Shown: piece after piece, positions 1 through 64,000 of the stretch
Position numbering within the stretch: the stretch's first letter is position 1
Layout of the letters: each line of letters opens with the position of its first letter
Assembly (NCBI GenBank): GCA_965116585.1
Contig: OZ220714.1
Location: 2,309,247 to 2,373,246 of the forward strand
Reading direction: 5' to 3'
Length of the DNA stretch: 64,000 nucleotides
Source of the DNA: Gammaproteobacteria bacterium
Lineage (GTDB): Bacteria > Pseudomonadota > Gammaproteobacteria > Eutrophobiales > Eutrophobiaceae
Program-made: the position numbers and the translations under genes
Notes under the pieces: generated by a model
Told to the model about the DNA's origin: nothing
Seen by the model: the letters and a program-made list of their open reading frames with translations, nothing else
The model's database searches: none

Positions 1-294
1 GCCCTGACTGAGGAGATGCTGTGGGACAACGGCCGTATGCTCAACCCGACCATGATGGATTACAAGATACCCGGCATGGCGGACGTGCCACTGAAGATTC
101 ATCCCCTGCTCATCGAGATACCGGAAGACTCGGCCCCCTTTGGCGCCAAGGGCGTCGCCGAGATCTGCGCAGTCGGCCCCGCGCCCGCGGTGACCAACGC
201 GATAAAAAACGCCACCGGCGCGCGTATCAACGAAATCCCCGCAACACCGGAGCGGGTGTTGCGGGCTTTGCAAAATTTATCTGCGGATAATTAA
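1..294 (+). CDS. C-terminal fragment (gene starts upstream of window) of a xanthine dehydrogenase/aldehyde oxidase family molybdopterin-binding subunit
   Basis: Frame-1 ORF 16..294 is open to position 1. The translation ends ...IPEDSAPFGAKGVAEICAVGPAPAVTNAIKNATGARINEIP, the typical C-terminus of Mo-hydroxylase large subunits. It is a paralog of the CoxL-like gene at 5238..7592. Confidence 0.75.
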   Translation, partial: ALTEEMLWDNGRMLNPTMMDYKIPGMADVPLKIHPLLIEIPEDSAPFGAKGVAEICAVGPAPAVTNAIKNATGARINEIPATPERVLRALQNLSADN

Positions 295-306
295 CACAGA
301 TAGATG

Positions 307-3044
307 TTACGGAACTGTTACCTGAAGTTGTAAGTAAAGGAAAGTTCCCTGCCAGGGAACGACGGAATCGCTGCGATAGATACGGCCGCAACAGGTTTCG
401 AACTCGCCGCGTTCGGGGTACACGTCGAACAGGTTGTGCGCGCCGGCTTTCACGGAAAAGCGATCGCCGAAATGCAGGGTCGCTTCTGCGTCAACCATAA
501 ACCTGGCGCCGAAACTCTGGATCACGGCCAGGTCCGCCGTGCTGGTATTTTCATAATCGCCGTAGTAGCGCCCCCGCAGCAGCAGGTCAATACGCTCCCG
601 CGTATGATGCAGGGATGCCACGCCGCGCAGGTGCGGCGCGCCGTTTTCAGAGTCAAACTGCGCTTCTGCGTTAACGAAACGACCGCGCTCGACAAGCCGG
701 GTTTTATTGTAGTTGCCGGCCAGGTGCAGTATGTTACTGCCGCCGAAACCGTCAAACTCGAAATTGGCTGACAGGTCAACGCCGCGGGTTTTCGAATCCA
801 CGTCGTTGGTGAAAAAGCGCACGTGGGCAATGCTGTTGGCGCCCGGCACACCCAGCGCTGCCAGTTGTGCGACCTGTTCGGGCGCGACGGCAAACTGTGA
901 TGACAACACGATGCGATCATCAAGCCGGATGTGGTAGTAATCAAGGCTCAGGGTGAGGCCGTCCAGCGGTTCTGCGGCGAAACCGAGACTGTAAGAGGTC
1001 GAGTCCTCGGCGTCCAGCGGACGGCCGCCGAACAAGGCTGAAGCCGGGTGTTCGGCAGGGTAGATCCCTTCTGCCTGGGGCAGGCCGTTCGGGTTGACCC
1101 GGGTGGAGACGTTGGTGGTCGAGATCTGGCCTGGTGTCGGCGCGCGAAAACCCGTGCCGACGGAACCGCGCAGGTTGAGATAATCCGTGAGACGGTAACG
1201 CGCGGCCAGTTTCCAGGTGACTACGTCACCGAAATCGGAGAAATGGTCGAAGCGCAGCAGGCCGTTAAGCAGTAATTCATCCGTCAAATCCATCTGCAGG
1301 TCGATATACCCGGCGTAGTTGCTGCGGCTGAGACTGCCGGCGAACTCCGGTGCGTAACCGGGAAAACCGTTCGAGCCGACCGGTACCGTGTTATGGCTCG
1401 GGTCACCGGCCGGGCACAGCGAACCGACCGCTTCCAGACCGGGAATCCGGCACTCTATAACGTTCAGATCATCGTCCGGGTGCGCATCAACCTCAGCCTG
1501 GGTAATCTCGAAATTAAACGGATCAGCGCCGGCATAGGGTCCGATGGCATAGGATAGCGGGTCACCGGCTTCGATCCGGTAACGCTCGCGCCGGTATTCA
1601 AAACCAAACGCGGCATTCATGGGGGCGGCAAAACCCAGTTCCACGGGCAAACTGAAATCGGCATTCACGGCCAGTTCGTCATTGATCAGGTTGCCGGGCC
1701 GGAAGCGTGTCGGCGTCTCCGGCCCCAGCGACGGATTGAGTGTGTTGGCGATCCGGTAACGGATCTCGTCAGAGCCGTAACTCAGCGAAAGATCCAGGTT
1801 GAAACCGTTGTTCAATTCCCCGCGCAGGCCGCCGGCCATGCTGTAATCGATCACTTCCCCGAAAAATTGCGGCGTGAACCCCGCGGGATACAGACCGGCG
1901 CGCGGGTCATGGATCGAGCCGTCTGCCAGTCGTAACGGCAATAACTGGCTGACACCGGGGCGCCGGTAGAAGAAACCGCCATTCTGGTCCTTCCAGGAGT
2001 AACTGCCGAAACCATACAGCTCGAACAGTTCCGAAACCGGCAGCGCCGCATTGGCAAAGAACAGCGCTTGTTCACGCTCCGGCTGCCCCCAGATCTGCGC
2101 CGGGCTGTCGAATTTACGTTCGCCACCGACGCTGGTGAAATTGTCGGCGAAGCGTGTGTCCGGGTCGTCCGGTATGCCGTCGCTGCCGGGCAACACCTGT
2201 TCAATCGTGCCGTCGGGCCGGTAGGTATAGGTAAACGCATCCGGCCCGTAATACGTCACCCCGTCCACCGTTAACCGGTTTTGCGTGGCCTGCAACGGCG
2301 TCTGTCCCGAACTGCCGATGGCAAGATCATAAGGCTGCGAGCGGCTGCTTGGTCGGGCATTCGAATATTGCCCGCTGATGTTGATAAAACCGTCACTGCC
2401 CAGGCCGAAACCGGCGTTGGCTTCAACGGTAAGTTCCTCGCCATCGCCTTCCGTATAGCTGCCGTATTTACTGCGCAACTCGAAGCCGGTGCGATTCTCC
2501 CTGAGGTTGAAGTTGATGACACCGGCAATGGCGTCGGAACCGTACTGGGCGGCGGCGCTGTCCCGGAGCGTTTCCACGGATTGCAAGGCAATGGAAGGAA
2601 TACTGCCCACGTCGGGGCCATGCGCGCCAAAGCCGCCGAGTTGCATCAGCGCGGCGCGATGGCGGCGTTTGCCGTTCACAAGAACCAGGGAATGGTGCGA
2701 ATCCAGACCACGCAGGCTGACCGGGCGGATAAAGGTGGAGCCGTCGGAGATGGGCTGACGGGTAACGTTAAACGAGGGGACGATGGTATTGATGACATCC
2801 ACCATGTCCGATGAATTGACGCTCTCAAGATCGTGCAGTGAGAAGACGTCAACCGGCACGGCGGCATCGCGTGCGGCGCGTGGTGAGGCCCGCGTGCCGA
2901 TGGTGACGACTTCTTCAATCTCCGCGTGCGAGTGTTTTTCTTCGCCCTGGGCCGCTGCCGGGATAGTTACGATAAATCCGAGGCCAAGCCACAGTGACAA
3001 AAAACCGGGACGGGCGTTCAGGGTTGCAAAAAATTTATCCATGG
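307..3044 (-). CDS. TonB-dependent outer-membrane receptor
   Basis: 918-aa ORF with a signal peptide (FLSLWLGLGFIVTIPAAAQ), a plug domain (VVTIGTRAS...VPVDVFSL...), and a long beta-barrel region rich in G/Y/F/N/R/D. The likely start is the ATG at 3042..3044 (MDKFF...). Confidence 0.85.
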
Positions 3045-3139
3045 CACAAACACAGATTAGCACAGATTATTTTGGTCTTTTCGAGTAAAACCTTGCGCAG
3101 AATGACCAGGAAATTTATGCGTCATTTGCGAACCTCTTC

Positions 3140-3170
3140 CGTCATTCCCGCGCAGGCGGGAATCCAGTGA
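3140..3170. repeat. REP-like palindrome (same family as 29911, 37493, 62669)
   Basis: CGTCATTCCCGCGCAGGCGGGAATCCAGTGA. Confidence 0.6.
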
Positions 3171-3259
3171 AAAAAACACCCCGAAGGGATACTTTGTAAT
3201 GTGTGGCAACTATCAAAAATAATCTGTGTTAATCTGTGTTTGCGCTGTGGATAATCCTT

Positions 3260-3712
3260 ATGAAAGTTGAAAAAACCTTTACCGTGCAGACCTCCCCGCA
3301 AGTGGTGTGGGATTTTGCCAAAGACCCGGAGAAGATGGCGCCGTGCATTCCCGGTTGCACGGCGATCAGTGTGGTCGATGACACCCGTTACCGGGCGCGG
3401 GTGGCGGTGAAGGTAGGTCCGATCTCGGCGAAGTTCAACCTGGACCTGGAGATCATCGAGGAAACGCCGCCCGTGGAGATCATTTCCAAGACTCGCGGCG
3501 AGGAAGGCACCCGCGCCAGTATGTTGACGGCAGACAACGTCGTGCGTCTCACAGCCAATGACGATGGTTCCACCGAGGTCTATTGCAGTTCGGAATCCTC
3601 CATCACCGGGCGCCTGGGCAAATATGGCGCCGGCATGATGATGAAAAAAGCCGACGCCATCTGGGACAAGCTGGCCGGGAACGTATGCAAGGCAATAGAA
3701 GCAAGCGTCTGA
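3260..3712 (+). CDS. coxG: CoxG-like SRPBCC family protein (carbon monoxide dehydrogenase subunit G family)
   Basis: MKVEKTFTVQTSPQVVWDFAKDPEKMAPCIPGC... matches the CoxG/SRPBCC pattern. It sits immediately upstream of the CoxM/S/L-like genes. Confidence 0.8.
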   Translation: MKVEKTFTVQTSPQVVWDFAKDPEKMAPCIPGCTAISVVDDTRYRARVAVKVGPISAKFNLDLEIIEETPPVEIISKTRGEEGTRASMLTADNVVRLTANDDGSTEVYCSSESSITGRLGKYGAGMMMKKADAIWDKLAGNVCKAIEASV

Positions 3713-3868
3713 AAGTAACCTCTAAAAATGCCATCCTTGGCATTTTTAGAGACGGAAACGAAAAATGTCGATTTTCCGTTTCCTTCATTTTCAATCACTT
3801 ACGTGATTAAAAATGGCAGCACATCCTTATGCTGCACGGCCACCTCTAATTTTTAGAGGTGCCCTGAA

Positions 3869-4756
3869 TTGAAACCGGCAAACTTCAATTACACCCGAGC
3901 GGAGTCCGTAGACCAGGCCCTTGACCTGCTTGAGCGGCACGCGGGCGCCGCCAAAATCCTGGCAGGCGGGCAGAGCCTGAACCCCACCCTGAACATGCGC
4001 CTGTCGGCGCCGGACCTGCTTATCGACATCAATGACCTGGATGAACTCAAGGGAATAGCACTGGCGGAGGGTATGCTTCACGTCGGCGCCCTGACCCGGC
4101 ACGCGCAACTCGAGCAATCCGAACTGGTCGCCACCCACGCCCCCCTGCTGAAAAAAGCCATCGGACACGTGGCCCATGCAGCCATACGCAACCGCGGCAC
4201 AATCGGTGGCAACGTAGCCCTGGCCGACCCCGCTTCGGAACTGCCGGCCTGCTGCGTCGCCCTGGATGCGCGCATGACCATCCGCAACAGGCAGGGTTTC
4301 AGGATTACGCCGGCCCGTGATTATTTCCGGGACCTGTACGAGACGGACTTGCAGGAAAATGAGTTGCTGACGTCGATCGCCTTTCCTGTTGCCGGGGATA
4401 CGACTGTCTGCGCGTTCCGTGAATTTGTCAGGCGCAAAGGGGATTTCGCTTCGACCGGCCTGGCGGTCAATGCCGAGTTTGAAAACGGCATGTTCACTTC
4501 CTTCAGCCCGGTATTCTTTGCCGTTGCCAATACTCCTGTCCTGGCTACCGGTGTTGCGCAACGACTGGTGCATAAAAGCCTGACCGCGGAACAGGTCGGC
4601 CAGGCGCTCGACGCCGTTGCCGGGATTGAAATAACCGGTGACACTTATATGAGCACGGAGATGAAACAACACCTGGCAAGGCATTACCTGGGCGAGGTGA
4701 TAGAGGAACTGTATAAGGAAGATTGTGCTACTGGATTCCCGCCTGCGCGGGAATGA
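3869..4756 (+). CDS. FAD-binding medium subunit of a xanthine dehydrogenase/CO dehydrogenase family enzyme (CoxM-like)
   Basis: TTG start preceded by a GAGGTG ribosome-binding site. ...AKILAGGQSLNPTLNMRLSAPDLLIDINDL...GALTRHAQL...AIRNRGTIGGN... are molybdopterin-dehydrogenase FAD-binding motifs. Confidence 0.85.
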   Translation: MKPANFNYTRAESVDQALDLLERHAGAAKILAGGQSLNPTLNMRLSAPDLLIDINDLDELKGIALAEGMLHVGALTRHAQLEQSELVATHAPLLKKAIGHVAHAAIRNRGTIGGNVALADPASELPACCVALDARMTIRNRQGFRITPARDYFRDLYETDLQENELLTSIAFPVAGDTTVCAFREFVRRKGDFASTGLAVNAEFENGMFTSFSPVFFAVANTPVLATGVAQRLVHKSLTAEQVGQALDAVAGIEITGDTYMSTEMKQHLARHYLGEVIEELYKEDCATGFPPARE

Positions 4757-4765
4757 CGAGTGAAA

Positions 4766-5245
4766 ATGCAAGGCAAAAATGAACAATATATCTCCGTTGC
4801 GATAACGGTCAACGGAGCGCTCATAGAGGCGGACATCCCCGCGCGGGAAAGCCTGGCGGATTTTCTGCGCCAGCAGGTGGGATTGACCGGCACCCACGTC
4901 GGCTGCGAACAAGGCGTCTGCGGCGCCTGCACGGTCAGGTTTGACGGTCGCATCGCCCGTTCCTGCCTGACCCTGGCGGCGCAAGCGCACGGCCACCGCG
5001 TCGACACCATCGAGGGGATGACCGACAGCGGCGAACTGGCCGCCTTGCAAGCGGCCTTCCTCAAACATAACGCCGCACAGTGCGGGTTCTGCACGCCCGG
5101 CATGTTGATTAGCGCAGCGGAATACCTGGCCGCCTCCGGCAGCGCCGAGCGGCACTTGATCCGGGAATTCCTGTCCGGCAATTACTGCCGCTGTACGGGC
5201 TACCATGCCATCGTCGATGCCATTGCAGAGGTTGCCGATGCCTGA
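4766..5245 (+). CDS. (2Fe-2S)-binding small subunit (CoxS-like)
   Basis: GCEQGVCGACTV...CGFCTPGM... are the two [2Fe-2S] cysteine clusters of Mo-hydroxylase small subunits. Confidence 0.9.
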   Translation: MQGKNEQYISVAITVNGALIEADIPARESLADFLRQQVGLTGTHVGCEQGVCGACTVRFDGRIARSCLTLAAQAHGHRVDTIEGMTDSGELAALQAAFLKHNAAQCGFCTPGMLISAAEYLAASGSAERHLIREFLSGNYCRCTGYHAIVDAIAEVADA

Positions 5246-7592
5246 TCCATTCATCGACGATTCGGGTCTTGCCAGACCGGACGCCGGTAGATTCATACAC
5301 GGCCGGGGTCGTTATCTTGATGATATCTCGCTCACCGGCATGCTCCACGTGGTTTATGTACGCAGCCCCTATGCCCATGCAAAAATCGACGGCGTTGATA
5401 CTTCAAAAGCACGGGAAGTCTGTGACGTCAGCCACGTTTTCACCGGACAGGACCTGGCCGCGGTCTGCCAACCCTGGACTGCGCAACTGACCAACCTGGG
5501 TGAGATGAAGACCGCGCCGCAGGCGGCCATGCCTACGGACATCGTCAGGTGGCAGGGTGAGCCGGTTGCCGCGGTGGTGGCGAATTCCAGGGCTATCGCC
5601 GAGGACGCGGCGGAACTGGTCGAGGTGGATTACACAGAATTACCGGCAGTCACGGATCCGGAGGCGGCGCGCAGCACAGATGCGCCCCTGGTCCATCCGC
5701 AACTGGGGACTAACGTTGCCTGGTCGATCAACATCGATACGGGTGAGGTGGAGGAAGCCATGGCCGCGGCCGACCTGGTGATAGAGAGGATGTTCGAGGT
5801 CAACCGGCAGACCGGCGTCACGCTGGAACCACGCGGCGCCATCGCCGACTACGATCCGTCCCGGCGTTACCTGACCCTGTACCTGACCAGTCAGGTGCCC
5901 CATATCCAGCGCTATATCTACGCCCGGCAACTGGGGCTGAAGGAAGCGAACGTGCGCATCATCTGTCCGGATATCGGTGGCGGCTTCGGGCTGAAACTGC
6001 ACGTGTATTCCGACGAGATCGCCACTGCCGCGATCAGCATGCTGATACGGCGGCCGGTAAAATTCGTCGCCGACAGGCTGGAATCGTTTGTGTCCGACAT
6101 CCATGCCCGCGGGCACCGGGTAAAAGCCCGCATGGGAGTTAATCGCGACGGGACCATCCAGGCCCTGGAAGTGGACGACCTGGCCGGCGCCGGGCCGTAT
6201 CTTATCCATCCCCGCACCAGTGTAATCGAACCCCTGCTGGTCGCCATCTGTACGCCGCTGGCCTACGACCTCAAGCACTACCGCGCGGTTGCCTCGCTGG
6301 TGTACCAGAACAAGGTCAGCACCGGCCAGTACCGCGGCGTGGGTATGCCCGTTGCCAGCCTGGTGGCGGAAGGGATGGTCGATGCGGCTGCCAGGGCGAT
6401 CGGTCTGGACCAGGTCGAGATCAGGAAACGCAACCTGTACCGGGACGACGCCTACCCCGTTACCGCTATCTCCGGTGAATATCTCGAATGCCTGTCCCAG
6501 CAGGCCTCCCTGGACAAGTTGTTGGGAATGATGGACTACGACGGGTTGCGCGAGGAACGTGACGCGAGGCGCAATCAAGACGCCTACAGGGGTATCGGTC
6601 TGGCCACCGTGGTGGAGGGAACGTCGCCCAGTCCCGCGCTGTATGCCGCGGGTGGCGCGCCGATCAGTTCCCGGGACGCCTGTACCCTGCGCCTGGAAGC
6701 GGACGGCAACATCTCCTGCGCCACCGGCCTGACCGACCAGGGCCAGGGCGGCGAGGCCGTGGTGACGTCCATCATCTCCGCGGTGCTGGGTGTGGCGCGG
6801 GACGAGATCAACGTCGTCATGGGCGATACCGCCACCACACCGTTCGGTGGCGGCACCTGGGCATCCAGGGGCACGGCCATCGCCGGCGAGGCGTGCCTGC
6901 TGGCGGCGAGGGAGATGCGGGAAAAGATACTGGAAGTGGCCGCCGTAGCTCACGAACAACCCGCGGACATACTCACCATTCGGGCCGGCAACATCATCAA
7001 CCTGGAGACGGACGAGCAGGTCTCATCTCTGGCGGCAATCGGCAACACCGTCCATTTCAACACCCACACCCTGCCCAGGGACCTGGAACCGGAACTGATT
7101 GTCACCCGCCATTACAGCCAGCGCGAACAACTCATGGTGTATGCCAACTGCGCGCTCGGCGTTTCCCTGGAAGTGGACGTGAACACCGGCCTGGTGACGC
7201 TGCACAAAGTCTGGGCAGTGGATGACTGCGGCCGCATCATCAACGAAAAACTGGTAGTGGAACAACTGCGCGGCAGCATCGTCCAGGGCATCGGTTCCAG
7301 CCTGTATGAAGAGTGCATCTACGACGCAGCCGGCCAGTTGCTGAACGGCAACATGTTCGAGTACCTGCTACCCATGGCCGGCGAAATGCCCGACATCGAG
7401 GTAGAACACATCGAAACCCCCACCAAAGCCACCCAACTAGGCGCCAAAGGCTGCGGCGAAGCCGGCATCATCGCCATCTGCGGCGCCATCATGAACGGGA
7501 TTAACGACGCGCTGGAGCCTTTCGGGGTGGAGGTGACTTCACAGCCGTTTACGCCGGAGAAGATATTGAGGGTGTTGGGGAGGGTTGGTTAA
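5238..7592 (+). CDS. Molybdopterin-binding large subunit of a xanthine dehydrogenase family enzyme (CoxL-like; probably not a form I CO dehydrogenase)
   Basis: ~785 aa with aldehyde oxidase/xanthine DH a/b hammerhead and Mo-binding regions. The start overlaps the coxS-like stop (ATGCCTGA). The form I CODH active-site signature AYRCSFR is not visible; GQYRGVG is found instead. The last 214 bp are duplicated at 20783..20996. Confidence 0.85.
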   Translation: MPDPFIDDSGLARPDAGRFIHGRGRYLDDISLTGMLHVVYVRSPYAHAKIDGVDTSKAREVCDVSHVFTGQDLAAVCQPWTAQLTNLGEMKTAPQAAMPTDIVRWQGEPVAAVVANSRAIAEDAAELVEVDYTELPAVTDPEAARSTDAPLVHPQLGTNVAWSINIDTGEVEEAMAAADLVIERMFEVNRQTGVTLEPRGAIADYDPSRRYLTLYLTSQVPHIQRYIYARQLGLKEANVRIICPDIGGGFGLKLHVYSDEIATAAISMLIRRPVKFVADRLESFVSDIHARGHRVKARMGVNRDGTIQALEVDDLAGAGPYLIHPRTSVIEPLLVAICTPLAYDLKHYRAVASLVYQNKVSTGQYRGVGMPVASLVAEGMVDAAARAIGLDQVEIRKRNLYRDDAYPVTAISGEYLECLSQQASLDKLLGMMDYDGLREERDARRNQDAYRGIGLATVVEGTSPSPALYAAGGAPISSRDACTLRLEADGNISCATGLTDQGQGGEAVVTSIISAVLGVARDEINVVMGDTATTPFGGGTWASRGTAIAGEACLLAAREMREKILEVAAVAHEQPADILTIRAGNIINLETDEQVSSLAAIGNTVHFNTHTLPRDLEPELIVTRHYSQREQLMVYANCALGVSLEVDVNTGLVTLHKVWAVDDCGRIINEKLVVEQLRGSIVQGIGSSLYEECIYDAAGQLLNGNMFEYLLPMAGEMPDIEVEHIETPTKATQLGAKGCGEAGIIAICGAIMNGINDALEPFGVEVTSQPFTPEKILRVLGRVG
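7379..7592 (+). repeat. Left copy of a 214-bp direct repeat (3' end of the CoxL-like gene); putative attL of the inserted island
   Basis: 97% identical to 20783..20996; the first ~130 bp are identical and about 6 mismatches cluster in the last 80 bp. Confidence 0.85.
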
Positions 7593-7733
7593 GCCGGGGG
7601 GTGATTAACCACGACTTGGCAGCGTTATCCTGGGAACTGGTAGTGAAGGCGGGACATTAGCGGCCGATACGAGAAGATTAGACCCGATGAATATTGTCCG
7701 TACGTAGGACAGCAAGATATATTGTGATGACGG

Positions 7734-8108
7734 CTACCATTCGCCCTTCAGAGTTGGTGATTGTCTGGTGTTGTCGTGGTTAACGGCCATTTCCAACTGT
7801 TCGACCAGATCAGGCAGATCGTTCTGTATAGTGTCCCAGAGAATATCGTCGTCGATATTGTGGTAACCATGAACAAGACGATGTCGCATGCCTATGATGT
7901 TATCGAAATCGATATACGCCAGTTCATGTCGTTTTGCTTTTGACACCTGATAGGCCGCTTCACACAGAATTTCTACAAGCCTTACCATTGCCAGCGAATA
8001 CATACGGTCGGAATCCAGATCCTCCCGAGTTTTCCCCTCGCTTAGCTCAATGGCTTCCTGCGCAGCATCCAGCATGTGCAATAGCCGGGTATTATCATCA
8101 ATGAACAT
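7734..8108 (-). CDS. hepT: HepT-like (DUF86) toxin of a HepT/MNT type II toxin-antitoxin pair
   Basis: RX4HXY motif (GMRHRLVHGYHNID), ~124 aa, immediately downstream of an MNT nucleotidyltransferase. Confidence 0.8.
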   Translation of the reverse strand: MFIDDNTRLLHMLDAAQEAIELSEGKTREDLDSDRMYSLAMVRLVEILCEAAYQVSKAKRHELAYIDFDNIIGMRHRLVHGYHNIDDDILWDTIQNDLPDLVEQLEMAVNHDNTRQSPTLKGEW

Positions 8109-8153
8109 AAGTTGTCACGACAGATTCTATCAGGCGGTTAGCAATTCAAGGTT

Positions 8154-8468
8154 TTATGGCGTGGACAAATCGACCAGAATATGTGCATCTTTCACCACCC
8201 TGTCCTGAATATATGGACTCAGATCCCCCATTGTGCGTAAATCAATTTTGCGTTGTCCAAAAAAGAATGACAGGGCTTTTTCCAACCCAACTACTCTGAA
8301 TAGTCCGACTCGAGCGCCAGGTCTGAACTTGACCAACAGATCAATGTCGCTGTCAGGACCGAAATCATTACGCAGCGCTGACCCATACACAGCCAGTTTA
8401 AGGATATCGTTGTTCCGGCAGAACGTTGTAATTTGTTTACTGTCTGGAAGAATCACTTGCGGGTTCAT
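8154..8468 (-). CDS. mnt: MNT nucleotidyltransferase antitoxin (cognate of HepT)
   Basis: GSX10DXD nucleotidyltransferase motif (YGSALRNDFGPDSDIDLLV), 104 aa, upstream of hepT in the same operon. Confidence 0.8.
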   Translation of the reverse strand: MNPQVILPDSKQITTFCRNNDILKLAVYGSALRNDFGPDSDIDLLVKFRPGARVGLFRVVGLEKALSFFFGQRKIDLRTMGDLSPYIQDRVVKDAHILVDLSTP

Positions 8469-8537
8469 GCCTTGCCTGTTTTCGGAATAGTAATATAAGG
8501 ATTTTAACCACGGAGTATTTTATTCGCAATGGACACC

Positions 8538-8656
8538 CTTGGATACCGCTGAGATCTGCTACCATTAACTCCACAAAAAAGAACAGCCGCGTTAGCGGCG
8601 GCTGTCGGGCCGTGGCTCCCTTCCTGTTATGACAAGGTATGGGCATACCAACGGTG
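8538..8656. repeat. Copy 1 of a ~120-170-bp intergenic repeat family (hairpin ACAGCCGC-GTTAGCG-GCGGCTGT preceded by an A-run, plus a TGTCATGACA-like palindrome)
   Basis: Near-identical to 26986..27157 and 13600..13729. Copy 1 diverges after ...CCAACGGTG and abuts the IS66-like insertion. Confidence 0.7.
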
Positions 8657-8794
8657 TTGTTACTTATAACTCAGTATAAGATTTAGCGCCGTGTCAAGGA
8701 AAAAACAGGAAAAATTGTAACTACTCACCCCCTCCCCACTAATTCTACCTGAATTTGCAACAAGGGGTGCTTGACATCATAGTTTTCTGGCGCT

Positions 8795-9472
8795 ATGGTA
8801 GGCGCCATGGGGCATGCGTATCTCGGTTCGAAAGCGACGACGGGGCTGTGCCAACCGTTGATTGCCATGATGCCGCCGCACAGTGTGTACATTGAGACAC
8901 ACTTGGGCGGCGGGGCGATTATGCGGCGCAAGCCGGCGGCGCTGCGCAACATTGGCATTGACATGGATGGGCGGGCGCTGTCGGCGTTCGAGTGTGCGTA
9001 TCCGGTGGAGCTGGTGCAGGGGTGTTGCCACCGGTTTTTAGCGGACTTTCCGTTCGACGGCACGGAGCTGGTGTACAGCGACCCGCCGTATTTGCAGCGT
9101 GCCCGCAAGTCGGGGCGGGGTTATCGGCACGACTACGAGGAGGGCGACCACGAGGCCTTGCTGGCGCTGCTCACGGGGTTGCCGTGTGCGGTGATGCTAT
9201 CGGGGTATCCCTCGGCGTTGTATGACGAGCGGTTGTGTGGCTGGCGCTGCGTGTCGCTGCAGGTGATGAATCAGGCCGGGGTGGTCACGGAGAAGGTATG
9301 GTTCAACTTTGCCCCGGACCGGGTGCACTGGGTGCGTTATGCGGGGCGCAACTTCACGCACCGCCAGCAGGTCAAGCGCAAGGCGGCGAGCTGGGGCCGG
9401 CGGTATCGGGAGTTGCCGCCGGCGGAGCGCCTGGCGGTGCTGGCGGCGATGATGGCGGTGGAGGCGGAGTGA
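8795..9472 (+). CDS. Dam-family N6-adenine DNA methyltransferase (cargo of the IS66-like element)
   Basis: HLGGGAIM (AdoMet-binding FxGxG) followed by the YSDPPY catalytic motif, the D12-class order. The stop lies 4 bp before the transposase start. Confidence 0.75.
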   Translation: MVGAMGHAYLGSKATTGLCQPLIAMMPPHSVYIETHLGGGAIMRRKPAALRNIGIDMDGRALSAFECAYPVELVQGCCHRFLADFPFDGTELVYSDPPYLQRARKSGRGYRHDYEEGDHEALLALLTGLPCAVMLSGYPSALYDERLCGWRCVSLQVMNQAGVVTEKVWFNFAPDRVHWVRYAGRNFTHRQQVKRKAASWGRRYRELPPAERLAVLAAMMAVEAE

Positions 9473-9476
9473 GGGC

Positions 9477-10976
9477 ATGGCGAGCGTGAACAAGACCTCG
9501 CTGCGCACGGAGTTCGAGGCCATCAAGACGCGCTTTGCGGCGCTGTGTGCGGAGGGCAAGCTGAGTCCCGAGGGCCGCGCCCTGTTCGAGGCGATGCTGC
9601 TGCTGTTCGAGTTGCTGCTGGCGGTGTTGATGGAGAAGGCCACGCCGAAGGGAACGCATAACTCGGGCCTGCCGAGTTCCCAAACCGGGCCGGACGAGAC
9701 CGCACGCCGGCAGACCGGCGCCAAGGGCAAGGGGCCGGACCACCGTGCCGCACGGGGCGAGTCAACCCGCGTGGTGGTCGAGACCCGCACCGCCGCGGTC
9801 ACCGAGTGCCGGGCCTGCGGGCGCGACCTCAAGGACCTCCACCCCAGCGGCCACGAGCGGCGCGTGAAGGTCGATATCGTCTTCGAGACAACCGAACTGA
9901 CCGTGAAGGCCGACATCAAGACCTGCCCGCGCTGCCGTACCGAGACCCGCGGGCCGTTTCCGGACACGATGCCGGGCCCCTTGCAGTACGGCCACGGCAT
10001 CGTGGCCTTCGCCACGCACCTGCTCACCGCACAGATGCTCTCACTGCGGCGCGCCGCTCAGACCCTCAAGGCGCTGACCGGGCGCACCATCGCCGAGGCG
10101 ACCTTGCTGGCTTGGCTCTCACGCCTGCACGAGGCCCTGGCCGAGTGGGAGGGGGCCGCCATTGAGCGCCTGCTCGCCGAGCCGGTGCTGCACGCCGATG
10201 AAACCGGCCTGCGCATCGACCGTAAGACCCACTGGCTGCACAGCGTCAGCGCCGGGAACCTGACCGTAAAGCGCGGCCACCGCAAACGGGGCCGCGAGGC
10301 CCTCAAGGACATCGGCATCGTCCCCCGCTATGGCGGTATCCTCGTCCACGACCGCTGGGCCAGCTACTTCGCCTGGGAGAACTGTGAACACGCCCTGTGC
10401 GGCAGCCACCTGCTGCGCGACCTGGCCTTCATCGAAGAGGCCCACGGCCATACCTGGGCAACACGTCTGGGCAACCTCCTGCTCACTACCTGCCGCACCG
10501 TGCGTGACCACCCGAACAAAGCGCTCAGCGACCCCGACTACAAAGCCCTGCGCACACGCTACCGCACCCTCCTCACACAGGCCAGACGGGAACTCCCCAC
10601 ACCCCCTCAGCGTCTCACCGGACAACGCGGACGTATCGCCAAATCCGATGCGCAAAACCTGCATGAAGCCCTCGTCAAGTATGAAACCGACGTGCTGCGC
10701 TTCGCCCGCAACCCCCAGGTCCCGTTCACCAATAACCGCGCCGAGCGCGACCTCCGCATGGCCAAGGTCAAGCAGAAAGTCGCCGGGTGCTTCCGTACCC
10801 CCCACTACGCCGCCGCCTACTGCCGCATCTCCAGCTACTTGCAGTCCATGGCGCTGCAGGGCTACAATCCCCTCACCGCCATCGAGATAGCGCTCAACGG
10901 CAATGCCGCCTCCATGGTAGAGAAACCACCCCAGAATAACCCGGACGACCAGGACCAGGATAAGGGGGGCGAGTAG
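9477..10976 (+). CDS. IS66 family transposase (TnpC-like: zinc ribbon plus DDE domain)
   Basis: CRACGRDL...CPRCRT zinc-finger; ...HADETGLRI...WLHSV... and ...FTNNRAERDLRMAKVKQKVAGCFRT... are IS66 TnpC signature blocks. Confidence 0.9.
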   Translation: MASVNKTSLRTEFEAIKTRFAALCAEGKLSPEGRALFEAMLLLFELLLAVLMEKATPKGTHNSGLPSSQTGPDETARRQTGAKGKGPDHRAARGESTRVVVETRTAAVTECRACGRDLKDLHPSGHERRVKVDIVFETTELTVKADIKTCPRCRTETRGPFPDTMPGPLQYGHGIVAFATHLLTAQMLSLRRAAQTLKALTGRTIAEATLLAWLSRLHEALAEWEGAAIERLLAEPVLHADETGLRIDRKTHWLHSVSAGNLTVKRGHRKRGREALKDIGIVPRYGGILVHDRWASYFAWENCEHALCGSHLLRDLAFIEEAHGHTWATRLGNLLLTTCRTVRDHPNKALSDPDYKALRTRYRTLLTQARRELPTPPQRLTGQRGRIAKSDAQNLHEALVKYETDVLRFARNPQVPFTNNRAERDLRMAKVKQKVAGCFRTPHYAAAYCRISSYLQSMALQGYNPLTAIEIALNGNAASMVEKPPQNNPDDQDQDKGGE

Positions 10977-11036
10977 TTACGAAAAATTTTAATTTGAGTA
11001 GTAATTTAGCTTCACCATGTAGCGCGAGGTGCAACT

Positions 11037-11297
11037 ATGGTAGCCTTTGAAAATCTCTTAAAAACAGAGTCCGATTTCTATGAACGTGAGCAACACAATC
11101 TTTTGGTAAAGTACCCCAACAGGGTTTTGTTAATACACGGTGATCATGTTGAAGGGGATTTTGATTCCGGGAATGCGGCCATATCAGAAGGAGTTCGCAA
11201 GTTTGGTACAGGTCCGTTTTTAGCCAGGAGAGCCGGGGAAGAAGAGCCTGTTTTTTTCAGTGCCAGCATTAACGTTGAGTCTGTAAAATGTCGGTAA
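11037..11297 (+). CDS. 86-aa conserved hypothetical protein (paralog A of the 23007..23267 protein)
   Basis: ~80% aa identity with the ORF at 23007..23267. The ~30 bp upstream (…GTAGCGCGAGGTGCAACTATGG) is also conserved in both copies. No recognisable domain. Confidence 0.6.
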   Translation: MVAFENLLKTESDFYEREQHNLLVKYPNRVLLIHGDHVEGDFDSGNAAISEGVRKFGTGPFLARRAGEEEPVFFSASINVESVKCR

Positions 11298-11352
11298 GAG
11301 TGCAACGGACAGCATTAATCTGGCGATACAGGAAGAATTGGCTGCCAGGTAC

Positions 11353-12447
11353 TTATTTGTTGGATTTCCTGCGATTGCAACCCTTGCATAGCATCTGACA
11401 GTTATCCTCGTTTGTCTTGCCACCCTCCGACCAAGGGGTGATGTGGTCAGCCTCCATGTCCACGATCTCAAACACCTTTGCGCATACCTTGCATATCCCC
11501 TTTTGAATCTCGAACGTCCTCTGCTTCATGGCATCGGAGAAGGCTCGGATGTTGAGATGTTTTTCCTCGCCAGTGAGGAGATACGGGTAGATACCCGCCT
11601 TCTTCGTCACATCGTCGTCGATCATCAGGCGGCCAACCTCGACTTCCAGTCTTTCGGGATCCAGTTTCTCGTTCTTGAGTTGCTTGTAAAGCCCACCCCA
11701 ATCCACTCCCTTCATTTGTGTGCGGTAGTTCGGAAAAACCGCCTCCACCCGGTTGATCACCGCCTGGAAGTGACTCCACAAAGCAGTTGCGGTCTTGTCG
11801 TGCTGATGCACGGCCATATACTGCTCGACCGCCTGGTCCTCGTCCTTGATCCATTGGATTGCGGTTTCGAGGTACTCCTGGCGGTCCGCCCTCCCATTCA
11901 CATAACGGCTGCCGATTGCATAAGCCGGGCAGGTGGCCCCCTTCCTGCTGAAATGCCGCTTTGCATCGGATACCCACGGGCCAGCATAAACCGCGTTCCG
12001 CAACTCCTGGTCGGTCAGCCGCTCGCCTGCAATATTGATGATCCTGAACCAAGCCAGCTTTTCGCTGGCGCTTCCCTCGCAGACATAAACCTGCAACGTG
12101 TAGTTAAGAATCCGATCCTGCTCGTCATCTTGCAGGTTATGGAAATACCGCCCGTCAAGGGAGTAGTCGCCTTCCACATACTGTGCGACTGAGATCGTGC
12201 GCTGCTGGCCGTCGATGACCTCATATGTTCCGTCTTCGCGTAGTGCCCAATACATCACATTGAGCGGAAAGCCCTTGTTGATCGTCTCGATCACAGCATC
12301 GCGTTGCTTGTCCTTATAGACGAACTCGCGCTGAAACGGCGGGCGGATGTCGAGTTTACCGCCATAGCCGCGCACCCCGCCTTCGCCGTCGTCGATGTAG
12401 CCCTTCACAAGGTCGCGGACAGTGACTTTCGTCAGAGCAATTTTCAT
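11353..12447 (-). CDS. DUF262 (ParB-like, DGQQR) N-terminal domain fused to a C-terminal HNH endonuclease
   Basis: EVIDGQQRT is the DUF262 motif. The C-terminus HITPWSEGGKTNEDNCQMLCKGCNRRKSN is an HNH motif. A 4-bp overlap with the upstream MTase gene indicates co-transcription. Confidence 0.75.
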   Translation of the reverse strand: MKIALTKVTVRDLVKGYIDDGEGGVRGYGGKLDIRPPFQREFVYKDKQRDAVIETINKGFPLNVMYWALREDGTYEVIDGQQRTISVAQYVEGDYSLDGRYFHNLQDDEQDRILNYTLQVYVCEGSASEKLAWFRIINIAGERLTDQELRNAVYAGPWVSDAKRHFSRKGATCPAYAIGSRYVNGRADRQEYLETAIQWIKDEDQAVEQYMAVHQHDKTATALWSHFQAVINRVEAVFPNYRTQMKGVDWGGLYKQLKNEKLDPERLEVEVGRLMIDDDVTKKAGIYPYLLTGEEKHLNIRAFSDAMKQRTFEIQKGICKVCAKVFEIVDMEADHITPWSEGGKTNEDNCQMLCKGCNRRKSNK

Positions 12448-13505
12448 CGCGACGGCATTCTCTTAATCAGAATGCGTCTATAGGTGCGTTTGTATTGGCC
12501 TCCCACCTTGATAACCCCTCCTTCCCCGTTCAGGTCGTTATAGTTAGTCGCATCTGCGGACGTGTATTTTTTCGTTTTCAGGCCGTAGCGGTCGTCCCTG
12601 TCTGTTATCCCCATGACTTCAAACTGCCCCGGGTTGTGCTTATCCAGAAACGTAATCGGCACCCCCATCGCCCCGTCCCAATCTATCGGGATTTCGGCGG
12701 TCTTGTCCACGTTGATCGCGTCGTAGTTGTCGTAGGCCGGGTATTCCTCCGGCGAGTAGAGCTTGTAGAGGATCAACTCCTCGTGGCGCTTGGCATGGTC
12801 GAGATTGGTGAACCAGGCCGCGTTGCCCAATCGTCCTTTGATAACTCCCTCGACAACTCTGTAGGCGCTCCCCTCCTTTGCGGTCGCCTCCAATTCCCGC
12901 GCGTATCCCTCCGGCACATCGAACAGCATGTCTTGGCCCTTCGGGGTGACGCCAAGCCACATCGTGCCGTCCTTGATTAGGGGGAAAATCTCCTTGTAGG
13001 TGACGGCGTTCTGACTCCCGACGATCAGGAACTTCTTGCCGTACTGCACCAGTTGGGCGACGTATTCGCGGAACAGCGAAAACGGCGGATTGGTCACCAC
13101 GATGTCCGCCTGCTTCAGAAGCTCAATGCACTCCGCGCTGCGGAAATCGCCGTCCCCCTCAAACTCCCGAATTCCGATATCCCCGACTTCTGGCACCCTG
13201 CCGCCCTTCGCGTTCCCCTTGTATTCGAGCCATATCGCCCGCTCCGAATCGTGACGGCTGAACAAGTCACGTTCCTGGTTCCTGTAGCACGCGGTGATGA
13301 GCGTCTTCAGACCCAGGCGCTCAAAGTTGTATGAGAAATAATGAAAGAAGTTGGAGACGCGGGGGTCGTCGCAGTTACAGTACACAACCTTGTCCCGGAA
13401 ATGTCCAGTGTAGTGGCGCAGCTCGTTTTCGATATCGGAAAGCTGCGTGTAGAACTCGTCGTTCTTTTGCCGTTTGGCGTTGCGTAAGTTTTCATTCAGA
13501 GACAT
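12444..13505 (-). CDS. Adenine-specific DNA methyltransferase, EcoRI-methylase-like family
   Basis: N-terminal ...NDEFYTQLSDIENEL...VVYCNCDDPRVSNFFHYF... block and NPPF catalytic motif (VVTNPPFSL). The family assignment is from memory of M.EcoRI-like sequences. Confidence 0.65.
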   Translation of the reverse strand: MSLNENLRNAKRQKNDEFYTQLSDIENELRHYTGHFRDKVVYCNCDDPRVSNFFHYFSYNFERLGLKTLITACYRNQERDLFSRHDSERAIWLEYKGNAKGGRVPEVGDIGIREFEGDGDFRSAECIELLKQADIVVTNPPFSLFREYVAQLVQYGKKFLIVGSQNAVTYKEIFPLIKDGTMWLGVTPKGQDMLFDVPEGYARELEATAKEGSAYRVVEGVIKGRLGNAAWFTNLDHAKRHEELILYKLYSPEEYPAYDNYDAINVDKTAEIPIDWDGAMGVPITFLDKHNPGQFEVMGITDRDDRYGLKTKKYTSADATNYNDLNGEGGVIKVGGQYKRTYRRILIKRMPSR

Positions 13506-13599
13506 GGGTTTGCTCCCGAACCAAGCCCGTTGTCGACGACTAGCTCCCGAGATTTATACCGCCCCAAACTTCGATACTCTACTACACAATTCCCCAAAA

Positions 13600-13729
13600 A
13601 AAGAACAGCCGCGTTAGCGGCGGCTGTCGGGCCGTGGCTCCCTCCTGTCATGACAAGGCATGGGCACACCAACGGTGAGGTTGAGCAAAGTCTATTATAA
13701 CACCCGACACTGTGTCAATGATTTGAATC
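13600..13729. repeat. Copy 2 of the intergenic repeat family
   Basis: ...CCCCAAAAAAAGAACAGCCGCGTTAGCGGCGGCTGTCGGGCCGTGGCTCCC...GTCAATGATTTGAATC is almost identical to 27020..27157. Confidence 0.7.
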
Positions 13730-13832
13730 GGCCTTGCGGTTGCTTTGTTTCCTCTCTCATCTTCCCTCATCTGCTGTTATTAACTTGTAAATCACGGTAT
13801 AATCTATTGTAATCCTTTTCTGGAATCTGTAT

Positions 13833-14837
13833 ATGTACTCAAATCGAATTTCATTCTACAAACAACTGGAGGATGCCAGACAGTCTAAGGTGCTGGCGTA
13901 TATCACAGGTGACCGGCGCCAATTAGAGACAAAAATGGCTGCGGAGGTTCTAGACTTCTTTGTCCATCATCTTGACAAGATTGGTGTTGTTGGAAAGCTT
14001 TCTCTATTTCTTTATACCCGTGGTGGGGATACTTTATCAGCTTGGAGCCTCGTTAATTTGTTACGTGCTTTTTGCGATAAGCTAGAGATTATCATTCCTT
14101 CAAAAAGCCATAGTGCCGGAACGTTAGTTTGTCTGGGAGCGGATATATTAGTTATGACTAAACAAGCCACTTTGGGTCCTATTGATCCAAGTGTAAATAC
14201 ACCTCTGAATCCTCAAGTTCCGGGTGGACAACCTATGGCAAATGTACCAGTGAGTGTTGAAGATATTAACGCTTTCCTTGAGCATGCCCGAGAAACAGTT
14301 GGTGTGGGCACTCAACCAAACATCGGTACTGTCTTTGATAGACTTGCGCAAAATGTTCATCCTCTCGTTCTTGGAAGCGCCTTTCGAGCGCGCTCACAGA
14401 TTCGCATGTTGGGAAGCAGGCTCCTTGCTAACCACATGGATAATGAAGATGGTATGAATAAAATCCTGGATTTTTTGTGCAGCGAATCTGGCAGCCATGA
14501 CTACACAATAAACAGAAGAGAAGCTCGAGATGATCTATCCTTACCTATTGAGAAACCAAGCTGGGAACTTTACGAAATAATCAAAACTCTGTATGACGAT
14601 ATTGCCTCAGAATTAGAACTGACTACCGCCTATGATCCAAACTTGGTCTTGGGAGGTTCACAAACTAAGAATTATTCATTTACGCGAGCACTGATTGAGA
14701 GCGCGGGGGGTGGTTCAGATGCTTTCTTAAGTGAGGGGGTTCTCAGTCGCCAACAGATTCAAATTCAGCCAGGTGTTGTAGGAGATGCTATCAACGACCA
14801 ACGTCAGTTTGAAGGATGGAGACATCGTGATGCCTAA
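13833..14837 (+). CDS. SDH-family / ClpP-fold (S49-like) serine protease homolog
   Basis: ...LSLFLYTRGGDTLSAWSLVNLLRAF...PSKSHSAGTLVCLGADILVMTKQATLGPIDP... is a ClpP/crotonase-fold protease core with a Ser nucleophile context. Confidence 0.55.
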   Translation: MYSNRISFYKQLEDARQSKVLAYITGDRRQLETKMAAEVLDFFVHHLDKIGVVGKLSLFLYTRGGDTLSAWSLVNLLRAFCDKLEIIIPSKSHSAGTLVCLGADILVMTKQATLGPIDPSVNTPLNPQVPGGQPMANVPVSVEDINAFLEHARETVGVGTQPNIGTVFDRLAQNVHPLVLGSAFRARSQIRMLGSRLLANHMDNEDGMNKILDFLCSESGSHDYTINRREARDDLSLPIEKPSWELYEIIKTLYDDIASELELTTAYDPNLVLGGSQTKNYSFTRALIESAGGGSDAFLSEGVLSRQQIQIQPGVVGDAINDQRQFEGWRHRDA

Positions 14838-15075
14838 CATCGATAATCCACATCTATCTGTCAAATTAACCCAAGCTAGCGGTATGACCCCGAGCATAGC
14901 AGAAGACACAATCGCGACCGATAACCTTTCTGCTATGATGAAAAATGCTATTGTCATTTTTCAGTCAACACTTACTTTAATTGACTCTCCTTCCCAATAT
15001 CAGAGTGAAGATGGGACTGCTGAAAGGGCTAAAGATTTCGATACAAGTACAAAGCCTCAGATATCAGAGGGGTAG
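14830..15075 (+). CDS. Small hypothetical protein (81 aa), start overlapping the protease stop
   Basis: ORF only; ATG at 14830 overlaps 14837. No known domain; it may be spurious. Confidence 0.25.
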   Translation: MPNIDNPHLSVKLTQASGMTPSIAEDTIATDNLSAMMKNAIVIFQSTLTLIDSPSQYQSEDGTAERAKDFDTSTKPQISEG

Positions 15076-15085
15076 GTATCTCTGA

Positions 15086-15299
15086 CTAGTACTCTTTCAA
15101 TTTAATTCTGACCGGTTAGCTTGTCATAAGCGGTTCACTCCAACGATACTGACCAGCCCAAAGAAACGGTACCAGATGTAAAGTGAGGGATCAGCATTAT
15201 GCCGCCTTTTTTCTTTCTTTTCGATATCTGTCAGCAAACGCCACCACTCGATTAATCTTGACCCGTCGATCAATCAGAATTAAATTGAAAGAGTACTAG
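15086..15299. mobile_element. MITE-like element: 25-bp perfect terminal inverted repeats flanking ~164 bp
   Basis: CTAGTACTCTTTCAATTTAATTCTG (15086..15110) is the exact reverse complement of 15275..15299. It sits between two convergent gene ends; the right inverted repeat overlaps the stop codon of the NACHT gene. Confidence 0.5.
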
Positions 15300-18200
15300 T
15301 GTGGCAAACGAATCTCGCGGAATGCCTCACCGAGCTGAAGTGCCACACTTCGCCGGTCACCCATGTCGACAAGTATGTCGAGGATATGTAAGAACTTCTG
15401 AGCCAAAGCCAGCGCCATTGGCGCGTCACGATGTACAAAGTGTTGTATCATCTCCGCTATGCGCTCCGGGATGAACGTTCCATACCAACCCTTTAGGTTG
15501 TCGGGTCCATCGCCGATAATTGCGAGCACCTGATCCGCGAAGGCTTCGGCTGGGTAGTCGGCCCTGGCTCGCTCACAGAGCGTCAAGAACGGGTCCATAA
15601 CGGAAGCTGCCCATCCGCCAGCGCGAACGAAACGATCAATCAGCGGCAGGATGCGGCTGATTTCGGACCAGTCGCCGTTGACGTAGCGAGTGGCCAGGTC
15701 CGCGCGTTCGACTGAGACAAACATTAACGTGCGAACAAGTTTGGGCAGATCGAAGCCATAGAGATTTCCTCTCCGGTAGCCGTTTTTCTGTAAGGCTGGG
15801 GCTTGCAGAAGCCGGTCAAGACAAAGGTCCAGCGTCGCGACTGCATCCTCTGGGACTACCGGCGCATCGTACACGTAGGAGCAGATGTAAGTATCTACGA
15901 ATGGAGAGAGAAGATCCCAGCAATTGTCACCCTCGATCCCCAATATTGGGTCGAGGAAACGGGCCTGAAAATCACTAAGAGGTAGAAGGCCGACCACCTG
16001 GCCGAGTGCCGACCCGAGGGCGTGGGTCCATTCAAAGCTCTCGGTTGCCGAACGATCTCGACGTCCGGGCTTCATCCAAGGCGGCACATTCTTCTGATTG
16101 GTCCAGTCGAGAACCCCTGTCAGAAAGTTGAGGAGTGCGCTTTTTGCGCTACTGCTTAGGGCCCCGTCGAAGGGGATGCGCTCCAAAATTTCCGCCGCCC
16201 GCTTTGAGTACCAATAGACATCCGGTTCACCCCATACTTCATCTGCGTCGACCGTATCATCTGCATCGTACTCTACAAATCTTTGACACCCACTTCGACC
16301 CTTCCCGGGTTTGACCTTCATCCAGGCCGGAGGCGGTAGCGGAAGGGGCACCCATCCGCTACCGTTTTGATAGAACGCAACCGCCACATCGACCGCCGCT
16401 TGCGCTTCACTTGACGAGTGGAGCGCTTCATTGTGTTGCCTAAGTTGGCCACGCGGCCGCGGAGGAATATGACAGAGCGAAAATGCCAAGATCAGCGCGG
16501 CCCAAGTGAGCTTGGGGTCCTTAGACCAAAGCCTGCACGCTTCTTCGAGCGCAGCTAACGAAACGGCTTCGAGTGGATGCGCAATCAGCCCAAGGAGGTC
16601 GTGAGCTGTGCCCTGTTCGGCTGTGCCTTCGTGGAGGTCCGCTGCGAAGCCTCGCGCTACGTAGATCGCGTGGTGCCATGGGATGACGGAACCAGGCGGC
16701 CACGTCTGACCAGGCTTTTCTGGTAAACGGATAGCGCGTGCCAGGACATCTCGAGACCACTCAAGGTTTTCTTGTGTGCATCGCTCGCGAAAGTTAAGCG
16801 TGATTGCCGCGGTAGCGGCGACTGCGCCACGACGCATACCCGATAGTTCTTCTTCGTCCTCGTCGTCCAGGTGCCTGAACAAGTCGCGGGAGTCCGCTTC
16901 CTTGGCCAATGCTATGGCCCCTTCGACCGTGTAGGTATCGCTCAGTGTCTTCTTCTCGAATGACTTGGAGGCCCAAGTCCAAAGGTTTGTCTGGGCAAGA
17001 CGCTTAGACGCCCCTTCGGCTCTGGTAACGTTTTCAGGCTTAGCAGCAGAAGGACTAACATGGACAACCGCAACCTGGTCCGAATCCTCTTTGGTGCGGT
17101 AAACCTGATAGTTTTCCGGGTCAACTAACTCTGCATATTCCAAGGCCTGAGATGTAAGGTCCTCGCGTGCCTCCAGAATGTCGCGGTGCTCTTCGTACTG
17201 GTAGGGCAAATCGTTCTTAAAATTGAGGACCGCTTCGCGGACCCGGTGGCGGAGCGGTGCCGTCCCAAAGAAAAACATAGGTACCATCCAGCTAAGCTGT
17301 TTGTTACGGACTGGTCTGGCATTTGCTGCTTGGATCGCCTCAATGTGGTGATTATCGTTGCTATTCGTAAAACCGATCAGGTTATTCGTTGACGAAAAGT
17401 CTTGTACCATTCGGTTACGGTCTGCAGTCAACAGTCGTTGTGAGGTAACGAGGGGAAAAGTCGCTTCGCACACCGTCTCGGTATCGAGCGCAAGCATCGA
17501 CGCGATGCCCAGGATGGCGATGCATTCATTCCCTTCTACGATTTGCTGGATCAGTTCATCTACGGCGCGGTTACGCTCAAGCTCGGTGAAGCACCACTCT
17601 TCAAGCGCCATAAACCCGCAACCGATGGCTGCCGGCGCCCACGTTGAACGAAACCAAAGATATTCCCGATCAGTGCCCCAGAACTTTTGGGTGTCCCAGG
17701 GAAACGTCAGTTCGAGTGGTACGGGGGTGCCGCGACGGTCGGGTGAGTGACGATGCAGTTGTCGCCACGCAATCATCGCGTGATTGCAGAGCTCTCGAAG
17801 AAGCCGCAGTGCGTCGTTGGGCGATGATTGGAAAAGCGAGTGAAAGGGCTCTCGAAGCGGTGAAGCATTCGGGAAGCATCGGTGGTCGTCGTGGACCGAC
17901 AGCCTGTTCCAGTCGTGGTGGCTGAAATTGCCGACGGTTCGTAGGGAAAGCGCCCCCGAAAGCGCGATTTCATCTTGACGCGAGCGCTCGGCGTCCGGCT
18001 TGGCAAGAGCTGCTTTGCGCCAGTCAGCCGCATCATGTTGTTCCTGCTTCTCGCGGGCAACTCGCTCGTCCGGAAGCTCCCTTCGCAGGAACGCCAGTGA
18101 AAGCTTAACCACCGGCTGGGGTAATGACTGGGCGAGGACGGGTGAGAAGGTGATGATGTCATGAAATACCTCGTCGCGGATTTGCTTTGAGCTGATTGCT

Positions 18201-20680
18201 CGCTGCAAATAGTTGGCTGCAAGGGCAGGCTCGGCTCTCGATGATCTCAGTAGAAGCTGTCCAAGAGATTTTCGGAAAGCATCCAGGTCGGATACCTTCG
18301 CCCAGTAAGCAGAGTTCTCATCAGGCCCATCGGCGGTACTGATCGCGTCGATGGCGGCGAGCCAGGTAGCGCACTGTTGCAGAAGAGCGCGGGACGTTGG
18401 GTTGCGAATGTCGGCCAGGATATTCTGCCAGACATCGAAGACAGCCACGATCTCCGGATAAAGCCTCTGCGGAATGCCTGAAATGCGTCGAAGGATAAAG
18501 TCGATTAGGCGACGCCACGCGGAGAGGTCGGAAGGCCATCCGAGAAAATAGGCAATCCGTTGTCGTTGCTCTAGTGGATACTCCCCAGAAAGGATCATTT
18601 CATTCGGGGTAGTCTTCTCAGCCTGAAACCAGACGAGCGTCTTCCTGAAAAGGTAGAAGTCATTGGCAAAGACGGCCATCGCGAATTGATCCTCATCAAC
18701 TTCAAACCTCGCAGTTCCGAAAGGACCCACCAGCCAGGCTCGCAACCATTGTGATCTTAGACCTGAATCCCCAGCTTGGGCGAGGTACACTGGCCAGTCT
18801 GCTCCATGTGCATACTCCCATTGGGAAGCGAGTTCGACGACGCGCGCGACCGCTGGTGGTTCGCCGCAGTCCTTGATCACTTCTATCCATTGTGGCCCGC
18901 GATCGGCAAGGACGTGGAAGAAGGCCCATTCAAAGAAGATATCGTGGGCGAAACGGACGGAGATCCCTTCGCGGACATTCAGGAGTATGCCGTCCGATCT
19001 CAGGTCATTGATGTATGTAACGGAGTTGAGTTGGCCAAGGCCAATCGGTTGGCTAAGTTGACGGGCATGAACACGCGCTAAGTTGAGCAGCGCGCGTTGG
19101 CGTTCAATTGCGCGTTGGCCTGTTTCATTGTAGCCGCCCCGTCGCCACCAATTCTCGATCAGATCGATTTCAGATTGTGGAGCGAATGTCGAAGTGCTGG
19201 GGTCGGCTACGTAACCCTGGTTCAGCACCTTCGCGAAAAAGGGTCGTCGGACAATCTCTATCACCTGCGCTGGTCCAAACAGAAGTGGCTTGAGGTGTGG
19301 TTTGGCTTTTGCAAGCGTGTCTGCTTCGTCGTCGCTCAGCTGACCAACGACAAGCGTCTCGACCTTCAGCGCATCAAGGAAGTTACCCAACCAATTACGA
19401 AGCATTTCAATGCCGGTGTCGCGAAGGGAGACAACGACGCGCCAGTTATCGAGTAACGGTGACTCCACGATGGTGCGGACCACATCAATGATGATGGGCT
19501 GGTGCTCATTATTGATGCGATCAATTGCATCAATGAAGAGTATGGGAGTACCGGCAGCCGCAATCTCCAGGAGAAGGTGCTCCAAGGAGGTACCCGAAAG
19601 ACCCTGCGAGGCAGCGTAGCTGGTCCAGCTGGTGCCTTCGAGTTGTTCGGCTTTGAGGAAGAGGACCGGTCCGTGTTCTAACGCGCGCTGTAATGTCCGC
19701 TTTACTACAACTGATTTACCGCTTCCGGGTAGACCGCGCACCTGGACGACACGAGCAGTTGTGAGTTTTGCGTCCAGTTCCTCAAGGAGTGAGGCTCGGT
19801 CGAGCTTCATGCCTCCGATATCATCCGGGATGAGGGTTGCATAGCTCATTGCAAGCTCTGTCAGCTTGTCGAGGTCGGGGCGCAATGAGATCGAGCCGCA
19901 AAGGCGTGCGATTGGTGAAATCAAGCGCACAAGCCGCGCGCGATCAAATTGGCCTGACTTGCCTGCTGATGCGCGGGCTAGTTGAACGAACCGCGACCAG
20001 ATGAGAGGCGCCTTGGCTGTATCATCGGGCGCAAGGCAATCTCGAATGCGATTAATGGCATTAGGGGGATCCGTGGCGCCTTCACGAAGGAAGTCGAACT
20101 GAATGAGCACGAAGTGCGCGAGAAAATGATGCACTTCCTCAGATGTGCATGGTGTCCCCTTCGATTCTTCCAGTAAGGCAACGATGTCATTTTTGACGGC
20201 TTTGATGCCGCCCCTGGCATTGCCCCCCTTTGCAAAGCGAGCGTCGAAATGGTCTGCCGTCAGACTTTCACGAGCCCAATCACAAAGGGTCTTGAGCGCT
20301 CGCTCTTTGGCAGGGGAGATCGTGCCAACTGCAGCGCCGTAACGGTCGGCACTGACGCGGAAGTCAGACTTTCCAAGAGTAGCCCAACTGTCGAGAATGA
20401 TGCCGCGAAAGTGTTTGTTCGTTATTGCATTGCTGATCGTGAGCGAACGCTTTACTTGTAGGCTGAGGCGGGCAGGCTTTTTTTCGGCGTCTTCAAAGTC
20501 AATAATTACATCATCGAGAGGTTCGCCGAAGTCGCGCTGCTGAACTGACACACTGACAACGGTTCGATCATCCATGCCGGGGGCATACTCTTCGGCAAGA
20601 AGCGCGGTGAGATAAAACGCAGCCACATCTCCTTCAAAGGTGAAACCCTCGCCGCCAGCGAGTTCAGGTGATTGTTTCAT
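15296..20680 (-). CDS. 1794-aa NACHT/STAND-type P-loop NTPase with an N-terminal PD-(D/E)xK-like nuclease domain and a long helical C-terminal region (Avs / bacterial-NACHT-like antiphage protein)
   Basis: Walker A VRGLPGSGKSVVV. NACHT-type Walker B PILFIDAIDRI (hhhhDxhD). N-terminal GFTFEGDVAAFYL...VIIDFED...LSLQVKRS resembles Cap4/Mrr-like D...(E/Q)xK nucleases. About 1300 aa of the C-terminus is alpha-helical and W/L-rich. Confidence 0.6.
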   Translation of the reverse strand: MKQSPELAGGEGFTFEGDVAAFYLTALLAEEYAPGMDDRTVVSVSVQQRDFGEPLDDVIIDFEDAEKKPARLSLQVKRSLTISNAITNKHFRGIILDSWATLGKSDFRVSADRYGAAVGTISPAKERALKTLCDWARESLTADHFDARFAKGGNARGGIKAVKNDIVALLEESKGTPCTSEEVHHFLAHFVLIQFDFLREGATDPPNAINRIRDCLAPDDTAKAPLIWSRFVQLARASAGKSGQFDRARLVRLISPIARLCGSISLRPDLDKLTELAMSYATLIPDDIGGMKLDRASLLEELDAKLTTARVVQVRGLPGSGKSVVVKRTLQRALEHGPVLFLKAEQLEGTSWTSYAASQGLSGTSLEHLLLEIAAAGTPILFIDAIDRINNEHQPIIIDVVRTIVESPLLDNWRVVVSLRDTGIEMLRNWLGNFLDALKVETLVVGQLSDDEADTLAKAKPHLKPLLFGPAQVIEIVRRPFFAKVLNQGYVADPSTSTFAPQSEIDLIENWWRRGGYNETGQRAIERQRALLNLARVHARQLSQPIGLGQLNSVTYINDLRSDGILLNVREGISVRFAHDIFFEWAFFHVLADRGPQWIEVIKDCGEPPAVARVVELASQWEYAHGADWPVYLAQAGDSGLRSQWLRAWLVGPFGTARFEVDEDQFAMAVFANDFYLFRKTLVWFQAEKTTPNEMILSGEYPLEQRQRIAYFLGWPSDLSAWRRLIDFILRRISGIPQRLYPEIVAVFDVWQNILADIRNPTSRALLQQCATWLAAIDAISTADGPDENSAYWAKVSDLDAFRKSLGQLLLRSSRAEPALAANYLQRAISSKQIRDEVFHDIITFSPVLAQSLPQPVVKLSLAFLRRELPDERVAREKQEQHDAADWRKAALAKPDAERSRQDEIALSGALSLRTVGNFSHHDWNRLSVHDDHRCFPNASPLREPFHSLFQSSPNDALRLLRELCNHAMIAWRQLHRHSPDRRGTPVPLELTFPWDTQKFWGTDREYLWFRSTWAPAAIGCGFMALEEWCFTELERNRAVDELIQQIVEGNECIAILGIASMLALDTETVCEATFPLVTSQRLLTADRNRMVQDFSSTNNLIGFTNSNDNHHIEAIQAANARPVRNKQLSWMVPMFFFGTAPLRHRVREAVLNFKNDLPYQYEEHRDILEAREDLTSQALEYAELVDPENYQVYRTKEDSDQVAVVHVSPSAAKPENVTRAEGASKRLAQTNLWTWASKSFEKKTLSDTYTVEGAIALAKEADSRDLFRHLDDEDEEELSGMRRGAVAATAAITLNFRERCTQENLEWSRDVLARAIRLPEKPGQTWPPGSVIPWHHAIYVARGFAADLHEGTAEQGTAHDLLGLIAHPLEAVSLAALEEACRLWSKDPKLTWAALILAFSLCHIPPRPRGQLRQHNEALHSSSEAQAAVDVAVAFYQNGSGWVPLPLPPPAWMKVKPGKGRSGCQRFVEYDADDTVDADEVWGEPDVYWYSKRAAEILERIPFDGALSSSAKSALLNFLTGVLDWTNQKNVPPWMKPGRRDRSATESFEWTHALGSALGQVVGLLPLSDFQARFLDPILGIEGDNCWDLLSPFVDTYICSYVYDAPVVPEDAVATLDLCLDRLLQAPALQKNGYRRGNLYGFDLPKLVRTLMFVSVERADLATRYVNGDWSEISRILPLIDRFVRAGGWAASVMDPFLTLCERARADYPAEAFADQVLAIIGDGPDNLKGWYGTFIPERIAEMIQHFVHRDAPMALALAQKFLHILDILVDMGDRRSVALQLGEAFREIRLPH

Positions 20681-20782
20681 CGCTAGCTTGAGTCTCGTGA
20701 GTAAACATCAGTCGTGGGAGCGATTGAGATAGATTATGCGCCGAGAATGGACTGCGGGCAATGAAGGATTAAATTCATAACT

Positions 20783-20996
20783 CGGCGAAATGCCCGACAT
20801 CGAGGTAGAACACATCGAAACCCCCACCAAAGCCACCCAACTAGGCGCCAAAGGCTGCGGCGAAGCCGGCATCATCGCCATCTGCGGCGCCATCATGAAC
20901 GGGATTAACGATGCGCTGGAACCGTTCGGGGCGGAGGTGACTTCACAGCCGTTTACGCCGGAGAAGATATTGAGGGTGTTGGGGAAGGTTGGTTAG
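20783..20996 (+). repeat. Right copy of the 214-bp direct repeat; orphan 3' fragment of the CoxL-like gene; putative attR
   Basis: Encodes MPDIEVEHIETPTKATQLGAKGCGEAGIIAICGAIMNGINDALEPFGAEVTSQPFTPEKILRVLGKVG, the last 68 aa of the CoxL-like protein with 3 substitutions. Confidence 0.85.
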
Positions 20997-21122
20997 TTCC
21001 CGGGTTTGCTTACCTGCTCCTTTTGCTGCCTAACCTTCTGGGTGCGGCACAACGTGTTGATTTTTCCTGGCCATTTTGGACTCCATGAGTTTATTTTAGT
21101 TGAATAACCACAATTTTTTGCT

Positions 21123-21149
21123 AATATTTCAACCATAGATTGAAATATT
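21123..21149. promoter_or_regulatory. Inverted repeat (AATATTTCAA-N-TTGAAATATT) in the promoter region of the HTH-ImmA gene; putative operator
   Basis: Perfect 9-10-bp arms in an AT-rich region ~45 bp upstream of a GGAGG ribosome-binding site and the ATG at 21197. Confidence 0.35.
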
Positions 21150-21196
21150 GCATTAATTATTGTGAATATCAACCACATTAATAAAGGAGGAAAACC

Positions 21197-22276
21197 ATGT
21201 TTGGACAAAGACTCAGATTAGCGCGAAAGAAGGCTGGGTTATCAATGCAGGCCCTTGCAAACAGCGTTATACCCAAAGTTAGCGCACAAGCAATCAGCAA
21301 ATATGAGGCGGAAAAGATGATGCCTTCTTCAGCGGTGCTGGTCGGACTAAGCAAAACGCTTGGCGTGTCCATTGACTTCCTCATGGGAGGGCAAGTCGAA
21401 ACCCTGAAAGGTGTCGAGTTCCGCAAACATTCCGGCACCTCGGCACGAGATCGCGCCCGCGTCGAAGCAATTGTGACTGAAAAGGTCGAAGACTATCTGG
21501 CAATTGAAGACATTCTGGAACTGGTTCCGCTTGCCAATCCCTTTGGCGATCTGGTGACCGATGAGATTGAGAGTATCGAGTACGTTGATGACATGGCCCG
21601 GGCTTTGCGGGAGAAATGGCTGCTGGGACTGGATCCAATTCCCAGCATGTCTGCGCTGCTGGAAGATAAGGGGATTAAAGTTATCGAAGCGGATCTACCG
21701 GATCGTTTCGACGGAATGGCTTGTGATGTAAAGCGTAGTGAGGGCAGACCTGACACGGCAGTCGTCGTTGTGTCCAATCGTACTAATATTGAACGCAAAC
21801 GATTTACTCTCGCCCATGAACTCGCACACAGAGTCATTCGCTCGACTGGTAATCCAGGTATCAATCTTGAAAAAGCCATGAACCGCTTCGCAGGTGCATT
21901 TCTTGTACCAAGCGAACATTTAGTCAAGGAAGCCGGGGCACATCGGCACGGCATGACTTATCACGAGTTGGTTCGGCTAAAACATCTTTATGGCGTTTCG
22001 GCGGTGGCACTGTTGATGCGGCTTATGCAGGTAGATATTTTGTCAAAAGCGGCGACCGAATATGCCTTCCGCAGCTATGCACGCACTTGGCGAGTTGAAG
22101 AACCTGAGCCGATCCGTAATGATGAGGGCTTTGGCACCTTTGAACGGCCACAGCGTTTCGAGCGACTGGTTTGGTGGGCCTTGGGAGAACACCTGATTTC
22201 GTCTGTACGCGCAGCGCAGTTCTTACGTTTGCCGGTTTCGACTATCGAACAGGAAATTCGAGGGCCACAAGACTGA
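21197..22276 (+). CDS. XRE-family HTH domain fused to an ImmA/IrrE-family (COG2856) zinc metallopeptidase
   Basis: N-terminal HTH (FGQRLRLARKKAGLSMQALANSV...SKYE) and a HEXXH motif (LAHELAHRV). Confidence 0.8.
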   Translation: MFGQRLRLARKKAGLSMQALANSVIPKVSAQAISKYEAEKMMPSSAVLVGLSKTLGVSIDFLMGGQVETLKGVEFRKHSGTSARDRARVEAIVTEKVEDYLAIEDILELVPLANPFGDLVTDEIESIEYVDDMARALREKWLLGLDPIPSMSALLEDKGIKVIEADLPDRFDGMACDVKRSEGRPDTAVVVVSNRTNIERKRFTLAHELAHRVIRSTGNPGINLEKAMNRFAGAFLVPSEHLVKEAGAHRHGMTYHELVRLKHLYGVSAVALLMRLMQVDILSKAATEYAFRSYARTWRVEEPEPIRNDEGFGTFERPQRFERLVWWALGEHLISSVRAAQFLRLPVSTIEQEIRGPQD

Positions 22277-22786
22277 TGACCTGTGTCGCTGTCAATGATG
22301 CGTCTTGTCTGATAGACCTTCGAAAAGGGCAGCTTCTGCATGTTTTGTCGCGCCTGCCTTATCGTTTCATCGTACCGCTACCAATACGTGTGTCAGAATT
22401 ACTTGACTTCACGCCCCAGGAATGGGCAATTCTCGATGGTGGAGGTATGGAAACCTACCGACCTTCCTCCAAAACGGATGGTGGATGTATTCGCACTAAA
22501 GAGGCAACACGGGAGGCTAACAGCTAACGACTGCTTTTGCTTGGTGGCCACACAATGTCACGAGGGAGGAATTCTTCTGACCGGTGATAGTCTTCTGCGC
22601 AAAGTCGCGTCCGAGGTCGGTATTGAAGTCCATGGTGTGCTCTGGGTCATCAAAGAATTTATAGCAGCCGATGTCTGTGATAAGGCGCTTCTGATAAGAG
22701 CTTTAAATATTTGGAAAGACGATGCAACAGTTTTCCTTCCTAAGTCTGAGATCGAACAGCAGTTAAGCGTCCTTCTTTCCTCATGA
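22276..22786 (+). pseudogene. PIN/DUF4411-like nuclease gene interrupted by a +1 frameshift (two overlapping ORFs, 22276..22527 and ~22450..22786)
   Basis: ATG overlaps the upstream stop (TGATG). N-terminal part MTCVAVNDASCLIDL... is in frame 1; C-terminal part ...RLTANDCFCLVATQ...GILLTGDSLL... (PIN-like acidic motif) is in frame 2. The total ~170 codons fit a single PIN gene. Confidence 0.55.
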
Positions 22787-23006
22787 ATGCATTGATTCTG
22801 TCTATCGACAAATAAAACGATTAAAAAGCGACCTTAGGTGATGGCTTCTCTCAGAGGTAAAATAAATTACATAGGGCAATTTAATTCAAAGCAGGTGGCC
22901 CGCTTGGAAAAATTTTTCCTGATTGCTGATTCCGATTTCAACGTGAACGCGGATTCCGGGAAAGTGAACACCGATTTAGCTTGACCACGTAACGCGAGGT
23001 GCAACT

Positions 23007-23267
23007 ATGGCAGCTTTTGAAAATCTCTTAAAAACAGAGTCCGATTTCTACGGACGCGAGCAACACAATCTATTGGCGAAGTACCCCAACAGGGTTTTGT
23101 TGATACACGGTGATCGTGTTGAAGGAGATTTTGATTCCGAGGAAGCGGCAATTACAGAAGGGGTACGCAAGTTTGGCGTAGGTCCGTTTTTAGTCAGGAG
23201 AGCCGGAGAACAAGAACCTGTTTTTTTCAGCGCCAGCATTAGCGTTGGGCCTGTAAAATGTTGGTAA
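23007..23267 (+). CDS. 86-aa conserved hypothetical protein (paralog B)
   Basis: MAAFENLLKTESDFYGREQHNLLAKYPNRVLLIHGDRVEGDFDS... is ~80% identical to the 11037..11297 product. Confidence 0.6.
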   Translation: MAAFENLLKTESDFYGREQHNLLAKYPNRVLLIHGDRVEGDFDSEEAAITEGVRKFGVGPFLVRRAGEQEPVFFSASISVGPVKCW

Positions 23268-23360
23268 GGTGCGACAAGGATCGTTATTGTACACAGAACT
23301 GGATGAACCTAGGTTCAAGGATTATTTACATTATTTTTTTGTCGAAGGAATCTACATAAC

Positions 23361-25322
23361 GTGCAAATTTCAACAATTCTTGATTATATCGATTATGGTC
23401 ACATAGCTCTTCCAGAGTTTCAGCGAGGGTATGTTTGGAATCGGGACCAAGTACGGAGGCTGTTTGATTCTCTTTATTACCGGCATCCGATAGGTGGGCT
23501 TCTAGTCTGGGCAACTGACGCACGCACCGCAGCATTTCGGGGAGATGGGCCAATAGCCCCAGGAGTTGTCAAACTCCTACTAGATGGCCAGCAACGAATG
23601 ACCTCTCTTTACGGCGTCATTCGTGGCCATGCCCCAAAATTCTTCGATGGGAACGATTACACTTTTACAGGTCTTAGCTTTCACTTAGATACTCAAACTT
23701 TTGCCTTTTATCAGCCGATAAAGATGAAAGATGATCCCCTATGGATTGATGTCTCTCAACTCATGAAGGCTGGTACAGATGGTATTGACGGATTTACCTC
23801 CAAGCTCAGTGAGAATCTGGAATTGTCCCAGAAAGGAGTTGGAATGTATGCAGGGCGATTGATTCGTTTACTTGGTATAAGAGATATTGATCTTCATATT
23901 GAGGAGTTAACAGGTGCAGATAAAACCATTGATGTCGTAGTCGATATTTTCAACCGGGTTAACAGCGGCGGCACAAAGCTTTCCAAGGGTGACCTCGCCC
24001 TTGCCAAGATATGTGCTGATTGGCCCGAAGCGAGAGATGCGATGAAAACGACACTCAAGGGGTGGTCTGACGCAGGATATGGCTTCAATATAGACTGGTT
24101 GTTGCGTTCGGTAAACACTGTGCTCACCGGCGAAGCCAAATTTCAGTATTTGCATGATAAAGATGCTATTGAAATACAAGATGGTTTAAACCGCGCTGTT
24201 AAACATATTAATAATTGTCTCAATATGATTGCCGGACGACTGGGGCTTGACCATGATCGAGTTTTCTTTGGTCGGTTTGCAGTACCAGTGATTGTGAGAT
24301 ATCTGGATCGAAGAGGTGGAATGCTCAATGAACAAGAGAGGGATAAGCTTCTATTCTGGTTTGCGCAGGCAGGGATGTGGGGCCGTTTCTCAGGCTCAAC
24401 TGAATCCTACATTGATCAAGACCTTGAAGCTCTCGAAGGCGAGCATGGTGGGCTTAATCAGCTTATAGAACAGCTTCGTCTTTGGCACGGGGGACTGCGT
24501 GTCGAACCGGGACATTTCACAGGCTGGAGTATGGGAGCCCGGTTTTATCCGGTGCTCTACATGCTAACAAGGATGGGGGAAGCCCTCGACTGGGGAACCG
24601 GTTTGCCTCTTAAAGCAAGCCTTTTAGGAAAAATGAACAGTCTTGAAGTCCATCATATCTTCCCAAAATCACAACTATATGATCGAGACTTTTCCAGACA
24701 AGATGTGAATGCGCTCGCAAATTTCTGTTTTTTGACCAAGGATACAAATCTGGTTATAGGTAACAAATTACCGGAAATTTACTTCCCAAAAATTGAGGAG
24801 GCCCATCCGGGCGCACTGAAATCACAATGGATACCCGATGATCCTGTCCTCTGGAATGTAAGTAATTTCCTTGAATTCCTTGAGGCCAGAAAAGCTCTTC
24901 TTGCAGATGAGGTAAATCACCGCATGGAAGAGTTGCTTCATGGTGATAAAAGTTGGCTCACTGGACCGTCTACACCAATGCCAGTGCTTGAACCAATATC
25001 TGTTCCTGGCAGTATAGAAAGTGAGGATGAGGAAAAAGAACTTGAAGATGTCAATAGCTGGATTTCTAAAAATGGACTCCCTCGCGGTACCTTGTCCTAT
25101 GATTTTTCCGACCCTGTAACTGGACAGCAAAAGGCTTTGTTTGATTTGGCTTGGCCGAATGGCATCCAGGAGGAATTAAGCCAGCCGGTTGCCCTGCTGT
25201 TGAATGAAAGTAGTGAGGTTTTAGCCATCGCAAGTCAGGCAGGGTATCGGTGTTTTCTGAGCACTGCTGACCTGCGACGATATATTCAATCAGAGGTGTT
25301 GATTGAAGAAGTCGTTTCTTGA
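23361..25322 (+). CDS. GmrSD-family (DUF262 + DUF1524/His-Me) type IV restriction-like endonuclease
   Basis: GTG start. N-terminal ...LLDGQQRMTSL is the DUF262 motif. ...LEVHHIFPKSQL...NALANFCFLTKDTN is the DUF1524 HNH-like motif. There is a ~150-aa C-terminal extension. Confidence 0.75.
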   Translation: MQISTILDYIDYGHIALPEFQRGYVWNRDQVRRLFDSLYYRHPIGGLLVWATDARTAAFRGDGPIAPGVVKLLLDGQQRMTSLYGVIRGHAPKFFDGNDYTFTGLSFHLDTQTFAFYQPIKMKDDPLWIDVSQLMKAGTDGIDGFTSKLSENLELSQKGVGMYAGRLIRLLGIRDIDLHIEELTGADKTIDVVVDIFNRVNSGGTKLSKGDLALAKICADWPEARDAMKTTLKGWSDAGYGFNIDWLLRSVNTVLTGEAKFQYLHDKDAIEIQDGLNRAVKHINNCLNMIAGRLGLDHDRVFFGRFAVPVIVRYLDRRGGMLNEQERDKLLFWFAQAGMWGRFSGSTESYIDQDLEALEGEHGGLNQLIEQLRLWHGGLRVEPGHFTGWSMGARFYPVLYMLTRMGEALDWGTGLPLKASLLGKMNSLEVHHIFPKSQLYDRDFSRQDVNALANFCFLTKDTNLVIGNKLPEIYFPKIEEAHPGALKSQWIPDDPVLWNVSNFLEFLEARKALLADEVNHRMEELLHGDKSWLTGPSTPMPVLEPISVPGSIESEDEEKELEDVNSWISKNGLPRGTLSYDFSDPVTGQQKALFDLAWPNGIQEELSQPVALLLNESSEVLAIASQAGYRCFLSTADLRRYIQSEVLIEEVVS

Positions 25323-25639
25323 GGTGAGTAGCATCAGTTGGCTGGCTGCTTTTACGCATCTTTAACCGGGTCGGTGGCAGTTTAGAATGAGGAGGTGCGG
25401 TATATTATGGGTCGTCTATCAGGTAGACGTTGAGGCGGATGCCAGCCAGAGGGATTCCGCCAGTCTGGAGAAAAAGTACAGAACGATGGATGTTGGAAGT
25501 GTCGTGTGAAAAGTGTGCAACCGAAAGTCGAGTGGCGTGTTAATATTATTGCAGACACGGCTGGTAATATTTGTGAACGTTCAAAATACTAAGTGATAGC
25601 TCCACGACGGCGTTCCGAACTGAGAGAGAAGAGGCAAAC

Positions 25640-25864
25640 ATGATCACACAACAGAAAAGACCAGAAAAAACTGGAAATTGTTGGTGTGGGTGTGATGAAG
25701 CTACAGATAGTTACTTCATCCCAGGGCATGACGCAATCGCTCGAAACGCACTATTGGAAATCGTCTATGGGAAACGAAAAACAGCTGAAATCCTTGAGAT
25801 GCTCGGTTTTAGCCCATCGAACAGCGTTAGTGCGGCGAGAGATAGAGTACAAAACAAGAAGTAG
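25640..25864 (+). CDS. Small Cys-rich hypothetical protein (74 aa)
   Basis: GNCWCGCDE cysteine cluster; no known domain; low-GC region. Confidence 0.35.
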   Translation: MITQQKRPEKTGNCWCGCDEATDSYFIPGHDAIARNALLEIVYGKRKTAEILEMLGFSPSNSVSAARDRVQNKK

Positions 25865-25897
25865 TACATTCAGCGTATGACAAAGGCTTAGCTGATT

Positions 25898-26560
25898 ATG
25901 CAACAACTTGTAATAGCTGCCATCCTGATTGCGGCGATGTCTACATTTAGCCGAGATATCAGTAGCCAAAACACCCCGCCAGATAGTCAAGAAGGCGCCG
26001 CTATTGTACAAACGGCCCAGATAGAAGGGCAAGAGACCGCAGAACAACCCCTCGGAATGAAAAACGATGCAAACCTCATTCAGGATCAGGATATTATGGA
26101 ACAGACGTCTCAACCACAGGAACAGGACAGCGTCAAAGAGGTCCCCCAACTGGATGAACAGGATAGCACCACAGAAACTGCCCAGCCAAAGGATAAAGAT
26201 GGGGACCCACAAGCTCTGACTTGGTGCTCACCATTGGTTATAGTCCAATGCTTATGGATGGCGCTGATCGCCATAGGCGCTCCGTTATATTCAAAATGTG
26301 CAGCCCCGGGTAAAAATGAAAAAGAACTCAGGGGCCTGAATTTGCCCAGAGGTTCAATCCGGGCGATACTGGCCCTCTTGGCAGTGGGTTCCTTTGTGAA
26401 TGTGTTGGTATTAGGCGCACCTGCGCTAGGGGAGCGTTTTGATAGTATTCTTGCTGCCTTCGGCACTTTGACGGGAGCCATGACGGGTTTCTATTTTGCT
26501 AATCGCTCTGCGACAACCCATCCTAATTTAAATTCAAATACGGAGTCGCAGACTTCATGA
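25898..26560 (+). CDS. Hypothetical membrane protein (N-terminal TM, acidic/Gln-rich linker, C-terminal TM helices)
   Basis: ORF with hydrophobic N-terminus (LVIAAILIAAM), a Q/E/D-rich low-complexity middle, and two C-terminal hydrophobic helices. Confidence 0.4.
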   Translation: MQQLVIAAILIAAMSTFSRDISSQNTPPDSQEGAAIVQTAQIEGQETAEQPLGMKNDANLIQDQDIMEQTSQPQEQDSVKEVPQLDEQDSTTETAQPKDKDGDPQALTWCSPLVIVQCLWMALIAIGAPLYSKCAAPGKNEKELRGLNLPRGSIRAILALLAVGSFVNVLVLGAPALGERFDSILAAFGTLTGAMTGFYFANRSATTHPNLNSNTESQTS

Positions 26561-26632
26561 ATGGACTGACAGAGGATAACCCGGAAGAGGATAGGTCGAA
26601 ATCTATGAAAAGCCCACCCCAAGACGGTCCTT

Positions 26633-26755
26633 ATCCTGGGAATCAGTAGTGAAGGTGGGACATTCGCAGCTGATATGGGAAGATTGGACCAGATGAATAT
26701 TGCCCGTATGCAGGGCAACAAGGTGTATTGCGATGGCAGCTACTAACTTTGATAT
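26633..26755. repeat. ~80% identical copy of the island-internal left-border segment 7612..7740 (the HepT 3' flank)
   Basis: TATCCTGGGAATCAGTAGTGAAGGTGGGACATTCGCAGC...GATGAATATTGCCCGTATGCAGG aligns with 7612..7740. Confidence 0.6.
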
Positions 26756-26985
26756 CATCGAAATCAATATGCGCCTGTTCCTTGACATTTACAACTTATG
26801 AACTAAATTCGAAATTGAAAATTGGGGTATTCCCGGTCGACATTGGGGTTCTGGAGTTTTCCGGAGCCTCTTTTGTTTTTTGCTGTATGGAAACACTTTC
26901 TTTTCTGTCAGTTTGGACCTGATAATCTCATATGCTCGGTTGGGTTGTCCCGACTAAAGACGTTCAGAGCAACGGGCTTAGGTAT

Positions 26986-27157
26986 CCTTGGATATCGCTG
27001 AGATATGCTACCATTAGCTCCACAAAAAAGAACAGCCGCGTTAGCGGCGGCTGTCGGGCCGTGGCTCCCTTCCTGTCATGACAAGGCATGGGCACACCAA
27101 CGGTGAGGTTGAGCAAAGTCTATTATAACACCCGACACTGTGTCAATGATTTGAATC
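26986..27157. repeat. Copy 3 (longest) of the intergenic repeat family
   Basis: CCTTGGATATCGCTGAGATATGCTACCATTAGCTCCACAAAAAAGAACAGCCGCGTTAGCGGCGGCTGTCGGG...GATTTGAATCA. Confidence 0.7.
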
Positions 27158-27341
27158 ACAAGCCAGGTACCCTCATCCGGCATCGAAAGCGTTACATCAA
27201 GATAAATCCACTTTATGGTGGTATTTCAGACAGAATATGTTGTTTATTACCTTGTATTTTTGACAATTACTGTTAATAATAACCTTGTATTTTTGACATT
27301 TCTGTATTATAGTGCCTTCTTATTTGCCGGAGGTACCAACC

Positions 27342-28670
27342 ATGAAGCGTTCTATTGATGCCGTGCTGCGAGCCTGGAAGGATTCTTCCGGGCGCAAGCC
27401 GTTATTGATCCGGGGGGCGCGTCAGGTAGGCAAATCCTGGTCCGTGCAGCGCTTTGGCAAGCAGGAATTCGCTGATATGGCAGTCATCAATCTTGAATCG
27501 GAGCCGCATGTTGCGGAGTTGTTCCGGAGCATGAACCCCAGGGAGATACTGAACAAGATCGAAATACTGACCGGGCAAAAGGTGGTTCCCGGCAGAACAC
27601 TGTTGTTTATCGACGAGATTCAGGCGTTTCCCAAGGCTGTTTCGGCGTTGCGTTACTTCTATGAGGAAGCCCCGGAACTGCACGTGATCGCGGCAGGTTC
27701 GTTGCTGGAATTAACCCTGCATGCAAGCGGTATTTCCATGCCGGTGGGGCGTGTTCAATACCTGTATATGAAGCCCATGAGTTTTGAAGAATTTCTCATT
27801 GCGCAGGGGCAGGAAACGGTAGTTGAAGCGCTCAGACACAATCGGAGTTTGTTCGAAGAACCGGTGGTTCACGACACCCTGCTTGACCGGGTAAGACAAT
27901 ACCTGCTCATCGGCGGCATGCCCGAAGTGGTGGCAGAATACCGGGAATCCGGGAACTACGAACATTGCCGCCAGATCCAGACCTCCCTGCTACAGACCTA
28001 CCGGGACGATTTCAACAAATATGTAAAATCCGGACGACATGAAAACGTCGGCAAGGTATTCCAGTCCGCCGTGCAACAGGTGGGAAACAAGTTCAAATAT
28101 GCCAGGGTTGACCCTGACGAACTCTCCAGAAATATAAAAACTGCCCTGGAATTACTAACGCTGGCCGGTGTGTATCACAAAGTCGTCAAGTCATCTGCTG
28201 AGGGTTTGCCCCTGGGAGCAAATATCAATGAGCATTTTTTCAAGGTGCTGTTTCTTGACGTCGGCCTGATGCAAAATCTCTGTGGTCTGGCGACGGATAT
28301 TATCCGGGAAAAGGACTTGATGGCGATCTACCACGGCGCGTTAATGGAACAATTTGTCGGGCAGGAACTGATTGCCTGTCAGGACTGTTTCACCAGGCCG
28401 GCGCTGTATTACTGGGCCAGGGAAGCCAGAAACAGCAGTGCGGAGATTGATTTTGTCTGCCAGTCCGGTACCAACCTGGTCCCGATAGAGGTAAAAGCCG
28501 GGAAAACCGGGCGGCTCAGAAGCCTGCACCAGTATCTCGCAGAAAAACAACAAGGATGGGGAGTTAAAATATCGACCGCGCCGCTGCAATATGAAAAGCC
28601 GGTGTTATCCATTCCCTTTTATATGGTCAACCATTGGCAGGCATTGTGGGAGGTCCGGGAGAGGGATTAA
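27342..28670 (+). CDS. ATPase with AAA (PF13173-like) and DUF4143 domains
   Basis: Walker A RGARQVGKS and Walker B LLFIDEIQ; a GGAGG ribosome-binding site before the ATG at 27342. Confidence 0.75.
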   Translation: MKRSIDAVLRAWKDSSGRKPLLIRGARQVGKSWSVQRFGKQEFADMAVINLESEPHVAELFRSMNPREILNKIEILTGQKVVPGRTLLFIDEIQAFPKAVSALRYFYEEAPELHVIAAGSLLELTLHASGISMPVGRVQYLYMKPMSFEEFLIAQGQETVVEALRHNRSLFEEPVVHDTLLDRVRQYLLIGGMPEVVAEYRESGNYEHCRQIQTSLLQTYRDDFNKYVKSGRHENVGKVFQSAVQQVGNKFKYARVDPDELSRNIKTALELLTLAGVYHKVVKSSAEGLPLGANINEHFFKVLFLDVGLMQNLCGLATDIIREKDLMAIYHGALMEQFVGQELIACQDCFTRPALYYWAREARNSSAEIDFVCQSGTNLVPIEVKAGKTGRLRSLHQYLAEKQQGWGVKISTAPLQYEKPVLSIPFYMVNHWQALWEVRERD

Positions 28671-28677
28671 TTTCTTT

Positions 28678-29808
28678 CTACCCTCTTGATGGTTGCACCG
28701 CTACTCTTACGATGAACAGGAAGGACAGCAGCATGACGCTGATGCCCATCCAGAGGACGGGGGTGAAACTGTCTGAGGTCTGCAACAGGGCGGCGCAGGC
28801 GGGTCCGGTTGAGGTGCCGACCGCGGCTACGAGGTTGGACAGGATCAGCAACCTGCCCGTGGTATCCACGTTGGCGATGGATGCCATGATGTAGGGCAGG
28901 GTGAAATACCAGGCAAAGGTGAACAGCCCTACACTGATTACGTAGCTGGTGGTAGAGAAATCCGTCAGCAACAGTGCCGTGCAGAAGACTGCCAGCGCGG
29001 TGCCCAGCGCAACCGGAAGGAGGCGACTGAAACGGGTGGACAGCGCGGCCGTGGCCATGGAACCCAGGAAACCGAGAAACAGGCTGGCGGACAGCGCATA
29101 ACCGATAGTATGGGGCGCGATGCCGCCGGCATTACCGATGCGTTCGTAGTAAGTCCAGACGCCCATGATGCCGGCTTCGAACAGAAACAGGCCGATAAAA
29201 CCGAGCCCTACCAGGATGGGCACCGAACCTGTGGCTTTGACCTCCTGGGCTTGTTCAATTTCCCCGTGGTCGGGGATATAGCGGATGAACACCAGCAACA
29301 GGGCATGCAGTCCTGCCAGCAGCAGGAATACCGCGCCGACCCCGTAATCCGCGATCAGGTCAGGAAGAAATATCACTCCCAGTGAACCTGCCAGTAATTG
29401 CAGGCCGAACCAGTAGCCGAGACTGCGGTCCGGGTCCGGGGTGCGGTGAATGACGGCCATACAGACGGCCAGCAGTATGCCGGCCGCAAATCCGCACATG
29501 AAGCGGGTGGCCAGGTAGGGAGTAAAATCCGTGAGTGAACCGGTAACCAGGTTCATCAGGATGATCACACCCACGGAGCAATACAACGCCAGGCGCCAAC
29601 TGACCTTTCTTACCCAGATTGCGGCAGGGATGGGCGCCAGGGCAAAACCGGCCAGCTCCACAGAGATGATGTAGCCACCCTGCTGGTTGCTGAACCCCAG
29701 TTGCGTCACGTATCCGCCTACCAGCAAGGGCGCGATAAAATATATCGCCGCACCGAAGGTGTTCAACAACGACAGGATGGTGAGGGTGCGATAGGGTACG
29801 GAGGCCAT
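28678..29808 (-). CDS. MFS-type membrane transporter
   Basis: 12-helix-like hydrophobic pattern, 376 aa. Confidence 0.6.
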   Translation of the reverse strand: MASVPYRTLTILSLLNTFGAAIYFIAPLLVGGYVTQLGFSNQQGGYIISVELAGFALAPIPAAIWVRKVSWRLALYCSVGVIILMNLVTGSLTDFTPYLATRFMCGFAAGILLAVCMAVIHRTPDPDRSLGYWFGLQLLAGSLGVIFLPDLIADYGVGAVFLLLAGLHALLLVFIRYIPDHGEIEQAQEVKATGSVPILVGLGFIGLFLFEAGIMGVWTYYERIGNAGGIAPHTIGYALSASLFLGFLGSMATAALSTRFSRLLPVALGTALAVFCTALLLTDFSTTSYVISVGLFTFAWYFTLPYIMASIANVDTTGRLLILSNLVAAVGTSTGPACAALLQTSDSFTPVLWMGISVMLLSFLFIVRVAVQPSRG

Positions 29809-29910
29809 TAGCGGGATACTAACATGGATGGACGGGACAGAATCATACTTTCAGTTTCCATTGATGAAAATGGCCAGCTTGCCAATAAACCTTGTTCATT
29901 CTGGCTTCAT

Positions 29911-30018
29911 TCGTCATTCCGGGCTTGACCCGGAATCCAGTCAAACAAGCAACTCCTCATAAAGTGCGCAAACAACGCGGGGGGTTCTACTGGATTCCTG
30001 CTTTCGCAAATGACGAAC
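29911..30018. repeat. Pair of inverted REP-like palindromes (CGTCATTCC-hairpin-GGAATCCAGT family)
   Basis: 29911..29945 TCGTCATTCCGGGCTTGACCCGGAATCCAGT, with the inverse orientation at 29988..30018. The same family occurs at 3140..3170, 37493..37588 and 62669..62703. Confidence 0.7.
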
Positions 30019-30104
30019 ACGGCGCTATTTATGTCGTTACGAATAGACTTGAATAACGAGGTAATTGCTGTTGTTATACCCGTATCTTACCCAGGAAATA
30101 CAAA

Positions 30105-30956
30105 ATGAATTGGCGAGACTATCCGCTGGAGGAACTGCGCCGTCAGTATCTTACCAACCTGACGCCCGGCATGGGCGACCACGTACGCCGCTACGAGGAA
30201 CTCAGTGAGGAACTTGTGCGCACGATGCCCGGTGAGCTGGACGTGGCTTACGGCCCTGCCGGGCCGCGCCAGACCCTGGACATCTTCACTCCTGAAGCAG
30301 ACCGTGCGCCCATCCTGGTCTTCATCCACGGCGGCTACTGGTTCTTCAACAGCAAGGATCCGCGACGTTTTCCGGCGCGGGAGTTCATCCCCCGCGGCAT
30401 TGCCTGGGTTCCCATCAATTACCGGCTGGCGCCCACCGTGCCCATGGGCGACATCGTGGCCGACGTTAGAAACACGGTGCAGTGGTTGTACCACCATGCG
30501 GAGGATTACGGTTGTGACCCCGACCGGATTTACGTGAGCGGCAACTCCGCCGGCGGTCACCTTACCGCGGAATTGCTCAGCGATGACTGGACGGAGCAGT
30601 ACGGCCTGCCCGCGGACGTGGTAAAAGGCGCCTGCGCTATCAGCGGCCTGTACGACCTGGAACCGCTGCTGCAATGCGAACCCAATGAAAAACTGCGGCT
30701 GGATCTTGAATCCGCCAGACGCTACAGCCCGATTTACCACCTGTCCGGACAGCCCACGCCTGCCGTCATTGCTTGCGGTGGAAATGAGTCCGCCGAATTC
30801 CGCCGCCAGACTGCAACCTATGCGGACACTCTCAAAGAGGCTGGGTATCCCGTCACCCACATGGAGGTTGCCGGTCACGACCACTTTTCCATTATCGGTG
30901 AACTGGCCAACCCGGAAAGCCCGCTGTTCCAGGCCGTCATCAAGATGATTGTGTAA
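30105..30956 (+). CDS. Alpha/beta-hydrolase fold esterase (arylformamidase/carboxylesterase-like)
   Basis: HGGYW oxyanion motif and GNSAGGH nucleophile elbow. Confidence 0.75.
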   Translation: MNWRDYPLEELRRQYLTNLTPGMGDHVRRYEELSEELVRTMPGELDVAYGPAGPRQTLDIFTPEADRAPILVFIHGGYWFFNSKDPRRFPAREFIPRGIAWVPINYRLAPTVPMGDIVADVRNTVQWLYHHAEDYGCDPDRIYVSGNSAGGHLTAELLSDDWTEQYGLPADVVKGACAISGLYDLEPLLQCEPNEKLRLDLESARRYSPIYHLSGQPTPAVIACGGNESAEFRRQTATYADTLKEAGYPVTHMEVAGHDHFSIIGELANPESPLFQAVIKMIV

Positions 30957-31046
30957 GCCGCCTGGAGTATTATCATCTTGAATATCTGATAACGGAGAGA
31001 CGACTGTGGAGTTCAACCTGACCCTGCAAGAAAATAGAGAACCATA

Positions 31047-31422
31047 ATGGGTAACCAGGCAGACATGCAGGAGATGATCGAACTGTTCGAAGCGGAGTTG
31101 CGGCTCTGCGGGCTGGATTCCAGCCAGAAGCTCGCGGTGCTTTCGGAAGGCGAAAACCTGCAGGATTACGCTGAAGCATTTCGGCTGGGGTCTGAACGAG
31201 GACGCAAAGTGGGACGTGACGTTACCGGGGATCTGTATGGACGGGCGCGCCTATTACGGCAACGTTCTGTTTTCCACCGGCCCCAACACCGAGTTCGGCG
31301 GCGACAACGACACCGCTTGCCACCTGGACCTGCCCATGAAAAACTGCTCACTGTGGCTGGACAACGACATCATCGTAAAAGACGGCCAGGTAATCCCTGA
31401 AGACTTACAAGCACGAGGATAA
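31047..31422 (+). pseudogene. Remnant of an aminopeptidase-T/M29-like gene with an internal deletion or frameshift
   Basis: Frame-3 ORF has a credible ~50-aa N-terminus and then Arg-rich junk. Frame 1 carries a credible C-terminus ...GNVLFSTGPNTEFGGDNDTACHLDLPMKNCSLWLDNDIIVKDGQVI. Confidence 0.35.
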
Positions 31423-31427
31423 TATCA

Positions 31428-31811
31428 ATGATTGAAGCACTGAGTTCAAACAACCTGCCGGCGCCCCGGTTCCGCTACAGCCCGCTGGTCAAGGCGGGGC
31501 CGTTCTACAAAACCGCCGGCATGATCGCCCTGAACAAGGAAACTGGCCAACTGGAACCAGGCGGCGCCGGCCCGGAGACAGCCAGGATCCTCAGCAACCT
31601 GCTGGAAGCCCTGCCCGATTTCGGTCTGACCCTGGACGACCTGGTCAGCGCAACCATCTTCACCACGCAAATGGACCGGTTCCCGGATATCAACAAGGCA
31701 TGGGAAGCGGTATTCAGCGCCGACATGCGCCTGCCCGCCCGCACGGCCGTCGGCGCCACGGCATTGCCCATCAATGCCGCGGTGGAGATGGAGTTCTGGT
31801 TTTATAAATAA
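31428..31811 (+). CDS. ridA: RidA/YjgF/L-PSP family protein
   Basis: 127 aa; ...APRFRYSPLVKAGPFYKTAG...PARTAVGATALPINAAVEMEF are family signatures. Confidence 0.8.
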   Translation: MIEALSSNNLPAPRFRYSPLVKAGPFYKTAGMIALNKETGQLEPGGAGPETARILSNLLEALPDFGLTLDDLVSATIFTTQMDRFPDINKAWEAVFSADMRLPARTAVGATALPINAAVEMEFWFYK

Positions 31812-31844
31812 AATCAGATTATTGGTACAGAGCGAATAAATACT

Positions 31845-31892
31845 TGTTACTTCCCATTTTGGGAATGATAATTCCCAAAATGGGAAGTAACA
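31845..31892. terminator. 48-bp near-perfect palindrome (22-bp arms, 4-bp spacer) between ridA and the redoxin gene; likely a bidirectional terminator or regulatory hairpin
   Basis: TGTTACTTCCCATTTTGGGAAT-GATA-ATTCCCAAAATGGGAAGTAACA. Confidence 0.45.
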
Positions 31893-31926
31893 TAACAGAC
31901 TCTGTATCTAAACTAAGGAGTGTAAC

Positions 31927-32592
31927 TTGAAAAAAATCCTTAAAGGTTTTGTAGCGGTCGCGATTATCCTGGGCCTGCCCTTTGCGGCTGTCATGCTGGA
32001 TACCCCGCCCATCAAACTTTTCGGCGGCAAGGTCATTGGACTCCTTGAAGGCCCCGTTACCGGCGGTATGTTCGTTTCCGAAGATACGGATGGTTTCAGC
32101 CCGGGCCTGCCAATCGGCGCCAGGTTCCCTGCTATCCGGGCACTTTATATGGGGCAGGAGATCACCAGCATCGAACAGTTTATGGGCGCGCGCGGGGCAG
32201 TCTTTGTTGCGGTACGTTCGGCGGACTGGTGACCCTACTGCAGAAGGCAGCTCGTGCAGTTGCAGGAACAGGAAGCGGACTTCGAGGAGGCCGGTATCGG
32301 CATTGTTGCGATTACTTATGATGCGCCGGAGCTGCAACAGGTGTTCATTGATGCTGCTTCCATTACCTACCCGCTCCTCTCGGATGTCGATGCGGTAACT
32401 ATTAAGACTCTTGGCATCCTGAACGAGCAGTACGAACGGGGGGATACAGCATACGGGATCCCTCACCCAGGAGTATTCGTAATTGATCCGGAGATGAATA
32501 TCGCCGGCAAGATATTCGTTGAGGATTATCAGGTGCGGGTGGACGGCGAGGGCACACTCGCTTACGCGCTGGAAGTCCTGAACGCGCTTTAA
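31927..32592 (+). CDS. Secreted AhpC/TSA-family redoxin (thiol:disulfide oxidoreductase/peroxiredoxin-like); candidate selenoprotein with in-frame TGA (Sec) at 32230..32232
   Basis: Two same-frame ORFs (31927..32232 and 32254..32592) are separated only by a TGA. Read-through gives ...FVAVRSADW-U-PYCRRQLVQLQEQEADFEEAGIGIVAITYDAPEL...PLLSD...GVFVIDP, with Sec at the first Cys of the CxxC motif. A CTGCAG...TGCAG stem-loop follows the TGA. TTG start with an AAGGAG ribosome-binding site; signal peptide. Confidence 0.55.
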
Positions 32593-33947
32593 TCCTCCCC
32601 CATCAGCGCTTTGGTAACCCCGTCGTGGAGCGAAGCGTCGATCATCTCCGGCAGGTGGATGGTGCGCAGGTCGGCTACATCATCCATGCCCTGGACCGGC
32701 GCTGTGGGTGGGTTTTCCGGTTCACCCAGTTGTGCGGCGCGCTCGGCGTTGGTGGTTCCGATCTTCTGCTCCTCCCGCAAGTATTCCGGTTTGCCGTCCG
32801 CCGCGCGGAACAGCGGCATGACTTCCTCGGCGAACATCTGCATGTTTTTCTGGGCCATCCAGTTGGGCATGGGGCCGGAGGGTGAACCGGCGCAGAGCAC
32901 CCCGCCGGCGCCGAGTTCATCGCAGTACTGTGCGTAACCTTCCGCCACGGTCTGGGGTGAACCGACGATGATGTACCCCTGCTTGATCAGGTCGTCGTAG
33001 CTCAGGTCCTTGGGCGCTTTGGCGCCTTTATCGAGCACGGCCGACCAGTAACCGCGGAAGGACCGATCGCTCAGGTAGCCGGGCGGGAAATAATGGGTGG
33101 GCTTGATCTTGAGGCCGGTGTTGAACAGCCATTGCATGTGCGCCTTGGCTTCCCGGTGCGCCTGCTTGTCGGTTTCCGCGACATAAGTGGGGATGGCCGC
33201 CATGCACTGGTCCCTGGGCAACTCGTAACCGCACAATTCCGCTTCTTCCTTCAGCTTGTCGAAGGCCCATTTGCACATCCAGGTGGGTGCGAAAATCATC
33301 ATGTAGGTGTAACGGTTCCGGGCGCATTCACGCAGGGTCTCCAGGGAGCCCATGCCCGGCAACCATACCGGCGGGTGGGGTTTCTGGATGGGGCGCGGCC
33401 ACAGGTTGACGTTGGGGATGTAATAGTGCTTGCCCTGCCAGGTGAACGGCCCGGGTTCGGTCCAGGCCTTGAGAATAAGTTCATTCGCCTCCCAGAAGCG
33501 CTCCACGGAATCCGTGGGAGAGACGGGATTGTTGAAGTATTCGCAACCAATGCCGCGTACGAAGCCGGAAATAATGCGCCCGCCGGAGATCACGTCCAGC
33601 ATGGCAATCTCCTCGGCGACCCGCACCGGGTTGCCATGCAACGGGATGGCGTTGCCGACGATGCCGACCGGCATGCGCTGCGTGCGGGTGACCACCATGG
33701 CGGCAATCAGGTTGGGAGAGGGCATGGTGCCGTAGGCATTGGCGTGGTGTTCGTTCACGATGGCGCCGTCATAGCCGTATTTTTCCGCCGCCACCAGCAG
33801 GTCGATATACTCGTTGTAGAGTTGATGCCCGCGTACCGGGTCATAATGGGTATTGGAAAGCGTCACCCAGGACGAATCGAACTCACTGGATTTGGGTACG
33901 TAGCCGTAGGGCATCAGGTGGAAAAAGTAGAATTTCAGCTTGTTCAT
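32589..33947 (-). CDS. LLM-class (luciferase-like) flavin-dependent oxidoreductase
   Basis: 452 aa; ...FYFFHLMPYGYVP...IVNEHHANAYGTMPSPNLIAA... is typical of the family. Confidence 0.7.
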   Translation of the reverse strand: MNKLKFYFFHLMPYGYVPKSSEFDSSWVTLSNTHYDPVRGHQLYNEYIDLLVAAEKYGYDGAIVNEHHANAYGTMPSPNLIAAMVVTRTQRMPVGIVGNAIPLHGNPVRVAEEIAMLDVISGGRIISGFVRGIGCEYFNNPVSPTDSVERFWEANELILKAWTEPGPFTWQGKHYYIPNVNLWPRPIQKPHPPVWLPGMGSLETLRECARNRYTYMMIFAPTWMCKWAFDKLKEEAELCGYELPRDQCMAAIPTYVAETDKQAHREAKAHMQWLFNTGLKIKPTHYFPPGYLSDRSFRGYWSAVLDKGAKAPKDLSYDDLIKQGYIIVGSPQTVAEGYAQYCDELGAGGVLCAGSPSGPMPNWMAQKNMQMFAEEVMPLFRAADGKPEYLREEQKIGTTNAERAAQLGEPENPPTAPVQGMDDVADLRTIHLPEMIDASLHDGVTKALMGED

Positions 33948-34747
33948 CAGGCGTTCTCCTCAATGAACTTCAACAGGGCAGCGGCGGTCTCGCCGGGGCG
34001 TTCGACGCACAGCACGTGACCGGTCTCCGGGATGGTGACGGTTGTTGCGCCGGGTATTACTTCGGCATAACGGTCGGCCATCTCGTTGGGTATGAGCCGA
34101 TCATCTTCAGCTTTGACCACCAGGCCTGGGCATTGCAGCCTCTGCAAGCGGCGCTCCAGGGCCAGATTATAACGTGGCGACCAGACCAGCTTGGCAAAGG
34201 TGGAGGACTCAAAGTGGGAGTGGCAGAGCTCATCAAAATCATTCGGGTCTTCAGCAACGGCTAACATCGTACTTTTGTCGTTGAAGCCCAGGCCGGCCAT
34301 TTCTTCCGGCGACAGTTGGAAATAGTCAACGCCGGGATTATCCGGCAGGCGCAGCCCTATGGGCACGATCAGGGTCAGCGACTTCAAGCGTCGGGGATAG
34401 TAGGAGGCAAACTCTGCCGCAGTCCAGCCTCCCAGGGACCAGCCGATCAGGTGTACGGTATCAATATCCAGTTCAGCCAGGAATTGATCGTAATGGATGA
34501 CCAGATCGTTGAAACTCTCCAGCCAGTCCGGGCGCGGGGTTTCACCAAAGCCCGGATGTTCCGGCGCGATAAAATCGACTTTCTCCGCAAGCAGTTCATA
34601 CATGGGCAACCACCTGCGCGTCAGTCCTGCGCCGTGCAGGAACAGCACCGGTTCACCCCGACCCTTGCGCCGGTAGGCCGTGCGCAGGCCGTTTACGTCG
34701 ATAAACTCGGGTTGCGTGTAATAGTTACGCGGTTTGGGGACAGTCAT
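33947..34747 (-). CDS. Alpha/beta hydrolase
   Basis: VLFLHGAG and GWSLGG nucleophile motifs. Confidence 0.75.
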   Translation of the reverse strand: MTVPKPRNYYTQPEFIDVNGLRTAYRRKGRGEPVLFLHGAGLTRRWLPMYELLAEKVDFIAPEHPGFGETPRPDWLESFNDLVIHYDQFLAELDIDTVHLIGWSLGGWTAAEFASYYPRRLKSLTLIVPIGLRLPDNPGVDYFQLSPEEMAGLGFNDKSTMLAVAEDPNDFDELCHSHFESSTFAKLVWSPRYNLALERRLQRLQCPGLVVKAEDDRLIPNEMADRYAEVIPGATTVTIPETGHVLCVERPGETAAALLKFIEENA

Positions 34748-34759
34748 ATCTGTTTCCTC

Positions 34760-35968
34760 TCAGGAACCCAGCTTCAACTTGAAATGCGTCGGCGGATTGT
34801 TATGCAATAGTCTGCTGACGGCCAGCATCGCGACAATGCTGATGATCGCAGCTATGGAAAAGAGCATAAATGCCGGGTCGTAGTGTCCTGTCTGTTCCAG
34901 CAGGTAACCACCCGAATAACTCCCCAGGATAGACCCAGCGTAACCGAATGTGAATATCACACCCAACGCTTTGCCTGAGCTGTGTGTAGGCACGATCATC
35001 GCGGCAATACTCATAATGGTAACGATGACCTGTGAATGCCCCCAGGTAATCATGGTAATGACGGCGACAGTTGCCCACAACGGCAGTTGCGGGGCAAGCA
35101 GCAGGATGAGAATACCGGCGCAGGCCAGGATGCCGCCCGAGACACACAGGATGATTATCCGGCGCAGGTTCGAGCACAGGAAACCGGTGAGCAACGATGC
35201 CGGGATTGCCGCGATGCCAAACATGACGGCGCCGACGCCGATTTCAGCCGGCGAGTATTGGTAGACCTCACCCAGGAAGACCGGGACCCAGGTAAGCACG
35301 CCGTAGAGTTCGACAAACAGGACGCAGGCGCCAAATGCCAGCAGCATGACACAGGGGTTGCGCAGCAAGGCGCCGATGGTGGTGGAGCCTTCATTGTCCG
35401 CGGGTTTGTCAGGTCCGGCCGTTGGCGGCGGATTTCTCAACAGCGGCAGGGAAATAATGAAGAGCAGCAAAAAGGACAGCGAGAAAATACGCGCCGTCCA
35501 GCGCCAGCCCAGCGCATCGGCCAGGATCGGTGTCATGAACATCGCCAGGGCAATACCGATGTTGAGCGAACCGTTGATATAACCAATCCCCTTCCCCACC
35601 TGCTCCGGCGGCATGTACTTGGGAATGGAATCCACTGCCGCGATAAAGATGATGGAGATACCGATGGCGACCAGCACTCTCAGCGCCAGCAACACATAAT
35701 AGTTGTCGCCCACCGTGCCCAGGATACCCAGCAGTCCGACGCCAAGCAGGCAAACACAAATCACCGGCGCCGCGCCCAGCCTGTCCGTCACGGAACCGGC
35801 CGGCAGACTCGCCAGACACCTGACCACGGTATAAGCCGTCATGAACAAACCTGCCTGGGCATAACTGATGTGCAGTTCGTCAACCAGCAGCGGGATCATC
35901 GAAGGTATTTCGAATACCTTGATGAAGGCAAAAAGAATCGCGAGATTAACCAGCCAGATGACTTTCAT
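34760..35968 (-). CDS. MFS transporter
   Basis: 402 aa, 12 predicted hydrophobic helices, a DRLG-like motif (VTDRLGAAP). Confidence 0.7.
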   Translation of the reverse strand: MKVIWLVNLAILFAFIKVFEIPSMIPLLVDELHISYAQAGLFMTAYTVVRCLASLPAGSVTDRLGAAPVICVCLLGVGLLGILGTVGDNYYVLLALRVLVAIGISIIFIAAVDSIPKYMPPEQVGKGIGYINGSLNIGIALAMFMTPILADALGWRWTARIFSLSFLLLFIISLPLLRNPPPTAGPDKPADNEGSTTIGALLRNPCVMLLAFGACVLFVELYGVLTWVPVFLGEVYQYSPAEIGVGAVMFGIAAIPASLLTGFLCSNLRRIIILCVSGGILACAGILILLLAPQLPLWATVAVITMITWGHSQVIVTIMSIAAMIVPTHSSGKALGVIFTFGYAGSILGSYSGGYLLEQTGHYDPAFMLFSIAAIISIVAMLAVSRLLHNNPPTHFKLKLGS

Positions 35969-36229
35969 GGAGATACCGTGTATTTGTTCTGAGTCCGTGA
36001 GTCCGGACTCTCCTTAAAGTTTTGTTTTATCCTGTGAAAACCGTAGCTTAAGCCCATAATAGCACATCTTTTGAAAAAGTTTCTCTTTATTATCAGTAGG
36101 TTTCACCAGTTTAGACTGGTCCGACCCTAATCAAATTCATGCTCAAAAAAACGGGGCTGTGATAAACTGCACGGTATTTCTTATTTTACACTCAACCCAC
36201 GCGCAAGGCAGGGGACAGGGAGACCACAG

Positions 36230-37477
36230 ATGACATCGGCAAACACGTCTTCACTGAGAATAGCAGGAGATCGGCTCTGGTCGTCTCTTATGGAAATGGC
36301 GGAGATCGGCAAAACTGTACGCGGGGGTTGTAACCGCCAGGCCCTGACCGATGAGGACAAACAGGGAAGGGATTTATTTGTTGCCTGGTGCGAGTCAGCC
36401 GGTTGTACAGTCAGCACCGACGCCATGGGCAACCTCTTTGCCCGCCGTGCCGGTATTGATAATTCCCTGCCGCCGGTCATCTGCGGTTCGCACCTGGACA
36501 CCCAGCCCACCGGTGGGAAATTTGATGGTGTGTATGGCGTGCTTGCCGGCCTGGAAGTGATCCGTACCCTGAACGACCATGGCGTGCAGACCCGGCATCC
36601 GTTTGAAGTGGTCTGCTGGACTAACGAGGAAGGCGCGCGTTTCTCACCGGCGATGCTGGGTTCCGGCGTCTGGGCCGGCGCGTTCGACCTGGAATACGGG
36701 CACAACCGTACCGACAAGGAAGGGAAAACCGTACAACAGGAACTGCAACGGATTGGCTACCTGGGAGCTGCCGAATGCCGGCCAAGACCGCTCAGGGCCG
36801 CATTCGAGGCGCATATCGAGCAAGGCCCCATCCTGGAACAGGAGGGCATCCGGATCGGCATCGTGAAAGGCGTACAGGCGATTGGCTGGTATGACCTGAT
36901 CATCGAGGGCGTACCCTGCCATGCGGGCACTACGCCGATGGAAGTGCGCCGGGACCCGTTTATGGCCTTGTATGGGATCCTGGACAAGCTCTACCAGCTT
37001 GCCGACGATTTCAAACCCTGGGCAAGAATGACGTTCGGCGATATCAGGGCTGAACCCGGCGCCCGCAATACCGTGCCGGAGCGCCTGCTCGTGACCGTGG
37101 ATATGCGTCATCCCGACCGCCGGCAGCTAGGTAATATGGAGCAGGCAATGCAGGCCATCGTCAGTAACGAGTGCGGCAAATTCGGACTGGACTGGGAAGT
37201 AAAACAGGAGTTCGATGCACCCGCCATCAGTTTCGACCAGGATTGCATTAACGCAGTGCGTAACGCGACGGACGCGCTGGGCTATTCCAGCAAGGAGATG
37301 GTCAGCGGCGCCGGGCATGATTCTGTTTACGTATCCGGGGTGGCGCCGACCAGTATGATCTTCATCCCCTGCGAAGGGGGGTTAAGCCACAATGAGGCTG
37401 AAAACACCGGCAAGGAAGACGTGGAAGCCGGTTGCAACGTGTTGTTGCATGCCATGCTCGGAATAGACGTGGGTTAG
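36230..37477 (+). CDS. M20-family Zn-dependent amidohydrolase (N-carbamoyl-amino-acid/allantoate amidohydrolase-like)
   Basis: ...ICGSHLDTQPTGGKFDGVYGVLAGLEV...CWTNEEGARFSP... are M20/AmaB motifs. Confidence 0.75.
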   Translation: MTSANTSSLRIAGDRLWSSLMEMAEIGKTVRGGCNRQALTDEDKQGRDLFVAWCESAGCTVSTDAMGNLFARRAGIDNSLPPVICGSHLDTQPTGGKFDGVYGVLAGLEVIRTLNDHGVQTRHPFEVVCWTNEEGARFSPAMLGSGVWAGAFDLEYGHNRTDKEGKTVQQELQRIGYLGAAECRPRPLRAAFEAHIEQGPILEQEGIRIGIVKGVQAIGWYDLIIEGVPCHAGTTPMEVRRDPFMALYGILDKLYQLADDFKPWARMTFGDIRAEPGARNTVPERLLVTVDMRHPDRRQLGNMEQAMQAIVSNECGKFGLDWEVKQEFDAPAISFDQDCINAVRNATDALGYSSKEMVSGAGHDSVYVSGVAPTSMIFIPCEGGLSHNEAENTGKEDVEAGCNVLLHAMLGIDVG

Positions 37478-37492
37478 TTATCCAGCGCCACG

Positions 37493-37588
37493 TTCGTCAT
37501 TCCTGCGAATGCAGGAATCCAGTGAAAAAACATTCCTTATAAGGAATTTGGCTGTCTACTGGATTCCTGTATTCACGGGAATGACGAA
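37493..37588. repeat. Pair of inverted REP-like palindromes with a central perfect palindrome ATTCCTTATAAGGAAT
   Basis: CGTCATTCCTGCGAATGCAGGAATCCAGTGA ... CTACTGGATTCCTGTATTCACGGGAATGACG. Confidence 0.7.
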
Positions 37589-37631
37589 TTATGATGCGGC
37601 ATGAATTACGTCGCTTTGTATGAAACGAAGA

Positions 37632-38300
37632 TCAACCCGGCTGTTCGGTGAAAAACGTCCTGATCTGGTTGGCCAGGGATTTGCAGGCGTTTTCCTGGAC
37701 GCGGGCCAGCAGCGGCACCGGGATGATGATCGCCGGCATGAACGAGGTGCCCTTGGTTTCCGCATTGATCTTGCCGGATAAGGCCAGTTCCTTGAAGTCC
37801 CAGATGCTGGCTTCGTAGTTAGCCTCGTCCTTCCAGTAGGCAAAACCGAAACAACCGCCACCACCCGGTCCCACCGCACAGGACACGGAGCCGGATTTGT
37901 CCGTTCTTTCGGTGGTGCCGTCTATCCAGACGAAATAACGCAGGTTGAACTCATTGAATTTCGAGGCAATAGCCGGGACTTGCGCCAATTTGCCCAGGTT
38001 TTTTACGTCCATGGGCGCGGTGCTGGTTTCAAAGTAGGGGTACATGCTGTCGATAAATTCCTGCTCCGGAATCACGTTGATGTCGGACTGTCCCTGCCGC
38101 AGCGATTTGCCCACACAACTGATGAAGTCATTTTCGGTCTCATAGCCGGAACTGTGACGCCGCCCCAGCACCACGATGGCCTCACCCCCGGCTATCAGCG
38201 CGGTCGGCGCCTCCCGGTACTCGTCGATCACCGTCGTGCTCTTGCACCCCGCCAGCAGGGCTGCAGCAAACAGGACAATGAGGGTTGTCAGGATTTTCAC
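37632..38300 (-). CDS. Lipoprotein, unknown function
   Basis: Signal peptide plus lipobox LLAGC. Confidence 0.55.
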   Translation of the reverse strand: MKILTTLIVLFAAALLAGCKSTTVIDEYREAPTALIAGGEAIVVLGRRHSSGYETENDFISCVGKSLRQGQSDINVIPEQEFIDSMYPYFETSTAPMDVKNLGKLAQVPAIASKFNEFNLRYFVWIDGTTERTDKSGSVSCAVGPGGGGCFGFAYWKDEANYEASIWDFKELALSGKINAETKGTSFMPAIIIPVPLLARVQENACKSLANQIRTFFTEQPG

Positions 38301-38342
38301 GCTTGCAGGCTACTTATGTTAATTATCCGCAGATTTGTTGAT

Positions 38343-38966
38343 TCATCTGCGGATATCAAACTGCTCCAGCCAGGCGCCGACGTCCGCTATTTTGGGGAAA
38401 CCCAGCGCAAACCGGGCGCCGGCGTCGCGCAGGGCCTGGTTGACGGCGGCGTTAAGGCCCTTGTCGCGGCTTTTCATGAACTCGGTGGATGATTTGCCGT
38501 AGCCGGTCACCGACCAGTTTGCGATGGTGTTGCCGTCCCGGTCGTAGAGTTCCATGTTGTACTTGACCCAGGCTTCGTAGAAGTCCGTTTTGGTTTCCGC
38601 AGGCAGGGCAAACTGCATCTCTGCAACGCTGGGCAGCAGCACTGCATCGACACCGGCATCCGTGTCCGTTGTTGTAACCTCCGTTGTTTCCTCGAACATG
38701 GAAGTGAAGATTTGCTGGAACAGGGCCAGGTGGGACGCGCCGCTGTCTATCTTCCACTCAGGCCGATCTTCTGAATCTTCCTCGTAAATGTAATTCCGCA
38801 ACTCATCACTATAGACCACGCCCATCTTCACCGGCATGCGGGAGACCACCGGACTGGGAATCTCGCTGTCCACCTTGAGTGACATGGACTGCTGGCAGGC
38901 AGTCAGGAACAATGCCAGGCCGATTGGGAAAATGAGTTTGCCAGTTATCTGCATTCGCATATTCAC
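38343..38966 (-). CDS. Lipoprotein, unknown function
   Basis: Signal peptide plus lipobox LTAC. Confidence 0.55.
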   Translation of the reverse strand: MNMRMQITGKLIFPIGLALFLTACQQSMSLKVDSEIPSPVVSRMPVKMGVVYSDELRNYIYEEDSEDRPEWKIDSGASHLALFQQIFTSMFEETTEVTTTDTDAGVDAVLLPSVAEMQFALPAETKTDFYEAWVKYNMELYDRDGNTIANWSVTGYGKSSTEFMKSRDKGLNAAVNQALRDAGARFALGFPKIADVGAWLEQFDIRR

Positions 38967-39005
38967 AGATTAACACAAATATAATCCGTACATTACGCAG
39001 TGGAC

Positions 39006-40010
39006 TTAAAACGCCCGGCCCGGTTCATTCAAACCTACATACGCCCCGCCGTTTTCGTGGGTGAGTTGGCGCATGAGCGCGGCGTAGTGTCTGTTGGTCA
39101 TCTGGAAATGTTCAGGGGCGCTGGACGGGACCGGGAAACCGACGGCGTGGATGCGTACTTTGGTTTTGCCGTCCCTGTCTTTCGGGTTGATGCGTTCTAC
39201 CGCATCCAGCACCTGCTTGATTGAACCGGAGAATTCGTCGCCGTACACGTAGATGCTGATCTTTTTTCCAGAGTCATAAAACGTGCGGATCGCCTGGGTA
39301 ATCCCTTCTACCGGGCTGCTGTTGCTGAAGGTGCGCCAACTGCGCAAGGTCCTGATGATAACCCGGCGCCGGCCTTCCGTATCGGGTATCCATTTGCGCC
39401 GGTACTGGGAAAACAGGTATTCACCCATATCGCTCATGATCTGTATGCCCTTCAGGCGGGGATAGACGTCCAGCGTGGTGATCAACTGCTTGATCATGTT
39501 TTCCCAGTGGCTGTTGACCATGCTGCCGGAGGTGTCGATGATGAAGATAACGTACTCGCTGTCCACCGGTATGCCGCCGATCAGGCCGGTCTGCACCCGG
39601 CCTGTCTGGGCCAGCAGGCGTTTCATCTCTTCCGTCAGGGTTTGCAGGGCCAGTTCAAACTCACCCCTCATGATCTCGCCCACGGCCGAATCGTCGCGCA
39701 CGCTGTTATAGCGCAACTCCTCCTGCACCAGTTCCGCCTCCAGGCGCGCCACCCGCTGTTCCCATTCGGAACGCTGCTCGTGTTTGGCGTTCAGTTCCCG
39801 GTCCAGGATTTTTGCCTCGCCGCGGATTTCAAACAACTGGATCTGCAATTCCCTCACGATACCGTGCAGGGATTCCTCGGCGCGTTCCAGAATGGGACTG
39901 TCCCCGGTTTTGGCAATCAGCAACAACAGGATGATGGCGCCGAAGCCGCAGGTTATGACGTCCAGGAAGGAAATGCTGAACGCTTCGTTTTCCCGCCGCT
40001 TTTTCCTCAT
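39006..40010 (-). CDS. Membrane protein: ExbD/TolR-like N-terminal anchor, coiled coil, C-terminal VWA domain
   Basis: N-terminus FSISFLDVITCGFGAIILLLLI resembles the ExbD/TolR TM segment and keeps the conserved Asp. DxSxS MIDAS-like motif (IIDTSGSM). It is a paralog of the upstream gene. Confidence 0.55.
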   Translation of the reverse strand: MRKKRRENEAFSISFLDVITCGFGAIILLLLIAKTGDSPILERAEESLHGIVRELQIQLFEIRGEAKILDRELNAKHEQRSEWEQRVARLEAELVQEELRYNSVRDDSAVGEIMRGEFELALQTLTEEMKRLLAQTGRVQTGLIGGIPVDSEYVIFIIDTSGSMVNSHWENMIKQLITTLDVYPRLKGIQIMSDMGEYLFSQYRRKWIPDTEGRRRVIIRTLRSWRTFSNSSPVEGITQAIRTFYDSGKKISIYVYGDEFSGSIKQVLDAVERINPKDRDGKTKVRIHAVGFPVPSSAPEHFQMTNRHYAALMRQLTHENGGAYVGLNEPGRAF

Positions 40011-41092
40011 GGCCAGTCCTTGCTGGGGATCAGGAACGCGCCGTTGGTACTCATGGCCAGACGCCAGTAGGCGAAGGCTGCGTCTCGGTCGCCTTCCAGC
40101 GGCGTCAGTATCACGTTAAGCGGCACACCGCCGGGCACTTGTGCCACCGCCCGGGTAAACAGGTCCAGACGTTGTTTGCCGGTGATGGTCGCCCCCCTGA
40201 TCCGCTTTGAGCCCTGGGTGGGCAAGCCGTCGGTAATCAGGTACACGTTGTCGGGCCTGGGCCGCAGTTTGCTGATGGCTGCAAACGCTCGCTCCAGGTT
40301 GGTACCGCCTTCCGGCACGACCTTGGCCAGCGCTTCTATCATCGAGTTCAACTCCGCCTTGTTGTTGACGTCCAGCCACTTACCGGCCAGGCCCGGCAGC
40401 AATGCGCGGGTTTCCGTGTTGAACACGTAGATCTGGTATTGGCTGCCCCGGGGAAACCGGGCCGTGAGCCAGTCTACCGTTCTCAGGGTCTGCACCCATT
40501 TTTCCGCTCGACGCCTCACGCCATCACGTTCATTGCGAAGGATGATGACATTTGTAATGCTCTTATGCATCATACTGGCAGAAACATCCAGCAATAACAG
40601 GATGCGTTTACCGTCCAGTTTCAGCCCGGTCAGGTACTCGCGGTTGCCCTCGCCGACCAGGCGTCGCACATCGTTGCCGCGGTCCTTCAGGTCTTCCTGC
40701 AACTGCTTCTTCTGTTCTTCCAGTTGCTTGATATTGAGCTTCAATTGGTCCAGTTCCACGGTGCTGGTGGTTTCCGACAGTTGTTCGATCAGGGAGCGTG
40801 TCTCCTCAATTTTCGCCATGATGCGCCGTGCCATGCCCTGCGCCACGACCAGTTCTTCATCAAGTTCCGAGATGGTGTTGCGGGTTTTGGCCAGGTTCTG
40901 CCTGCCTGCCAGTATTTCCTCCTCCAGCAACATCACTTCGGAGGTCTGGTCCCGGTTATCCACGGGTATGGGTGCGTTGGTGTCAACGTTGTGCTTGATG
41001 ATGAGGAACAACAGCACTACCGAGCCGAAGCCGCAGGACATGATGTCCAGGAAGGACAGGCTGAAAGGGGTGAGCAGTCTGCGATTGCGCAT
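40007..41092 (-). CDS. Membrane protein: ExbD/TolR-like N-terminal anchor, long coiled coil, C-terminal VWA domain (paralog)
   Basis: N-terminus FSLSFLDIMSCGFGSVVLLFLI; LLLDVSASM MIDAS-like motif; 4-bp overlap with the downstream gene. Confidence 0.55.
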   Translation of the reverse strand: MRNRRLLTPFSLSFLDIMSCGFGSVVLLFLIIKHNVDTNAPIPVDNRDQTSEVMLLEEEILAGRQNLAKTRNTISELDEELVVAQGMARRIMAKIEETRSLIEQLSETTSTVELDQLKLNIKQLEEQKKQLQEDLKDRGNDVRRLVGEGNREYLTGLKLDGKRILLLLDVSASMMHKSITNVIILRNERDGVRRRAEKWVQTLRTVDWLTARFPRGSQYQIYVFNTETRALLPGLAGKWLDVNNKAELNSMIEALAKVVPEGGTNLERAFAAISKLRPRPDNVYLITDGLPTQGSKRIRGATITGKQRLDLFTRAVAQVPGGVPLNVILTPLEGDRDAAFAYWRLAMSTNGAFLIPSKDWP

Positions 41093-42405
41093 TAGCGCAA
41101 CACCTTGATCAGGGCAAATTCACGCTCCGAGTGAGCGAAACTGATAATGTCGCCTGGCTTTAGCGCCGCGCCGCGCTCACTGGCCTGTCCGTTGATATAA
41201 ACAACACCATTGGCAACCAGGGACAGGATTGCCGCGGCGCCGTTCAGGGACACCGAGCAAAGCGCATCCTGTGTGCCGGGTTGCGCCGGCGCGCCGTGCG
41301 CGCACAGGTATAAGGGTTCCGGCCCCAGCGGGTACGCCTCGGCGCCGGCCAGGACATGGGTTGGCCCGGCTTCAGGTTGTTGTGTCAGGCTTGCCGGCGC
41401 ACTGAAGCCGATGGCGGGGTCGGCGGCGGCCTCAAGCCGGGTAACAAAATACACCTCTTCTTCCGCATCACTGCCTTCCCGCACATAGCCCATACAGCCG
41501 GCGCAGGCGGCGCGCGGGTCCAGAACCTCGACCTGCCGGTGCGCGCTTGCCAGGTGCTCGGTGAACGCGGGCAGTCCGGCCAGACGCGGGTGCAACAGTG
41601 CCATCCGGTCGGCATCAACGGCAGCGCTGATTTTGCCATACAAGGGTCGCAGTGCTTCCACCAGCCGCTCCCGGCTTACCCGGGCCTGGTAACGGGCCTG
41701 CTCGAACTCAATATCGACCCGCGCATCGGCCGCCCGTGCCAGGTCGTGCAGGCATTGCGCCATGCGGTTGCATAGTGCCTGTTCCGTTACCGCGTGGTGC
41801 AGGGGGTCGAAACGGGACTGCTGTATGAACAGATCGGCGACGTGGTTCACGCATTTATCCTGAATTTCCAGCAGACCGACCTCGTTGATGACCTTCACTG
41901 CCGTGCGTTGCACCGTATCAGAGACGTCCAGGGAAGTGATCACGGTGTGATGCAGGTGGATGTCCAGGTGCTCATACCTCCCGGCGCCGGCCGTTGCTGC
42001 GGTGGCCGCCACCGCACTGTCCACCAGGCCCACCGGGGTAAACGGAGAGGCCTCCATCAGCCCGAGCAGCAATGCCAGTTGCTCCGTGGTAAAGCTGCCG
42101 GGCACCGCCATGGCCACCTGCTCCACCCCATCCGCCAATTCATGCAGGGACAGCAAATGCGCATAAGCCAGGTCGGCATTATGCCGGGCCAGTTTTGAGC
42201 GGTGTTTGAAATTATCCTGGTTCAGGCCGCTCCAGAAGCGGCTGAAAGTGTTGCGCGGGTCAAGATGGGTAGATTCCAGCGCTGCCTGCCCCAGCTCGAT
42301 CCGATCTTCCCTGAGCACGGCAATGCCGGGACTGCTCGCCACGACCTCACCGGCCTGGAAGATCTTTAATTCGGCATCGTTGAGTTCTATGACCGCGGCA
42401 TTCAT
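41092..42405 (-). CDS. Hsp70/actin-like (ASKHA-fold) N-terminal domain fused to a C-terminal FHA domain
   Basis: N-terminus AVIELNDAELKIF...IAVLREDRIELGQAAL...DPRNTFSRF resembles the DnaK N-terminal phosphate-1 region. C-terminus ...VYINGQASERGAALKPGDIISFAHSEREFALI is FHA-like. Confidence 0.5.
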   Translation of the reverse strand: MNAAVIELNDAELKIFQAGEVVASSPGIAVLREDRIELGQAALESTHLDPRNTFSRFWSGLNQDNFKHRSKLARHNADLAYAHLLSLHELADGVEQVAMAVPGSFTTEQLALLLGLMEASPFTPVGLVDSAVAATAATAGAGRYEHLDIHLHHTVITSLDVSDTVQRTAVKVINEVGLLEIQDKCVNHVADLFIQQSRFDPLHHAVTEQALCNRMAQCLHDLARAADARVDIEFEQARYQARVSRERLVEALRPLYGKISAAVDADRMALLHPRLAGLPAFTEHLASAHRQVEVLDPRAACAGCMGYVREGSDAEEEVYFVTRLEAAADPAIGFSAPASLTQQPEAGPTHVLAGAEAYPLGPEPLYLCAHGAPAQPGTQDALCSVSLNGAAAILSLVANGVVYINGQASERGAALKPGDIISFAHSEREFALIKVLR

Positions 42406-42413
42406 TTACCCGC

Positions 42414-43211
42414 CTACCTTACCTGCAAATGCCGTAACAGGTTGACGTCGCAGTAGTGTTGCGTGTCCAGCACCAGTCGTTCCTGGAGCAACTGTAACTG
42501 GTGCATCAGGAACATGATGAAAATACTGATGATCAAGGCAATGAAGGTGGAGTTGAAAGCCACCCCCAGGCTGACGGTGACCCCCACGATATCGCCTTCC
42601 ACCGCGCGGTGGGCCTGCCCCAGGGCCTCGCCGATACCGCGCACCGTGCCGATAAAGCCGATGGAAGGGATGGCCCAGATGATGTACCTGATCATGGAAA
42701 GTTCGGAGTCCAGCCGGTCCGATTCGGTCTCGCAGACCTCCCTGATGGCCGAGGACACGTCCTGGATATCCGCAGTGGAACCGAAGCGTTGCAACGCCGC
42801 CTGCAGGGCGCGCGGCAACAGGTATTCGCGTTCATCCTGCGCCAGCGCCTGTAACGGCCGGACGTACTGCCGGGTGTCCTCCGGCAGAATAGTGGCGCCG
42901 GGCGGCAACTCCAGCAGGGAACGGCCCAGCAAACGTCTTTCAGCCAGCGCCACCCTGGCCTTCAGGCCGATAATGGCCACGACCCACAAGGCCAGGATAA
43001 AACAGGCCTCCTGCTCGAAGTCCTTGATCACGATGAAAACCGAACGTTGCACCTCGTAGCTTTCCCCGGCCTCCTGTTGCAGGCGCTGCTCCTCCAGCAA
43101 CGCATCCGCATTGGGGCGCACCACCGCCACATACAGCGCGTGTACGATGATCATCGCGGCGATCAGCGTGAACAACTGGTAGAAAAAATCTGTGGTCTGG
43201 TTGAATTTCAC
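42414..43211 (-). CDS. MotA/TolQ/ExbB-family proton channel protein
   Basis: 265 aa with three TM helices. ...IIWAIPSIGFIGTVRGIGEALG...VTVSLGVAFNSTFIALIISIFIMF matches the ExbB/TolQ C-terminal TM pair. Confidence 0.7.
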   Translation of the reverse strand: MKFNQTTDFFYQLFTLIAAMIIVHALYVAVVRPNADALLEEQRLQQEAGESYEVQRSVFIVIKDFEQEACFILALWVVAIIGLKARVALAERRLLGRSLLELPPGATILPEDTRQYVRPLQALAQDEREYLLPRALQAALQRFGSTADIQDVSSAIREVCETESDRLDSELSMIRYIIWAIPSIGFIGTVRGIGEALGQAHRAVEGDIVGVTVSLGVAFNSTFIALIISIFIMFLMHQLQLLQERLVLDTQHYCDVNLLRHLQVR

Positions 43212-43426
43212 TATATGTCCACCGGGAACTCGATAGGATAATCTTCAGAAACCTCCTCCGTCGGATCAAAGGTTTCCGGTGCGCCGTCCGCTATCTCCTC
43301 TTCTGCCTGCTGTGCACCCGTTTCCTGCGACCCCTGCACAGCCTCGGGTTCGGCAACCACAGGGGCCTCCTGCGCCGCCACCGTAACAGCAGCAAAGATG
43401 ACAAGAAAAAAGGCTATTCTATACAT
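43211..43426 (-). CDS. Small secreted acidic protein (71 aa)
   Basis: Signal peptide MYRIAFFLVIFAAVTVAAQ followed by an E/D-rich stretch; stop overlaps the motA-like start. Confidence 0.4.
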   Translation of the reverse strand: MYRIAFFLVIFAAVTVAAQEAPVVAEPEAVQGSQETGAQQAEEEIADGAPETFDPTEEVSEDYPIEFPVDI

Positions 43427-43456
43427 GCGGAAGTTTGTATTGTATCACTGCCCCCT

Positions 43457-45529
43457 TCAATCCGCATACCGGGCAATCCTGAAGCCCAGGTCATTCCTGG
43501 CTTCGCTGTCGTAGTCGCGGTAGGACAGGCGTAGTTCGGTGACGCTGCTGTGTCTCCAGCTTGCGCCGCGGATGACGTGCAGGTCACCGCGGTCCGGCCC
43601 CATGGGGTCCAGCTCGGTTTTTTTATCGGCACTGACTACCACGTCGTAAACGTCATTGACCCATTCTGCCACGTTGCCGCCCAGGTCGAAGAGGCCCTTG
43701 TCGTTCGGCGCGAAGCTTCCCACTGGTGCGCTTACGACATGGCCGTCATCGTACTCGCCGATGATGCGCCCCAGGAGGCTTGCGGCTTTGCGGTCGGCGT
43801 AGTTGCCGCTGTTGTTGGCGGGCGGCATCTCTGCGCCCCAGGGGAACTTGAGGGGCTCGCCTGTCCTGCCGGTGCGCGCGGCCCAGGCCCATTCTGCCTC
43901 GGTGGGCAGGCGGTAACCGTCTGCTGTTTTATCAAATCCCGTTATTTTGCCGTTCTCCTCGATATAGAACGGCGCCAGGGATGCCTCCCTGCTCAACCAG
44001 TTGCAATAACTCGCGGCCTGCTCCCAGGTCAGGTTCACCGCGGGCTGGTTGTCTCCGTTCAGGCTGTTGCCCTGTACCGTACCGGAGGAAAAATCCTTGT
44101 TGAACAAACGATACTCCCGGTTTGTGACTTCCTTCAAACCCAGGTAGAACGGGCGCGTGAGTTGCACGTTACGGATAGTCTCGTTGGCCCGGCGCCCCGG
44201 TTCCCGGCGCGAGGCGCCCATGGTGACTGTGCCCGGGTAAAACAACTTTAACGCCTGTCCACCCGGGGCGCTGCTAACCGGTTTCAGGGCTTCCAGTTTT
44301 GCCTGTTTGACGGTCTTCAGGGTCACGTTCAACTGCTGTTCCACGCCGGGCAGGGGCGTGAGGGTGGTCTTGTGTTCCACGTAGCCCTGTTTGCGCACCT
44401 CGATCCGGTGCTCACGGGTGGATAACAGCAGTGCGCCGTCAGTGACCGCGGCCAGTGCCCCGTCAACGTACACCGAGGCGTCGGCCGGTTCGAGCTTCAC
44501 TGCCACGCGCACCAACTCAGGCTCCAGGTTGATGGATAACCTCTTCTGCTCACCCGAGCGTGCCTGCGCCGACCTGGATGCCGGCTGGTAGCCCTGTTTG
44601 AACAGGCGGATTTGCGCGCGCACACCCGGCGTCAGGGGAACTTCCAGCGGCGTCAGTCCCAGGAAATTGCCATTCAGGGTGGCATTCGCCCGCGCCGGGT
44701 CGGAGACCAGGAACAAAGTGGCATCCGCCGGTTCCAGCTTGACGTCATCAATGGTCTGCGGCTCTCCCGCGACCACAGTAATAGTGTCCTGCCAGGCCTT
44801 GTAGCCGTTTGCCCTCACCCTGATCTCATGTTTGCCTTGCAGCAGGTCCACCGTGAGCGGGGTTGTGCCGAGCAGGTCAGCGCCGCTGAATACCTGCGCG
44901 TGCGCCGGTGTCGAGGCCAGGCTGAGCGCCGCCCAGGCCGGTTTCAGTTCGGCATCGAGGATTTGTTCCTGGCCCAGTCCTTCCAGTATTACTTGTTCAC
45001 GCCAGGGTAAATAACGCGCCGCCTTGATCTCCACAAGATATTCTCCCGGAGGGAGGTCCCTGAGCGTCAGCGGCGTTTCCCCCCTGGCGACGCCGTCCAC
45101 GAACACCGGCGCGCCCGTGATGACGCCGCTGCCTATGCGCAGGTGTCCGGGCAGCTTCTCCAGCCGGTAAATATAGTGCTGGGCCGCGGTATCGGTGACG
45201 AGCAGGGTTTCCTGCAGTGGCTGGTACCCCTGGGCAGTCAGCGTCAGGTCATAAGCCCCTGGGCGGACCAGGTGGCGATTGCCCAGCTTCAGTTGCAGCA
45301 CACCGGAGATATCGACTGTGGCGGATAACGGTTCCGTTTCAATATACACTGCCCTGGCAGTCAGCATGAACCAGGCACAGAACGCGCCGAGGGCGAGTAA
45401 TGCGAAAACCAGGCACAGGCGCAGATTGATCTTGATTGACCAACCTGGTTTTGTTGACGAAAGCGGCTCGAATCTTGCCGCTTCAATCCTGGCTGCCGTG
45501 TTGGTCGGATGATTTATCTTTTCTGCCAA
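43457..45529 (-). CDS. Membrane-anchored protein with multiple PEGA domains and a C-terminal formylglycine-generating-enzyme (FGE/SUMF1)-type domain
   Basis: Repeated ...GxYxLxxxKxGY...R blocks are PEGA-like. The C-terminus GGNVAEWV...RGASWR...GFRIARY carries FGE-sulfatase motifs. Confidence 0.65.
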   Translation of the reverse strand: MAEKINHPTNTAARIEAARFEPLSSTKPGWSIKINLRLCLVFALLALGAFCAWFMLTARAVYIETEPLSATVDISGVLQLKLGNRHLVRPGAYDLTLTAQGYQPLQETLLVTDTAAQHYIYRLEKLPGHLRIGSGVITGAPVFVDGVARGETPLTLRDLPPGEYLVEIKAARYLPWREQVILEGLGQEQILDAELKPAWAALSLASTPAHAQVFSGADLLGTTPLTVDLLQGKHEIRVRANGYKAWQDTITVVAGEPQTIDDVKLEPADATLFLVSDPARANATLNGNFLGLTPLEVPLTPGVRAQIRLFKQGYQPASRSAQARSGEQKRLSINLEPELVRVAVKLEPADASVYVDGALAAVTDGALLLSTREHRIEVRKQGYVEHKTTLTPLPGVEQQLNVTLKTVKQAKLEALKPVSSAPGGQALKLFYPGTVTMGASRREPGRRANETIRNVQLTRPFYLGLKEVTNREYRLFNKDFSSGTVQGNSLNGDNQPAVNLTWEQAASYCNWLSREASLAPFYIEENGKITGFDKTADGYRLPTEAEWAWAARTGRTGEPLKFPWGAEMPPANNSGNYADRKAASLLGRIIGEYDDGHVVSAPVGSFAPNDKGLFDLGGNVAEWVNDVYDVVVSADKKTELDPMGPDRGDLHVIRGASWRHSSVTELRLSYRDYDSEARNDLGFRIARYAD

Positions 45530-45548
45530 GATACACCGCCTGTGGATG

Positions 45549-47117
45549 TCAGTTCCCCAGCGCTATCCGTTCACCGCTGCTGACCACTACCGGTTCCATG
45601 GCTTTATCCGGGTCAACAAAAAACTCCACGCGCACATCGCGATAGCCGTCACGGTGGCCGACTGCCACGTAACGGCCGGGACGCAGCGACAGGACTTTAC
45701 TGGTGAAAGAGCCTAGTTCGCCCACCTTGTACAGGGTGACCCGGGTCTGGTTGTCGGAGCGCAGCTCTACCGTGACCGGGGTTGCAGCCAGGGTGAGCAG
45801 GCGCACGAGTTGTTCCAGTTGTGCGGATAAAATCGGACCCGGATCCGGCAAGCTCTGGATTGTATTGAGAAAACTGGTCACGTCATCGTATACGGCCCGG
45901 TCAAACAGGCGCTCCGGCTGTGCCAGTATCTCTTCCAGCCGGGTGTGTATCTGCGCGCGCAATGCCGCGCGTTGCTTACCTTCCAGGGCATTGCCCAGGC
46001 TGCTGTTCAGTTTCAGGGCGGCTTCATAAGCAGCGACGGCGCCGCGCCAGTCTTCCTGGTGCTCTGCGCTCTGCGCCTGCTTGAGCGCGCTATTGATCTG
46101 CGTTGAGGTGATACGATGTGTGGCCTGCTCGATGCCGTCACGGGCCGAGCGTGAGCGGGGCTTCAGCTTGAGCGCCTGCTTGAACGCTTCCCGCGCCTGT
46201 TCGTGGCGTTCCTGTTCCAGCAACCGGAAGCCGGAAGACATGGCCAGGTTGAAGGCGTTATCGTTGATGCGGGCTTTGCTCAGCTCAAGCTGTTGCCGGG
46301 CGCGCGCCGCATGCGAGTCGATATCCAGGGCCTGTTGATATACGTCCCGGGCCTGTTCGGGCTTGCCGTCCCGCAACAAGGCATCACCCTGCTCGATCAG
46401 CGCCATCACCTCGGTGAGGCGCCCCGCCCGTTCCATGCCCAGCAGGGCATCCCGGTCAATGGAGTCGATGGCGAGGGCGATACTGAACGCGCTACCGGCC
46501 GCATCGGCATCACCGGCATCCAGGGCCGCGTGGCCGGCTTCCATGGTATCGGCAAACAACTGTTCCACACCTTCCAGCAATCCGTTCAGGATGTCCAGGG
46601 CGGCGGCATAGTGGTCGTGCGCCTGGGAAAAATTCTGGCGGCTGTACTCCGCGTCTCCCGACCGGGCGTGTTCCAGCGCTTGCTCGTACTCCTTCCTGCC
46701 CCATACGCTTACTCCCCGTTCCTCCAGGGCTTTCTGTGCGTCCAGCAATTCCTGCAGGATTGCCTGGCTGTCCTTACGCACGGAGAACTGCTGCGCCTTG
46801 CTCCAGGGGGCAGCGTCCGGCGCGGTTGCGCGCGGCGCGGAGGGTGGCGTTGTCCCTGCGGCCCGCGGCGGCCTGGTAGCGGGCGTAGCGGGGTCGTTCT
46901 GGCTCGTGTTACCGCCGGATTCGATGACCGGGGACGGAATCCAGCGGGGGAGCAAGAGGAAGACAACGCTCACGGCGCACAGCACTGCAGCGCCGCCCAA
47001 CCATAACCCTGGTCGCCCAGGCAAACGCCTGCGTTTCGACTCCTTGCCGCCGGTAGCGGCAGTGAGGTCAACCTCAGCCGGCTTTATCGGGACAAAACCA
47101 GGCTCTTTGGATCGCAT
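45549..47117 (-). CDS. TM-anchored TPR-repeat protein with a C-terminal PEGA-like domain
   Basis: Pro/Ala-rich linker, multiple A...Y..AL...P TPR-like helices, C-terminal ...VTLYKVGELG...LRPGRYVAVGHRDGYRD. Confidence 0.55.
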   Translation of the reverse strand: MRSKEPGFVPIKPAEVDLTAATGGKESKRRRLPGRPGLWLGGAAVLCAVSVVFLLLPRWIPSPVIESGGNTSQNDPATPATRPPRAAGTTPPSAPRATAPDAAPWSKAQQFSVRKDSQAILQELLDAQKALEERGVSVWGRKEYEQALEHARSGDAEYSRQNFSQAHDHYAAALDILNGLLEGVEQLFADTMEAGHAALDAGDADAAGSAFSIALAIDSIDRDALLGMERAGRLTEVMALIEQGDALLRDGKPEQARDVYQQALDIDSHAARARQQLELSKARINDNAFNLAMSSGFRLLEQERHEQAREAFKQALKLKPRSRSARDGIEQATHRITSTQINSALKQAQSAEHQEDWRGAVAAYEAALKLNSSLGNALEGKQRAALRAQIHTRLEEILAQPERLFDRAVYDDVTSFLNTIQSLPDPGPILSAQLEQLVRLLTLAATPVTVELRSDNQTRVTLYKVGELGSFTSKVLSLRPGRYVAVGHRDGYRDVRVEFFVDPDKAMEPVVVSSGERIALGN

Positions 47118-47187
47118 TTCTCACCGGCCAGCGCAATCATCACGCAGGTCTCTTCCAGCGACCTGATGAAACATGCCCACCGGCCTG

Positions 47188-48381
47188 TCATTGTCCGGTG
47201 TCAACAGCCGACCCGGTTTCCGTCGCATGGATCTCTTTCAGGATCCGGCGCCATTGACCGTATTGCTCATTCACCGTACCCGACAGGGTGACCGTGCGGT
47301 CTTCCAGTTCTATGGAGTGTGGTTGTATTTCCGAATCCAGCGATGCGGAAATTTCTTCCAGGGCTTCCACGTGGATTTTCGCTTCCTCGCGCTTTTGCAG
47401 GCCGCTCTGGATCGCCGTGGCGCCGGCGCCGATGCCTACCCAGCCGGCCGTGCGCGCAGTCCTGCTGTCAACCCCTTGCGCCAGGATGCCGGCCAGCACC
47501 GCCAAGGCGCCGCCGATCAGGCGGGTATTGGCTTCGGACTTGACTTCCCGCAATGCTTGGCTCTCCAGGTAAAAGGCTTCACGCCACTCCCGGTACGGCG
47601 CCTCCATCTGGTTGACGAAAGAGGCGTAATACTGTTGCAGCGTATCGACAAAGATATAGTCTCGCTCCCGGATCTGGCGCATCTGTTGCATGGCCGGGTC
47701 ACCCTTGGCGGGCAGGCGCTTGACCGCGTAGCGTCCCTTCTCATTCACGGTCAGGTAGTCGTGGAATAATTCGGGTGAGAAGTCCCGGGCAAATTTCAAT
47801 TCGGCGACGGTTCTTATCGTCCTGATCTCAGTGGCGCTGAGCAGGCTGCGATAAGCCAGCATATCGTTCGCGATCTGGTTATAGATCTTCTGAAACGGTT
47901 CGCGGTTGTTGGAGGTGCGGTCGTCGTATGAATACTTGCCGGCCACTTCCGTGTATTTCTTGCTGAACCAGCGCTTACCCGTGGCATCCTCCACGGTCAC
48001 GCGCAACCACAGGTTCTCGCCGTCAGATTTCAGGATCTCACCGTCCGCCCACACGTCCATTTCGCTGAGCCGGTCCGGTATCACCCGTACCACGCCCCAG
48101 TTGCCGGTGTGTTGCAGGGTTTCCATCAGTTGGTATGGGACGAAGCGCGCCTCCGCGGCGCGGATTTCGGGAAATACACCCTCTTCCTCGACGCTGATGG
48201 CGTCGGTGCCGGGATTGAAGATGCCGACCCCCACGTCCAGCAATAACTCTTCCGGTGTTGCCTCCGTTTCCAGGGCCACCTGCTCGTAACTGGACGTTTT
48301 TACGGTGGTGGTGTTACAACCGGCCAGACTGAAACACAGCGCCACAACCACCGCAATCGACTTGATATGGCTTGTTCTCAT
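47188..48381 (-). CDS. Lipoprotein, unknown function
   Basis: Signal peptide plus lipobox LAGC; 397 aa. Confidence 0.5.
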   Translation of the reverse strand: MRTSHIKSIAVVVALCFSLAGCNTTTVKTSSYEQVALETEATPEELLLDVGVGIFNPGTDAISVEEEGVFPEIRAAEARFVPYQLMETLQHTGNWGVVRVIPDRLSEMDVWADGEILKSDGENLWLRVTVEDATGKRWFSKKYTEVAGKYSYDDRTSNNREPFQKIYNQIANDMLAYRSLLSATEIRTIRTVAELKFARDFSPELFHDYLTVNEKGRYAVKRLPAKGDPAMQQMRQIRERDYIFVDTLQQYYASFVNQMEAPYREWREAFYLESQALREVKSEANTRLIGGALAVLAGILAQGVDSRTARTAGWVGIGAGATAIQSGLQKREEAKIHVEALEEISASLDSEIQPHSIELEDRTVTLSGTVNEQYGQWRRILKEIHATETGSAVDTGQ

Positions 48382-49310
48382 CTTAAGTCTCGTTTGTATT
48401 TACGATATTCGTCCCACAGTTTTTCCCTTAGCTCGGGGTCTTGTTCCTTCATGGCGGCCTCACGCAACTGGCGCGCGATGATATCGTCATTCCGGGCATC
48501 GGCCAGGTCAGGCGGCACCTGGCTGTGGCTGGGGGTTGGGATGTTCCCCTCTCCCTGCACGGATATGGGGTCGCTGTCAACCAGTGCGGTTTGCATGGGT
48601 TCGTTGGCTGCCCCGTCCAGGGAGTCGCTGGCTGCGGGAAAAGCATCCTGTTCGGCAAATCCGCCCCCGCCCTGCTGGTCTGCCCGTTCACTGTTGGCCT
48701 GCTGCTCACTCAGCATCACCCGGTCAAATTCGGCAAAACCCTGTTCCAGTTCCTCGTCCAGAACCTGCTTCTTCTCGGCCGCGGTTACTGCCGGAGCGCC
48801 GGCGCCGGTCCCAGTCGCTGAGGGCGCAGCGCCGGACCCGGCCGCATCTGCTCCCTGCTCTCCGGCCGCGGGCCTGCTCTCCAATGCCTCCAAGGCTGCA
48901 GCCAGTATTTCATCCTCGGTTTGCTCCCGTCCGCCGGCGCCGACTGGTGTTGCCCCACCGGGTTGTTGCCGGGCGCCGGCCTGGGCCGGTGCGGAAGCGC
49001 CGGCGCCGCCGGCAGAAGTTGTACCGGATTGCGGCGCCGGCAGGGAGACCGTGCCCGGAGTGGGGGCAGGCGTGCCCGGCATATCGCCTGAACCTGACCC
49101 GGAGGACGGCAACCCGGGCATGCCCGGCGCCTCCACTTGAACGGACGGGCCTGATGATCCCGGTGAACCCGGCGCTCCGGGTGACCCTGCCGGTGGCGGA
49201 GAACCGGGGGCGCCCGGCGCCCCTGAGGAACGGGTGACCGGCGTGGTATTGCAGCCGACCACCAACGCCAGGACGAAGATCACGACCGGAAATTGTAACG
49301 GCCTTGCCAT
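48378..49310 (-). CDS. Lipoprotein with collagen-like G-A/S-P-G low-complexity repeats
   Basis: MARPLQFPVVIFVLALVVGC lipobox; GAPGAPGSPPPAGSPGAPGSPGSSGP repeats. The start is assigned to the ATG at 49310; the longer ORF runs to 49412. Confidence 0.5.
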   Translation of the reverse strand: MARPLQFPVVIFVLALVVGCNTTPVTRSSGAPGAPGSPPPAGSPGAPGSPGSSGPSVQVEAPGMPGLPSSGSGSGDMPGTPAPTPGTVSLPAPQSGTTSAGGAGASAPAQAGARQQPGGATPVGAGGREQTEDEILAAALEALESRPAAGEQGADAAGSGAAPSATGTGAGAPAVTAAEKKQVLDEELEQGFAEFDRVMLSEQQANSERADQQGGGGFAEQDAFPAASDSLDGAANEPMQTALVDSDPISVQGEGNIPTPSHSQVPPDLADARNDDIIARQLREAAMKEQDPELREKLWDEYRKYKRDLR

Positions 49311-49408
49311 GATAGTCGCCATTATAGCACAGGGTCTGGTTGGCAGGCCAACTACTGCCGAGGGAATCTCCATGATCCTGGCGCAATTGTTTTCGCTTCC
49401 CTCACTCA

Positions 49409-50326
49409 TCAATATTCAGAGGCGAGGCGTAACTCATGCAGCCTTTTTCTCCTTCTCTGTGCCGTCTCACCCAGTGCGTCCGCCACACCGGCGACCAGGA
49501 GTTCCATCAGCGCCGCGATACTCACGACAGAAGTAACCATGGCGGGGCCTTCTACTTCCACCGGTAATACGCAGTCTGCAACGGCCGCAATGGGAGACAG
49601 GCGGGGATCGGTAATCAGGATTATCTCCGCCCCGTTACGGTTTGCCTGCCTGGTAAAATCGGCGGTGTCAGCTTGATACGGCCTGATATCAATGACTACC
49701 ACCACGTCCCTGCTATTGATGTCCAGCACGTATTCGCTGCTCCAGGTATGGACAGGTCTGCCGAACCCGATGCCCGGCCTCAGTTCGTGCAAGCGTAGCG
49801 CAAGATATTGCGCCAGGAAATCCGTAGACCGGCCACCTGTGCCGGTGACTCTTGACTTCCGGTTGGAGAGCAGCCCAATGGCATGCTCAAATTCGGACAC
49901 AGGCAGCCGGGCCAGGCTGTCAAGTAATTTATCCTGGCACATCCTGGCAAAACCCTGTGCCAGTCCTTCATCCCTGACCTCGCCAGCCCTGTCTTTATGC
50001 AAATCATAAGCATGGTTTTTTCGTTGGCTGATCTCCCCCAGCAGGCGCTCCTGAAAATCCATGTAACTGGTAAAACCCAACCGTTTGATAAACCGTAATA
50101 CAGTAGGACCACTGACATCGCTCAGTGCTGCCAGCCTGGCAACGGATAACAATCCGGCACAGGGATAATCGGACAGGACTATTCTCGCGACGCGCTTTTC
50201 TGCACGCGTCATGACTGATAGTTCTGTAGCTATGTAATGACTTAACAACTTCTCAACCATGATACTTCTGGTAGGGGCGAAAGCACCTACCGGAATTAGT
50301 CCCGTGGCATTCCTCAAAGTTCCCAC
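49409..50326 (-). CDS. RpiR/MurR-family transcriptional regulator (HTH + SIS domain)
   Basis: ...AEKRVARIVLSDYPCAGLLSVARLAALSDVSGPTVLRFIKRLGF... is an RpiR HTH; a SIS domain follows. The true start may be the internal MVEKLL. Confidence 0.7.
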   Translation of the reverse strand: MGTLRNATGLIPVGAFAPTRSIMVEKLLSHYIATELSVMTRAEKRVARIVLSDYPCAGLLSVARLAALSDVSGPTVLRFIKRLGFTSYMDFQERLLGEISQRKNHAYDLHKDRAGEVRDEGLAQGFARMCQDKLLDSLARLPVSEFEHAIGLLSNRKSRVTGTGGRSTDFLAQYLALRLHELRPGIGFGRPVHTWSSEYVLDINSRDVVVVIDIRPYQADTADFTRQANRNGAEIILITDPRLSPIAAVADCVLPVEVEGPAMVTSVVSIAALMELLVAGVADALGETAQRRRKRLHELRLASEY

Positions 50327-50414
50327 GCGGCTGCAGAAATGACGACAAACTTCACATAAAATCGCCGAACGGTTTATACTTTAACGGTGTCCTGTTTCCG
50401 CCAACACAAGGTTC

Positions 50415-51194
50415 ATGATTAAACAGTTCCCGGCGCTATGCCTGCTGCTGATGCTCACGTTCAGCCACAGTTTTGCCGCGCCGTTCAGTTATACCTGGCG
50501 CATTGAAGATATTGCCAAAACGAATACCGGCACTGTCGAGCTGCGCGACAAGAACGGCCGTCTGTTGAAGCGCATCGACTCAAAACAGATGATCTACCTG
50601 TACTCGGTGATGCAGGCCCTGGAGGAAGTCTCGGAGCTGCGCTCGGAACTGCTCATCACCGACGGCAAGCAACCCAATGCGTTTGCCACCAAAGGCATGG
50701 CGGAACTGGTGCCCACAGAAGCAAGCGACAAGGATCAAGCGGAGGCCGGGGCGCAGGCGGCCAGCAGGCAGGGCAAGGCGCTTGCAGACGCCAAGCCGAT
50801 AGACGAGGACAATGCGGTGGAAATCAATATTGTCGGCATCAATTTTGCCATGCTGGACCTGCTCGGCCTGGACGTGCACATGGCCGCCGCCCTCATCGGC
50901 CATGAACTGGGGCATTTGAAGCTGAACCACGGCGAGGACCATAAAGCCCAGCGCCGAACCGACATCCGCACTGCCAGCAACACCCGCTACAGCCGTGATA
51001 ATGAGCGCGAGGCGGACTACCTGGGCGCTATCTGGGCGGTGGAGGCCGGTTATGACCCGGCAGGGGCGGTGCGCCTGCAGGAGTTGCTGTACAAGAAGAC
51101 CAAACACCTGTCAGGAGGCTTTTCCGGTTCACACCCGTCGTCGATTGAACGCGTCACGAAACTGAAGTCCCTGGCCCGCCGGCTGTCTCAGTAG
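50415..51194 (+). CDS. M48-family zinc metalloprotease (secreted)
   Basis: Signal peptide; HEXXH motif (IGHELGHLKLNH); downstream EREADYLG. Confidence 0.75.
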   Translation: MIKQFPALCLLLMLTFSHSFAAPFSYTWRIEDIAKTNTGTVELRDKNGRLLKRIDSKQMIYLYSVMQALEEVSELRSELLITDGKQPNAFATKGMAELVPTEASDKDQAEAGAQAASRQGKALADAKPIDEDNAVEINIVGINFAMLDLLGLDVHMAAALIGHELGHLKLNHGEDHKAQRRTDIRTASNTRYSRDNEREADYLGAIWAVEAGYDPAGAVRLQELLYKKTKHLSGGFSGSHPSSIERVTKLKSLARRLSQ

Positions 51195-53908
51195 TGCTGG
51201 TTGAGCCTGCACAGACTGTTATCTGCGCCAACACGCGCCTTGCGCGCCGGTTGCGCCTGCGCCACGCACAGGAACAGCTACGCCGGGGTAACCACGCCTG
51301 GGAGAGCCCGGATATCCTGCCCTGGCAGGCCTGGCTGCGGCGCTGCCGGGACGCTCTCAGTGAGCACAACGGCATACTGTTGAGTGCGGAGCAGGAAAGT
51401 GTTTTGTGGCAGCAGATCATCGAGGGTTCCGCGCAGCAGGACAAGCTGTTGCAGAGTTCGTCGGTCGCCGCGCAGGCGGCCGCGGCCTGGCAGGACCTGA
51501 GAGCATACCGGATCCCGATCTTTCCCGCAGGCGTTCCCTTGAATGAGGATGCCGGCGCATTCAAACTCTGGGCCGATGAGTTCCGCGCGCAATGCCAGCG
51601 CAACCACTGGACTGACAGCGCGGCGCTGGCGGATGAATTACTGCATATCTCCCCCGTCGCTGTGCACGTGTTCGGCAGTGAACTGACGCTGGTCGGATTT
51701 GACCGGCTGACCCCGCAACAGCAGACCTTGTTTGACACACTCAGGGCCGGTGGTGTGTCCGTGCGAGAACACCGGGGAGAGCGCCGGAACGAGACCGTGC
51801 GGGTAATGGATTTCAATGACGTGGATGCGGAGATCCAGGCCGCGGCGCTCTGGGCACGCCGCTGTGTCGAAACAGACGGGGAGCAGACAGTCGGCATCAT
51901 CACGCCACAGTTGCGCAACCTGCGTACCCGCATCCGTTACATCCTTGAGGACGTATTGGCGCCGGCACACCTGCGTTACCGGGATGGGGCCGAACGCCCA
52001 CCCTTCAGCATTTCCGTGGGACAGCCGCTGGCGGATTATCCATTGGTGCACGTGATCTTTCCCCTGCTTGAGTTGAGCAAGGCGCCGTTGCCCCTGGACG
52101 CGCTGGGCCTGCTGCTGCGCTCGCCGTTTATCCGTGGTTATGCGCGTGAGCGATCAGGACGCGCGCTGCTGGACCAGAAATTACGTTCCCGCAAGCAACC
52201 GGCGCTGAGCTGGAACGACCTGTTTTACCTGGCTGAGGACAGTAGCGAGTGCGCTCAGGCCGTCCCGGTTCTGGTGCGCATATTGCGTGACATCCGCACC
52301 CTGCTGGACGGATTGCCGGCGCGCCAGTCACCGGAGGCCTGGGCGGACACTTTCACCCGCGTGCTGGAAGTCCTGGGCTGGCCGGGTGAGCGCACGCCGG
52401 ACAGTGCAGAGCACCAACTGATCCGGGCCTGGCACAAGGCGCTGGACGGGCTGGTGTCCCTGCGCGTGGTGAAGGCGCAAATGACCCGGCGCGAGGCGCT
52501 CGCACAATTACGACGCAGTGCCGGGAATACCGGCTTCCAGCCGGAAACCGCGGAGACGCCGATCCAGGTCCTCGACCCCCAGGGCGCCGCCGCCATGGCT
52601 TTTGACCGCACCTGGATGCTGGGGCTGAACGAGGAATCCTGGCCGTCACGACCGCACCCCAATCCTTTCATTCCGATCCCGTTACAGAAGCAGTACGGGA
52701 TACCGGGCGCCGACGCCGGCGCGGCATTGGAACAAACCAGGGCCTTGCAGGCCGCGTTAGTGCGTTCTACCAGGCATATCATCCTGAGTCATGCCCGCCT
52801 TGATGAGGACCGGCCGTTGTTGGCCAGCCCCTTGTTGCAAGGCCTGATGCACGGCCCCGAGCCAGGCTCCCCGGACTCCCCGGGCACACCGGAGCAGGGC
52901 GCAGCAGAACAAGACAGCAACCCGGACACAACGGCTGTATTCAACGCCGGCAACCTGGAAACCATCGAAGACACCCATGCGCCGCCGGTAACCGGCCGTT
53001 ACGGCGCCGGCGGCGCGCAACTGTTCCAGGATCAATCCAAGTGTCCGTTTCGCGCCTTCGCTCGACACCGCCTGGATTCCAGGGGGCTGGACCACGCCGA
53101 CATAGGCACGGATGCCATGGAGCGAGGCAACCTGCTGCATGATCTCATGCAAAGTGTCTGGACGGAACTGCGCAGCCGGGAACGCCTCATGACTATGACT
53201 GAAACGGAACTCGAAGCATTCATTCAGGCCAAGACAGGCGCCATGTTGCAGGAGTATCGCAAACGTCGTCCCCTGGTTTATACAGCGCGCTTCGCTGAGA
53301 TAGAGGCTGAACGACTGGCGCACATCCTGAAGGAATGGCTGGCGCTGGAACTGGAACGGGCGCCGTTCACTGTAGTTGACGTGGAAGTGCGTACCCGTGC
53401 GACTATCGGCGAGGTGGAGTTTTCCACACGCCTGGATCGCGTGGATGCGCTGGAGGACGGCCGGCGCGTGATCATCGATTACAAAAGTGGCTCGGGTCTT
53501 GTCAAGAACTGGGCCGGTGAACGTCCCGAGGAACCGCAACTGCCGCTGTACGCCGTCACCCACCCGAAACCCGTGGCCGCACTCACGTTTGCCAGTCTCA
53601 AGCGGGGTGATAAATTCGGTTATGAAGGTCTGGCCGCAGACGCTGGCTTGTTGCCGAACACCGAGGAATTTACCAGTGACAAGCGGGCAAGAAATGTGCT
53701 GGCCGAATTGAAAACCCTGATCGGCGAGGATACACCGGAGTGGGCGAAGCTGTTCGACTACTGGCGCTCAGTGCTGGAGAACCTGGCGCAGGAATTCCGC
53801 CGGGGGGTAGCCACGGTAACACCCAAGGCGCGCGCCTGTGACTGGTGCGACCAGCACCCGCTGTGCCGCATCCATGAAGTCAACCAGGATATCAATAACG
53901 ATGGCTAA
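51194..53908 (+). CDS. addB: AddB-like PD-(D/E)xK nuclease subunit (double-strand break repair)
   Basis: 904 aa. C-terminal ...RVIIDYKSGSG... nuclease motif and a CDWCDQHPLCR Fe-S cysteine cluster. Translationally coupled to the downstream UvrD-like gene. Confidence 0.65.
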   Translation: MLVEPAQTVICANTRLARRLRLRHAQEQLRRGNHAWESPDILPWQAWLRRCRDALSEHNGILLSAEQESVLWQQIIEGSAQQDKLLQSSSVAAQAAAAWQDLRAYRIPIFPAGVPLNEDAGAFKLWADEFRAQCQRNHWTDSAALADELLHISPVAVHVFGSELTLVGFDRLTPQQQTLFDTLRAGGVSVREHRGERRNETVRVMDFNDVDAEIQAAALWARRCVETDGEQTVGIITPQLRNLRTRIRYILEDVLAPAHLRYRDGAERPPFSISVGQPLADYPLVHVIFPLLELSKAPLPLDALGLLLRSPFIRGYARERSGRALLDQKLRSRKQPALSWNDLFYLAEDSSECAQAVPVLVRILRDIRTLLDGLPARQSPEAWADTFTRVLEVLGWPGERTPDSAEHQLIRAWHKALDGLVSLRVVKAQMTRREALAQLRRSAGNTGFQPETAETPIQVLDPQGAAAMAFDRTWMLGLNEESWPSRPHPNPFIPIPLQKQYGIPGADAGAALEQTRALQAALVRSTRHIILSHARLDEDRPLLASPLLQGLMHGPEPGSPDSPGTPEQGAAEQDSNPDTTAVFNAGNLETIEDTHAPPVTGRYGAGGAQLFQDQSKCPFRAFARHRLDSRGLDHADIGTDAMERGNLLHDLMQSVWTELRSRERLMTMTETELEAFIQAKTGAMLQEYRKRRPLVYTARFAEIEAERLAHILKEWLALELERAPFTVVDVEVRTRATIGEVEFSTRLDRVDALEDGRRVIIDYKSGSGLVKNWAGERPEEPQLPLYAVTHPKPVAALTFASLKRGDKFGYEGLAADAGLLPNTEEFTSDKRARNVLAELKTLIGEDTPEWAKLFDYWRSVLENLAQEFRRGVATVTPKARACDWCDQHPLCRIHEVNQDINNDG

Positions 53909-56900
53909 GTCTCCTGTCGACCAGGACGTCCGGGAACGGGTATTACACCCGGAGCAGTCCTTTATCGTGCAGGCGCCGGCGGGGTCGGGCAAGACCGAGT
54001 TGCTGGTGAGGCGTTTCCTGCGTTTACTGACGGTGGTGGAAGCGCCGGAAGAGATTGTCGCCATCACCTTCACGCGCAAGGCGGCCGCGGAGATGCGCGA
54101 ACGCATTATCGTCAAGGCATTACAGCGCGCCGCGGCGCTGAGCAATGCCGCGCGGGAGGCAAACAGTACAGACCCGTTATTGAGACTGGCCTGTGAGGTA
54201 TTGGCAAGAGATGAGCAGCTTGGCTGGCAACTGCTGCAGAACCCGGCGCGCCTGAAAATCCAGACCATCGATTCCTTTTGTGCGGCGCTGACGCGGCAGA
54301 TGCCGCTGCTGGCGCAACTGGGCGGACAACCGGAGCTTGCCGAACACCCCGCCAACCTGTACCGGGAAGCGGCGACGAACACCCTGAAACTGCTGGATGA
54401 GACCACCGCGCAGGACGGAGCACAGTCCGGCGCCAGCGTCGCCGCCGAACTCCTGTTGCAGCGCCTGGACAACGACTTGCCCAAGGCCAGGGACATGCTC
54501 ATCAAGATGCTGCAGAAGCGGGATCAGTGGCTGCGCCACCTGGTCGGGCAACGGCCAGACCGGGCCGCCATGGAGAATGCACTCAAGCATATTGTGGAGG
54601 CTTCATTGGCTGACGTCCTGGATGCCTTGTCCGATAGCGATGCGCAGGAGCTGGCTGACAGCGCCGCTTATGCGGCAGACAACCTGCTGGGTGATTGTCC
54701 CTGGCCGGGCGGGGAATTACCCGAGCCCCGCGCAGAGTGCCGGCAGGACTGGCAGTTTATTGCCAACCGGTGCCTGACCCAACAGGGCGATTGGCGCAAA
54801 AGTGTGGACAAGAGGAACGGATTTCCGGCGGGCAAGGACGGCAAATATATGAAAGAGAAATTTACCGGCCTGCTGAACCGGTTCTCCGAACAACCGCACT
54901 TGCTGGAGTTGTTCCGGGAAGTGAAGATGCTCCCGCCCACTGAATACCAGGATGCCGAATGGGAGGTGCTCAGGGCGCTGTACGTGTTGCTGGTGCGGGC
55001 GAATGAGCAATTGCGCCGCTTGTGCGCGGCGCACAACCAGGTGGATTTCATCAGCCTGACCGAGGCCGCCATTCAGGCGCTGGGGGATGAGGACAGTCCT
55101 ACCGACCTGGCGCTGTACCTGGATTACCACATCCGCCACGTACTCGTGGATGAGTACCAGGACGTGTCCATCAACCAGCAGGAGTTACTGGAAAAGCTGA
55201 CTGCGGGCTGGTCCATGGAAGACGGCCACAGCCTGTTCCTGGTGGGCGACCCCATGCAATCCATCTACCGTTTCCGCAAGGCGGAAGTGGGGGTGTTCCT
55301 GAACACCTGGGAAGAACAACGGCTGGGACAGGTGCCTGTCGAGGCGGTGAAAATCGAGGTTAACTTCCGCTCCGACCCGACCCTGGTGAACTGGGTCAAT
55401 CGGGTCTTTCCCGAGATAATGCCCGGCGTGCCGGACAGCGCGCGCGGTGCGGTTGATTTCGCACCGGCACAGGCGTTCCGTGAATTTACGGGCACGACCG
55501 GCGTACACGTGCATCCCGTATTGATACCTAAAACGAACTATGAGCAGCGGGCCGCAGCGCAGGCACAGGGGGAAGCACGGGAGGCGCAACTGGTGTTGCA
55601 GCAGATCGGCAGCATCCGGGCAGAATTTCCATCCGACAGCATCGCCATACTGGTGCGCGCCCGCACTCGGCTTAATGCCATCACGCCATTACTGGCACAA
55701 CAGAAAATACCTTTTCGCGCGAAGGATATTGAACAACTCGACGCCCGCCCGGTGATCCAGGACCTGCTGACCCTGACCCGTGCCCTGCGCCACCCGGCCG
55801 ACCGCGTCGCCTGGCTGGCGTTGCTGCGCGCGCCCTGGTGTGGTTTGTGCCTGGCGGACCTGCTGGCGCTGAGTGAAAACAGCAAGCACAACACCATCTG
55901 GCAATGCCTGCAGGATGAGGAGAGACGTGCGGCGCTCAGCGCGGAAGGTCGGAGCCGGGCAGAACGCGTGTGTGCAATCCTCTCCCAGGCGTTGGCGCGG
56001 CAAGGCCGGCTGCCGTTCCGGCGCTGGGTGGAAGGGCTGTGGCTGAACCTGGGCGGTCCGGCAACCCTGGAGACTGATACCGATTTGCGCGACGCCCGGC
56101 GCTATTTTGAACTGCTGGATGGACTGGAGCAGGGCGGCGGCCTGCCCAGCCAGGAAGAACTGGAGACGCGCATGGAAGAGCTGTATGCCGGCGCTGATAC
56201 TCGGGCCGATGACAGTTTACAGGTAATGACCGTACACGGCGCCAAGGGACTGGAGTTTGACCACGTCATCCTGCCCGGCCTGTCCCGAACAATCCCAACT
56301 GCCAGGCAGGAATTACTGGCGTGGTCTGAAAACCCCTATCCCACCAGACCCGACCTGCTCCTGGCGCCGGTCAAGGCCAGCGAGGAGGCGGTGGCGCCGA
56401 TCTACGAGTTTATTACCAGCCTGGAAAAAAGAAAGCAACGCTACGAGGAAGGGCGTCTGTTATACGTGGCGGCTACCCGGGCGCGCAAACAACTGCACCT
56501 GATCGGTATTGCTGAGGTGGATGAGGGGGAGCACGGGTTGGCAACCAAAGAGCCATCCGACAACAAGCCGTTGGGGCAACTGTGGCCGGTGGTGGGAAAA
56601 GCGTTCCAGACCGGCATTTCCAGGGAACTGCTGCAAATCGACCCGAAAAATTCACCAGCCATGCGCCGGCGCGCGCCGCTGCGCCGCTTGCCCGCTGACT
56701 GGCAGTTGCCCGAGCCGCCAGCGGGCCTGCACTGGACCTCACCCCTGGCAGCAGATGCTACCCGGGAAGATGCCGGCGCGCAAAGCGGGCCCATCGAATA
56801 CCAGTGGGCCGGACGCGCCATCAAGCACGTGGGCAGTATTGTGCACCAGTATTTGCAGCGGATGAGCATTGAGGGAGCCGAACACTGGAACGCGGATAAA

Positions 56901-57335
56901 ATCCGCGCACACCGTCCCCGTTACCGGGATGCCTTGTACGCTCTCGGCGTGCCTGAAGCGGAACTGGATAACGCCTGTGCCTGGGTGGAACAGGCGCTGA
57001 ATGGGATCCTGGCAGACCCCAGGGGGCGCTGGTTGCTGGCCGCCCACGAGGAACAACAGAGCGAATACGCGCTGAGCGGCATCCACGGGGGCGACGTTGT
57101 GAATATCATCATCGACAGGACCTTCATTGACGCGGACGGCACACGCTGGATCGTCGATTACAAGGCCTCGCGCCATGAATCCGGCGACATTGAACAATTC
57201 CTGGATTTACAACAGGAACGCTACCGCGCACAACTGGAAAAATACGCGGCGGTGATGTCCGCCCTGGATGATCGGTCTGTGCGCCTGGGTCTGTATTTTC
57301 CACTCCTGCGCGGCTGGCGCGAGTGGGCATTATGA
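53904..57335 (+). CDS. addA: AddA-like UvrD-family helicase-nuclease subunit
   Basis: Walker A APAGSGKTELLV and UvrD helicase motifs. C-terminal ...RWIVDYKASR PD-(D/E)xK motif. ATG at 53904 overlaps the addB-like stop. Confidence 0.7.
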   Translation, partial: AKSPVDQDVRERVLHPEQSFIVQAPAGSGKTELLVRRFLRLLTVVEAPEEIVAITFTRKAAAEMRERIIVKALQRAAALSNAAREANSTDPLLRLACEVLARDEQLGWQLLQNPARLKIQTIDSFCAALTRQMPLLAQLGGQPELAEHPANLYREAATNTLKLLDETTAQDGAQSGASVAAELLLQRLDNDLPKARDMLIKMLQKRDQWLRHLVGQRPDRAAMENALKHIVEASLADVLDALSDSDAQELADSAAYAADNLLGDCPWPGGELPEPRAECRQDWQFIANRCLTQQGDWRKSVDKRNGFPAGKDGKYMKEKFTGLLNRFSEQPHLLELFREVKMLPPTEYQDAEWEVLRALYVLLVRANEQLRRLCAAHNQVDFISLTEAAIQALGDEDSPTDLALYLDYHIRHVLVDEYQDVSINQQELLEKLTAGWSMEDGHSLFLVGDPMQSIYRFRKAEVGVFLNTWEEQRLGQVPVEAVKIEVNFRSDPTLVNWVNRVFPEIMPGVPDSARGAVDFAPAQAFREFTGTTGVHVHPVLIPKTNYEQRAAAQAQGEAREAQLVLQQIGSIRAEFPSDSIAILVRARTRLNAITPLLAQQKIPFRAKDIEQLDARPVIQDLLTLTRALRHPADRVAWLALLRAPWCGLCLADLLALSENSKHNTIWQCLQDEERRAALSAEGRSRAERVCAILSQALARQGRLPFRRWVEGLWLNLGGPATLETDTDLRDARRYFELLDGLEQGGGLPSQEELETRMEELYAGADTRADDSLQVMTVHGAKGLEFDHVILPGLSRTIPTARQELLAWSENPYPTRPDLLLAPVKASEEAVAPIYEFITSLEKRKQRYEEGRLLYVAATRARKQLHLIGIAEVDEGEHGLATKEPSDNKPLGQLWPVVGKAFQTGISRELLQIDPKNSPAMRRRAPLRRLPADWQLPEPPAGLHWTSPLAADATREDAGAQSGPIEYQWAGRAIKHVGSIVHQYLQRMSIEGAEHWNADKIRAHRPRYRDALYALGVPEAELDNACAWVEQALNGILADPRGRWLLAAHEEQQSEYALSGIHGGDVVNIIIDRTFIDADGTRWIVDYKASRHESGDIEQFLDLQQERYRAQLEKYAAVMSALDDRSVRLGLYFPLLRGWREWAL

Positions 57336-57336
57336 G

Positions 57337-58428
57337 TCAAACATTGAACCGGAACAGTATCACGTCCCCGTCCTGCACTATGTAGTCTTTTCCTTCCAGG
57401 CGCCATTTGCCGGCGGTTTTGGCGCCTTGTTCGCCCTGGTACTCGATGAAGTCGTCATAGCCGATGACCTCGGCGCGGATGAAGCCCTTCTCGAAATCAG
57501 TGTGGATGACCCCCCCGGCCCGGGGGGCGGTGGCTCCGGTTTTGACGGTCCAGGCGCGTACCTCGCTGGGGCCGGCGGTGAAGAAGGTGTGCGTGTTCAG
57601 CAGTTCGTAACCGGCCCGGATCAGCCGGTGCAAACCCGGTTCGGCCAGCCCCAGTTCGTGCAGGAACTCCGTTTTACTGTGCTCGTCAAGTTGACCCAGT
57701 TCCGTCTCAATGGCAGCGGAGATGACGATCAGCCCGGCCGCGTCGGCTTTGGCGCGCCGGGCCAACGGCGCCAGCCATGCATTGGAGCTGATGCCGGTTT
57801 CTTCCACGTTGGCCACGTACAGCACCGGTTTTTCCGTTAGCAGGCCCAACTCCCGGGCCAGTGCGCGTGCGCCGCCGCTCGCAGGCAAGGCCCTGGCAAC
57901 CGCGTCGTCATCGATATGCCCGGTCAGGTCGGCCAGCAGGCGGACGCGCGTCAATGCCTCTTTGTCCCCGGTTTTCGCCGCTTTTTCCGCCTTCTGCACG
58001 GCGCGTTGCAAGGTTTGCAGGTCGGCCAGGCACAGTTCAGTATTGATGGTGTCCAGGTCCGCAAGCGGATCTATCCTGCCGCCGACATGGGTAACGTTGT
58101 CATCATCGAAGCAACGCAATACCTGGGCGAGGGCGTGGGTTTCCCGAATGTGGCCCAGGAATTTGTTGCCGAGACCTTCTCCCTTTGAGGCGCCGGCTAC
58201 CAGGCCGGCGATATCGACAAACTCCACGTGGGTGGGCACGACCCGTTGCGGCCGGACGATGCCGGCGACTGCCTGTAAGCGGGGATCGGGCACCGGCACT
58301 ACGCCGGTATTGGGCTCAATGGTGCAGAACGGATAATTCGCCGCGTCAATCCCGGCGTTGGTCAAGGCATTGAACAAGGTGGACTTGCCCACGTTGGGCA
58401 AGCCGACGATCCCGCATTTGAAACCCAT
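57337..58428 (-). CDS. ychF: Ribosome-binding ATPase YchF
   Basis: MGFKCGIVGLPNVGKSTLFNALT...; 363 aa. Confidence 0.9.
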   Translation of the reverse strand: MGFKCGIVGLPNVGKSTLFNALTNAGIDAANYPFCTIEPNTGVVPVPDPRLQAVAGIVRPQRVVPTHVEFVDIAGLVAGASKGEGLGNKFLGHIRETHALAQVLRCFDDDNVTHVGGRIDPLADLDTINTELCLADLQTLQRAVQKAEKAAKTGDKEALTRVRLLADLTGHIDDDAVARALPASGGARALARELGLLTEKPVLYVANVEETGISSNAWLAPLARRAKADAAGLIVISAAIETELGQLDEHSKTEFLHELGLAEPGLHRLIRAGYELLNTHTFFTAGPSEVRAWTVKTGATAPRAGGVIHTDFEKGFIRAEVIGYDDFIEYQGEQGAKTAGKWRLEGKDYIVQDGDVILFRFNV

Positions 58429-58463
58429 GGTTCGTATTGGTTCCCTTGGAGCTTCCCTAAGTA

Positions 58464-59057
58464 CTAAGGTTGTTCCCTGCTGTGCAAACGATGCATGGCT
58501 TTTTCCAGTGCGCCGGCGTATAGCAGGGGCATGACTTCCAGGCCACTTTGTATTGCCTGCCCGATCAGCGCGCTATCGTCGCTATCGGGCCGGCCCAGCA
58601 CGTGCGCTAACACCCTGGACTTGTCTCCCGGATGGCTGACGCCTATGCGCAGCCTCAGGTAGTCGTTGTCGCCGAGTTTTTCACTGATGTCGATCAAGCC
58701 CTTGTGACCGCCATGGCCGCCGTTTTTTTTCAGGCGTATTACGCCGGAGTCCAGGTCTATCTCATCGTGAACAACCAGTATGCGGGACGGTTCAATACGG
58801 TAATAGTCGGTAACGGCCCGCAGCGCCCGCCCGCTGTCGTTCATGAAAGTAGTGGGTTTGAACAGCAGACAATCCAGTGCGGGGGTGTTGATCCGGGCAA
58901 GCTCGCCAAAGAATTTTTTTTCGGGCGCAAAACGGACCTGGTGTTCATCTGCCAGCCCGTCTACGAACCAGAAACCGGCATTATGACGCGTAGCCGAATA
59001 GTCCGCGCCGGGATTACCCAGGCCCGCAATGAGTTTCAATCCGGTTGTATCGCTCAC
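58464..59057 (-). CDS. pth: Peptidyl-tRNA hydrolase
   Basis: LIAGLGNPG...YSATRHNAGF...; 197 aa. Confidence 0.9.
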   Translation of the reverse strand: MSDTTGLKLIAGLGNPGADYSATRHNAGFWFVDGLADEHQVRFAPEKKFFGELARINTPALDCLLFKPTTFMNDSGRALRAVTDYYRIEPSRILVVHDEIDLDSGVIRLKKNGGHGGHKGLIDISEKLGDNDYLRLRIGVSHPGDKSRVLAHVLGRPDSDDSALIGQAIQSGLEVMPLLYAGALEKAMHRLHSREQP

Positions 59058-59111
59058 CCGGAAAGGAGATGATTATATTGGGCAGTAACCGGTAACGTTC
59101 CGTTGCAGATC

Positions 59112-59780
59112 CTATTCTTCCTCTGCCTCTGTCTCTGCCTCTGTCTCTGTTCCCTCCATCTCCTCCAGCGCTTCTTCCATTTCCTCTTCTTCTTCCAGAG
59201 TGCCTTTTGGCAGGCTCACGGTCGCCACCGAAGCCGACGCATCACCGCCGGACAGCAGCGCATAAATTTCCACTCCTTCGGGCAGGACGATGTCGCTGAG
59301 ATGCACGGATTCGCCCACGTGCACGTTCGCCATGTCCACGTCGATGTATTCCGGCAGGTTCCCGGGCAGGCAGCTTATTTCCAGTTCGGTCATGATGTGG
59401 CCGACCACGCCGCCGTCCGTCTTCACGCCCACACACTGGTCTTCATTCACAAAATGCAGCGGCACCCGCATGGTAATTTTCTGTTTCTCGTCAATCCGTT
59501 GAAAATCGATATGCAGGATATCGGGCTTGTAGGGATGCCTCTGTAAATCCTTTACCACTACCTGCTCACTCTGCGCATCGAGGTTAAGCGTCAGGATGCT
59601 GGAGTAAAACGCCTCCTGGTCGAGGCGGTGCAACACATCGTCATGCACTAACGCGATAGACTGCGGCTCTTTGCCGGCGCCGTAAACAATGCCGGGTATC
59701 CGGCCCGAACGGCGCAGGCGGCGACTCGCGCTTTTCCCCAGGTCATTGCGGGTTTCTGCTTTTAATTCACTAACTTGCAT
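59112..59780 (-). CDS. rplY: 50S ribosomal protein L25 / general stress protein Ctc
   Basis: L25/Ctc fold sequence with an acidic C-terminal tail. Confidence 0.85.
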   Translation of the reverse strand: MQVSELKAETRNDLGKSASRRLRRSGRIPGIVYGAGKEPQSIALVHDDVLHRLDQEAFYSSILTLNLDAQSEQVVVKDLQRHPYKPDILHIDFQRIDEKQKITMRVPLHFVNEDQCVGVKTDGGVVGHIMTELEISCLPGNLPEYIDVDMANVHVGESVHLSDIVLPEGVEIYALLSGGDASASVATVSLPKGTLEEEEEMEEALEEMEGTETEAETEAEEE

Positions 59781-59790
59781 TTTACAAATC

Positions 59791-60744
59791 TCAATCGATA
59801 AACATGGAACTCAGCGATTCTCCCTCGGAAATCCGCCGGATGCTCTCTGCCAGCATGGTGGCAACACTGAGCTGGCGAATTTTAGCACAATTCTCAGCGC
59901 TTTCGCGCAACGGGATAGTATCCGTTACCACCAGTTCATCCAGTTGCGACGCGTTGATGTTGCTTAGCGCCTTGCCGGACAGCACCGGGTGAGTACAATA
60001 GGCGACCACCCGGGCCGCGCCGAAATCCTTCAGCGCATTGGAGGCATTGCATAACGTTCCCGCCGTATCCACCATGTCATCCACGATGATGCAGGTCCGA
60101 TCTTTCACGTCGCCGATGATGTTCATAATCTCCGACTCATTTGCCTTGGGCCGGCGCTTGTCGATAATGGCCAGGTCAGTATCATCCAGTCGCTTGGCAA
60201 TGGCGCGTGCCCTGACTACGCCGCCCACGTCTGGCGATACCACCATCAGTTGTTCATACCTGTGCTTCCATATATCACCCAGTAATACCGGGGACGCATA
60301 GACATTGTCCAGCGGCATATCAAAAAACCCCTGGATCTGGTCGGCATGCAGGTCCACTGTCAGCACCTTGGAGATGCCCGTGGTTCCAATCATATCCGCC
60401 ACCACCTTGGCCGTGATGGGCACCCTGGCCGACCTTGTTCTGCGGTCCTGGCGGGCATAGCCCATGTAGGGAATCACCGCGGTAATGCGCCCTGCCGATG
60501 CTCTCTTCAGGGCATCGGCAATGATCAGTAATTCCATCAGGTTGTCATTGGCCGGCGAACACAGGGATTGCAGGATAAATACGTCACGCCCGCGCACGTT
60601 TTCCGCAATTTCCACCATGATCTCGCCATCGCTGAAACGACCTACACTGATTTTACCCAGGGGCATATTCAGGTTGCGCGCTATGGCAGACGCCAGGGCC
60701 GGATTGGCGTTTCCGGAAAACAGCATCATATCTACTAACGACAT
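59791..60744 (-). CDS. prs: Ribose-phosphate pyrophosphokinase
   Basis: ...[12 protein letters not shown]...GRFSDGE...; conserved PRPP synthetase motifs. The real start is probably the internal MMLF. Confidence 0.9.
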
Positions 60745-60770
60745 TCATTGCCCCTGTGGATAGGCTCAAC

Positions 60771-60845
60771 TGGCTGGGGCGCCAGGATTCGAACCTGGGA
60801 ATGCAGGGATCAAAACCCTGTGCCTTACCACTTGGCCACGCCCCA
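60771..60845 (-). tRNA. tRNA-Gln: tRNA-Gln (anticodon UUG)
   Basis: The reverse complement reads TGGGGCGTGGCCAAGTGGTAAGGCACAGGGTTTTGATCCCTGCATTCCCAGGTTCGAATCCTGGCGCCCCAGCCA. It folds as a cloverleaf with anticodon loop TTTTGAT and ends in CCA. Confidence 0.85.
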
Positions 60846-60988
60846 TCAATGCCCGCCACTCCGGCATGTCTTTGCCCAACACGATATTCAATGAAATTTC
60901 AACGGAGAACGGCGGTGAACTGTATAGTATCACATAATCAACCCGGTTTGCGCAAAAGGACAACCGTACATGTACCGGCGCGCGTGCA

Positions 60989-62644
60989 ATGAATAACCCG
61001 AAAACGACGATACACAGCGCGGCGCAGCGGCGCCATTACCGGGCCGCGGGGTTCTGGCAGGATCAGACCATTTACCAGGTTGTCCGGGATCATGCCGAAC
61101 GCGCGCCCGGCCGTTTTGCCGTGCGCGACCGCCACCGCCGCCTGACCTACCGGCAACTGGTTGTTGCCGCGGACAGGCTGGCGGCATACCTGTCCGGGGC
61201 CGGGGTCGAACCGGGGCAGCAGGTCGCGCTGTGGTTGCCGAACCGGCTGGAAACGGTGGTTGTGTTGCTGGCCTGCTCAAAAAATCGCCTGGTCTGTTGC
61301 CCATCATTGCAGCGCAATCACACGCCCGGCGAAGTCCTGCGGTTGCTGCAGCGTTTTCGTCCCGCGCTGTTGATTACTGAAGCAGGTTACGGCGCCGGCA
61401 GGGAGGCGCGGGATATCGACCGCGCCCTGGCGCGGCTGCCATTTCCTCTCGTGCATCATGTCCTGCCTCCTGTCAGCCGTGATGACGTCGATAACCCGGT
61501 GTTCGACAACTTCAATGACCTGCCGGAAATGTCCCAACGGCCCGCGCCCGCTGATCCCGACGGCCTGGTTTACCTGGCCCTGACCTCCGGCACGACCGCT
61601 GAGCCGAAGGGTGTGATGCACAGCGACAATACGTTGCTGGCCAATGCCCGCGCACTGGCTGCGGACTGGGGCTTCGATCATGCCTCGGTCATCCAGACCC
61701 TGGGGCCGCTAAGCCACAACCTGGGGTTCGGCGCCATGGTTACTGCGCTGAACGCAGGTGGCGAGATCGTCCTGGGCGGACTCAAGCGGGGCGCATCCCT
61801 GCTCGATGACCTGACCCGCACGGGGGCAACGTTCATCTACGGTGTCCCCGCCCACGCGCTGGACCTGGTAAAGGAACTGAGACGACCCGGCGCCGTGGCG
61901 CCCGGCGCCATCACGGGCTTTCGTATTTCCGGCGCCCAGGCGCCCGGCGAGGTGGTCAGGGAATTACTGGGTTACGGCATCAAGGTACAGACCGGCTACG
62001 GCATGACGGAAGCACATTCCCATAACTATACCCTGCCTGGTGACGACTGCGCGCGCATCATCGGCAGCGCGGGCCGGGCCGGGCCCGGCTACGAGGTAAC
62101 AATCTGGTCCCTGCAGGATCGCGACGTTGCCTCCGGCCCCGGTGAGGTCGGCCAGGTCGGCGGGCGCGGGGCCAGCCTGATGTTGGGGTATTACCAGGAT
62201 GAAACTGCGACCGCAAAGTCGTTCAATGCCCACGGCTGGTTTATGACCGGAGACCTGGGCAGCCTGGACGAGGACGGTTATCTTTACCTGAAAGGCCGCC
62301 TGAAGGACATGATTATCCGCGGCGGCCATAACATCTACCCGGCCCGGATAGAGCAGCTTGCCATACGCCATCCTGCCGTCGACAGCGCCGCGGCCGTCCC
62401 GTTTCCCGATGCGCGGTTGGGAGAAAAAGTGTGCCTGGTAGTCGTCCCCGCGGACGGTGCGGCGCCGGATGGAGGCGAGGTGCTGGAGTTTCTGCAGGCA
62501 CAGGGTCTGTCCAAATACGACCTGCCGGAGTACTATGCCGAAATAGATAGCATGCCCCTGACTCCCGGCGGCAAGGTGTTGAAGCGGGAGGTGCTCGATA
62601 TGATCGAAACAGGCCGGCTTGTTCCACACAGCCTGACGCAATAA
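60989..62644 (+). CDS. AMP-binding (class I adenylate-forming) enzyme, acyl-CoA synthetase-like
   Basis: LTSGTTAEPKGVMHS (A3 motif), GYGMTE, and TGDLG...GYLYLKGRLKDMIIRGGHNIYPARIE. Confidence 0.8.
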   Translation: MNNPKTTIHSAAQRRHYRAAGFWQDQTIYQVVRDHAERAPGRFAVRDRHRRLTYRQLVVAADRLAAYLSGAGVEPGQQVALWLPNRLETVVVLLACSKNRLVCCPSLQRNHTPGEVLRLLQRFRPALLITEAGYGAGREARDIDRALARLPFPLVHHVLPPVSRDDVDNPVFDNFNDLPEMSQRPAPADPDGLVYLALTSGTTAEPKGVMHSDNTLLANARALAADWGFDHASVIQTLGPLSHNLGFGAMVTALNAGGEIVLGGLKRGASLLDDLTRTGATFIYGVPAHALDLVKELRRPGAVAPGAITGFRISGAQAPGEVVRELLGYGIKVQTGYGMTEAHSHNYTLPGDDCARIIGSAGRAGPGYEVTIWSLQDRDVASGPGEVGQVGGRGASLMLGYYQDETATAKSFNAHGWFMTGDLGSLDEDGYLYLKGRLKDMIIRGGHNIYPARIEQLAIRHPAVDSAAAVPFPDARLGEKVCLVVVPADGAAPDGGEVLEFLQAQGLSKYDLPEYYAEIDSMPLTPGGKVLKREVLDMIETGRLVPHSLTQ

Positions 62645-62668
62645 TGTGTCGCGTGCGACAAGTTAATC

Positions 62669-62703
62669 GACTGGGTTCCTGCATACGCAGGAACGACGAA
62701 CGG
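62669..62703. repeat. REP-like palindrome (same family)
   Basis: GACTGGGTTCCTGCATACGCAGGAACGACGAACG. Confidence 0.5.
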
Positions 62704-62748
62704 GGAGGAACCCCTGATTAAGTCGGAGCTTCTTAGATAGCAACCGTC

Positions 62749-63756
62749 ATGAAGAAAAAAACCATGCAAGCCGTGATCGTGGATAAGCCCGGAGACGTGC
62801 GCGCAACCCGACTCGGCAATATGCCGGCGCCGTCCCCCGCTGCGGATGAGGTGGTCGTCGATATCCGGGCGACCGCGCTGAACTACGTGGACCTGCTCGT
62901 CATCGCCGGGAAATACCAGTTCCGCAGCGAATACCCGTTCATTCCCGGCAAGGCCCCGGCAGGGGTAGTGCGGGCAACGGGTGAACGGGTAACCGGGCTC
63001 AGGGTCGGCGACCGGGTGCTTGCCATGGCGGAACTGGGCGGGTATGCGGAACAGGTGGCAGTGGCTGCCGACCAGTGTTACCTCTTGCCCGCATCCATGT
63101 CTTATCGCGACGCTGCGGGCATGGCGCTGGCCTTTGACACGGCCTGGATGGCGTTGCGGGAACGGGCGCGTATCCAGGCGGGCGAAGTGGCGCTGGTTCT
63201 CGGCGCATCGGGCGCGGTAGGGCATGCCGCCTTGCAGCTTGCCCGCGCCCTGGGCGTCAGGACACTGGCGGGTATAACCAGGCCGGAAAAAGCGGCACCG
63301 GCGCTGGCCGCCGGCGCCGAAGCGGCCATCGACCTCAGCGTTCCGGACCTGCATGAAAGCCTGCGCCGACAAGTCCATGCGGCCAACCAGGGACGTGGCG
63401 TCGACGTTATTCTCGACCCCCTGGGCGGCGATTATTTTGCTGCGGCGCTGCGCGCGCTGGCCTGGCGCGGCAGATTGGTGGTCATCGGGTTTGCCGGCGG
63501 TCGCATCCCCGCGCTCAAGGCCAATTACCTGCTGCTGAAAAATATCGAGGTGAGCGGGTTGCAGGTAAGCGATTACCGCAAGCGCATGCCGGAACTGATG
63601 CGGGAATGTTTCCAGGAGATCTTTGCGCTGTACCAGGCCGGCAAAATCAGCCCCGCGCCGATTACCCGCTTCCCCCTGCAGGACTACCAGGCCGCGCTCA
63701 CGCGGTTACAGAAGCGGGAGGCGCAGGGCCGGATTATTCTGGAGATAAATGCTTGA
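62749..63756 (+). CDS. NADPH:quinone oxidoreductase / zinc-type alcohol dehydrogenase superfamily (MDR)
   Basis: ...LGASGAVGHAALQLARALG... Rossmann motif; 335 aa. Confidence 0.8.
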   Translation: MKKKTMQAVIVDKPGDVRATRLGNMPAPSPAADEVVVDIRATALNYVDLLVIAGKYQFRSEYPFIPGKAPAGVVRATGERVTGLRVGDRVLAMAELGGYAEQVAVAADQCYLLPASMSYRDAAGMALAFDTAWMALRERARIQAGEVALVLGASGAVGHAALQLARALGVRTLAGITRPEKAAPALAAGAEAAIDLSVPDLHESLRRQVHAANQGRGVDVILDPLGGDYFAAALRALAWRGRLVVIGFAGGRIPALKANYLLLKNIEVSGLQVSDYRKRMPELMRECFQEIFALYQAGKISPAPITRFPLQDYQAALTRLQKREAQGRIILEINA

Positions 63757-64000
63757 TTGCCCGTTCCAGGTCTTCAAGAAACCGGGCAATGTGTTCCTCG
63801 GTGGTATCCCATGAGCACATCAGACGCGCGCCCTGTTCGCCACTGACTATGTGATAAGCCCAGCCGTTATCCCGCATAGTGCGGTGCACAGCCTGGGGCA
63901 GGTTCACGAATACGGCGTTGCTTTGCACCGGCGCCAGCAGTTCGGCTTCGGCAAACCGTTCCAGTCCCGCGGCCAGTAAGGCCGCACAGCGGTTGGCGTG
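63734..64000 (-). CDS. C-terminal part of a threonine aldolase-family protein (gene start lies beyond the window end)
   Basis: ...NAVFVNLPQAVHRTMRDNGWAYHIVSGEQGARLMCSWDTTEEHIARFLEDLERA... is the typical LtaE C-terminus. The ORF is open to the window edge. Confidence 0.5.
   Translation of the reverse strand, partial: HANRCAALLAAGLERFAEAELLAPVQSNAVFVNLPQAVHRTMRDNGWAYHIVSGEQGARLMCSWDTTEEHIARFLEDLERAIKHLSPE

Follow-up and report, generated by a model that had tools for sequence, protein, structure and literature searches.

The Prx-like 1 family, or Prx-like thiol:disulfide oxidoreductases, is listed among the known selenoprotein families in several surveys (Zhang & Gladyshev 2008, PMC2398784 Table 2; Zhang et al. 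2005, PMC1088965; review PMC9312934 Table 1). The GOS study describes it as "Prx-like 1, pfam00578, UxxC" and reports 225 selenoproteins and 2,740 Cys homologues, and the supplement of that study contains, under Prx-like 1, the string RSADWUPYC 13 times, WUPYC 67 times and WUPFC 27 times (PMC2398784). No biochemical characterisation of members of the family is stated in PMC1088965, PMC2398784 or PMC9312934. The family, its motif and its marine abundance have been known since 2005-2008, and the exact motif found here is already in the literature. In the window (the whole 64-kb stretch of DNA that was analysed), positions 31927-32592 of the forward strand very probably contain, judging from comparative sequence analysis, a single intact gene for an exported redoxin of this family in which an internal TGA encodes selenocysteine (Sec). 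The original prediction had called this locus a candidate Sec redoxin, and that reading is supported by the conservation of the TGA, by selection on the 3' half of the gene, by a hairpin specific to the Sec-type genes and by homology to the Prx-like 1 selenoproteins.

The window protein has the features that mark Prx-like 1: membership of pfam00578, a UxxC centre (and not TxxU) with Sec in the first position, the local motif RS[AV]DW-U-P[YF]C, many Cys-type homologues alongside TGA-type ones, a marine setting and a SECIS-like stem-loop. It is also homologous to published members. For example, it is 43% identical over 136 aa to JCVI_READ_486929 (E 9e-36) and 34% identical over 169 aa to JCVI_READ_900765 (E 2e-29), both of which are GOS sequences assigned to Prx-like 1 with U at the same residue. 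It differs from the published proteins in two respects. First, it belongs to a separate lineage, found in metagenome-assembled genomes (MAGs) of uncultured Gammaproteobacteria and 34-43% identical to those proteins. Second, its N-terminal linker (residues about 25-45) is longer. The isolate name of one MAG of the lineage suggests an origin from coral. The literature was also searched for sponge-symbiont selenoproteins, with no result.

Read directly from the sequence, 31927-32592 (+) is one frame that starts at TTG 31927, ends at TAA 32590-32592 and has a TGA at 32230-32232 as its sole interruption. The two same-frame ORFs that had been described as parted only by this codon are present at 31927..32232 (101 aa) and 32254..32592 (112 aa). 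The TTG start and its AAGGAG ribosome-binding site (31915-31920, +, with a 6-nt spacer to the start codon) were likewise found as described, and the GGAG and its spacing to the start are kept in all members of the clade to which the window belongs. The frame, the Pfam matches and the pN/pS values point to a complete selenoprotein coding sequence of 221 codons plus TAA (31927..32592, +), encoding a predicted Prx-like UxxC thiol:disulfide oxidoreductase. The UGA at 32230..32232 (+) would encode Sec at residue 102, the first position of U-P-Y-C, and the TGC at 32239..32241 (+) encodes Cys105, the putative resolving Cys of the UxxC. TGA is the commonest ordinary stop codon in the window, where GC content is 57% and 26 of 49 long ORFs end in it; genome-wide reassignment of UGA, as in genetic code 4 or 25, is therefore ruled out.

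With Cys substituted for the stop, the read-through product is 221 aa long and has an AhpC/TSA fold. Pfam AhpC-TSA (PF00578) matches residues 63-193 (32113..32505, +) across the TGA with an E-value of 3.7e-22 and 79 bits (cut-off 26), and the Pfam Redoxin model matches with an E-value of 3.1e-12. The claim that reading through gives a complete redoxin is confirmed by these two matches. No NCBIfam model reached its cut-off, and only weak matches to PrxQ, ResA, SelL-related and WAxxUGC models were obtained: ResA scored 30.8 bits (cut-off 170), SelL_rel_redox (NF040769) 28.7 bits (cut-off 120) and WAxxUGC_long (NF041054) 28.2 bits (cut-off 300).

In phmmer searches of PDB sequences, AhpE (1xvw) and BCP (2cx3) were matched with E-values of ~1e-6. 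In these alignments Cys105, which is invariant in the family, falls on the peroxidatic Cys and the TGA on the conserved Thr/Ser of T/S-x-x-C; the peroxiredoxin Pro is replaced by Arg97, the Thr by Sec102 and the Arg by Pro181, and all of these replacements are invariant in the family. Because Pro, Thr and Arg are all replaced, a canonical peroxiredoxin (PxxxT/SxxC plus Arg) is unlikely. The protein instead combines a peroxiredoxin fold with a thioredoxin-like UxxC centre and is devoid of the peroxiredoxin catalytic residues. The same comparison separates it from the Sec-containing peroxiredoxins, which are also selenoproteins with the AhpC/TSA fold and a SECIS element inside the coding sequence. 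In those proteins Sec replaces the peroxidatic Cys (T-x-x-U) (PMC1088965) and the Pro and Arg are present, whereas the window protein has Cys105 at that position, Sec at the conserved Thr, and Arg97 and Pro181 in place of the other two residues.

P0005, a Cys homologue 54% identical to the window protein, was modelled with AlphaFold. This model (pLDDT 91, pTM 0.86) has an N-terminal helix at residues 2-21 ahead of a Trx/Prx core, and the first Cys lies directly before helix 93-104. Among solved structures, Foldseek places BCP/PrxQ peroxiredoxins nearest to it (TM up to 0.85). The closest solved folds overall, those of BCP/PrxQ and AhpE (PDB 3hjp, 5enu, 5ima, 1xvw and 2cx3), are only 15-23% identical in sequence and, unlike the window protein, are cytoplasmic, lack an N-terminal signal and a CxxC or UxxC, and have the catalytic Pro, Thr and Arg. 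The membrane-anchored extracytoplasmic thiol:disulfide oxidoreductases of the ResA, TlpA and StoA type share with the window protein an N-terminal anchor or signal followed by a Trx-fold domain with W-C-x-x-C, and a weak match to a ResA-type structure was also seen (PDB 3c71, E 3.6e-4), although the fold of the window protein is closer to Prx than to TlpA. By analogy with these proteins, the reduction of periplasmic disulfides or oxidised thiols is a likely working model for its function.

The N-terminus of the window protein (31927..32001, +) consists of MKKILK followed by an 18-residue hydrophobic stretch, which would be a signal peptide or a signal anchor. More distant TGA-type relatives have textbook cleavage motifs at this location (VQA|QP, AMA|QP and LAA|QP). 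Judging by this segment, export of the redoxin is likely. The mechanism that we propose is as follows. When the ribosome reaches the UGA at 32230, a SelB-type factor carrying Sec-tRNA(Sec) would bind a hairpin within the coding sequence, 5-36 nt downstream, and Sec would be inserted where translation would otherwise terminate. The redoxin domain would be directed to the periplasmic side by the N-terminal signal, which would be cleaved or stay as a membrane anchor. There, Sec102 would sit at the N-terminus of the first helix in the thioredoxin-like core, which is the nucleophile position of CxxC oxidoreductases. Its selenolate may attack an oxidised substrate (a disulfide, a sulfenic acid or possibly a hydroperoxide), and Cys105 would resolve the intermediate to form an intramolecular selenenylsulfide that a reductant would recycle. 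Sec insertion, export, the substrate and the redox partner are all elements that we infer from the gene and its relatives.

The assignment of the TGA to the first Cys of the CxxC, which had been made from the sequence alone, holds when Cys-containing homologues are aligned: the TGA lies opposite an invariant Cys, the first of W-C-P-Y-C, in a set of 20 full-length homologues and in a later set of 39. The codon is TGA in all 19 TGA-type loci, which comprise the clade of the window (~12 strains or species) and five more distant lineages, and TGC or TGT in all 150 more distant homologues. A TGA recurring at this one codon in 19 independent assemblies goes well beyond what chance would give. The clade consists of the window, L001-L009, L019 and L082, with 68-98% identity. 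Within it, L001, a metagenome contig, matches the window over 12 kb at 97-98% identity and has the same TGA; a scan of one genome per species found eight uncultured gammaproteobacterial genomes (L002-L009) at 79-88% and L019 at 68%, all with TGA; and a scan of JGI metagenomes added one TGA-type relative (L082, 90%), the remainder being Cys-type genes. All of the ~70 remoter matches in the one-genome-per-species scan (≤59%; Halioglobus, Colwellia, Acidobacteriota, Hyphomonas and others) have TGC or TGT. The five further TGA-type lineages (L164-L171) are 57-69% identical to the window protein, have the TGA at W-U-P-[Y/F]-C and have a read-through ORF that is otherwise intact; this set includes a Halioglobus MAG and a 6.03-Mb circular contig. 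The Sec-type sequences share 55-91% identity with one another, and their best Cys-type relatives reach ~60%; the Sec state is therefore old and common to several lineages.

Single-base errors do occur in metagenome assemblies, and a TGC or TGT misread as TGA would give the same split frame. Nothing specific points to such an error at this locus, and the identical codon is present in independent ENA, NCBI, JGI and Logan assemblies produced with both long-read and short-read assemblers. This replication refutes a sequencing or assembly error, to which we assign practically no probability.

If the TGA instead terminated translation, the two ORFs would be the dead remnants of a former Cys-type redoxin gene. 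Such decay does occur nearby, as the neighbouring sequence at 31047-31422 is a gene remnant left by a deletion, and gene callers divide the redoxin itself into two fragments. One member of the clade is also decaying: L019 has an 11-nt frameshifting deletion in the invariant FP...A motif and replacements of invariant residues, with the TGA still kept (the L019 genome is 2.75 Mb). Selection was tested by Nei-Gojobori pN/pS on the 11 intact members of the clade, with the decayed L019 left out; pairwise dS among these orthologues reaches ~0.7. The pN/pS was 0.20 for codons 103-220, 0.26 for codons 26-101 and 0.48 for the signal region. Sequence downstream of a true stop would drift towards a pN/pS of 1, and purifying selection past the TGA is as strong as before it. 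The closest pair agrees with this pattern: the window and L001 genes differ by 20 substitutions, 14 of them synonymous, and after the TGA there are six synonymous changes and one non-synonymous change. Synonymous diversity also has an interior minimum at codons 101-120, just past the TGA. Additional stops or frameshifts are absent in 18 of the 19 TGA-type loci, which span 57-98% protein identity, and the active-site residues P-Y-C after the TGA are kept together with all of the family-invariant residues. A recent nonsense mutation, the outcome that the original prediction had named as counting against it, is at odds with a TGA that is clade-wide and a 3' half that is under purifying selection. 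The selection analysis all but refutes a pseudogene, which we consider very improbable.

Another way to accommodate a conserved 3' half is that the locus encodes two polypeptides of 101 and 112 aa, the second produced by re-initiation at GTG 32254, that act separately or reassemble. This GTG has a weak Shine-Dalgarno-like sequence, AAGG, 6 nt ahead of it, and gene callers consistently call a fragment of 107-116 aa. The products, however, would be without both redox residues, since U102 would be the stop and C105 would lie in the untranslated gap. Codons 103-109 of this gap (PYC[RK]RQL) nevertheless keep their amino acids, apart from K/R exchanges, with C105 invariant. Furthermore, the start of the C-terminal fragment varies by lineage (giving 107-116 aa), as expected of an ORF-calling artefact. 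A split gene thus seems about as implausible as a dead one, and a single read-through protein remains the preferred interpretation. The expectation that ordinary gene prediction would break the gene in two is correct, as databases hold ORFs of fragment length. The 112-aa C-terminal fragment falls into a 90%-identity cluster of 112 members, nearly all of which are 110-112 aa, and its best 120 database matches (58-92% identity) are without exception of fragment length, at 92-134 aa and mostly 107-116 aa, a sign of how widely the split form occurs.

Bacterial SECIS elements are heterogeneous according to the literature. The E. coli fdhF-type element is a SelB-binding hairpin immediately 3' of the UGA; the hairpins found here are likewise 3' of the UGA, but no sequence similarity to the fdhF element is established and SelB binding is putative. 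Because UGCAG occurs three times after the UGA, three overlapping hairpin registers (A, B and C) are possible. Taken by itself, the window sequence shows no folding advantage over shuffles in the 46-76 nt that follow the UGA (z -0.62 and +0.25). Rfam searches of the whole window at gathering thresholds, and of 32150-32400 with permissive E-values, returned only a tRNA-Gln and nothing near the gene.

Stem A is the CTGCAG/TGCAG hairpin of the original prediction, formed by about 32237-32243 with 32255-32260 (+) in the minimum free energy (MFE) structure of the window. It forms there at -12.7 kcal/mol, a value that shuffled sequence matches (z -0.62). Over the 12 lineages compared, 84% of it is paired, with zero compensatory changes, and among the five distant TGA-type lineages only one gives a negative energy (-1.2 kcal/mol), the other four being at or above zero; it is thus stable solely in the clade of the window. 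Stem A was rejected as a conserved element on these grounds.

Stem B is a 6-bp, 17-nt hairpin (GCAGCU-CGUGC-AGUUGC) formed by 32247-32252 with 32258-32263 (+) and containing an invariant G in the loop. It is 98.6% paired across the 12 lineages, its score is reached by only 7 of 500 shuffles, and its energy is favourable in every lineage. Compensatory changes were seen from C-G to U-A in L166 and, at another pair, among AU, GU and GC. All six pairs are present in 17 of 19 TGA-type genes versus 20 of 150 Cys-type genes (13%), and its occurrence in the latter is partly due to the QLxQLQ peptide, which is intrinsically palindromic at the codon level. Stem B is an alternative SECIS candidate; the best candidate is stem C, which starts 5 nt after the UGA and pairs 32238-32243 with 32260-32265 and, as inner pairs, 32247-32248 with 32256-32257 (+). 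In stem C, 95.8% of cells are paired across the 12 lineages and compensatory changes occur at two pairs (C-G to U-A and G-C to C-G). All eight pairs are formed in 15 of 18 TGA-type genes versus none of 150 Cys-type genes. Amino-acid conservation alone does not explain this difference, as the 50 Cys-type genes with an identical ..QL.[QE]LQ peptide include none that forms all of the pairs.

Stems B and C are mutually exclusive registers. All three stems are nearly invariant within the clade of the window, whose sequences are too similar for within-clade covariation to be informative, and the covariation support that was obtained is modest (7/500 and ~30/500 shuffles) and comes from related sequences. 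Local folding is stronger in the Sec-type genes (mean -12.5 kcal/mol) than in the Cys-type genes (-8.6 kcal/mol) at similar GC content. Taken together, the comparisons point to a conserved, Sec-specific hairpin at 5-36 nt after the UGA, in register B or C, and register A is probably not the conserved one. The stem-loop that had been predicted 3' of the TGA thus stands in part: a SECIS-like hairpin is conserved there, in register C with the same 5' arm, but with a 3' arm other than the one originally proposed. Within the clade, a further helix at alignment columns 47-64 (32276-32293) has some compensatory changes; its distance from the UGA is greater than is typical for bacterial SECIS elements.

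Comparative evidence of this kind shows that the codon is translated, but not which residue is inserted. The UGA could be read through without Sec, either as Cys by a tRNA-Sec-like tRNA or as Trp or Cys by a near-cognate tRNA with the hairpin promoting the event, and some bacteria are known to recode Sec positions naturally. The Sec machinery was, moreover, not observed in the window or flanks. ARAGORN found no tRNA-Sec in the 64-kb window or in 11 loci of the Sec clade, and tblastn with E. coli SelA, SelB and SelD gave no match in the window or in any of the loci, a null result that is uninformative because <2% of the genome is covered. Three observations argue against read-through of this type. 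First, the position, the UxxC motif and the family are those of an established selenoprotein family. Second, L171 carries, on the same contig as its Sec-type redoxin and 8 kb from it, a gene of UGSC, another canonical selenoprotein family, with an in-frame TGA of its own (...AIGH-U-STC...); Pfam UGSC matches across this TGA (1.8e-23) and a -16.6 kcal/mol hairpin follows it. Third, TGA is one step from TGY, which would be expected to sweep if Cys sufficed, yet TGA persists in old lineages. Based on these points, we regard non-Sec read-through as improbable, though a little less so than a pseudogene or a split gene, and Sec as the preferred reading of the codon. The L171 UGSC gene may be taken as indirect support for a Sec trait, which we infer for the source genome. 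When the window was searched for another concealed selenoprotein, through in-frame TGA codons with open flanks and intergenic read-through ORFs, only adjacent genes, shadow frames and junk came up.

In the window, the redoxin gene is preceded by genes for RidA, an esterase and an MFS transporter, and is followed by convergent genes for a luciferase-like monooxygenase, an alpha/beta hydrolase, an MFS transporter and an M20 peptidase. No DsbD/CcdA-type redox partner or cytochrome-maturation gene was found near the redoxin in this neighbourhood. The flanks are reshuffled among related genomes, with toxin-antitoxin pairs adjoining the gene in L001 and L007. A glutathione S-transferase (GST) gene lies directly upstream in the same orientation in six genomes of the clade, and GST-family genes are also close to the Sec-type redoxin in L169-L171. 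More speculatively, the UGA might be decoded without the canonical SelA, SelB, SelC and SelD, by a tRNA-Sec-like tRNA that delivers Cys or by read-through at a SECIS-type hairpin in a lineage without Sec machinery; in a milder form of the idea, the redoxin and the upstream GST would constitute a periplasmic/cytoplasmic redox pair in host-associated Gammaproteobacteria. We give these proposals an outside chance.

What is new here is a family member from an uncultured gammaproteobacterial clade, and knowledge of selenoproteins as such is unchanged. The gene and >120 related 90%-identity clusters are recorded in public protein databases as a pair of pieces that mean nothing on their own (~85-101 aa and 107-116 aa), and as a result of this split storage the selenoproteome and the redox capacity of these marine, possibly host-associated bacteria are under-counted. 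The locus also offers a clear case of a long-lived Sec/Cys pair with a coding-region hairpin that is complete solely in the Sec forms, and it could be used to train or test predictors of bacterial SECIS elements and selenoproteins.

Immediate neighbours of the selenocysteine-type redoxin gene (window 31927-32592, plus strand) differ from strain to strain. Synteny between the window and L001, a related locus with the same TGA-type redoxin, ends approximately 25 nt upstream of the redoxin ribosome-binding site, and in other strains toxin-antitoxin-like pairs directly adjoin the gene: a Polbeta nucleotidyltransferase pair in L001 (12018-13068) and, in L007 (3636-4756), a RES toxin together with an Xre antitoxin. 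The redoxin gene therefore occupies the margin of a variable islet.

A pair of overlapping ORF fragments (window 31047-31422) is the remnant of a 358 aa gene that is whole in L002 (853-1929), L004 and L005. Compared with L002, the window copy is missing approximately 680 nt from its middle: window positions 31037-31180 match L002 861-1004, while 31181-31804 match L002 1685-2309. The fragments are a deletion pseudogene that is an immediate neighbour of the selenoprotein gene. The intact 358 aa protein had no match in Pfam.

In six related genomes (L002, L003, L004, L006, L008 and, probably, L007), a glutathione S-transferase (GST) gene lies directly 5' of the redoxin gene in the same orientation, with a gap of approximately 55 nt. 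In L002, this gene (2363-2944) encodes a 193 aa protein with Pfam GST_N and GST_C domains. The window, L001, L005 and L009 do not have this gene. GST-family genes are also located within approximately 2 kb of the redoxin in the more distant lineages represented by L169/L170 and L171, and this adjacency may reflect a functional link.

The AT-rich spacer that separates the redoxin ribosome-binding site from the RidA gene carries a perfect 22-nt inverted repeat with a 4-nt loop (window 31845-31892; arms TGTTACTTCCCATTTTGGGAAT and ATTCCCAAAATGGGAAGTAACA), which occurs only once in the window. The element as a whole (about 31831-31906, approximately 70 nt) is found again upstream, at other positions, in L003 (983-1038), L006 (1316-1391) and L082 (337-405); it is absent from L001. 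The element may act as a terminator or operator, or it may be a small mobile element. The window also contains several intergenic repeat families: an approximately 130-nt repeat in three copies that are 95-99% identical (8537-8656, 13597-13729 and 26986-27157) and include the GC-rich hairpin GCCGCGTTAGCGGCGGC, an approximately 300-nt pair at 88% identity (11004-11306 and 22974-23275) and a 213-nt pair at 97.7% identity (7379-7591 and 20783-20995). None of these matched an Rfam family at gathering thresholds.

Among the redoxin orthologues, the ribosome-binding site is conserved but the start codon is not. TTG is found in the window, L001, L006-L008 and L082, ATG-TTG in L009 and L019, and CTG, which would be an unusual initiator, in L002-L005. 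L002 and L007 have an in-frame TTG farther upstream. The L019 copy (3001-3646; OZ245331.1), from a smaller genome of 2.75 Mb, has kept the TGA and is an apparent pseudogene: it has an 11-nt frameshifting deletion inside the invariant FP..A motif, and invariant residues are substituted (PLLSD to QLLSD and D206 to Y).

L171 encodes a UGSC-family protein that is a second selenoprotein candidate (1692-2087, minus strand); its gene lies 8 kb from the Sec-type redoxin and adjoins rhodanese and another redoxin gene. Read through its in-frame TGA (1692-1694), the protein contains MAIGH-U-STCAPAVV. The Pfam UGSC match spans the TGA (1.8e-23), and a hairpin of -16.6 kcal/mol lies 3' of it.

The 6-bp stem of the candidate SECIS hairpin 3' of the redoxin TGA (window 32247-32263) is already present in approximately 13% of the genes with cysteine at the selenocysteine position (e.g. 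L010, L024, L026 and L062). This is partly because the codons for the Q-L-x-Q/E-L-Q peptide (CAG CTN ... NAG YTG) form a near-palindrome. In this redoxin family, the stem in Cys-type genes may act as a "pre-SECIS" that eases the switch from cysteine to selenocysteine.

Follow-up and report, generated by a model that had tools for sequence, protein, structure and literature searches.

The window (the whole 64,000-nucleotide stretch of gammaproteobacterial DNA that was analyzed) carries a widely conserved 12-gene envelope operon, centered on a proton-channel protein, that is read here as specifying a trans-envelope complex driven by an unconventional 5:2-type ion motor (with a probability of about 0.6). 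The first-pass annotation had proposed that a MotA/ExbB-like channel, its ExbD/MotB partner replaced by vWA paralogs, works within a larger envelope machine, and all tests that were run are consistent with that proposal. The genes of the minus strand at 37632-49412 are real: every ORF is where it had been placed, as are the overlapping stops and starts (48378/48381, 43211, 41092 and 40007/40010), and the junctions of the cluster are translationally coupled. The components are as follows.

37632..38300, minus strand: Lipoprotein A, 222 aa, lipobox LAGC with Lys at +2
38343..38966, minus strand: Lipoprotein B, 207 aa, lipobox LTAC with Gln at +2
39006..40010, minus strand: vWA2, 334 aa, TM helix with Asp17, coiled coil, vWA-like domain (Pfam VWA, E 1.7e-3)
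40007..41092, minus strand: vWA1, 361 aa, N-in TM helix with Asp16, coiled coil, vWA domain
41092..42405, minus strand: cytoplasmic protein with an Hsp70-NBD/actin-fold (ASKHA) domain and a degenerate FHA-like beta domain
42414..43211, minus strand: MotA/TolQ/ExbB-family channel, 265 aa (Pfam PF01618, E 1.6e-15)
43211..43426, minus strand: secreted acidic protein, 71 aa, with orthologs in loci L001 and L002; absent from the first-pass annotation
43457..45529, minus strand: bitopic inner-membrane PEGA/FGE protein, 690 aa (Pfam PEGA x5, E 2.8e-44, and FGE-sulfatase, E 9.5e-40)
45549..47117, minus strand: bitopic TPR protein, 522 aa (Pfam TPR_2, E 1.6e-16)
47188..48381, minus strand: Lipoprotein C, 397 aa, lipobox LAGC with Asn at +2
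48378..49310, minus strand: Lipoprotein D, lipobox VVGC
50415..51194, plus strand: periplasmic M48 zinc metalloprotease with signal peptide and HELGH motif (Pfam Peptidase_M48, E 3.4e-12)

Comparison of gene neighborhoods, a check that had been suggested with the annotation, finds the whole order kept in 82 loci from related genomes of other species (in essentially all of those that are untruncated), down to 30% identity of a 437-aa marker protein, in the distant loci L083, L084 and L086 as well, and across orders of Gammaproteobacteria. At least 419 genomes of different species, and 1857 clusters at 50% identity, contain relatives of the marker protein. The RpiR gene that had been placed at the head of the operon is present in only 2 of the 82 loci and is not part of the system. 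GC content of the operon is close to that of the surrounding chromosome, and close relatives have conserved chromosomal flanks around the cluster. Recurrent flanks and stable gene order are unlike mobile defense islands, and they weigh against a Zorya-type anti-phage or envelope-defense system in which a MotAB-like complex would sense envelope perturbation. Zorya, too, uses MotA/MotB-like subunits in a 5:2 complex that includes a long coiled coil (PMC12505986), and the predicted motor of the cluster resembles it in these features and in having no flagellar link. FGE-type and vWA domains are, moreover, recurrent in conflict systems (PMC7159879). However, Zorya has its long tail in the cytoplasm, as part of the A subunit, whereas here the coiled coil belongs to the B subunits and lies in the periplasm; ZorB, in addition, binds peptidoglycan. 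PADLOC gives just coiled-coil noise to JetC and LmuB, with no match to ZorA or ZorB; the cluster lacks conserved nuclease or effector genes, and its chromosomal context is not island-like. Zorya-type defense is thus extremely unlikely, and of the functions that had been suggested (adhesin handling, gliding, defense) defense is the least likely.

No gene in the cluster is better conserved than that of the channel (56-97% identity, 79 of 82 loci). Its identification as MotA/ExbB-like holds on the PF01618 match and on the conservation of both ring threonines: T188 and T221 are invariant, and the family profile aligns them with those of TolQ (in the E. coli protein, we presume, T145 and T178). TolQ is the nearest relative by NCBIfam (E 2.3e-5, under cut-off) and by profile comparison with solved structures, where the match is weak (E 0.28). 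The protein, presumed to be the pentameric 'A' subunit of the motor, apparently has four hydrophobic segments, as counted by eye (a hydropathy scan put three over threshold), in contrast with three in the Tol and TonB channels. TolQR-TolA and ExbBD-TonB share with the window's system the PF01618 family of the A subunit, a Thr ring, an Asp on the partner helix and an N-in bitopic partner, and here too inner-membrane PMF is presumably coupled to the outer envelope. The B subunit, in contrast, is no ExbD/TolR homolog: it consists of two paralogs, in which the periplasmic domain of TolR gives way to a coiled coil plus vWA domain, and Pfam and NCBIfam find no ExbD/TolR/MotB-type gene among the cluster's 12 proteins. 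The cluster likewise lacks Pal, TolB and TonB-dependent receptor genes, and none of its proteins is a partner of the TonB/TolA type bearing the SHLS/His TM motif.

vWA1 and vWA2 are paralogous (BLASTP E 9e-12) and always co-occur (vWA2 is found in 80 of 82 loci); they are presumed to be the two 'B' subunits of the motor, forming a heterodimer, and the 4-bp overlap of their genes suggests translational coupling. Each has a positively charged N-terminus, the TM motif SFLD(V/I)xxCGFGA, a helical stalk of ~100 residues (the periplasmic coiled coil of vWA1 has this length) and then a vWA head whose MIDAS motif is DxSxS. The MIDAS of vWA1 is complete (D169, S171, S173, T264, D288), and its residues are invariant; the DTSGS motif of vWA2 is invariant and its other MIDAS positions are divergent. 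Two paralogs with a TM Asp, coiled coil and vWA domain had been annotated, and this description is upheld: Asp16 of vWA1 and Asp17 of vWA2 are invariant (40 sequences), and the vWA fold is confirmed (a monomer model of vWA1 gives TM and stalk at low confidence). The TM segment had been called ExbD-like, which is apt for its Asp and its position but does not extend to detectable sequence homology, since a profile of the segment retrieves no PDB entry of ExbD, TolR, MotB or ZorB at E<=10; the two are analogous in where the segment sits and in its chemistry. BatB ranks only 30th among the vWA fold matches, and MoxR ATPase, DUF58, BatD, Tad and pilin have no match in the cluster by Pfam and NCBIfam. 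That the cluster is a Bat/aerotolerance vWA-TPR operon or a Tad pilus accessory set, of which the MotA-like gene would be a chance member, is therefore very improbable indeed, the more so as that gene is the best conserved and is translationally coupled inside the operon. The cluster as a whole matches none of the characterized systems compared (Bat, Zorya, defense models, Tad).

The motor core is of a kind already proposed, because its central idea was published independently in 2025. 'Origin and Evolution of Bacterial Periplasmic Force Transducers' (Mol Biol Evol 2025, PMC12204202) proposes a TPH-vWA/TolQ-like motor family in which vWA proteins replace TolR/ExbD as the dimeric partner (section 8, Fig. 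4c,d; the exemplar is Idiomarina loihiensis), treating the motor core only, by genomics, synteny and AF3 models. The likeness, which is drawn from the paper's description and not from the exemplar sequences, is extensive: both have a tolQ-like gene tightly linked to a heterologous TM-tethered vWA pair, neither has a tolR/exbD/motB gene or an SHLS motif, in both a conserved Asp on the trans-pore helix faces a conserved Thr ring, and both are found in Proteobacteria. The gene set had been judged unassignable; in view of this in silico description of its core the system is not entirely unassigned; its accessory set is undescribed. The text of PMC12204202 has none of the ASKHA/FHA-like, PEGA/PorK-like, TPR and small acidic proteins present here, nor the four lipoproteins, M48 protease or kinase-bearing variants (the words 'PEGA' and 'sulfatase' have 0 occurrences). 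The channel with its lumen threonines, the vWA pair and the fixed gene order come with ten further conserved partners.

The cytoplasmic protein consists of an ASKHA domain (~residues 1-315), whose annotated Hsp70/actin-like fold is confirmed, and an FHA-like domain (~350-437). Gly-rich phosphate loops are not recognizable by eye in the ASKHA domain (IELNDAE; DIHLHHT), so that the protein may not be an ATPase; it is presumed to be an adaptor or regulator at the cytoplasmic face of the motor. PilM-PilN of type IV pili, with similar ASKHA-fold adaptors of an inner-membrane platform, is among the closest known systems. The annotated FHA fusion draws weak support from relatives: Pfam FHA matches 7 of 68 (best E 1e-4), and it is also present in the L083 and L087 orthologs. 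The window protein itself has no Pfam FHA match and lacks the phosphothreonine-binding residues, which are canonical in 2 of 258 family members. Rare relatives give a series from kinase through pseudokinase to no kinase: in L083 an active kinase (VALK, HRDLKASN, DFG) is fused to the TPR protein and the ASKHA protein has a canonical FHA domain, in L087, L068 and L079 the TPR protein carries a pseudokinase, and in the window and >95% of examined family members the kinase domain is absent.

These variants, and a domain vocabulary common to the T6SS threonine-phosphorylation pathway, favor a different reading, in which the cluster is an envelope-perturbation sensor like TagQRST-PpkA-Fha1: the FGE-like, TPR and vWA domains and the lipoproteins would detect damage and signal to the FHA-containing cytoplasmic protein, with the MotA-like channel as a regulated ion gate. 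The rare relatives have the parts of that pathway: its FHA protein, its outer-membrane lipoprotein, a periplasmic protein of the FGE type, and a Ser/Thr kinase that sits in the membrane and has a sensor domain in the periplasm. PpkA has a periplasmic vWA domain, and COG1262 is presumably the FGE-type COG. TagR is COG1262 and TagQ an outer-membrane lipoprotein (PMC13584744). We regard this reading as unlikely, while giving it some weight. The window has neither kinase nor T6SS, its FHA-like domain is degenerate, the T6SS pathway has no MotA-family channel, and no T6SS output or transcription-factor gene is conserved beside the cluster. In particular, conservation is highest in the channel (up to 97% identity) with its Thr ring and in the Asp helices, which suggests that what is conserved at the core is ion-coupled mechanics.

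The PEGA/FGE protein (78 of 82 loci) is built much as had been annotated, with a short cytoplasmic N-terminus that bears the conserved motif I.P..F.P, a TM segment (38-56), five PEGA repeats and a PorK/GldK-like FGE-fold domain without catalytic cysteines. (In L083, the N-terminus of this protein has a possible second FHA-like segment, seen by eye and without a Pfam match.) PorK is the nearest solved relative of the FGE fold (E 3e-20), followed by true FGEs (1e-17), and the TIGR03525 GldK model gives E 7e-35. This non-catalytic FGE fold is encoded beside a putative ion motor of the MotA/ExbB family whose periplasmic stalk is long and presumably dimeric, an arrangement like that of PorLM-PorKN, and the cluster might accordingly be a T9SS- or gliding-like secretion or surface-protein machine, its motor standing for PorL/PorM (GldL/GldM) and its PorK-like domain for a periplasmic ring whose turning would move or release adhesins or other surface proteins; in Myxococcus gliding, the vWA adhesin CglB works with Tol-like motors (PMC9946355). 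This is decidedly unlikely: the GldK score of 121 bits is far under the cut-off of 350, the PorK-like domain is held by a TM anchor and five PEGA repeats instead of a lipid, Pfam and NCBIfam find no PorL/M/N, Sov/SprA, PorV, outer-membrane beta-barrel or translocon gene and no sorting-domain cargo (a peptidoglycan-binding domain is likewise undetected among the cluster proteins), and the hosts are Gammaproteobacteria, of another phylum. We know of no T9SS in Gammaproteobacteria.

The TPR protein (69 of 82 loci, the remainder being truncated contigs) has a conserved cytoplasmic N-terminal peptide (GF..I.PA...LT), a TM segment (38-56), a Pro-rich linker, TPRs and a C-terminal PEGA-like beta domain that is also conserved. 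Of its annotation as TPR/PEGA, the TPRs are secure; PEGA has no Pfam match and comes down to a C-terminal motif that resembles it. In the kinase-TPR protein of L083, residues 299-769 align with the periplasmic part (E 5e-59), and judged by sequence the window's protein has its orthologs in the kinase-TPR proteins that rare relatives carry.

The four lipoproteins that had been annotated all have their lipoboxes and are presumed, from their +2 residues, to be sorted to the outer membrane. Lipoproteins A (72 of 82 loci, 44-93% identity) and B (76 loci) are orphan families, each with no Pfam match in 32 members and no PDB match. Lipoprotein A has an invariant GGGGCxG core (GPGGGGCFGF motif) and invariant cysteines C18, C61, C140, C149 and C205, four of them beyond the lipobox. 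Lipoprotein C (67 loci, 42-90% identity) has an internal Gly/Ala-rich hydrophobic hairpin (~288-330) and no Pfam or PDB match by profile search. The ORF of Lipoprotein D (63 loci; no family match in Pfam or NCBIfam) is open up to TTG 49412 and is probably over-extended, with its likely start at ATG 49310; a long unconserved linker rich in Pro, Gly, Ala and acidic residues leads to a conserved C-terminal helix, DDDIVARQLREAAMKE.DPELREKLWDEYRKYK. The collagen-like G-x-P repeats that had been singled out are unconserved low complexity. The 71-aa protein (63 of 82 loci, no Pfam family), whose gene's stop overlaps the start of the MotA-like gene by 1 nt, has a conserved C-terminus, F.PTEE(I/V)SED...FPVDI, and is a possible MIDAS ligand or periplasmic connector.

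In the ion-motor reading, the vWA1/vWA2 heterodimer would be an 'axle' within a pentamer of the TolQ-like protein, and protonation and deprotonation of the Asp residues would power relative rotation. The coiled coil and vWA heads would pass torque or tension to partners gripped through the MIDAS metal site, for which the 71-aa protein and the four presumed outer-membrane lipoproteins are candidates. A putative periplasmic scaffold would consist of the TPR protein and the PorK-like FGE domain, the latter carried on a stalk of five PEGA repeats. The Hsp70-fold/FHA-like protein may dock, as adaptor or regulator, either on the motor itself or on the short conserved peptides at the N-termini of the bitopic partners, somewhat as PilM binds PilN; this link may be what is left of control by a Ser/Thr kinase. 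One rare relative retains an active kinase on its TPR protein together with a canonical FHA domain. Our best guess at the output is energized handling or tethering of outer-membrane lipoproteins, that is, envelope maintenance.

The M48 protease is BepA/LoiP-like, with scores under cut-offs, and is a probable accessory component that probably processes some component or controls its quality. Its gene lies beside the cluster in 34 of 82 loci, at two alternative positions. In the window it is divergent, the unrelated rpiR gene sitting between it and the operon, and in L084 it is directly downstream of the cluster. This linked protease and the 71-aa secreted protein had both been overlooked in the earlier annotation.

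The cluster at 37632-49412 is an unbroken row of minus-strand ORFs whose gaps are short or replaced by overlaps, of 4 bp at 48378/48381 and 40007/40010 and of 1 bp at 43211 and 41092. Its GC content (0.56-0.62) is like that of the rest of the window except for a lower-GC stretch at ~12-28 kb. (Within ~12000-28000 GC is 0.46-0.53, against 0.56-0.63 elsewhere in the window, and that segment may have been acquired horizontally.) The genes on which the argument turns are these:

Genes of the cluster and adjoining genes, in window coordinates
37632-38300, minus strand, lipoprotein A
39006-40010, minus strand, vWA2, presumed B subunit
40007-41092, minus strand, vWA1, presumed B subunit
41092-42405, minus strand, ASKHA/FHA-like protein, 437 aa
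42414-43211, minus strand, MotA/TolQ/ExbB channel protein (PF01618, E 1.6e-15; best NCBIfam match TolQ, under its cut-off)
43211-43426, minus strand, small secreted acidic protein, 71 aa, an ORF in the 246-bp 'gap' 43211-43457
43457-45529, minus strand, PEGA-FGE protein, five PEGA domains and an FGE-sulfatase domain (Pfam; PF03781, E 9.5e-40)
45549-47117, minus strand, TPR protein with TPR repeats
49409-50326, minus strand, RpiR-type regulator (HTH_6 and SIS)
50415-51194, plus strand, periplasmic M48 metalloprotease (HELGH, signal peptide; BepA/LoiP-like, below cut-offs)

When twelve window proteins (the 11 of the cluster and RpiR) were compared by tblastn with 82 related loci, the gene order lipoD-lipoC-TPR-PEGA/FGE-small-MotA-ASKHA-vWA1-vWA2-lipoB-lipoA was found to be kept in essentially every locus not cut by a contig end, so that the operon proposed in the first-pass annotation is borne out by its neighbourhood in other genomes. 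The order persists at identities of the marker (ASKHA/FHA-like) protein as low as 30%, and L084 and L086, two more distant loci, have it as well. Flanking housekeeping genes are common only to close relatives, which fits a chromosomal, vertically inherited locus. A tblastn search of plasmids with the MotA-like protein gave as its sole match an unrelated partial Rhizobium sequence. The marker protein family is uniform in length and without annotation. A scan in which each species was represented by a single genome confirmed at least 419 relatives, and an exhaustive profile search with the family gave 1857 clusters at 50% identity (1031 at E<=1e-30). Carriers among the matches listed are mostly uncultured Gammaproteobacteria, together with Porticoccus, Pseudohongiella, Arenicellales and Cellvibrionales; the name prefixes of several carrier MAGs are, we take it, those of sponge-metagenome bins. 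Porticoccus litoralis DSM 25064 is a cultured carrier of the operon. A promoter scan found 7 promoter-like sites (3.7±1.7 in shuffles); terminator counts were at shuffle level, with none at the upstream end of the operon.

The channel protein is the presumed A subunit of a putative motor, in keeping with the first-pass annotation: Pfam assigns it to the MotA/ExbB family, and residues T188 and T221 are invariant in its family. By profile alignment (weak, E 0.28) these fall on T145 and T178 of E. coli TolQ, which we take to be the lumen threonines of that protein. In each of the 79 loci that carry the MotA-like gene it is set apart from the vWA pair by one gene, and both vWA genes are present in 80 of the 82 loci. 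vWA1 and vWA2 are paralogs (E 9e-12, 22% identity) with vWA folds at their C-terminal ends, the Pfam and NCBIfam vWA scores of both being sub-threshold. The DxSxS MIDAS motif is invariant in vWA1 and vWA2, and the Thr and Asp MIDAS positions are kept in vWA1 too. In the first 45 residues of both paralogs (40-sequence alignment) F14, L15, D16, C20, G21 and G23 are invariant; the trans-pore helix contains no His and no SHLS motif. A Lys/Arg-rich N-terminus precedes the Asp, implying, by the positive-inside rule, N-in topology and hence a periplasmic coiled coil and vWA domain.

It is in this pair that the cluster departs from the canonical 5:2 motors (MotAB, ExbBD, TolQR), whose B subunit is an ExbD/TolR (PF02472) or MotB homolog. 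Pfam and NCBIfam models for ExbD, TolR and MotB match none of the 12 proteins, a PDB profile search with the N-terminal TM segment retrieved no ExbD, TolR, MotB or ZorB chain at E<=10, and the periplasmic part is a coiled coil with a vWA domain, not an OmpA-like or TolR-type domain. Sequence homology of the 'B' helix is, on the result for the TM profile, not demonstrated. The proposal of two vWA paralogs in place of ExbD/MotB is supported, the invariant Asp and the vWA domain included, with the ExbD likeness of the TM segment being one of analogy. (A vWA1-family profile run against the PDB gave coiled-coil matches only, and single-sequence searches of PDB sequences with the MotA-like and ASKHA proteins gave nothing useful.) The case for a motor is made instead by position and chemistry, by the lack of any other partner, by strict co-occurrence, and by published AF3 models for such proteins. 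Those models belong to a family in which TPH-vWA genes co-occur tightly with tolQ homologs in the absence of tolR/exbD and are mostly found in heterologous pairs (PMC12204202, section 8); the proteins carry a TolR/ExbD-like trans-pore helix with a conserved Asp, and AF3 puts this helix inside a TolQ-like pentamer, where it is ringed by Thr (PMC12204202). Each feature of gene content, sequence and fold described for the family is present in the window cluster, the match being to the description rather than to the sequences of the Idiomarina loihiensis exemplars, and the overall interpretation offered in the first-pass annotation is in that sense essentially right. Its motor core architecture has been known since 2025 as a purely computational proposal, and the annotation rediscovered it.

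The PEGA-FGE protein is held in the membrane by an N-terminal TM anchor rather than a lipobox, and neither its TM helix nor that of the TPR protein contains His. Among solved structures its FGE-fold domain is nearest to PorK (E 3e-20), ahead of true formylglycine-generating enzymes (E 1e-17). At the RGGSxxC...C position, the C-terminal motif in which we take the catalytic cysteine pair of FGE to lie, the window sequence is RGASWRHSSVTELRLSYRD; it lacks Cys, as does the consensus of the family at this place. The reading as a catalytic FGE is rejected because the Cys pair is missing. The PorK likeness raises the possibility of a machine of the T9SS or gliding type, and it is the only thing that the cluster has in common with T9SS: the GldK model TIGR03525 scores 121 bits on the PEGA-FGE protein, far below its cut-off of 350, no cluster protein matches PorL, PorM or PorN, and PorK/GldK of T9SS is a lipoprotein whereas the PorK-like protein here is TM-anchored. 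Membership in T9SS is rejected on these three counts, and a T9SS-like or gliding-like machine is improbable.

Other known systems fare no better. The cluster contains no TolA, TonB, Pal or TolB match and no TonB-dependent receptor, so that it is neither Tol-Pal nor Ton, systems to which the first-pass annotation could not assign it and from which its B subunit also sets it apart. PADLOC defence models gave noise of the coiled-coil type only (JetC, LmuB, E>=6e-4) and nothing for the MotA-like protein; in particular, ZorA and ZorB are unmatched, Zorya being another system to which the first-pass annotation could not assign the gene set, and the chance that this is a defence system is slight in the extreme. 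A Bat-like operon, of which the cluster offers a BatC match (E 8e-5) far below cut-off, is hardly to be expected: placement among Bat/aerotolerance systems was looked for, and the Bat partners MoxR, DUF58 and BatD are absent from the cluster.

The four lipoproteins called in the first-pass annotation do have lipoboxes, all with non-Asp +2 residues. Like the small protein and the ASKHA/FHA-like protein they match nothing in Pfam or NCBIfam, and family profiles of lipoproteins A, B and C found no match in the PDB or Pfam. Lipoprotein A is the best conserved of the four (44-93% identity; no Pfam or PDB family) and has four invariant Cys beyond the lipidated one as well as an invariant GGGGCxG core (GPGGGGCFGF motif). 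The collagen-like repeat that had been singled out in lipoprotein D did not survive comparison: the G-x-P-rich stretch is unconserved low complexity, the conserved part being the last ~40 residues, and we reject the repeat as a functional feature. The 71-aa gene was missed in the first-pass annotation. Gene calls in other genomes place orthologs at the corresponding site, and the gene is found in this position in 63 of the 82 loci. Its C-terminus is conserved as F.PTEE(I/V)SED...FPVDI, the window C-terminal peptide being …SEDYPIEFPVDI.

The 437-aa protein has an ASKHA fold, and that part of the earlier 'Hsp70-like/FHA' assignment is upheld; Hsp70 sequence membership and a canonical FHA are not. 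Pfam HSP70 fails to match the window protein and reaches one of 68 relatives at E 0.18, and alignment of the family with the E. coli DnaK nucleotide-binding domain by hhalign is not significant (probability 2%). In ATPases of the ASKHA fold, two hairpin loops hold Gly-rich phosphate-binding motifs. Here these loops, placed by predicted secondary structure and not by superposition, read LND and DIHLHHT and are devoid of such motifs, making ATPase activity of the conventional type doubtful. The tail of the window protein does not match Pfam FHA at E<=1. FHA is nevertheless the family most often matched among the 68 relatives (7/68, weakly, best E 1e-4), with 2 of the 68 matching a T3SS YscD FHA-like model, and alignment with the orthologs at loci L083 and L087 suggests that the window tail is homologous to FHA. 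The phosphothreonine-binding Gly-Arg, Ser-x-x-His and Asn residues are present in the L083 protein and absent from the window protein; 2 of 258 full-length family members have the canonical residues. A canonical FHA phospho-reader in this organism is therefore rejected.

Rare relatives of the cluster carry a kinase or its remnant:

Kinase variants, in coordinates of each related locus
L083, 4088-11374, TPR ortholog with an active-looking N-terminal Ser/Thr kinase
L087, 10001-18416, degenerate kinase (HGG, DLG), FHA semi-canonical
L068, 4538-6862, pseudokinase variant, tail FHA-like and non-canonical
L079, 4661-6880, pseudokinase variant, tail FHA-like and non-canonical

At L083, a distant relative, the kinase of the TPR ortholog is cytoplasmic and has VALK, HRDLKASN and DFG motifs. 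Pfam calls an FHA domain in the L083 ASKHA ortholog, with the canonical residues GR…SRVH…TFVN, and the PEGA-FGE ortholog is extended at its cytoplasmic N-terminus by ~130 residues that are FHA-like by eye, without a Pfam call. At L087 the genes of the cluster are divided between two modules, one for the motor (MotA-ASKHA-vWA1-vWA2) and, convergent with it, a second (PEGA-FGE … kinase-TPR … two ~410-aa genes). Read in the simplest way, the variants suggest that the cytoplasmic part of the TPR protein was formerly tied to the FHA domain by a phospho-dependent contact, and that this contact is now constitutive or lost in most lineages, including that of the window; the direction of change is inferred. 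The TPR protein still has a short conserved cytoplasmic peptide at its N-terminus (GF..I.PA...LT), as has the PEGA-FGE protein (I.P..F.P).

These features could also be taken to mean that the cluster is a signalling module. It shares part of its domain vocabulary with the T6SS threonine phosphorylation pathway, whose TagR belongs to COG1262 and whose TagQ is a lipoprotein of the outer membrane (PMC13584744). COG1262 is presumably the FGE-type COG. That pathway is marked by a Hanks-type kinase, a PP2C phosphatase and a canonical FHA beside T6SS genes. The window cluster has no match to kinase, phosphatase or T6SS genes, and the kinase occurs only in rare relatives. We consider a signalling module unlikely.

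A trans-envelope mechanism driven by a TolQ-like/vWA motor is the reading that we prefer, with a probability, taken as a whole, of roughly 60%. It builds on the observed identity and conservation of the parts, the invariance of Asp, Thr and MIDAS residues, and fixed synteny with translational coupling. A TolQ-like pentamer would surround a vWA1/vWA2 heterodimer, and proton flow would drive relative rotation. Stalks of ~100 residues (estimated length roughly 15 nm) would carry the vWA heads across the periplasm, where their MIDAS sites might take hold of an acidic ligand, which would be the conserved C-terminus of the small protein (…SED…FPVDI) or else a lipoprotein. A periplasmic scaffold may be formed by the TPR protein together with the PorK-like domain, borne on its PEGA stalk, the ASKHA/FHA-like protein may be a cytoplasmic adaptor or regulator, and the M48 protease may process a component. 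For the output, our best guess is that outer-membrane lipoproteins are handled or tethered in an energised way.

More tentatively, the 12-13-gene set can be thought of as one integrated envelope nanomachine, of a class that has not been described before and that would be widespread among marine and symbiotic Gammaproteobacteria. In it a TolQ-like rotary motor with a vWA axle would be coupled both to outer-membrane lipoproteins and to a periplasmic scaffold of the PorK-like kind. Control would come from the cytoplasm, through a Hsp70-fold/FHA pseudo-enzyme derived from a Ser/Thr-kinase-controlled ancestor. The output would differ from that of Tol-Pal, Ton, flagella, T9SS or Zorya; the machine might, for example, spend energy on remodelling or releasing lipoproteins of the outer membrane or structures at the surface.

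Ion-driven 5:2 motors (MotAB, ExbBD, TolQR, GldLM, ZorAB) are, to our knowledge, the only means of delivering energy beyond the inner membrane in diderms, and each new set of partners of these motors has revealed a new cell-envelope process. The operon around the predicted vWA-axle motor, a dozen or so genes long, is strictly conserved across hundreds of species, with kinase control retained in rare relatives. The text of the 2025 motor paper leaves the other conserved genes of the operon unmentioned, the PorK-like domain and the Hsp70-fold/FHA-like protein among them (PMC12204202), and literature searches pairing ExbB/TolQ/MotA with vWA, FHA, PEGA, FGE or PorK brought up no description of the full operon. 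What is new here is the full, strictly conserved accessory set, the small protein, the M48 linkage, the finding that RpiR does not belong to the system and that the FGE domain is PorK-like, proof of the Hsp70-like domain at the level of the fold, and the series from kinase to pseudokinase to no kinase. The operon is a widespread orphan envelope system. Finding its function would add a new PMF-coupled envelope process; otherwise it is a well-defined orphan. Experimental handles include mutants of Asp16/Asp17 and the ring Thr residues, the MIDAS sites, the acidic C-terminal peptide and the M48 protease.

The genes around the operon differ in their claim to belong to it. RpiR, previously placed at the operon's head, accompanies the cluster in no more than 2 of the 82 loci and is thus a neighbour, not a component; its apparent overlap with lipoD is due to an over-extended lipoD ORF. 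The likely lipoD start is ATG 49310, which leaves ~100 nt after the rpiR stop, and a TGcTATAAT element lies at 49329-49321. In 40 of the 82 loci (for example at 1829-3148 of locus L001) an extra TPR gene (~440 aa) stands upstream of lipoD and shares its strand; the window and its closest relatives are without it. The M48 protease is probably linked in function to the cluster despite the rpiR gene between them here, since its homolog adjoins the cluster in 34 of the 82 loci in either of two positions, just downstream of lipoA (directly so at L084) or divergently upstream of lipoD. The gene that begins at the M48 stop (51194-53908, plus strand) encodes a protein of 904 aa whose C-terminal part is a PD-(D/E)XK nuclease domain; it is near the cluster in 7 close relatives only and therefore probably unrelated to it.
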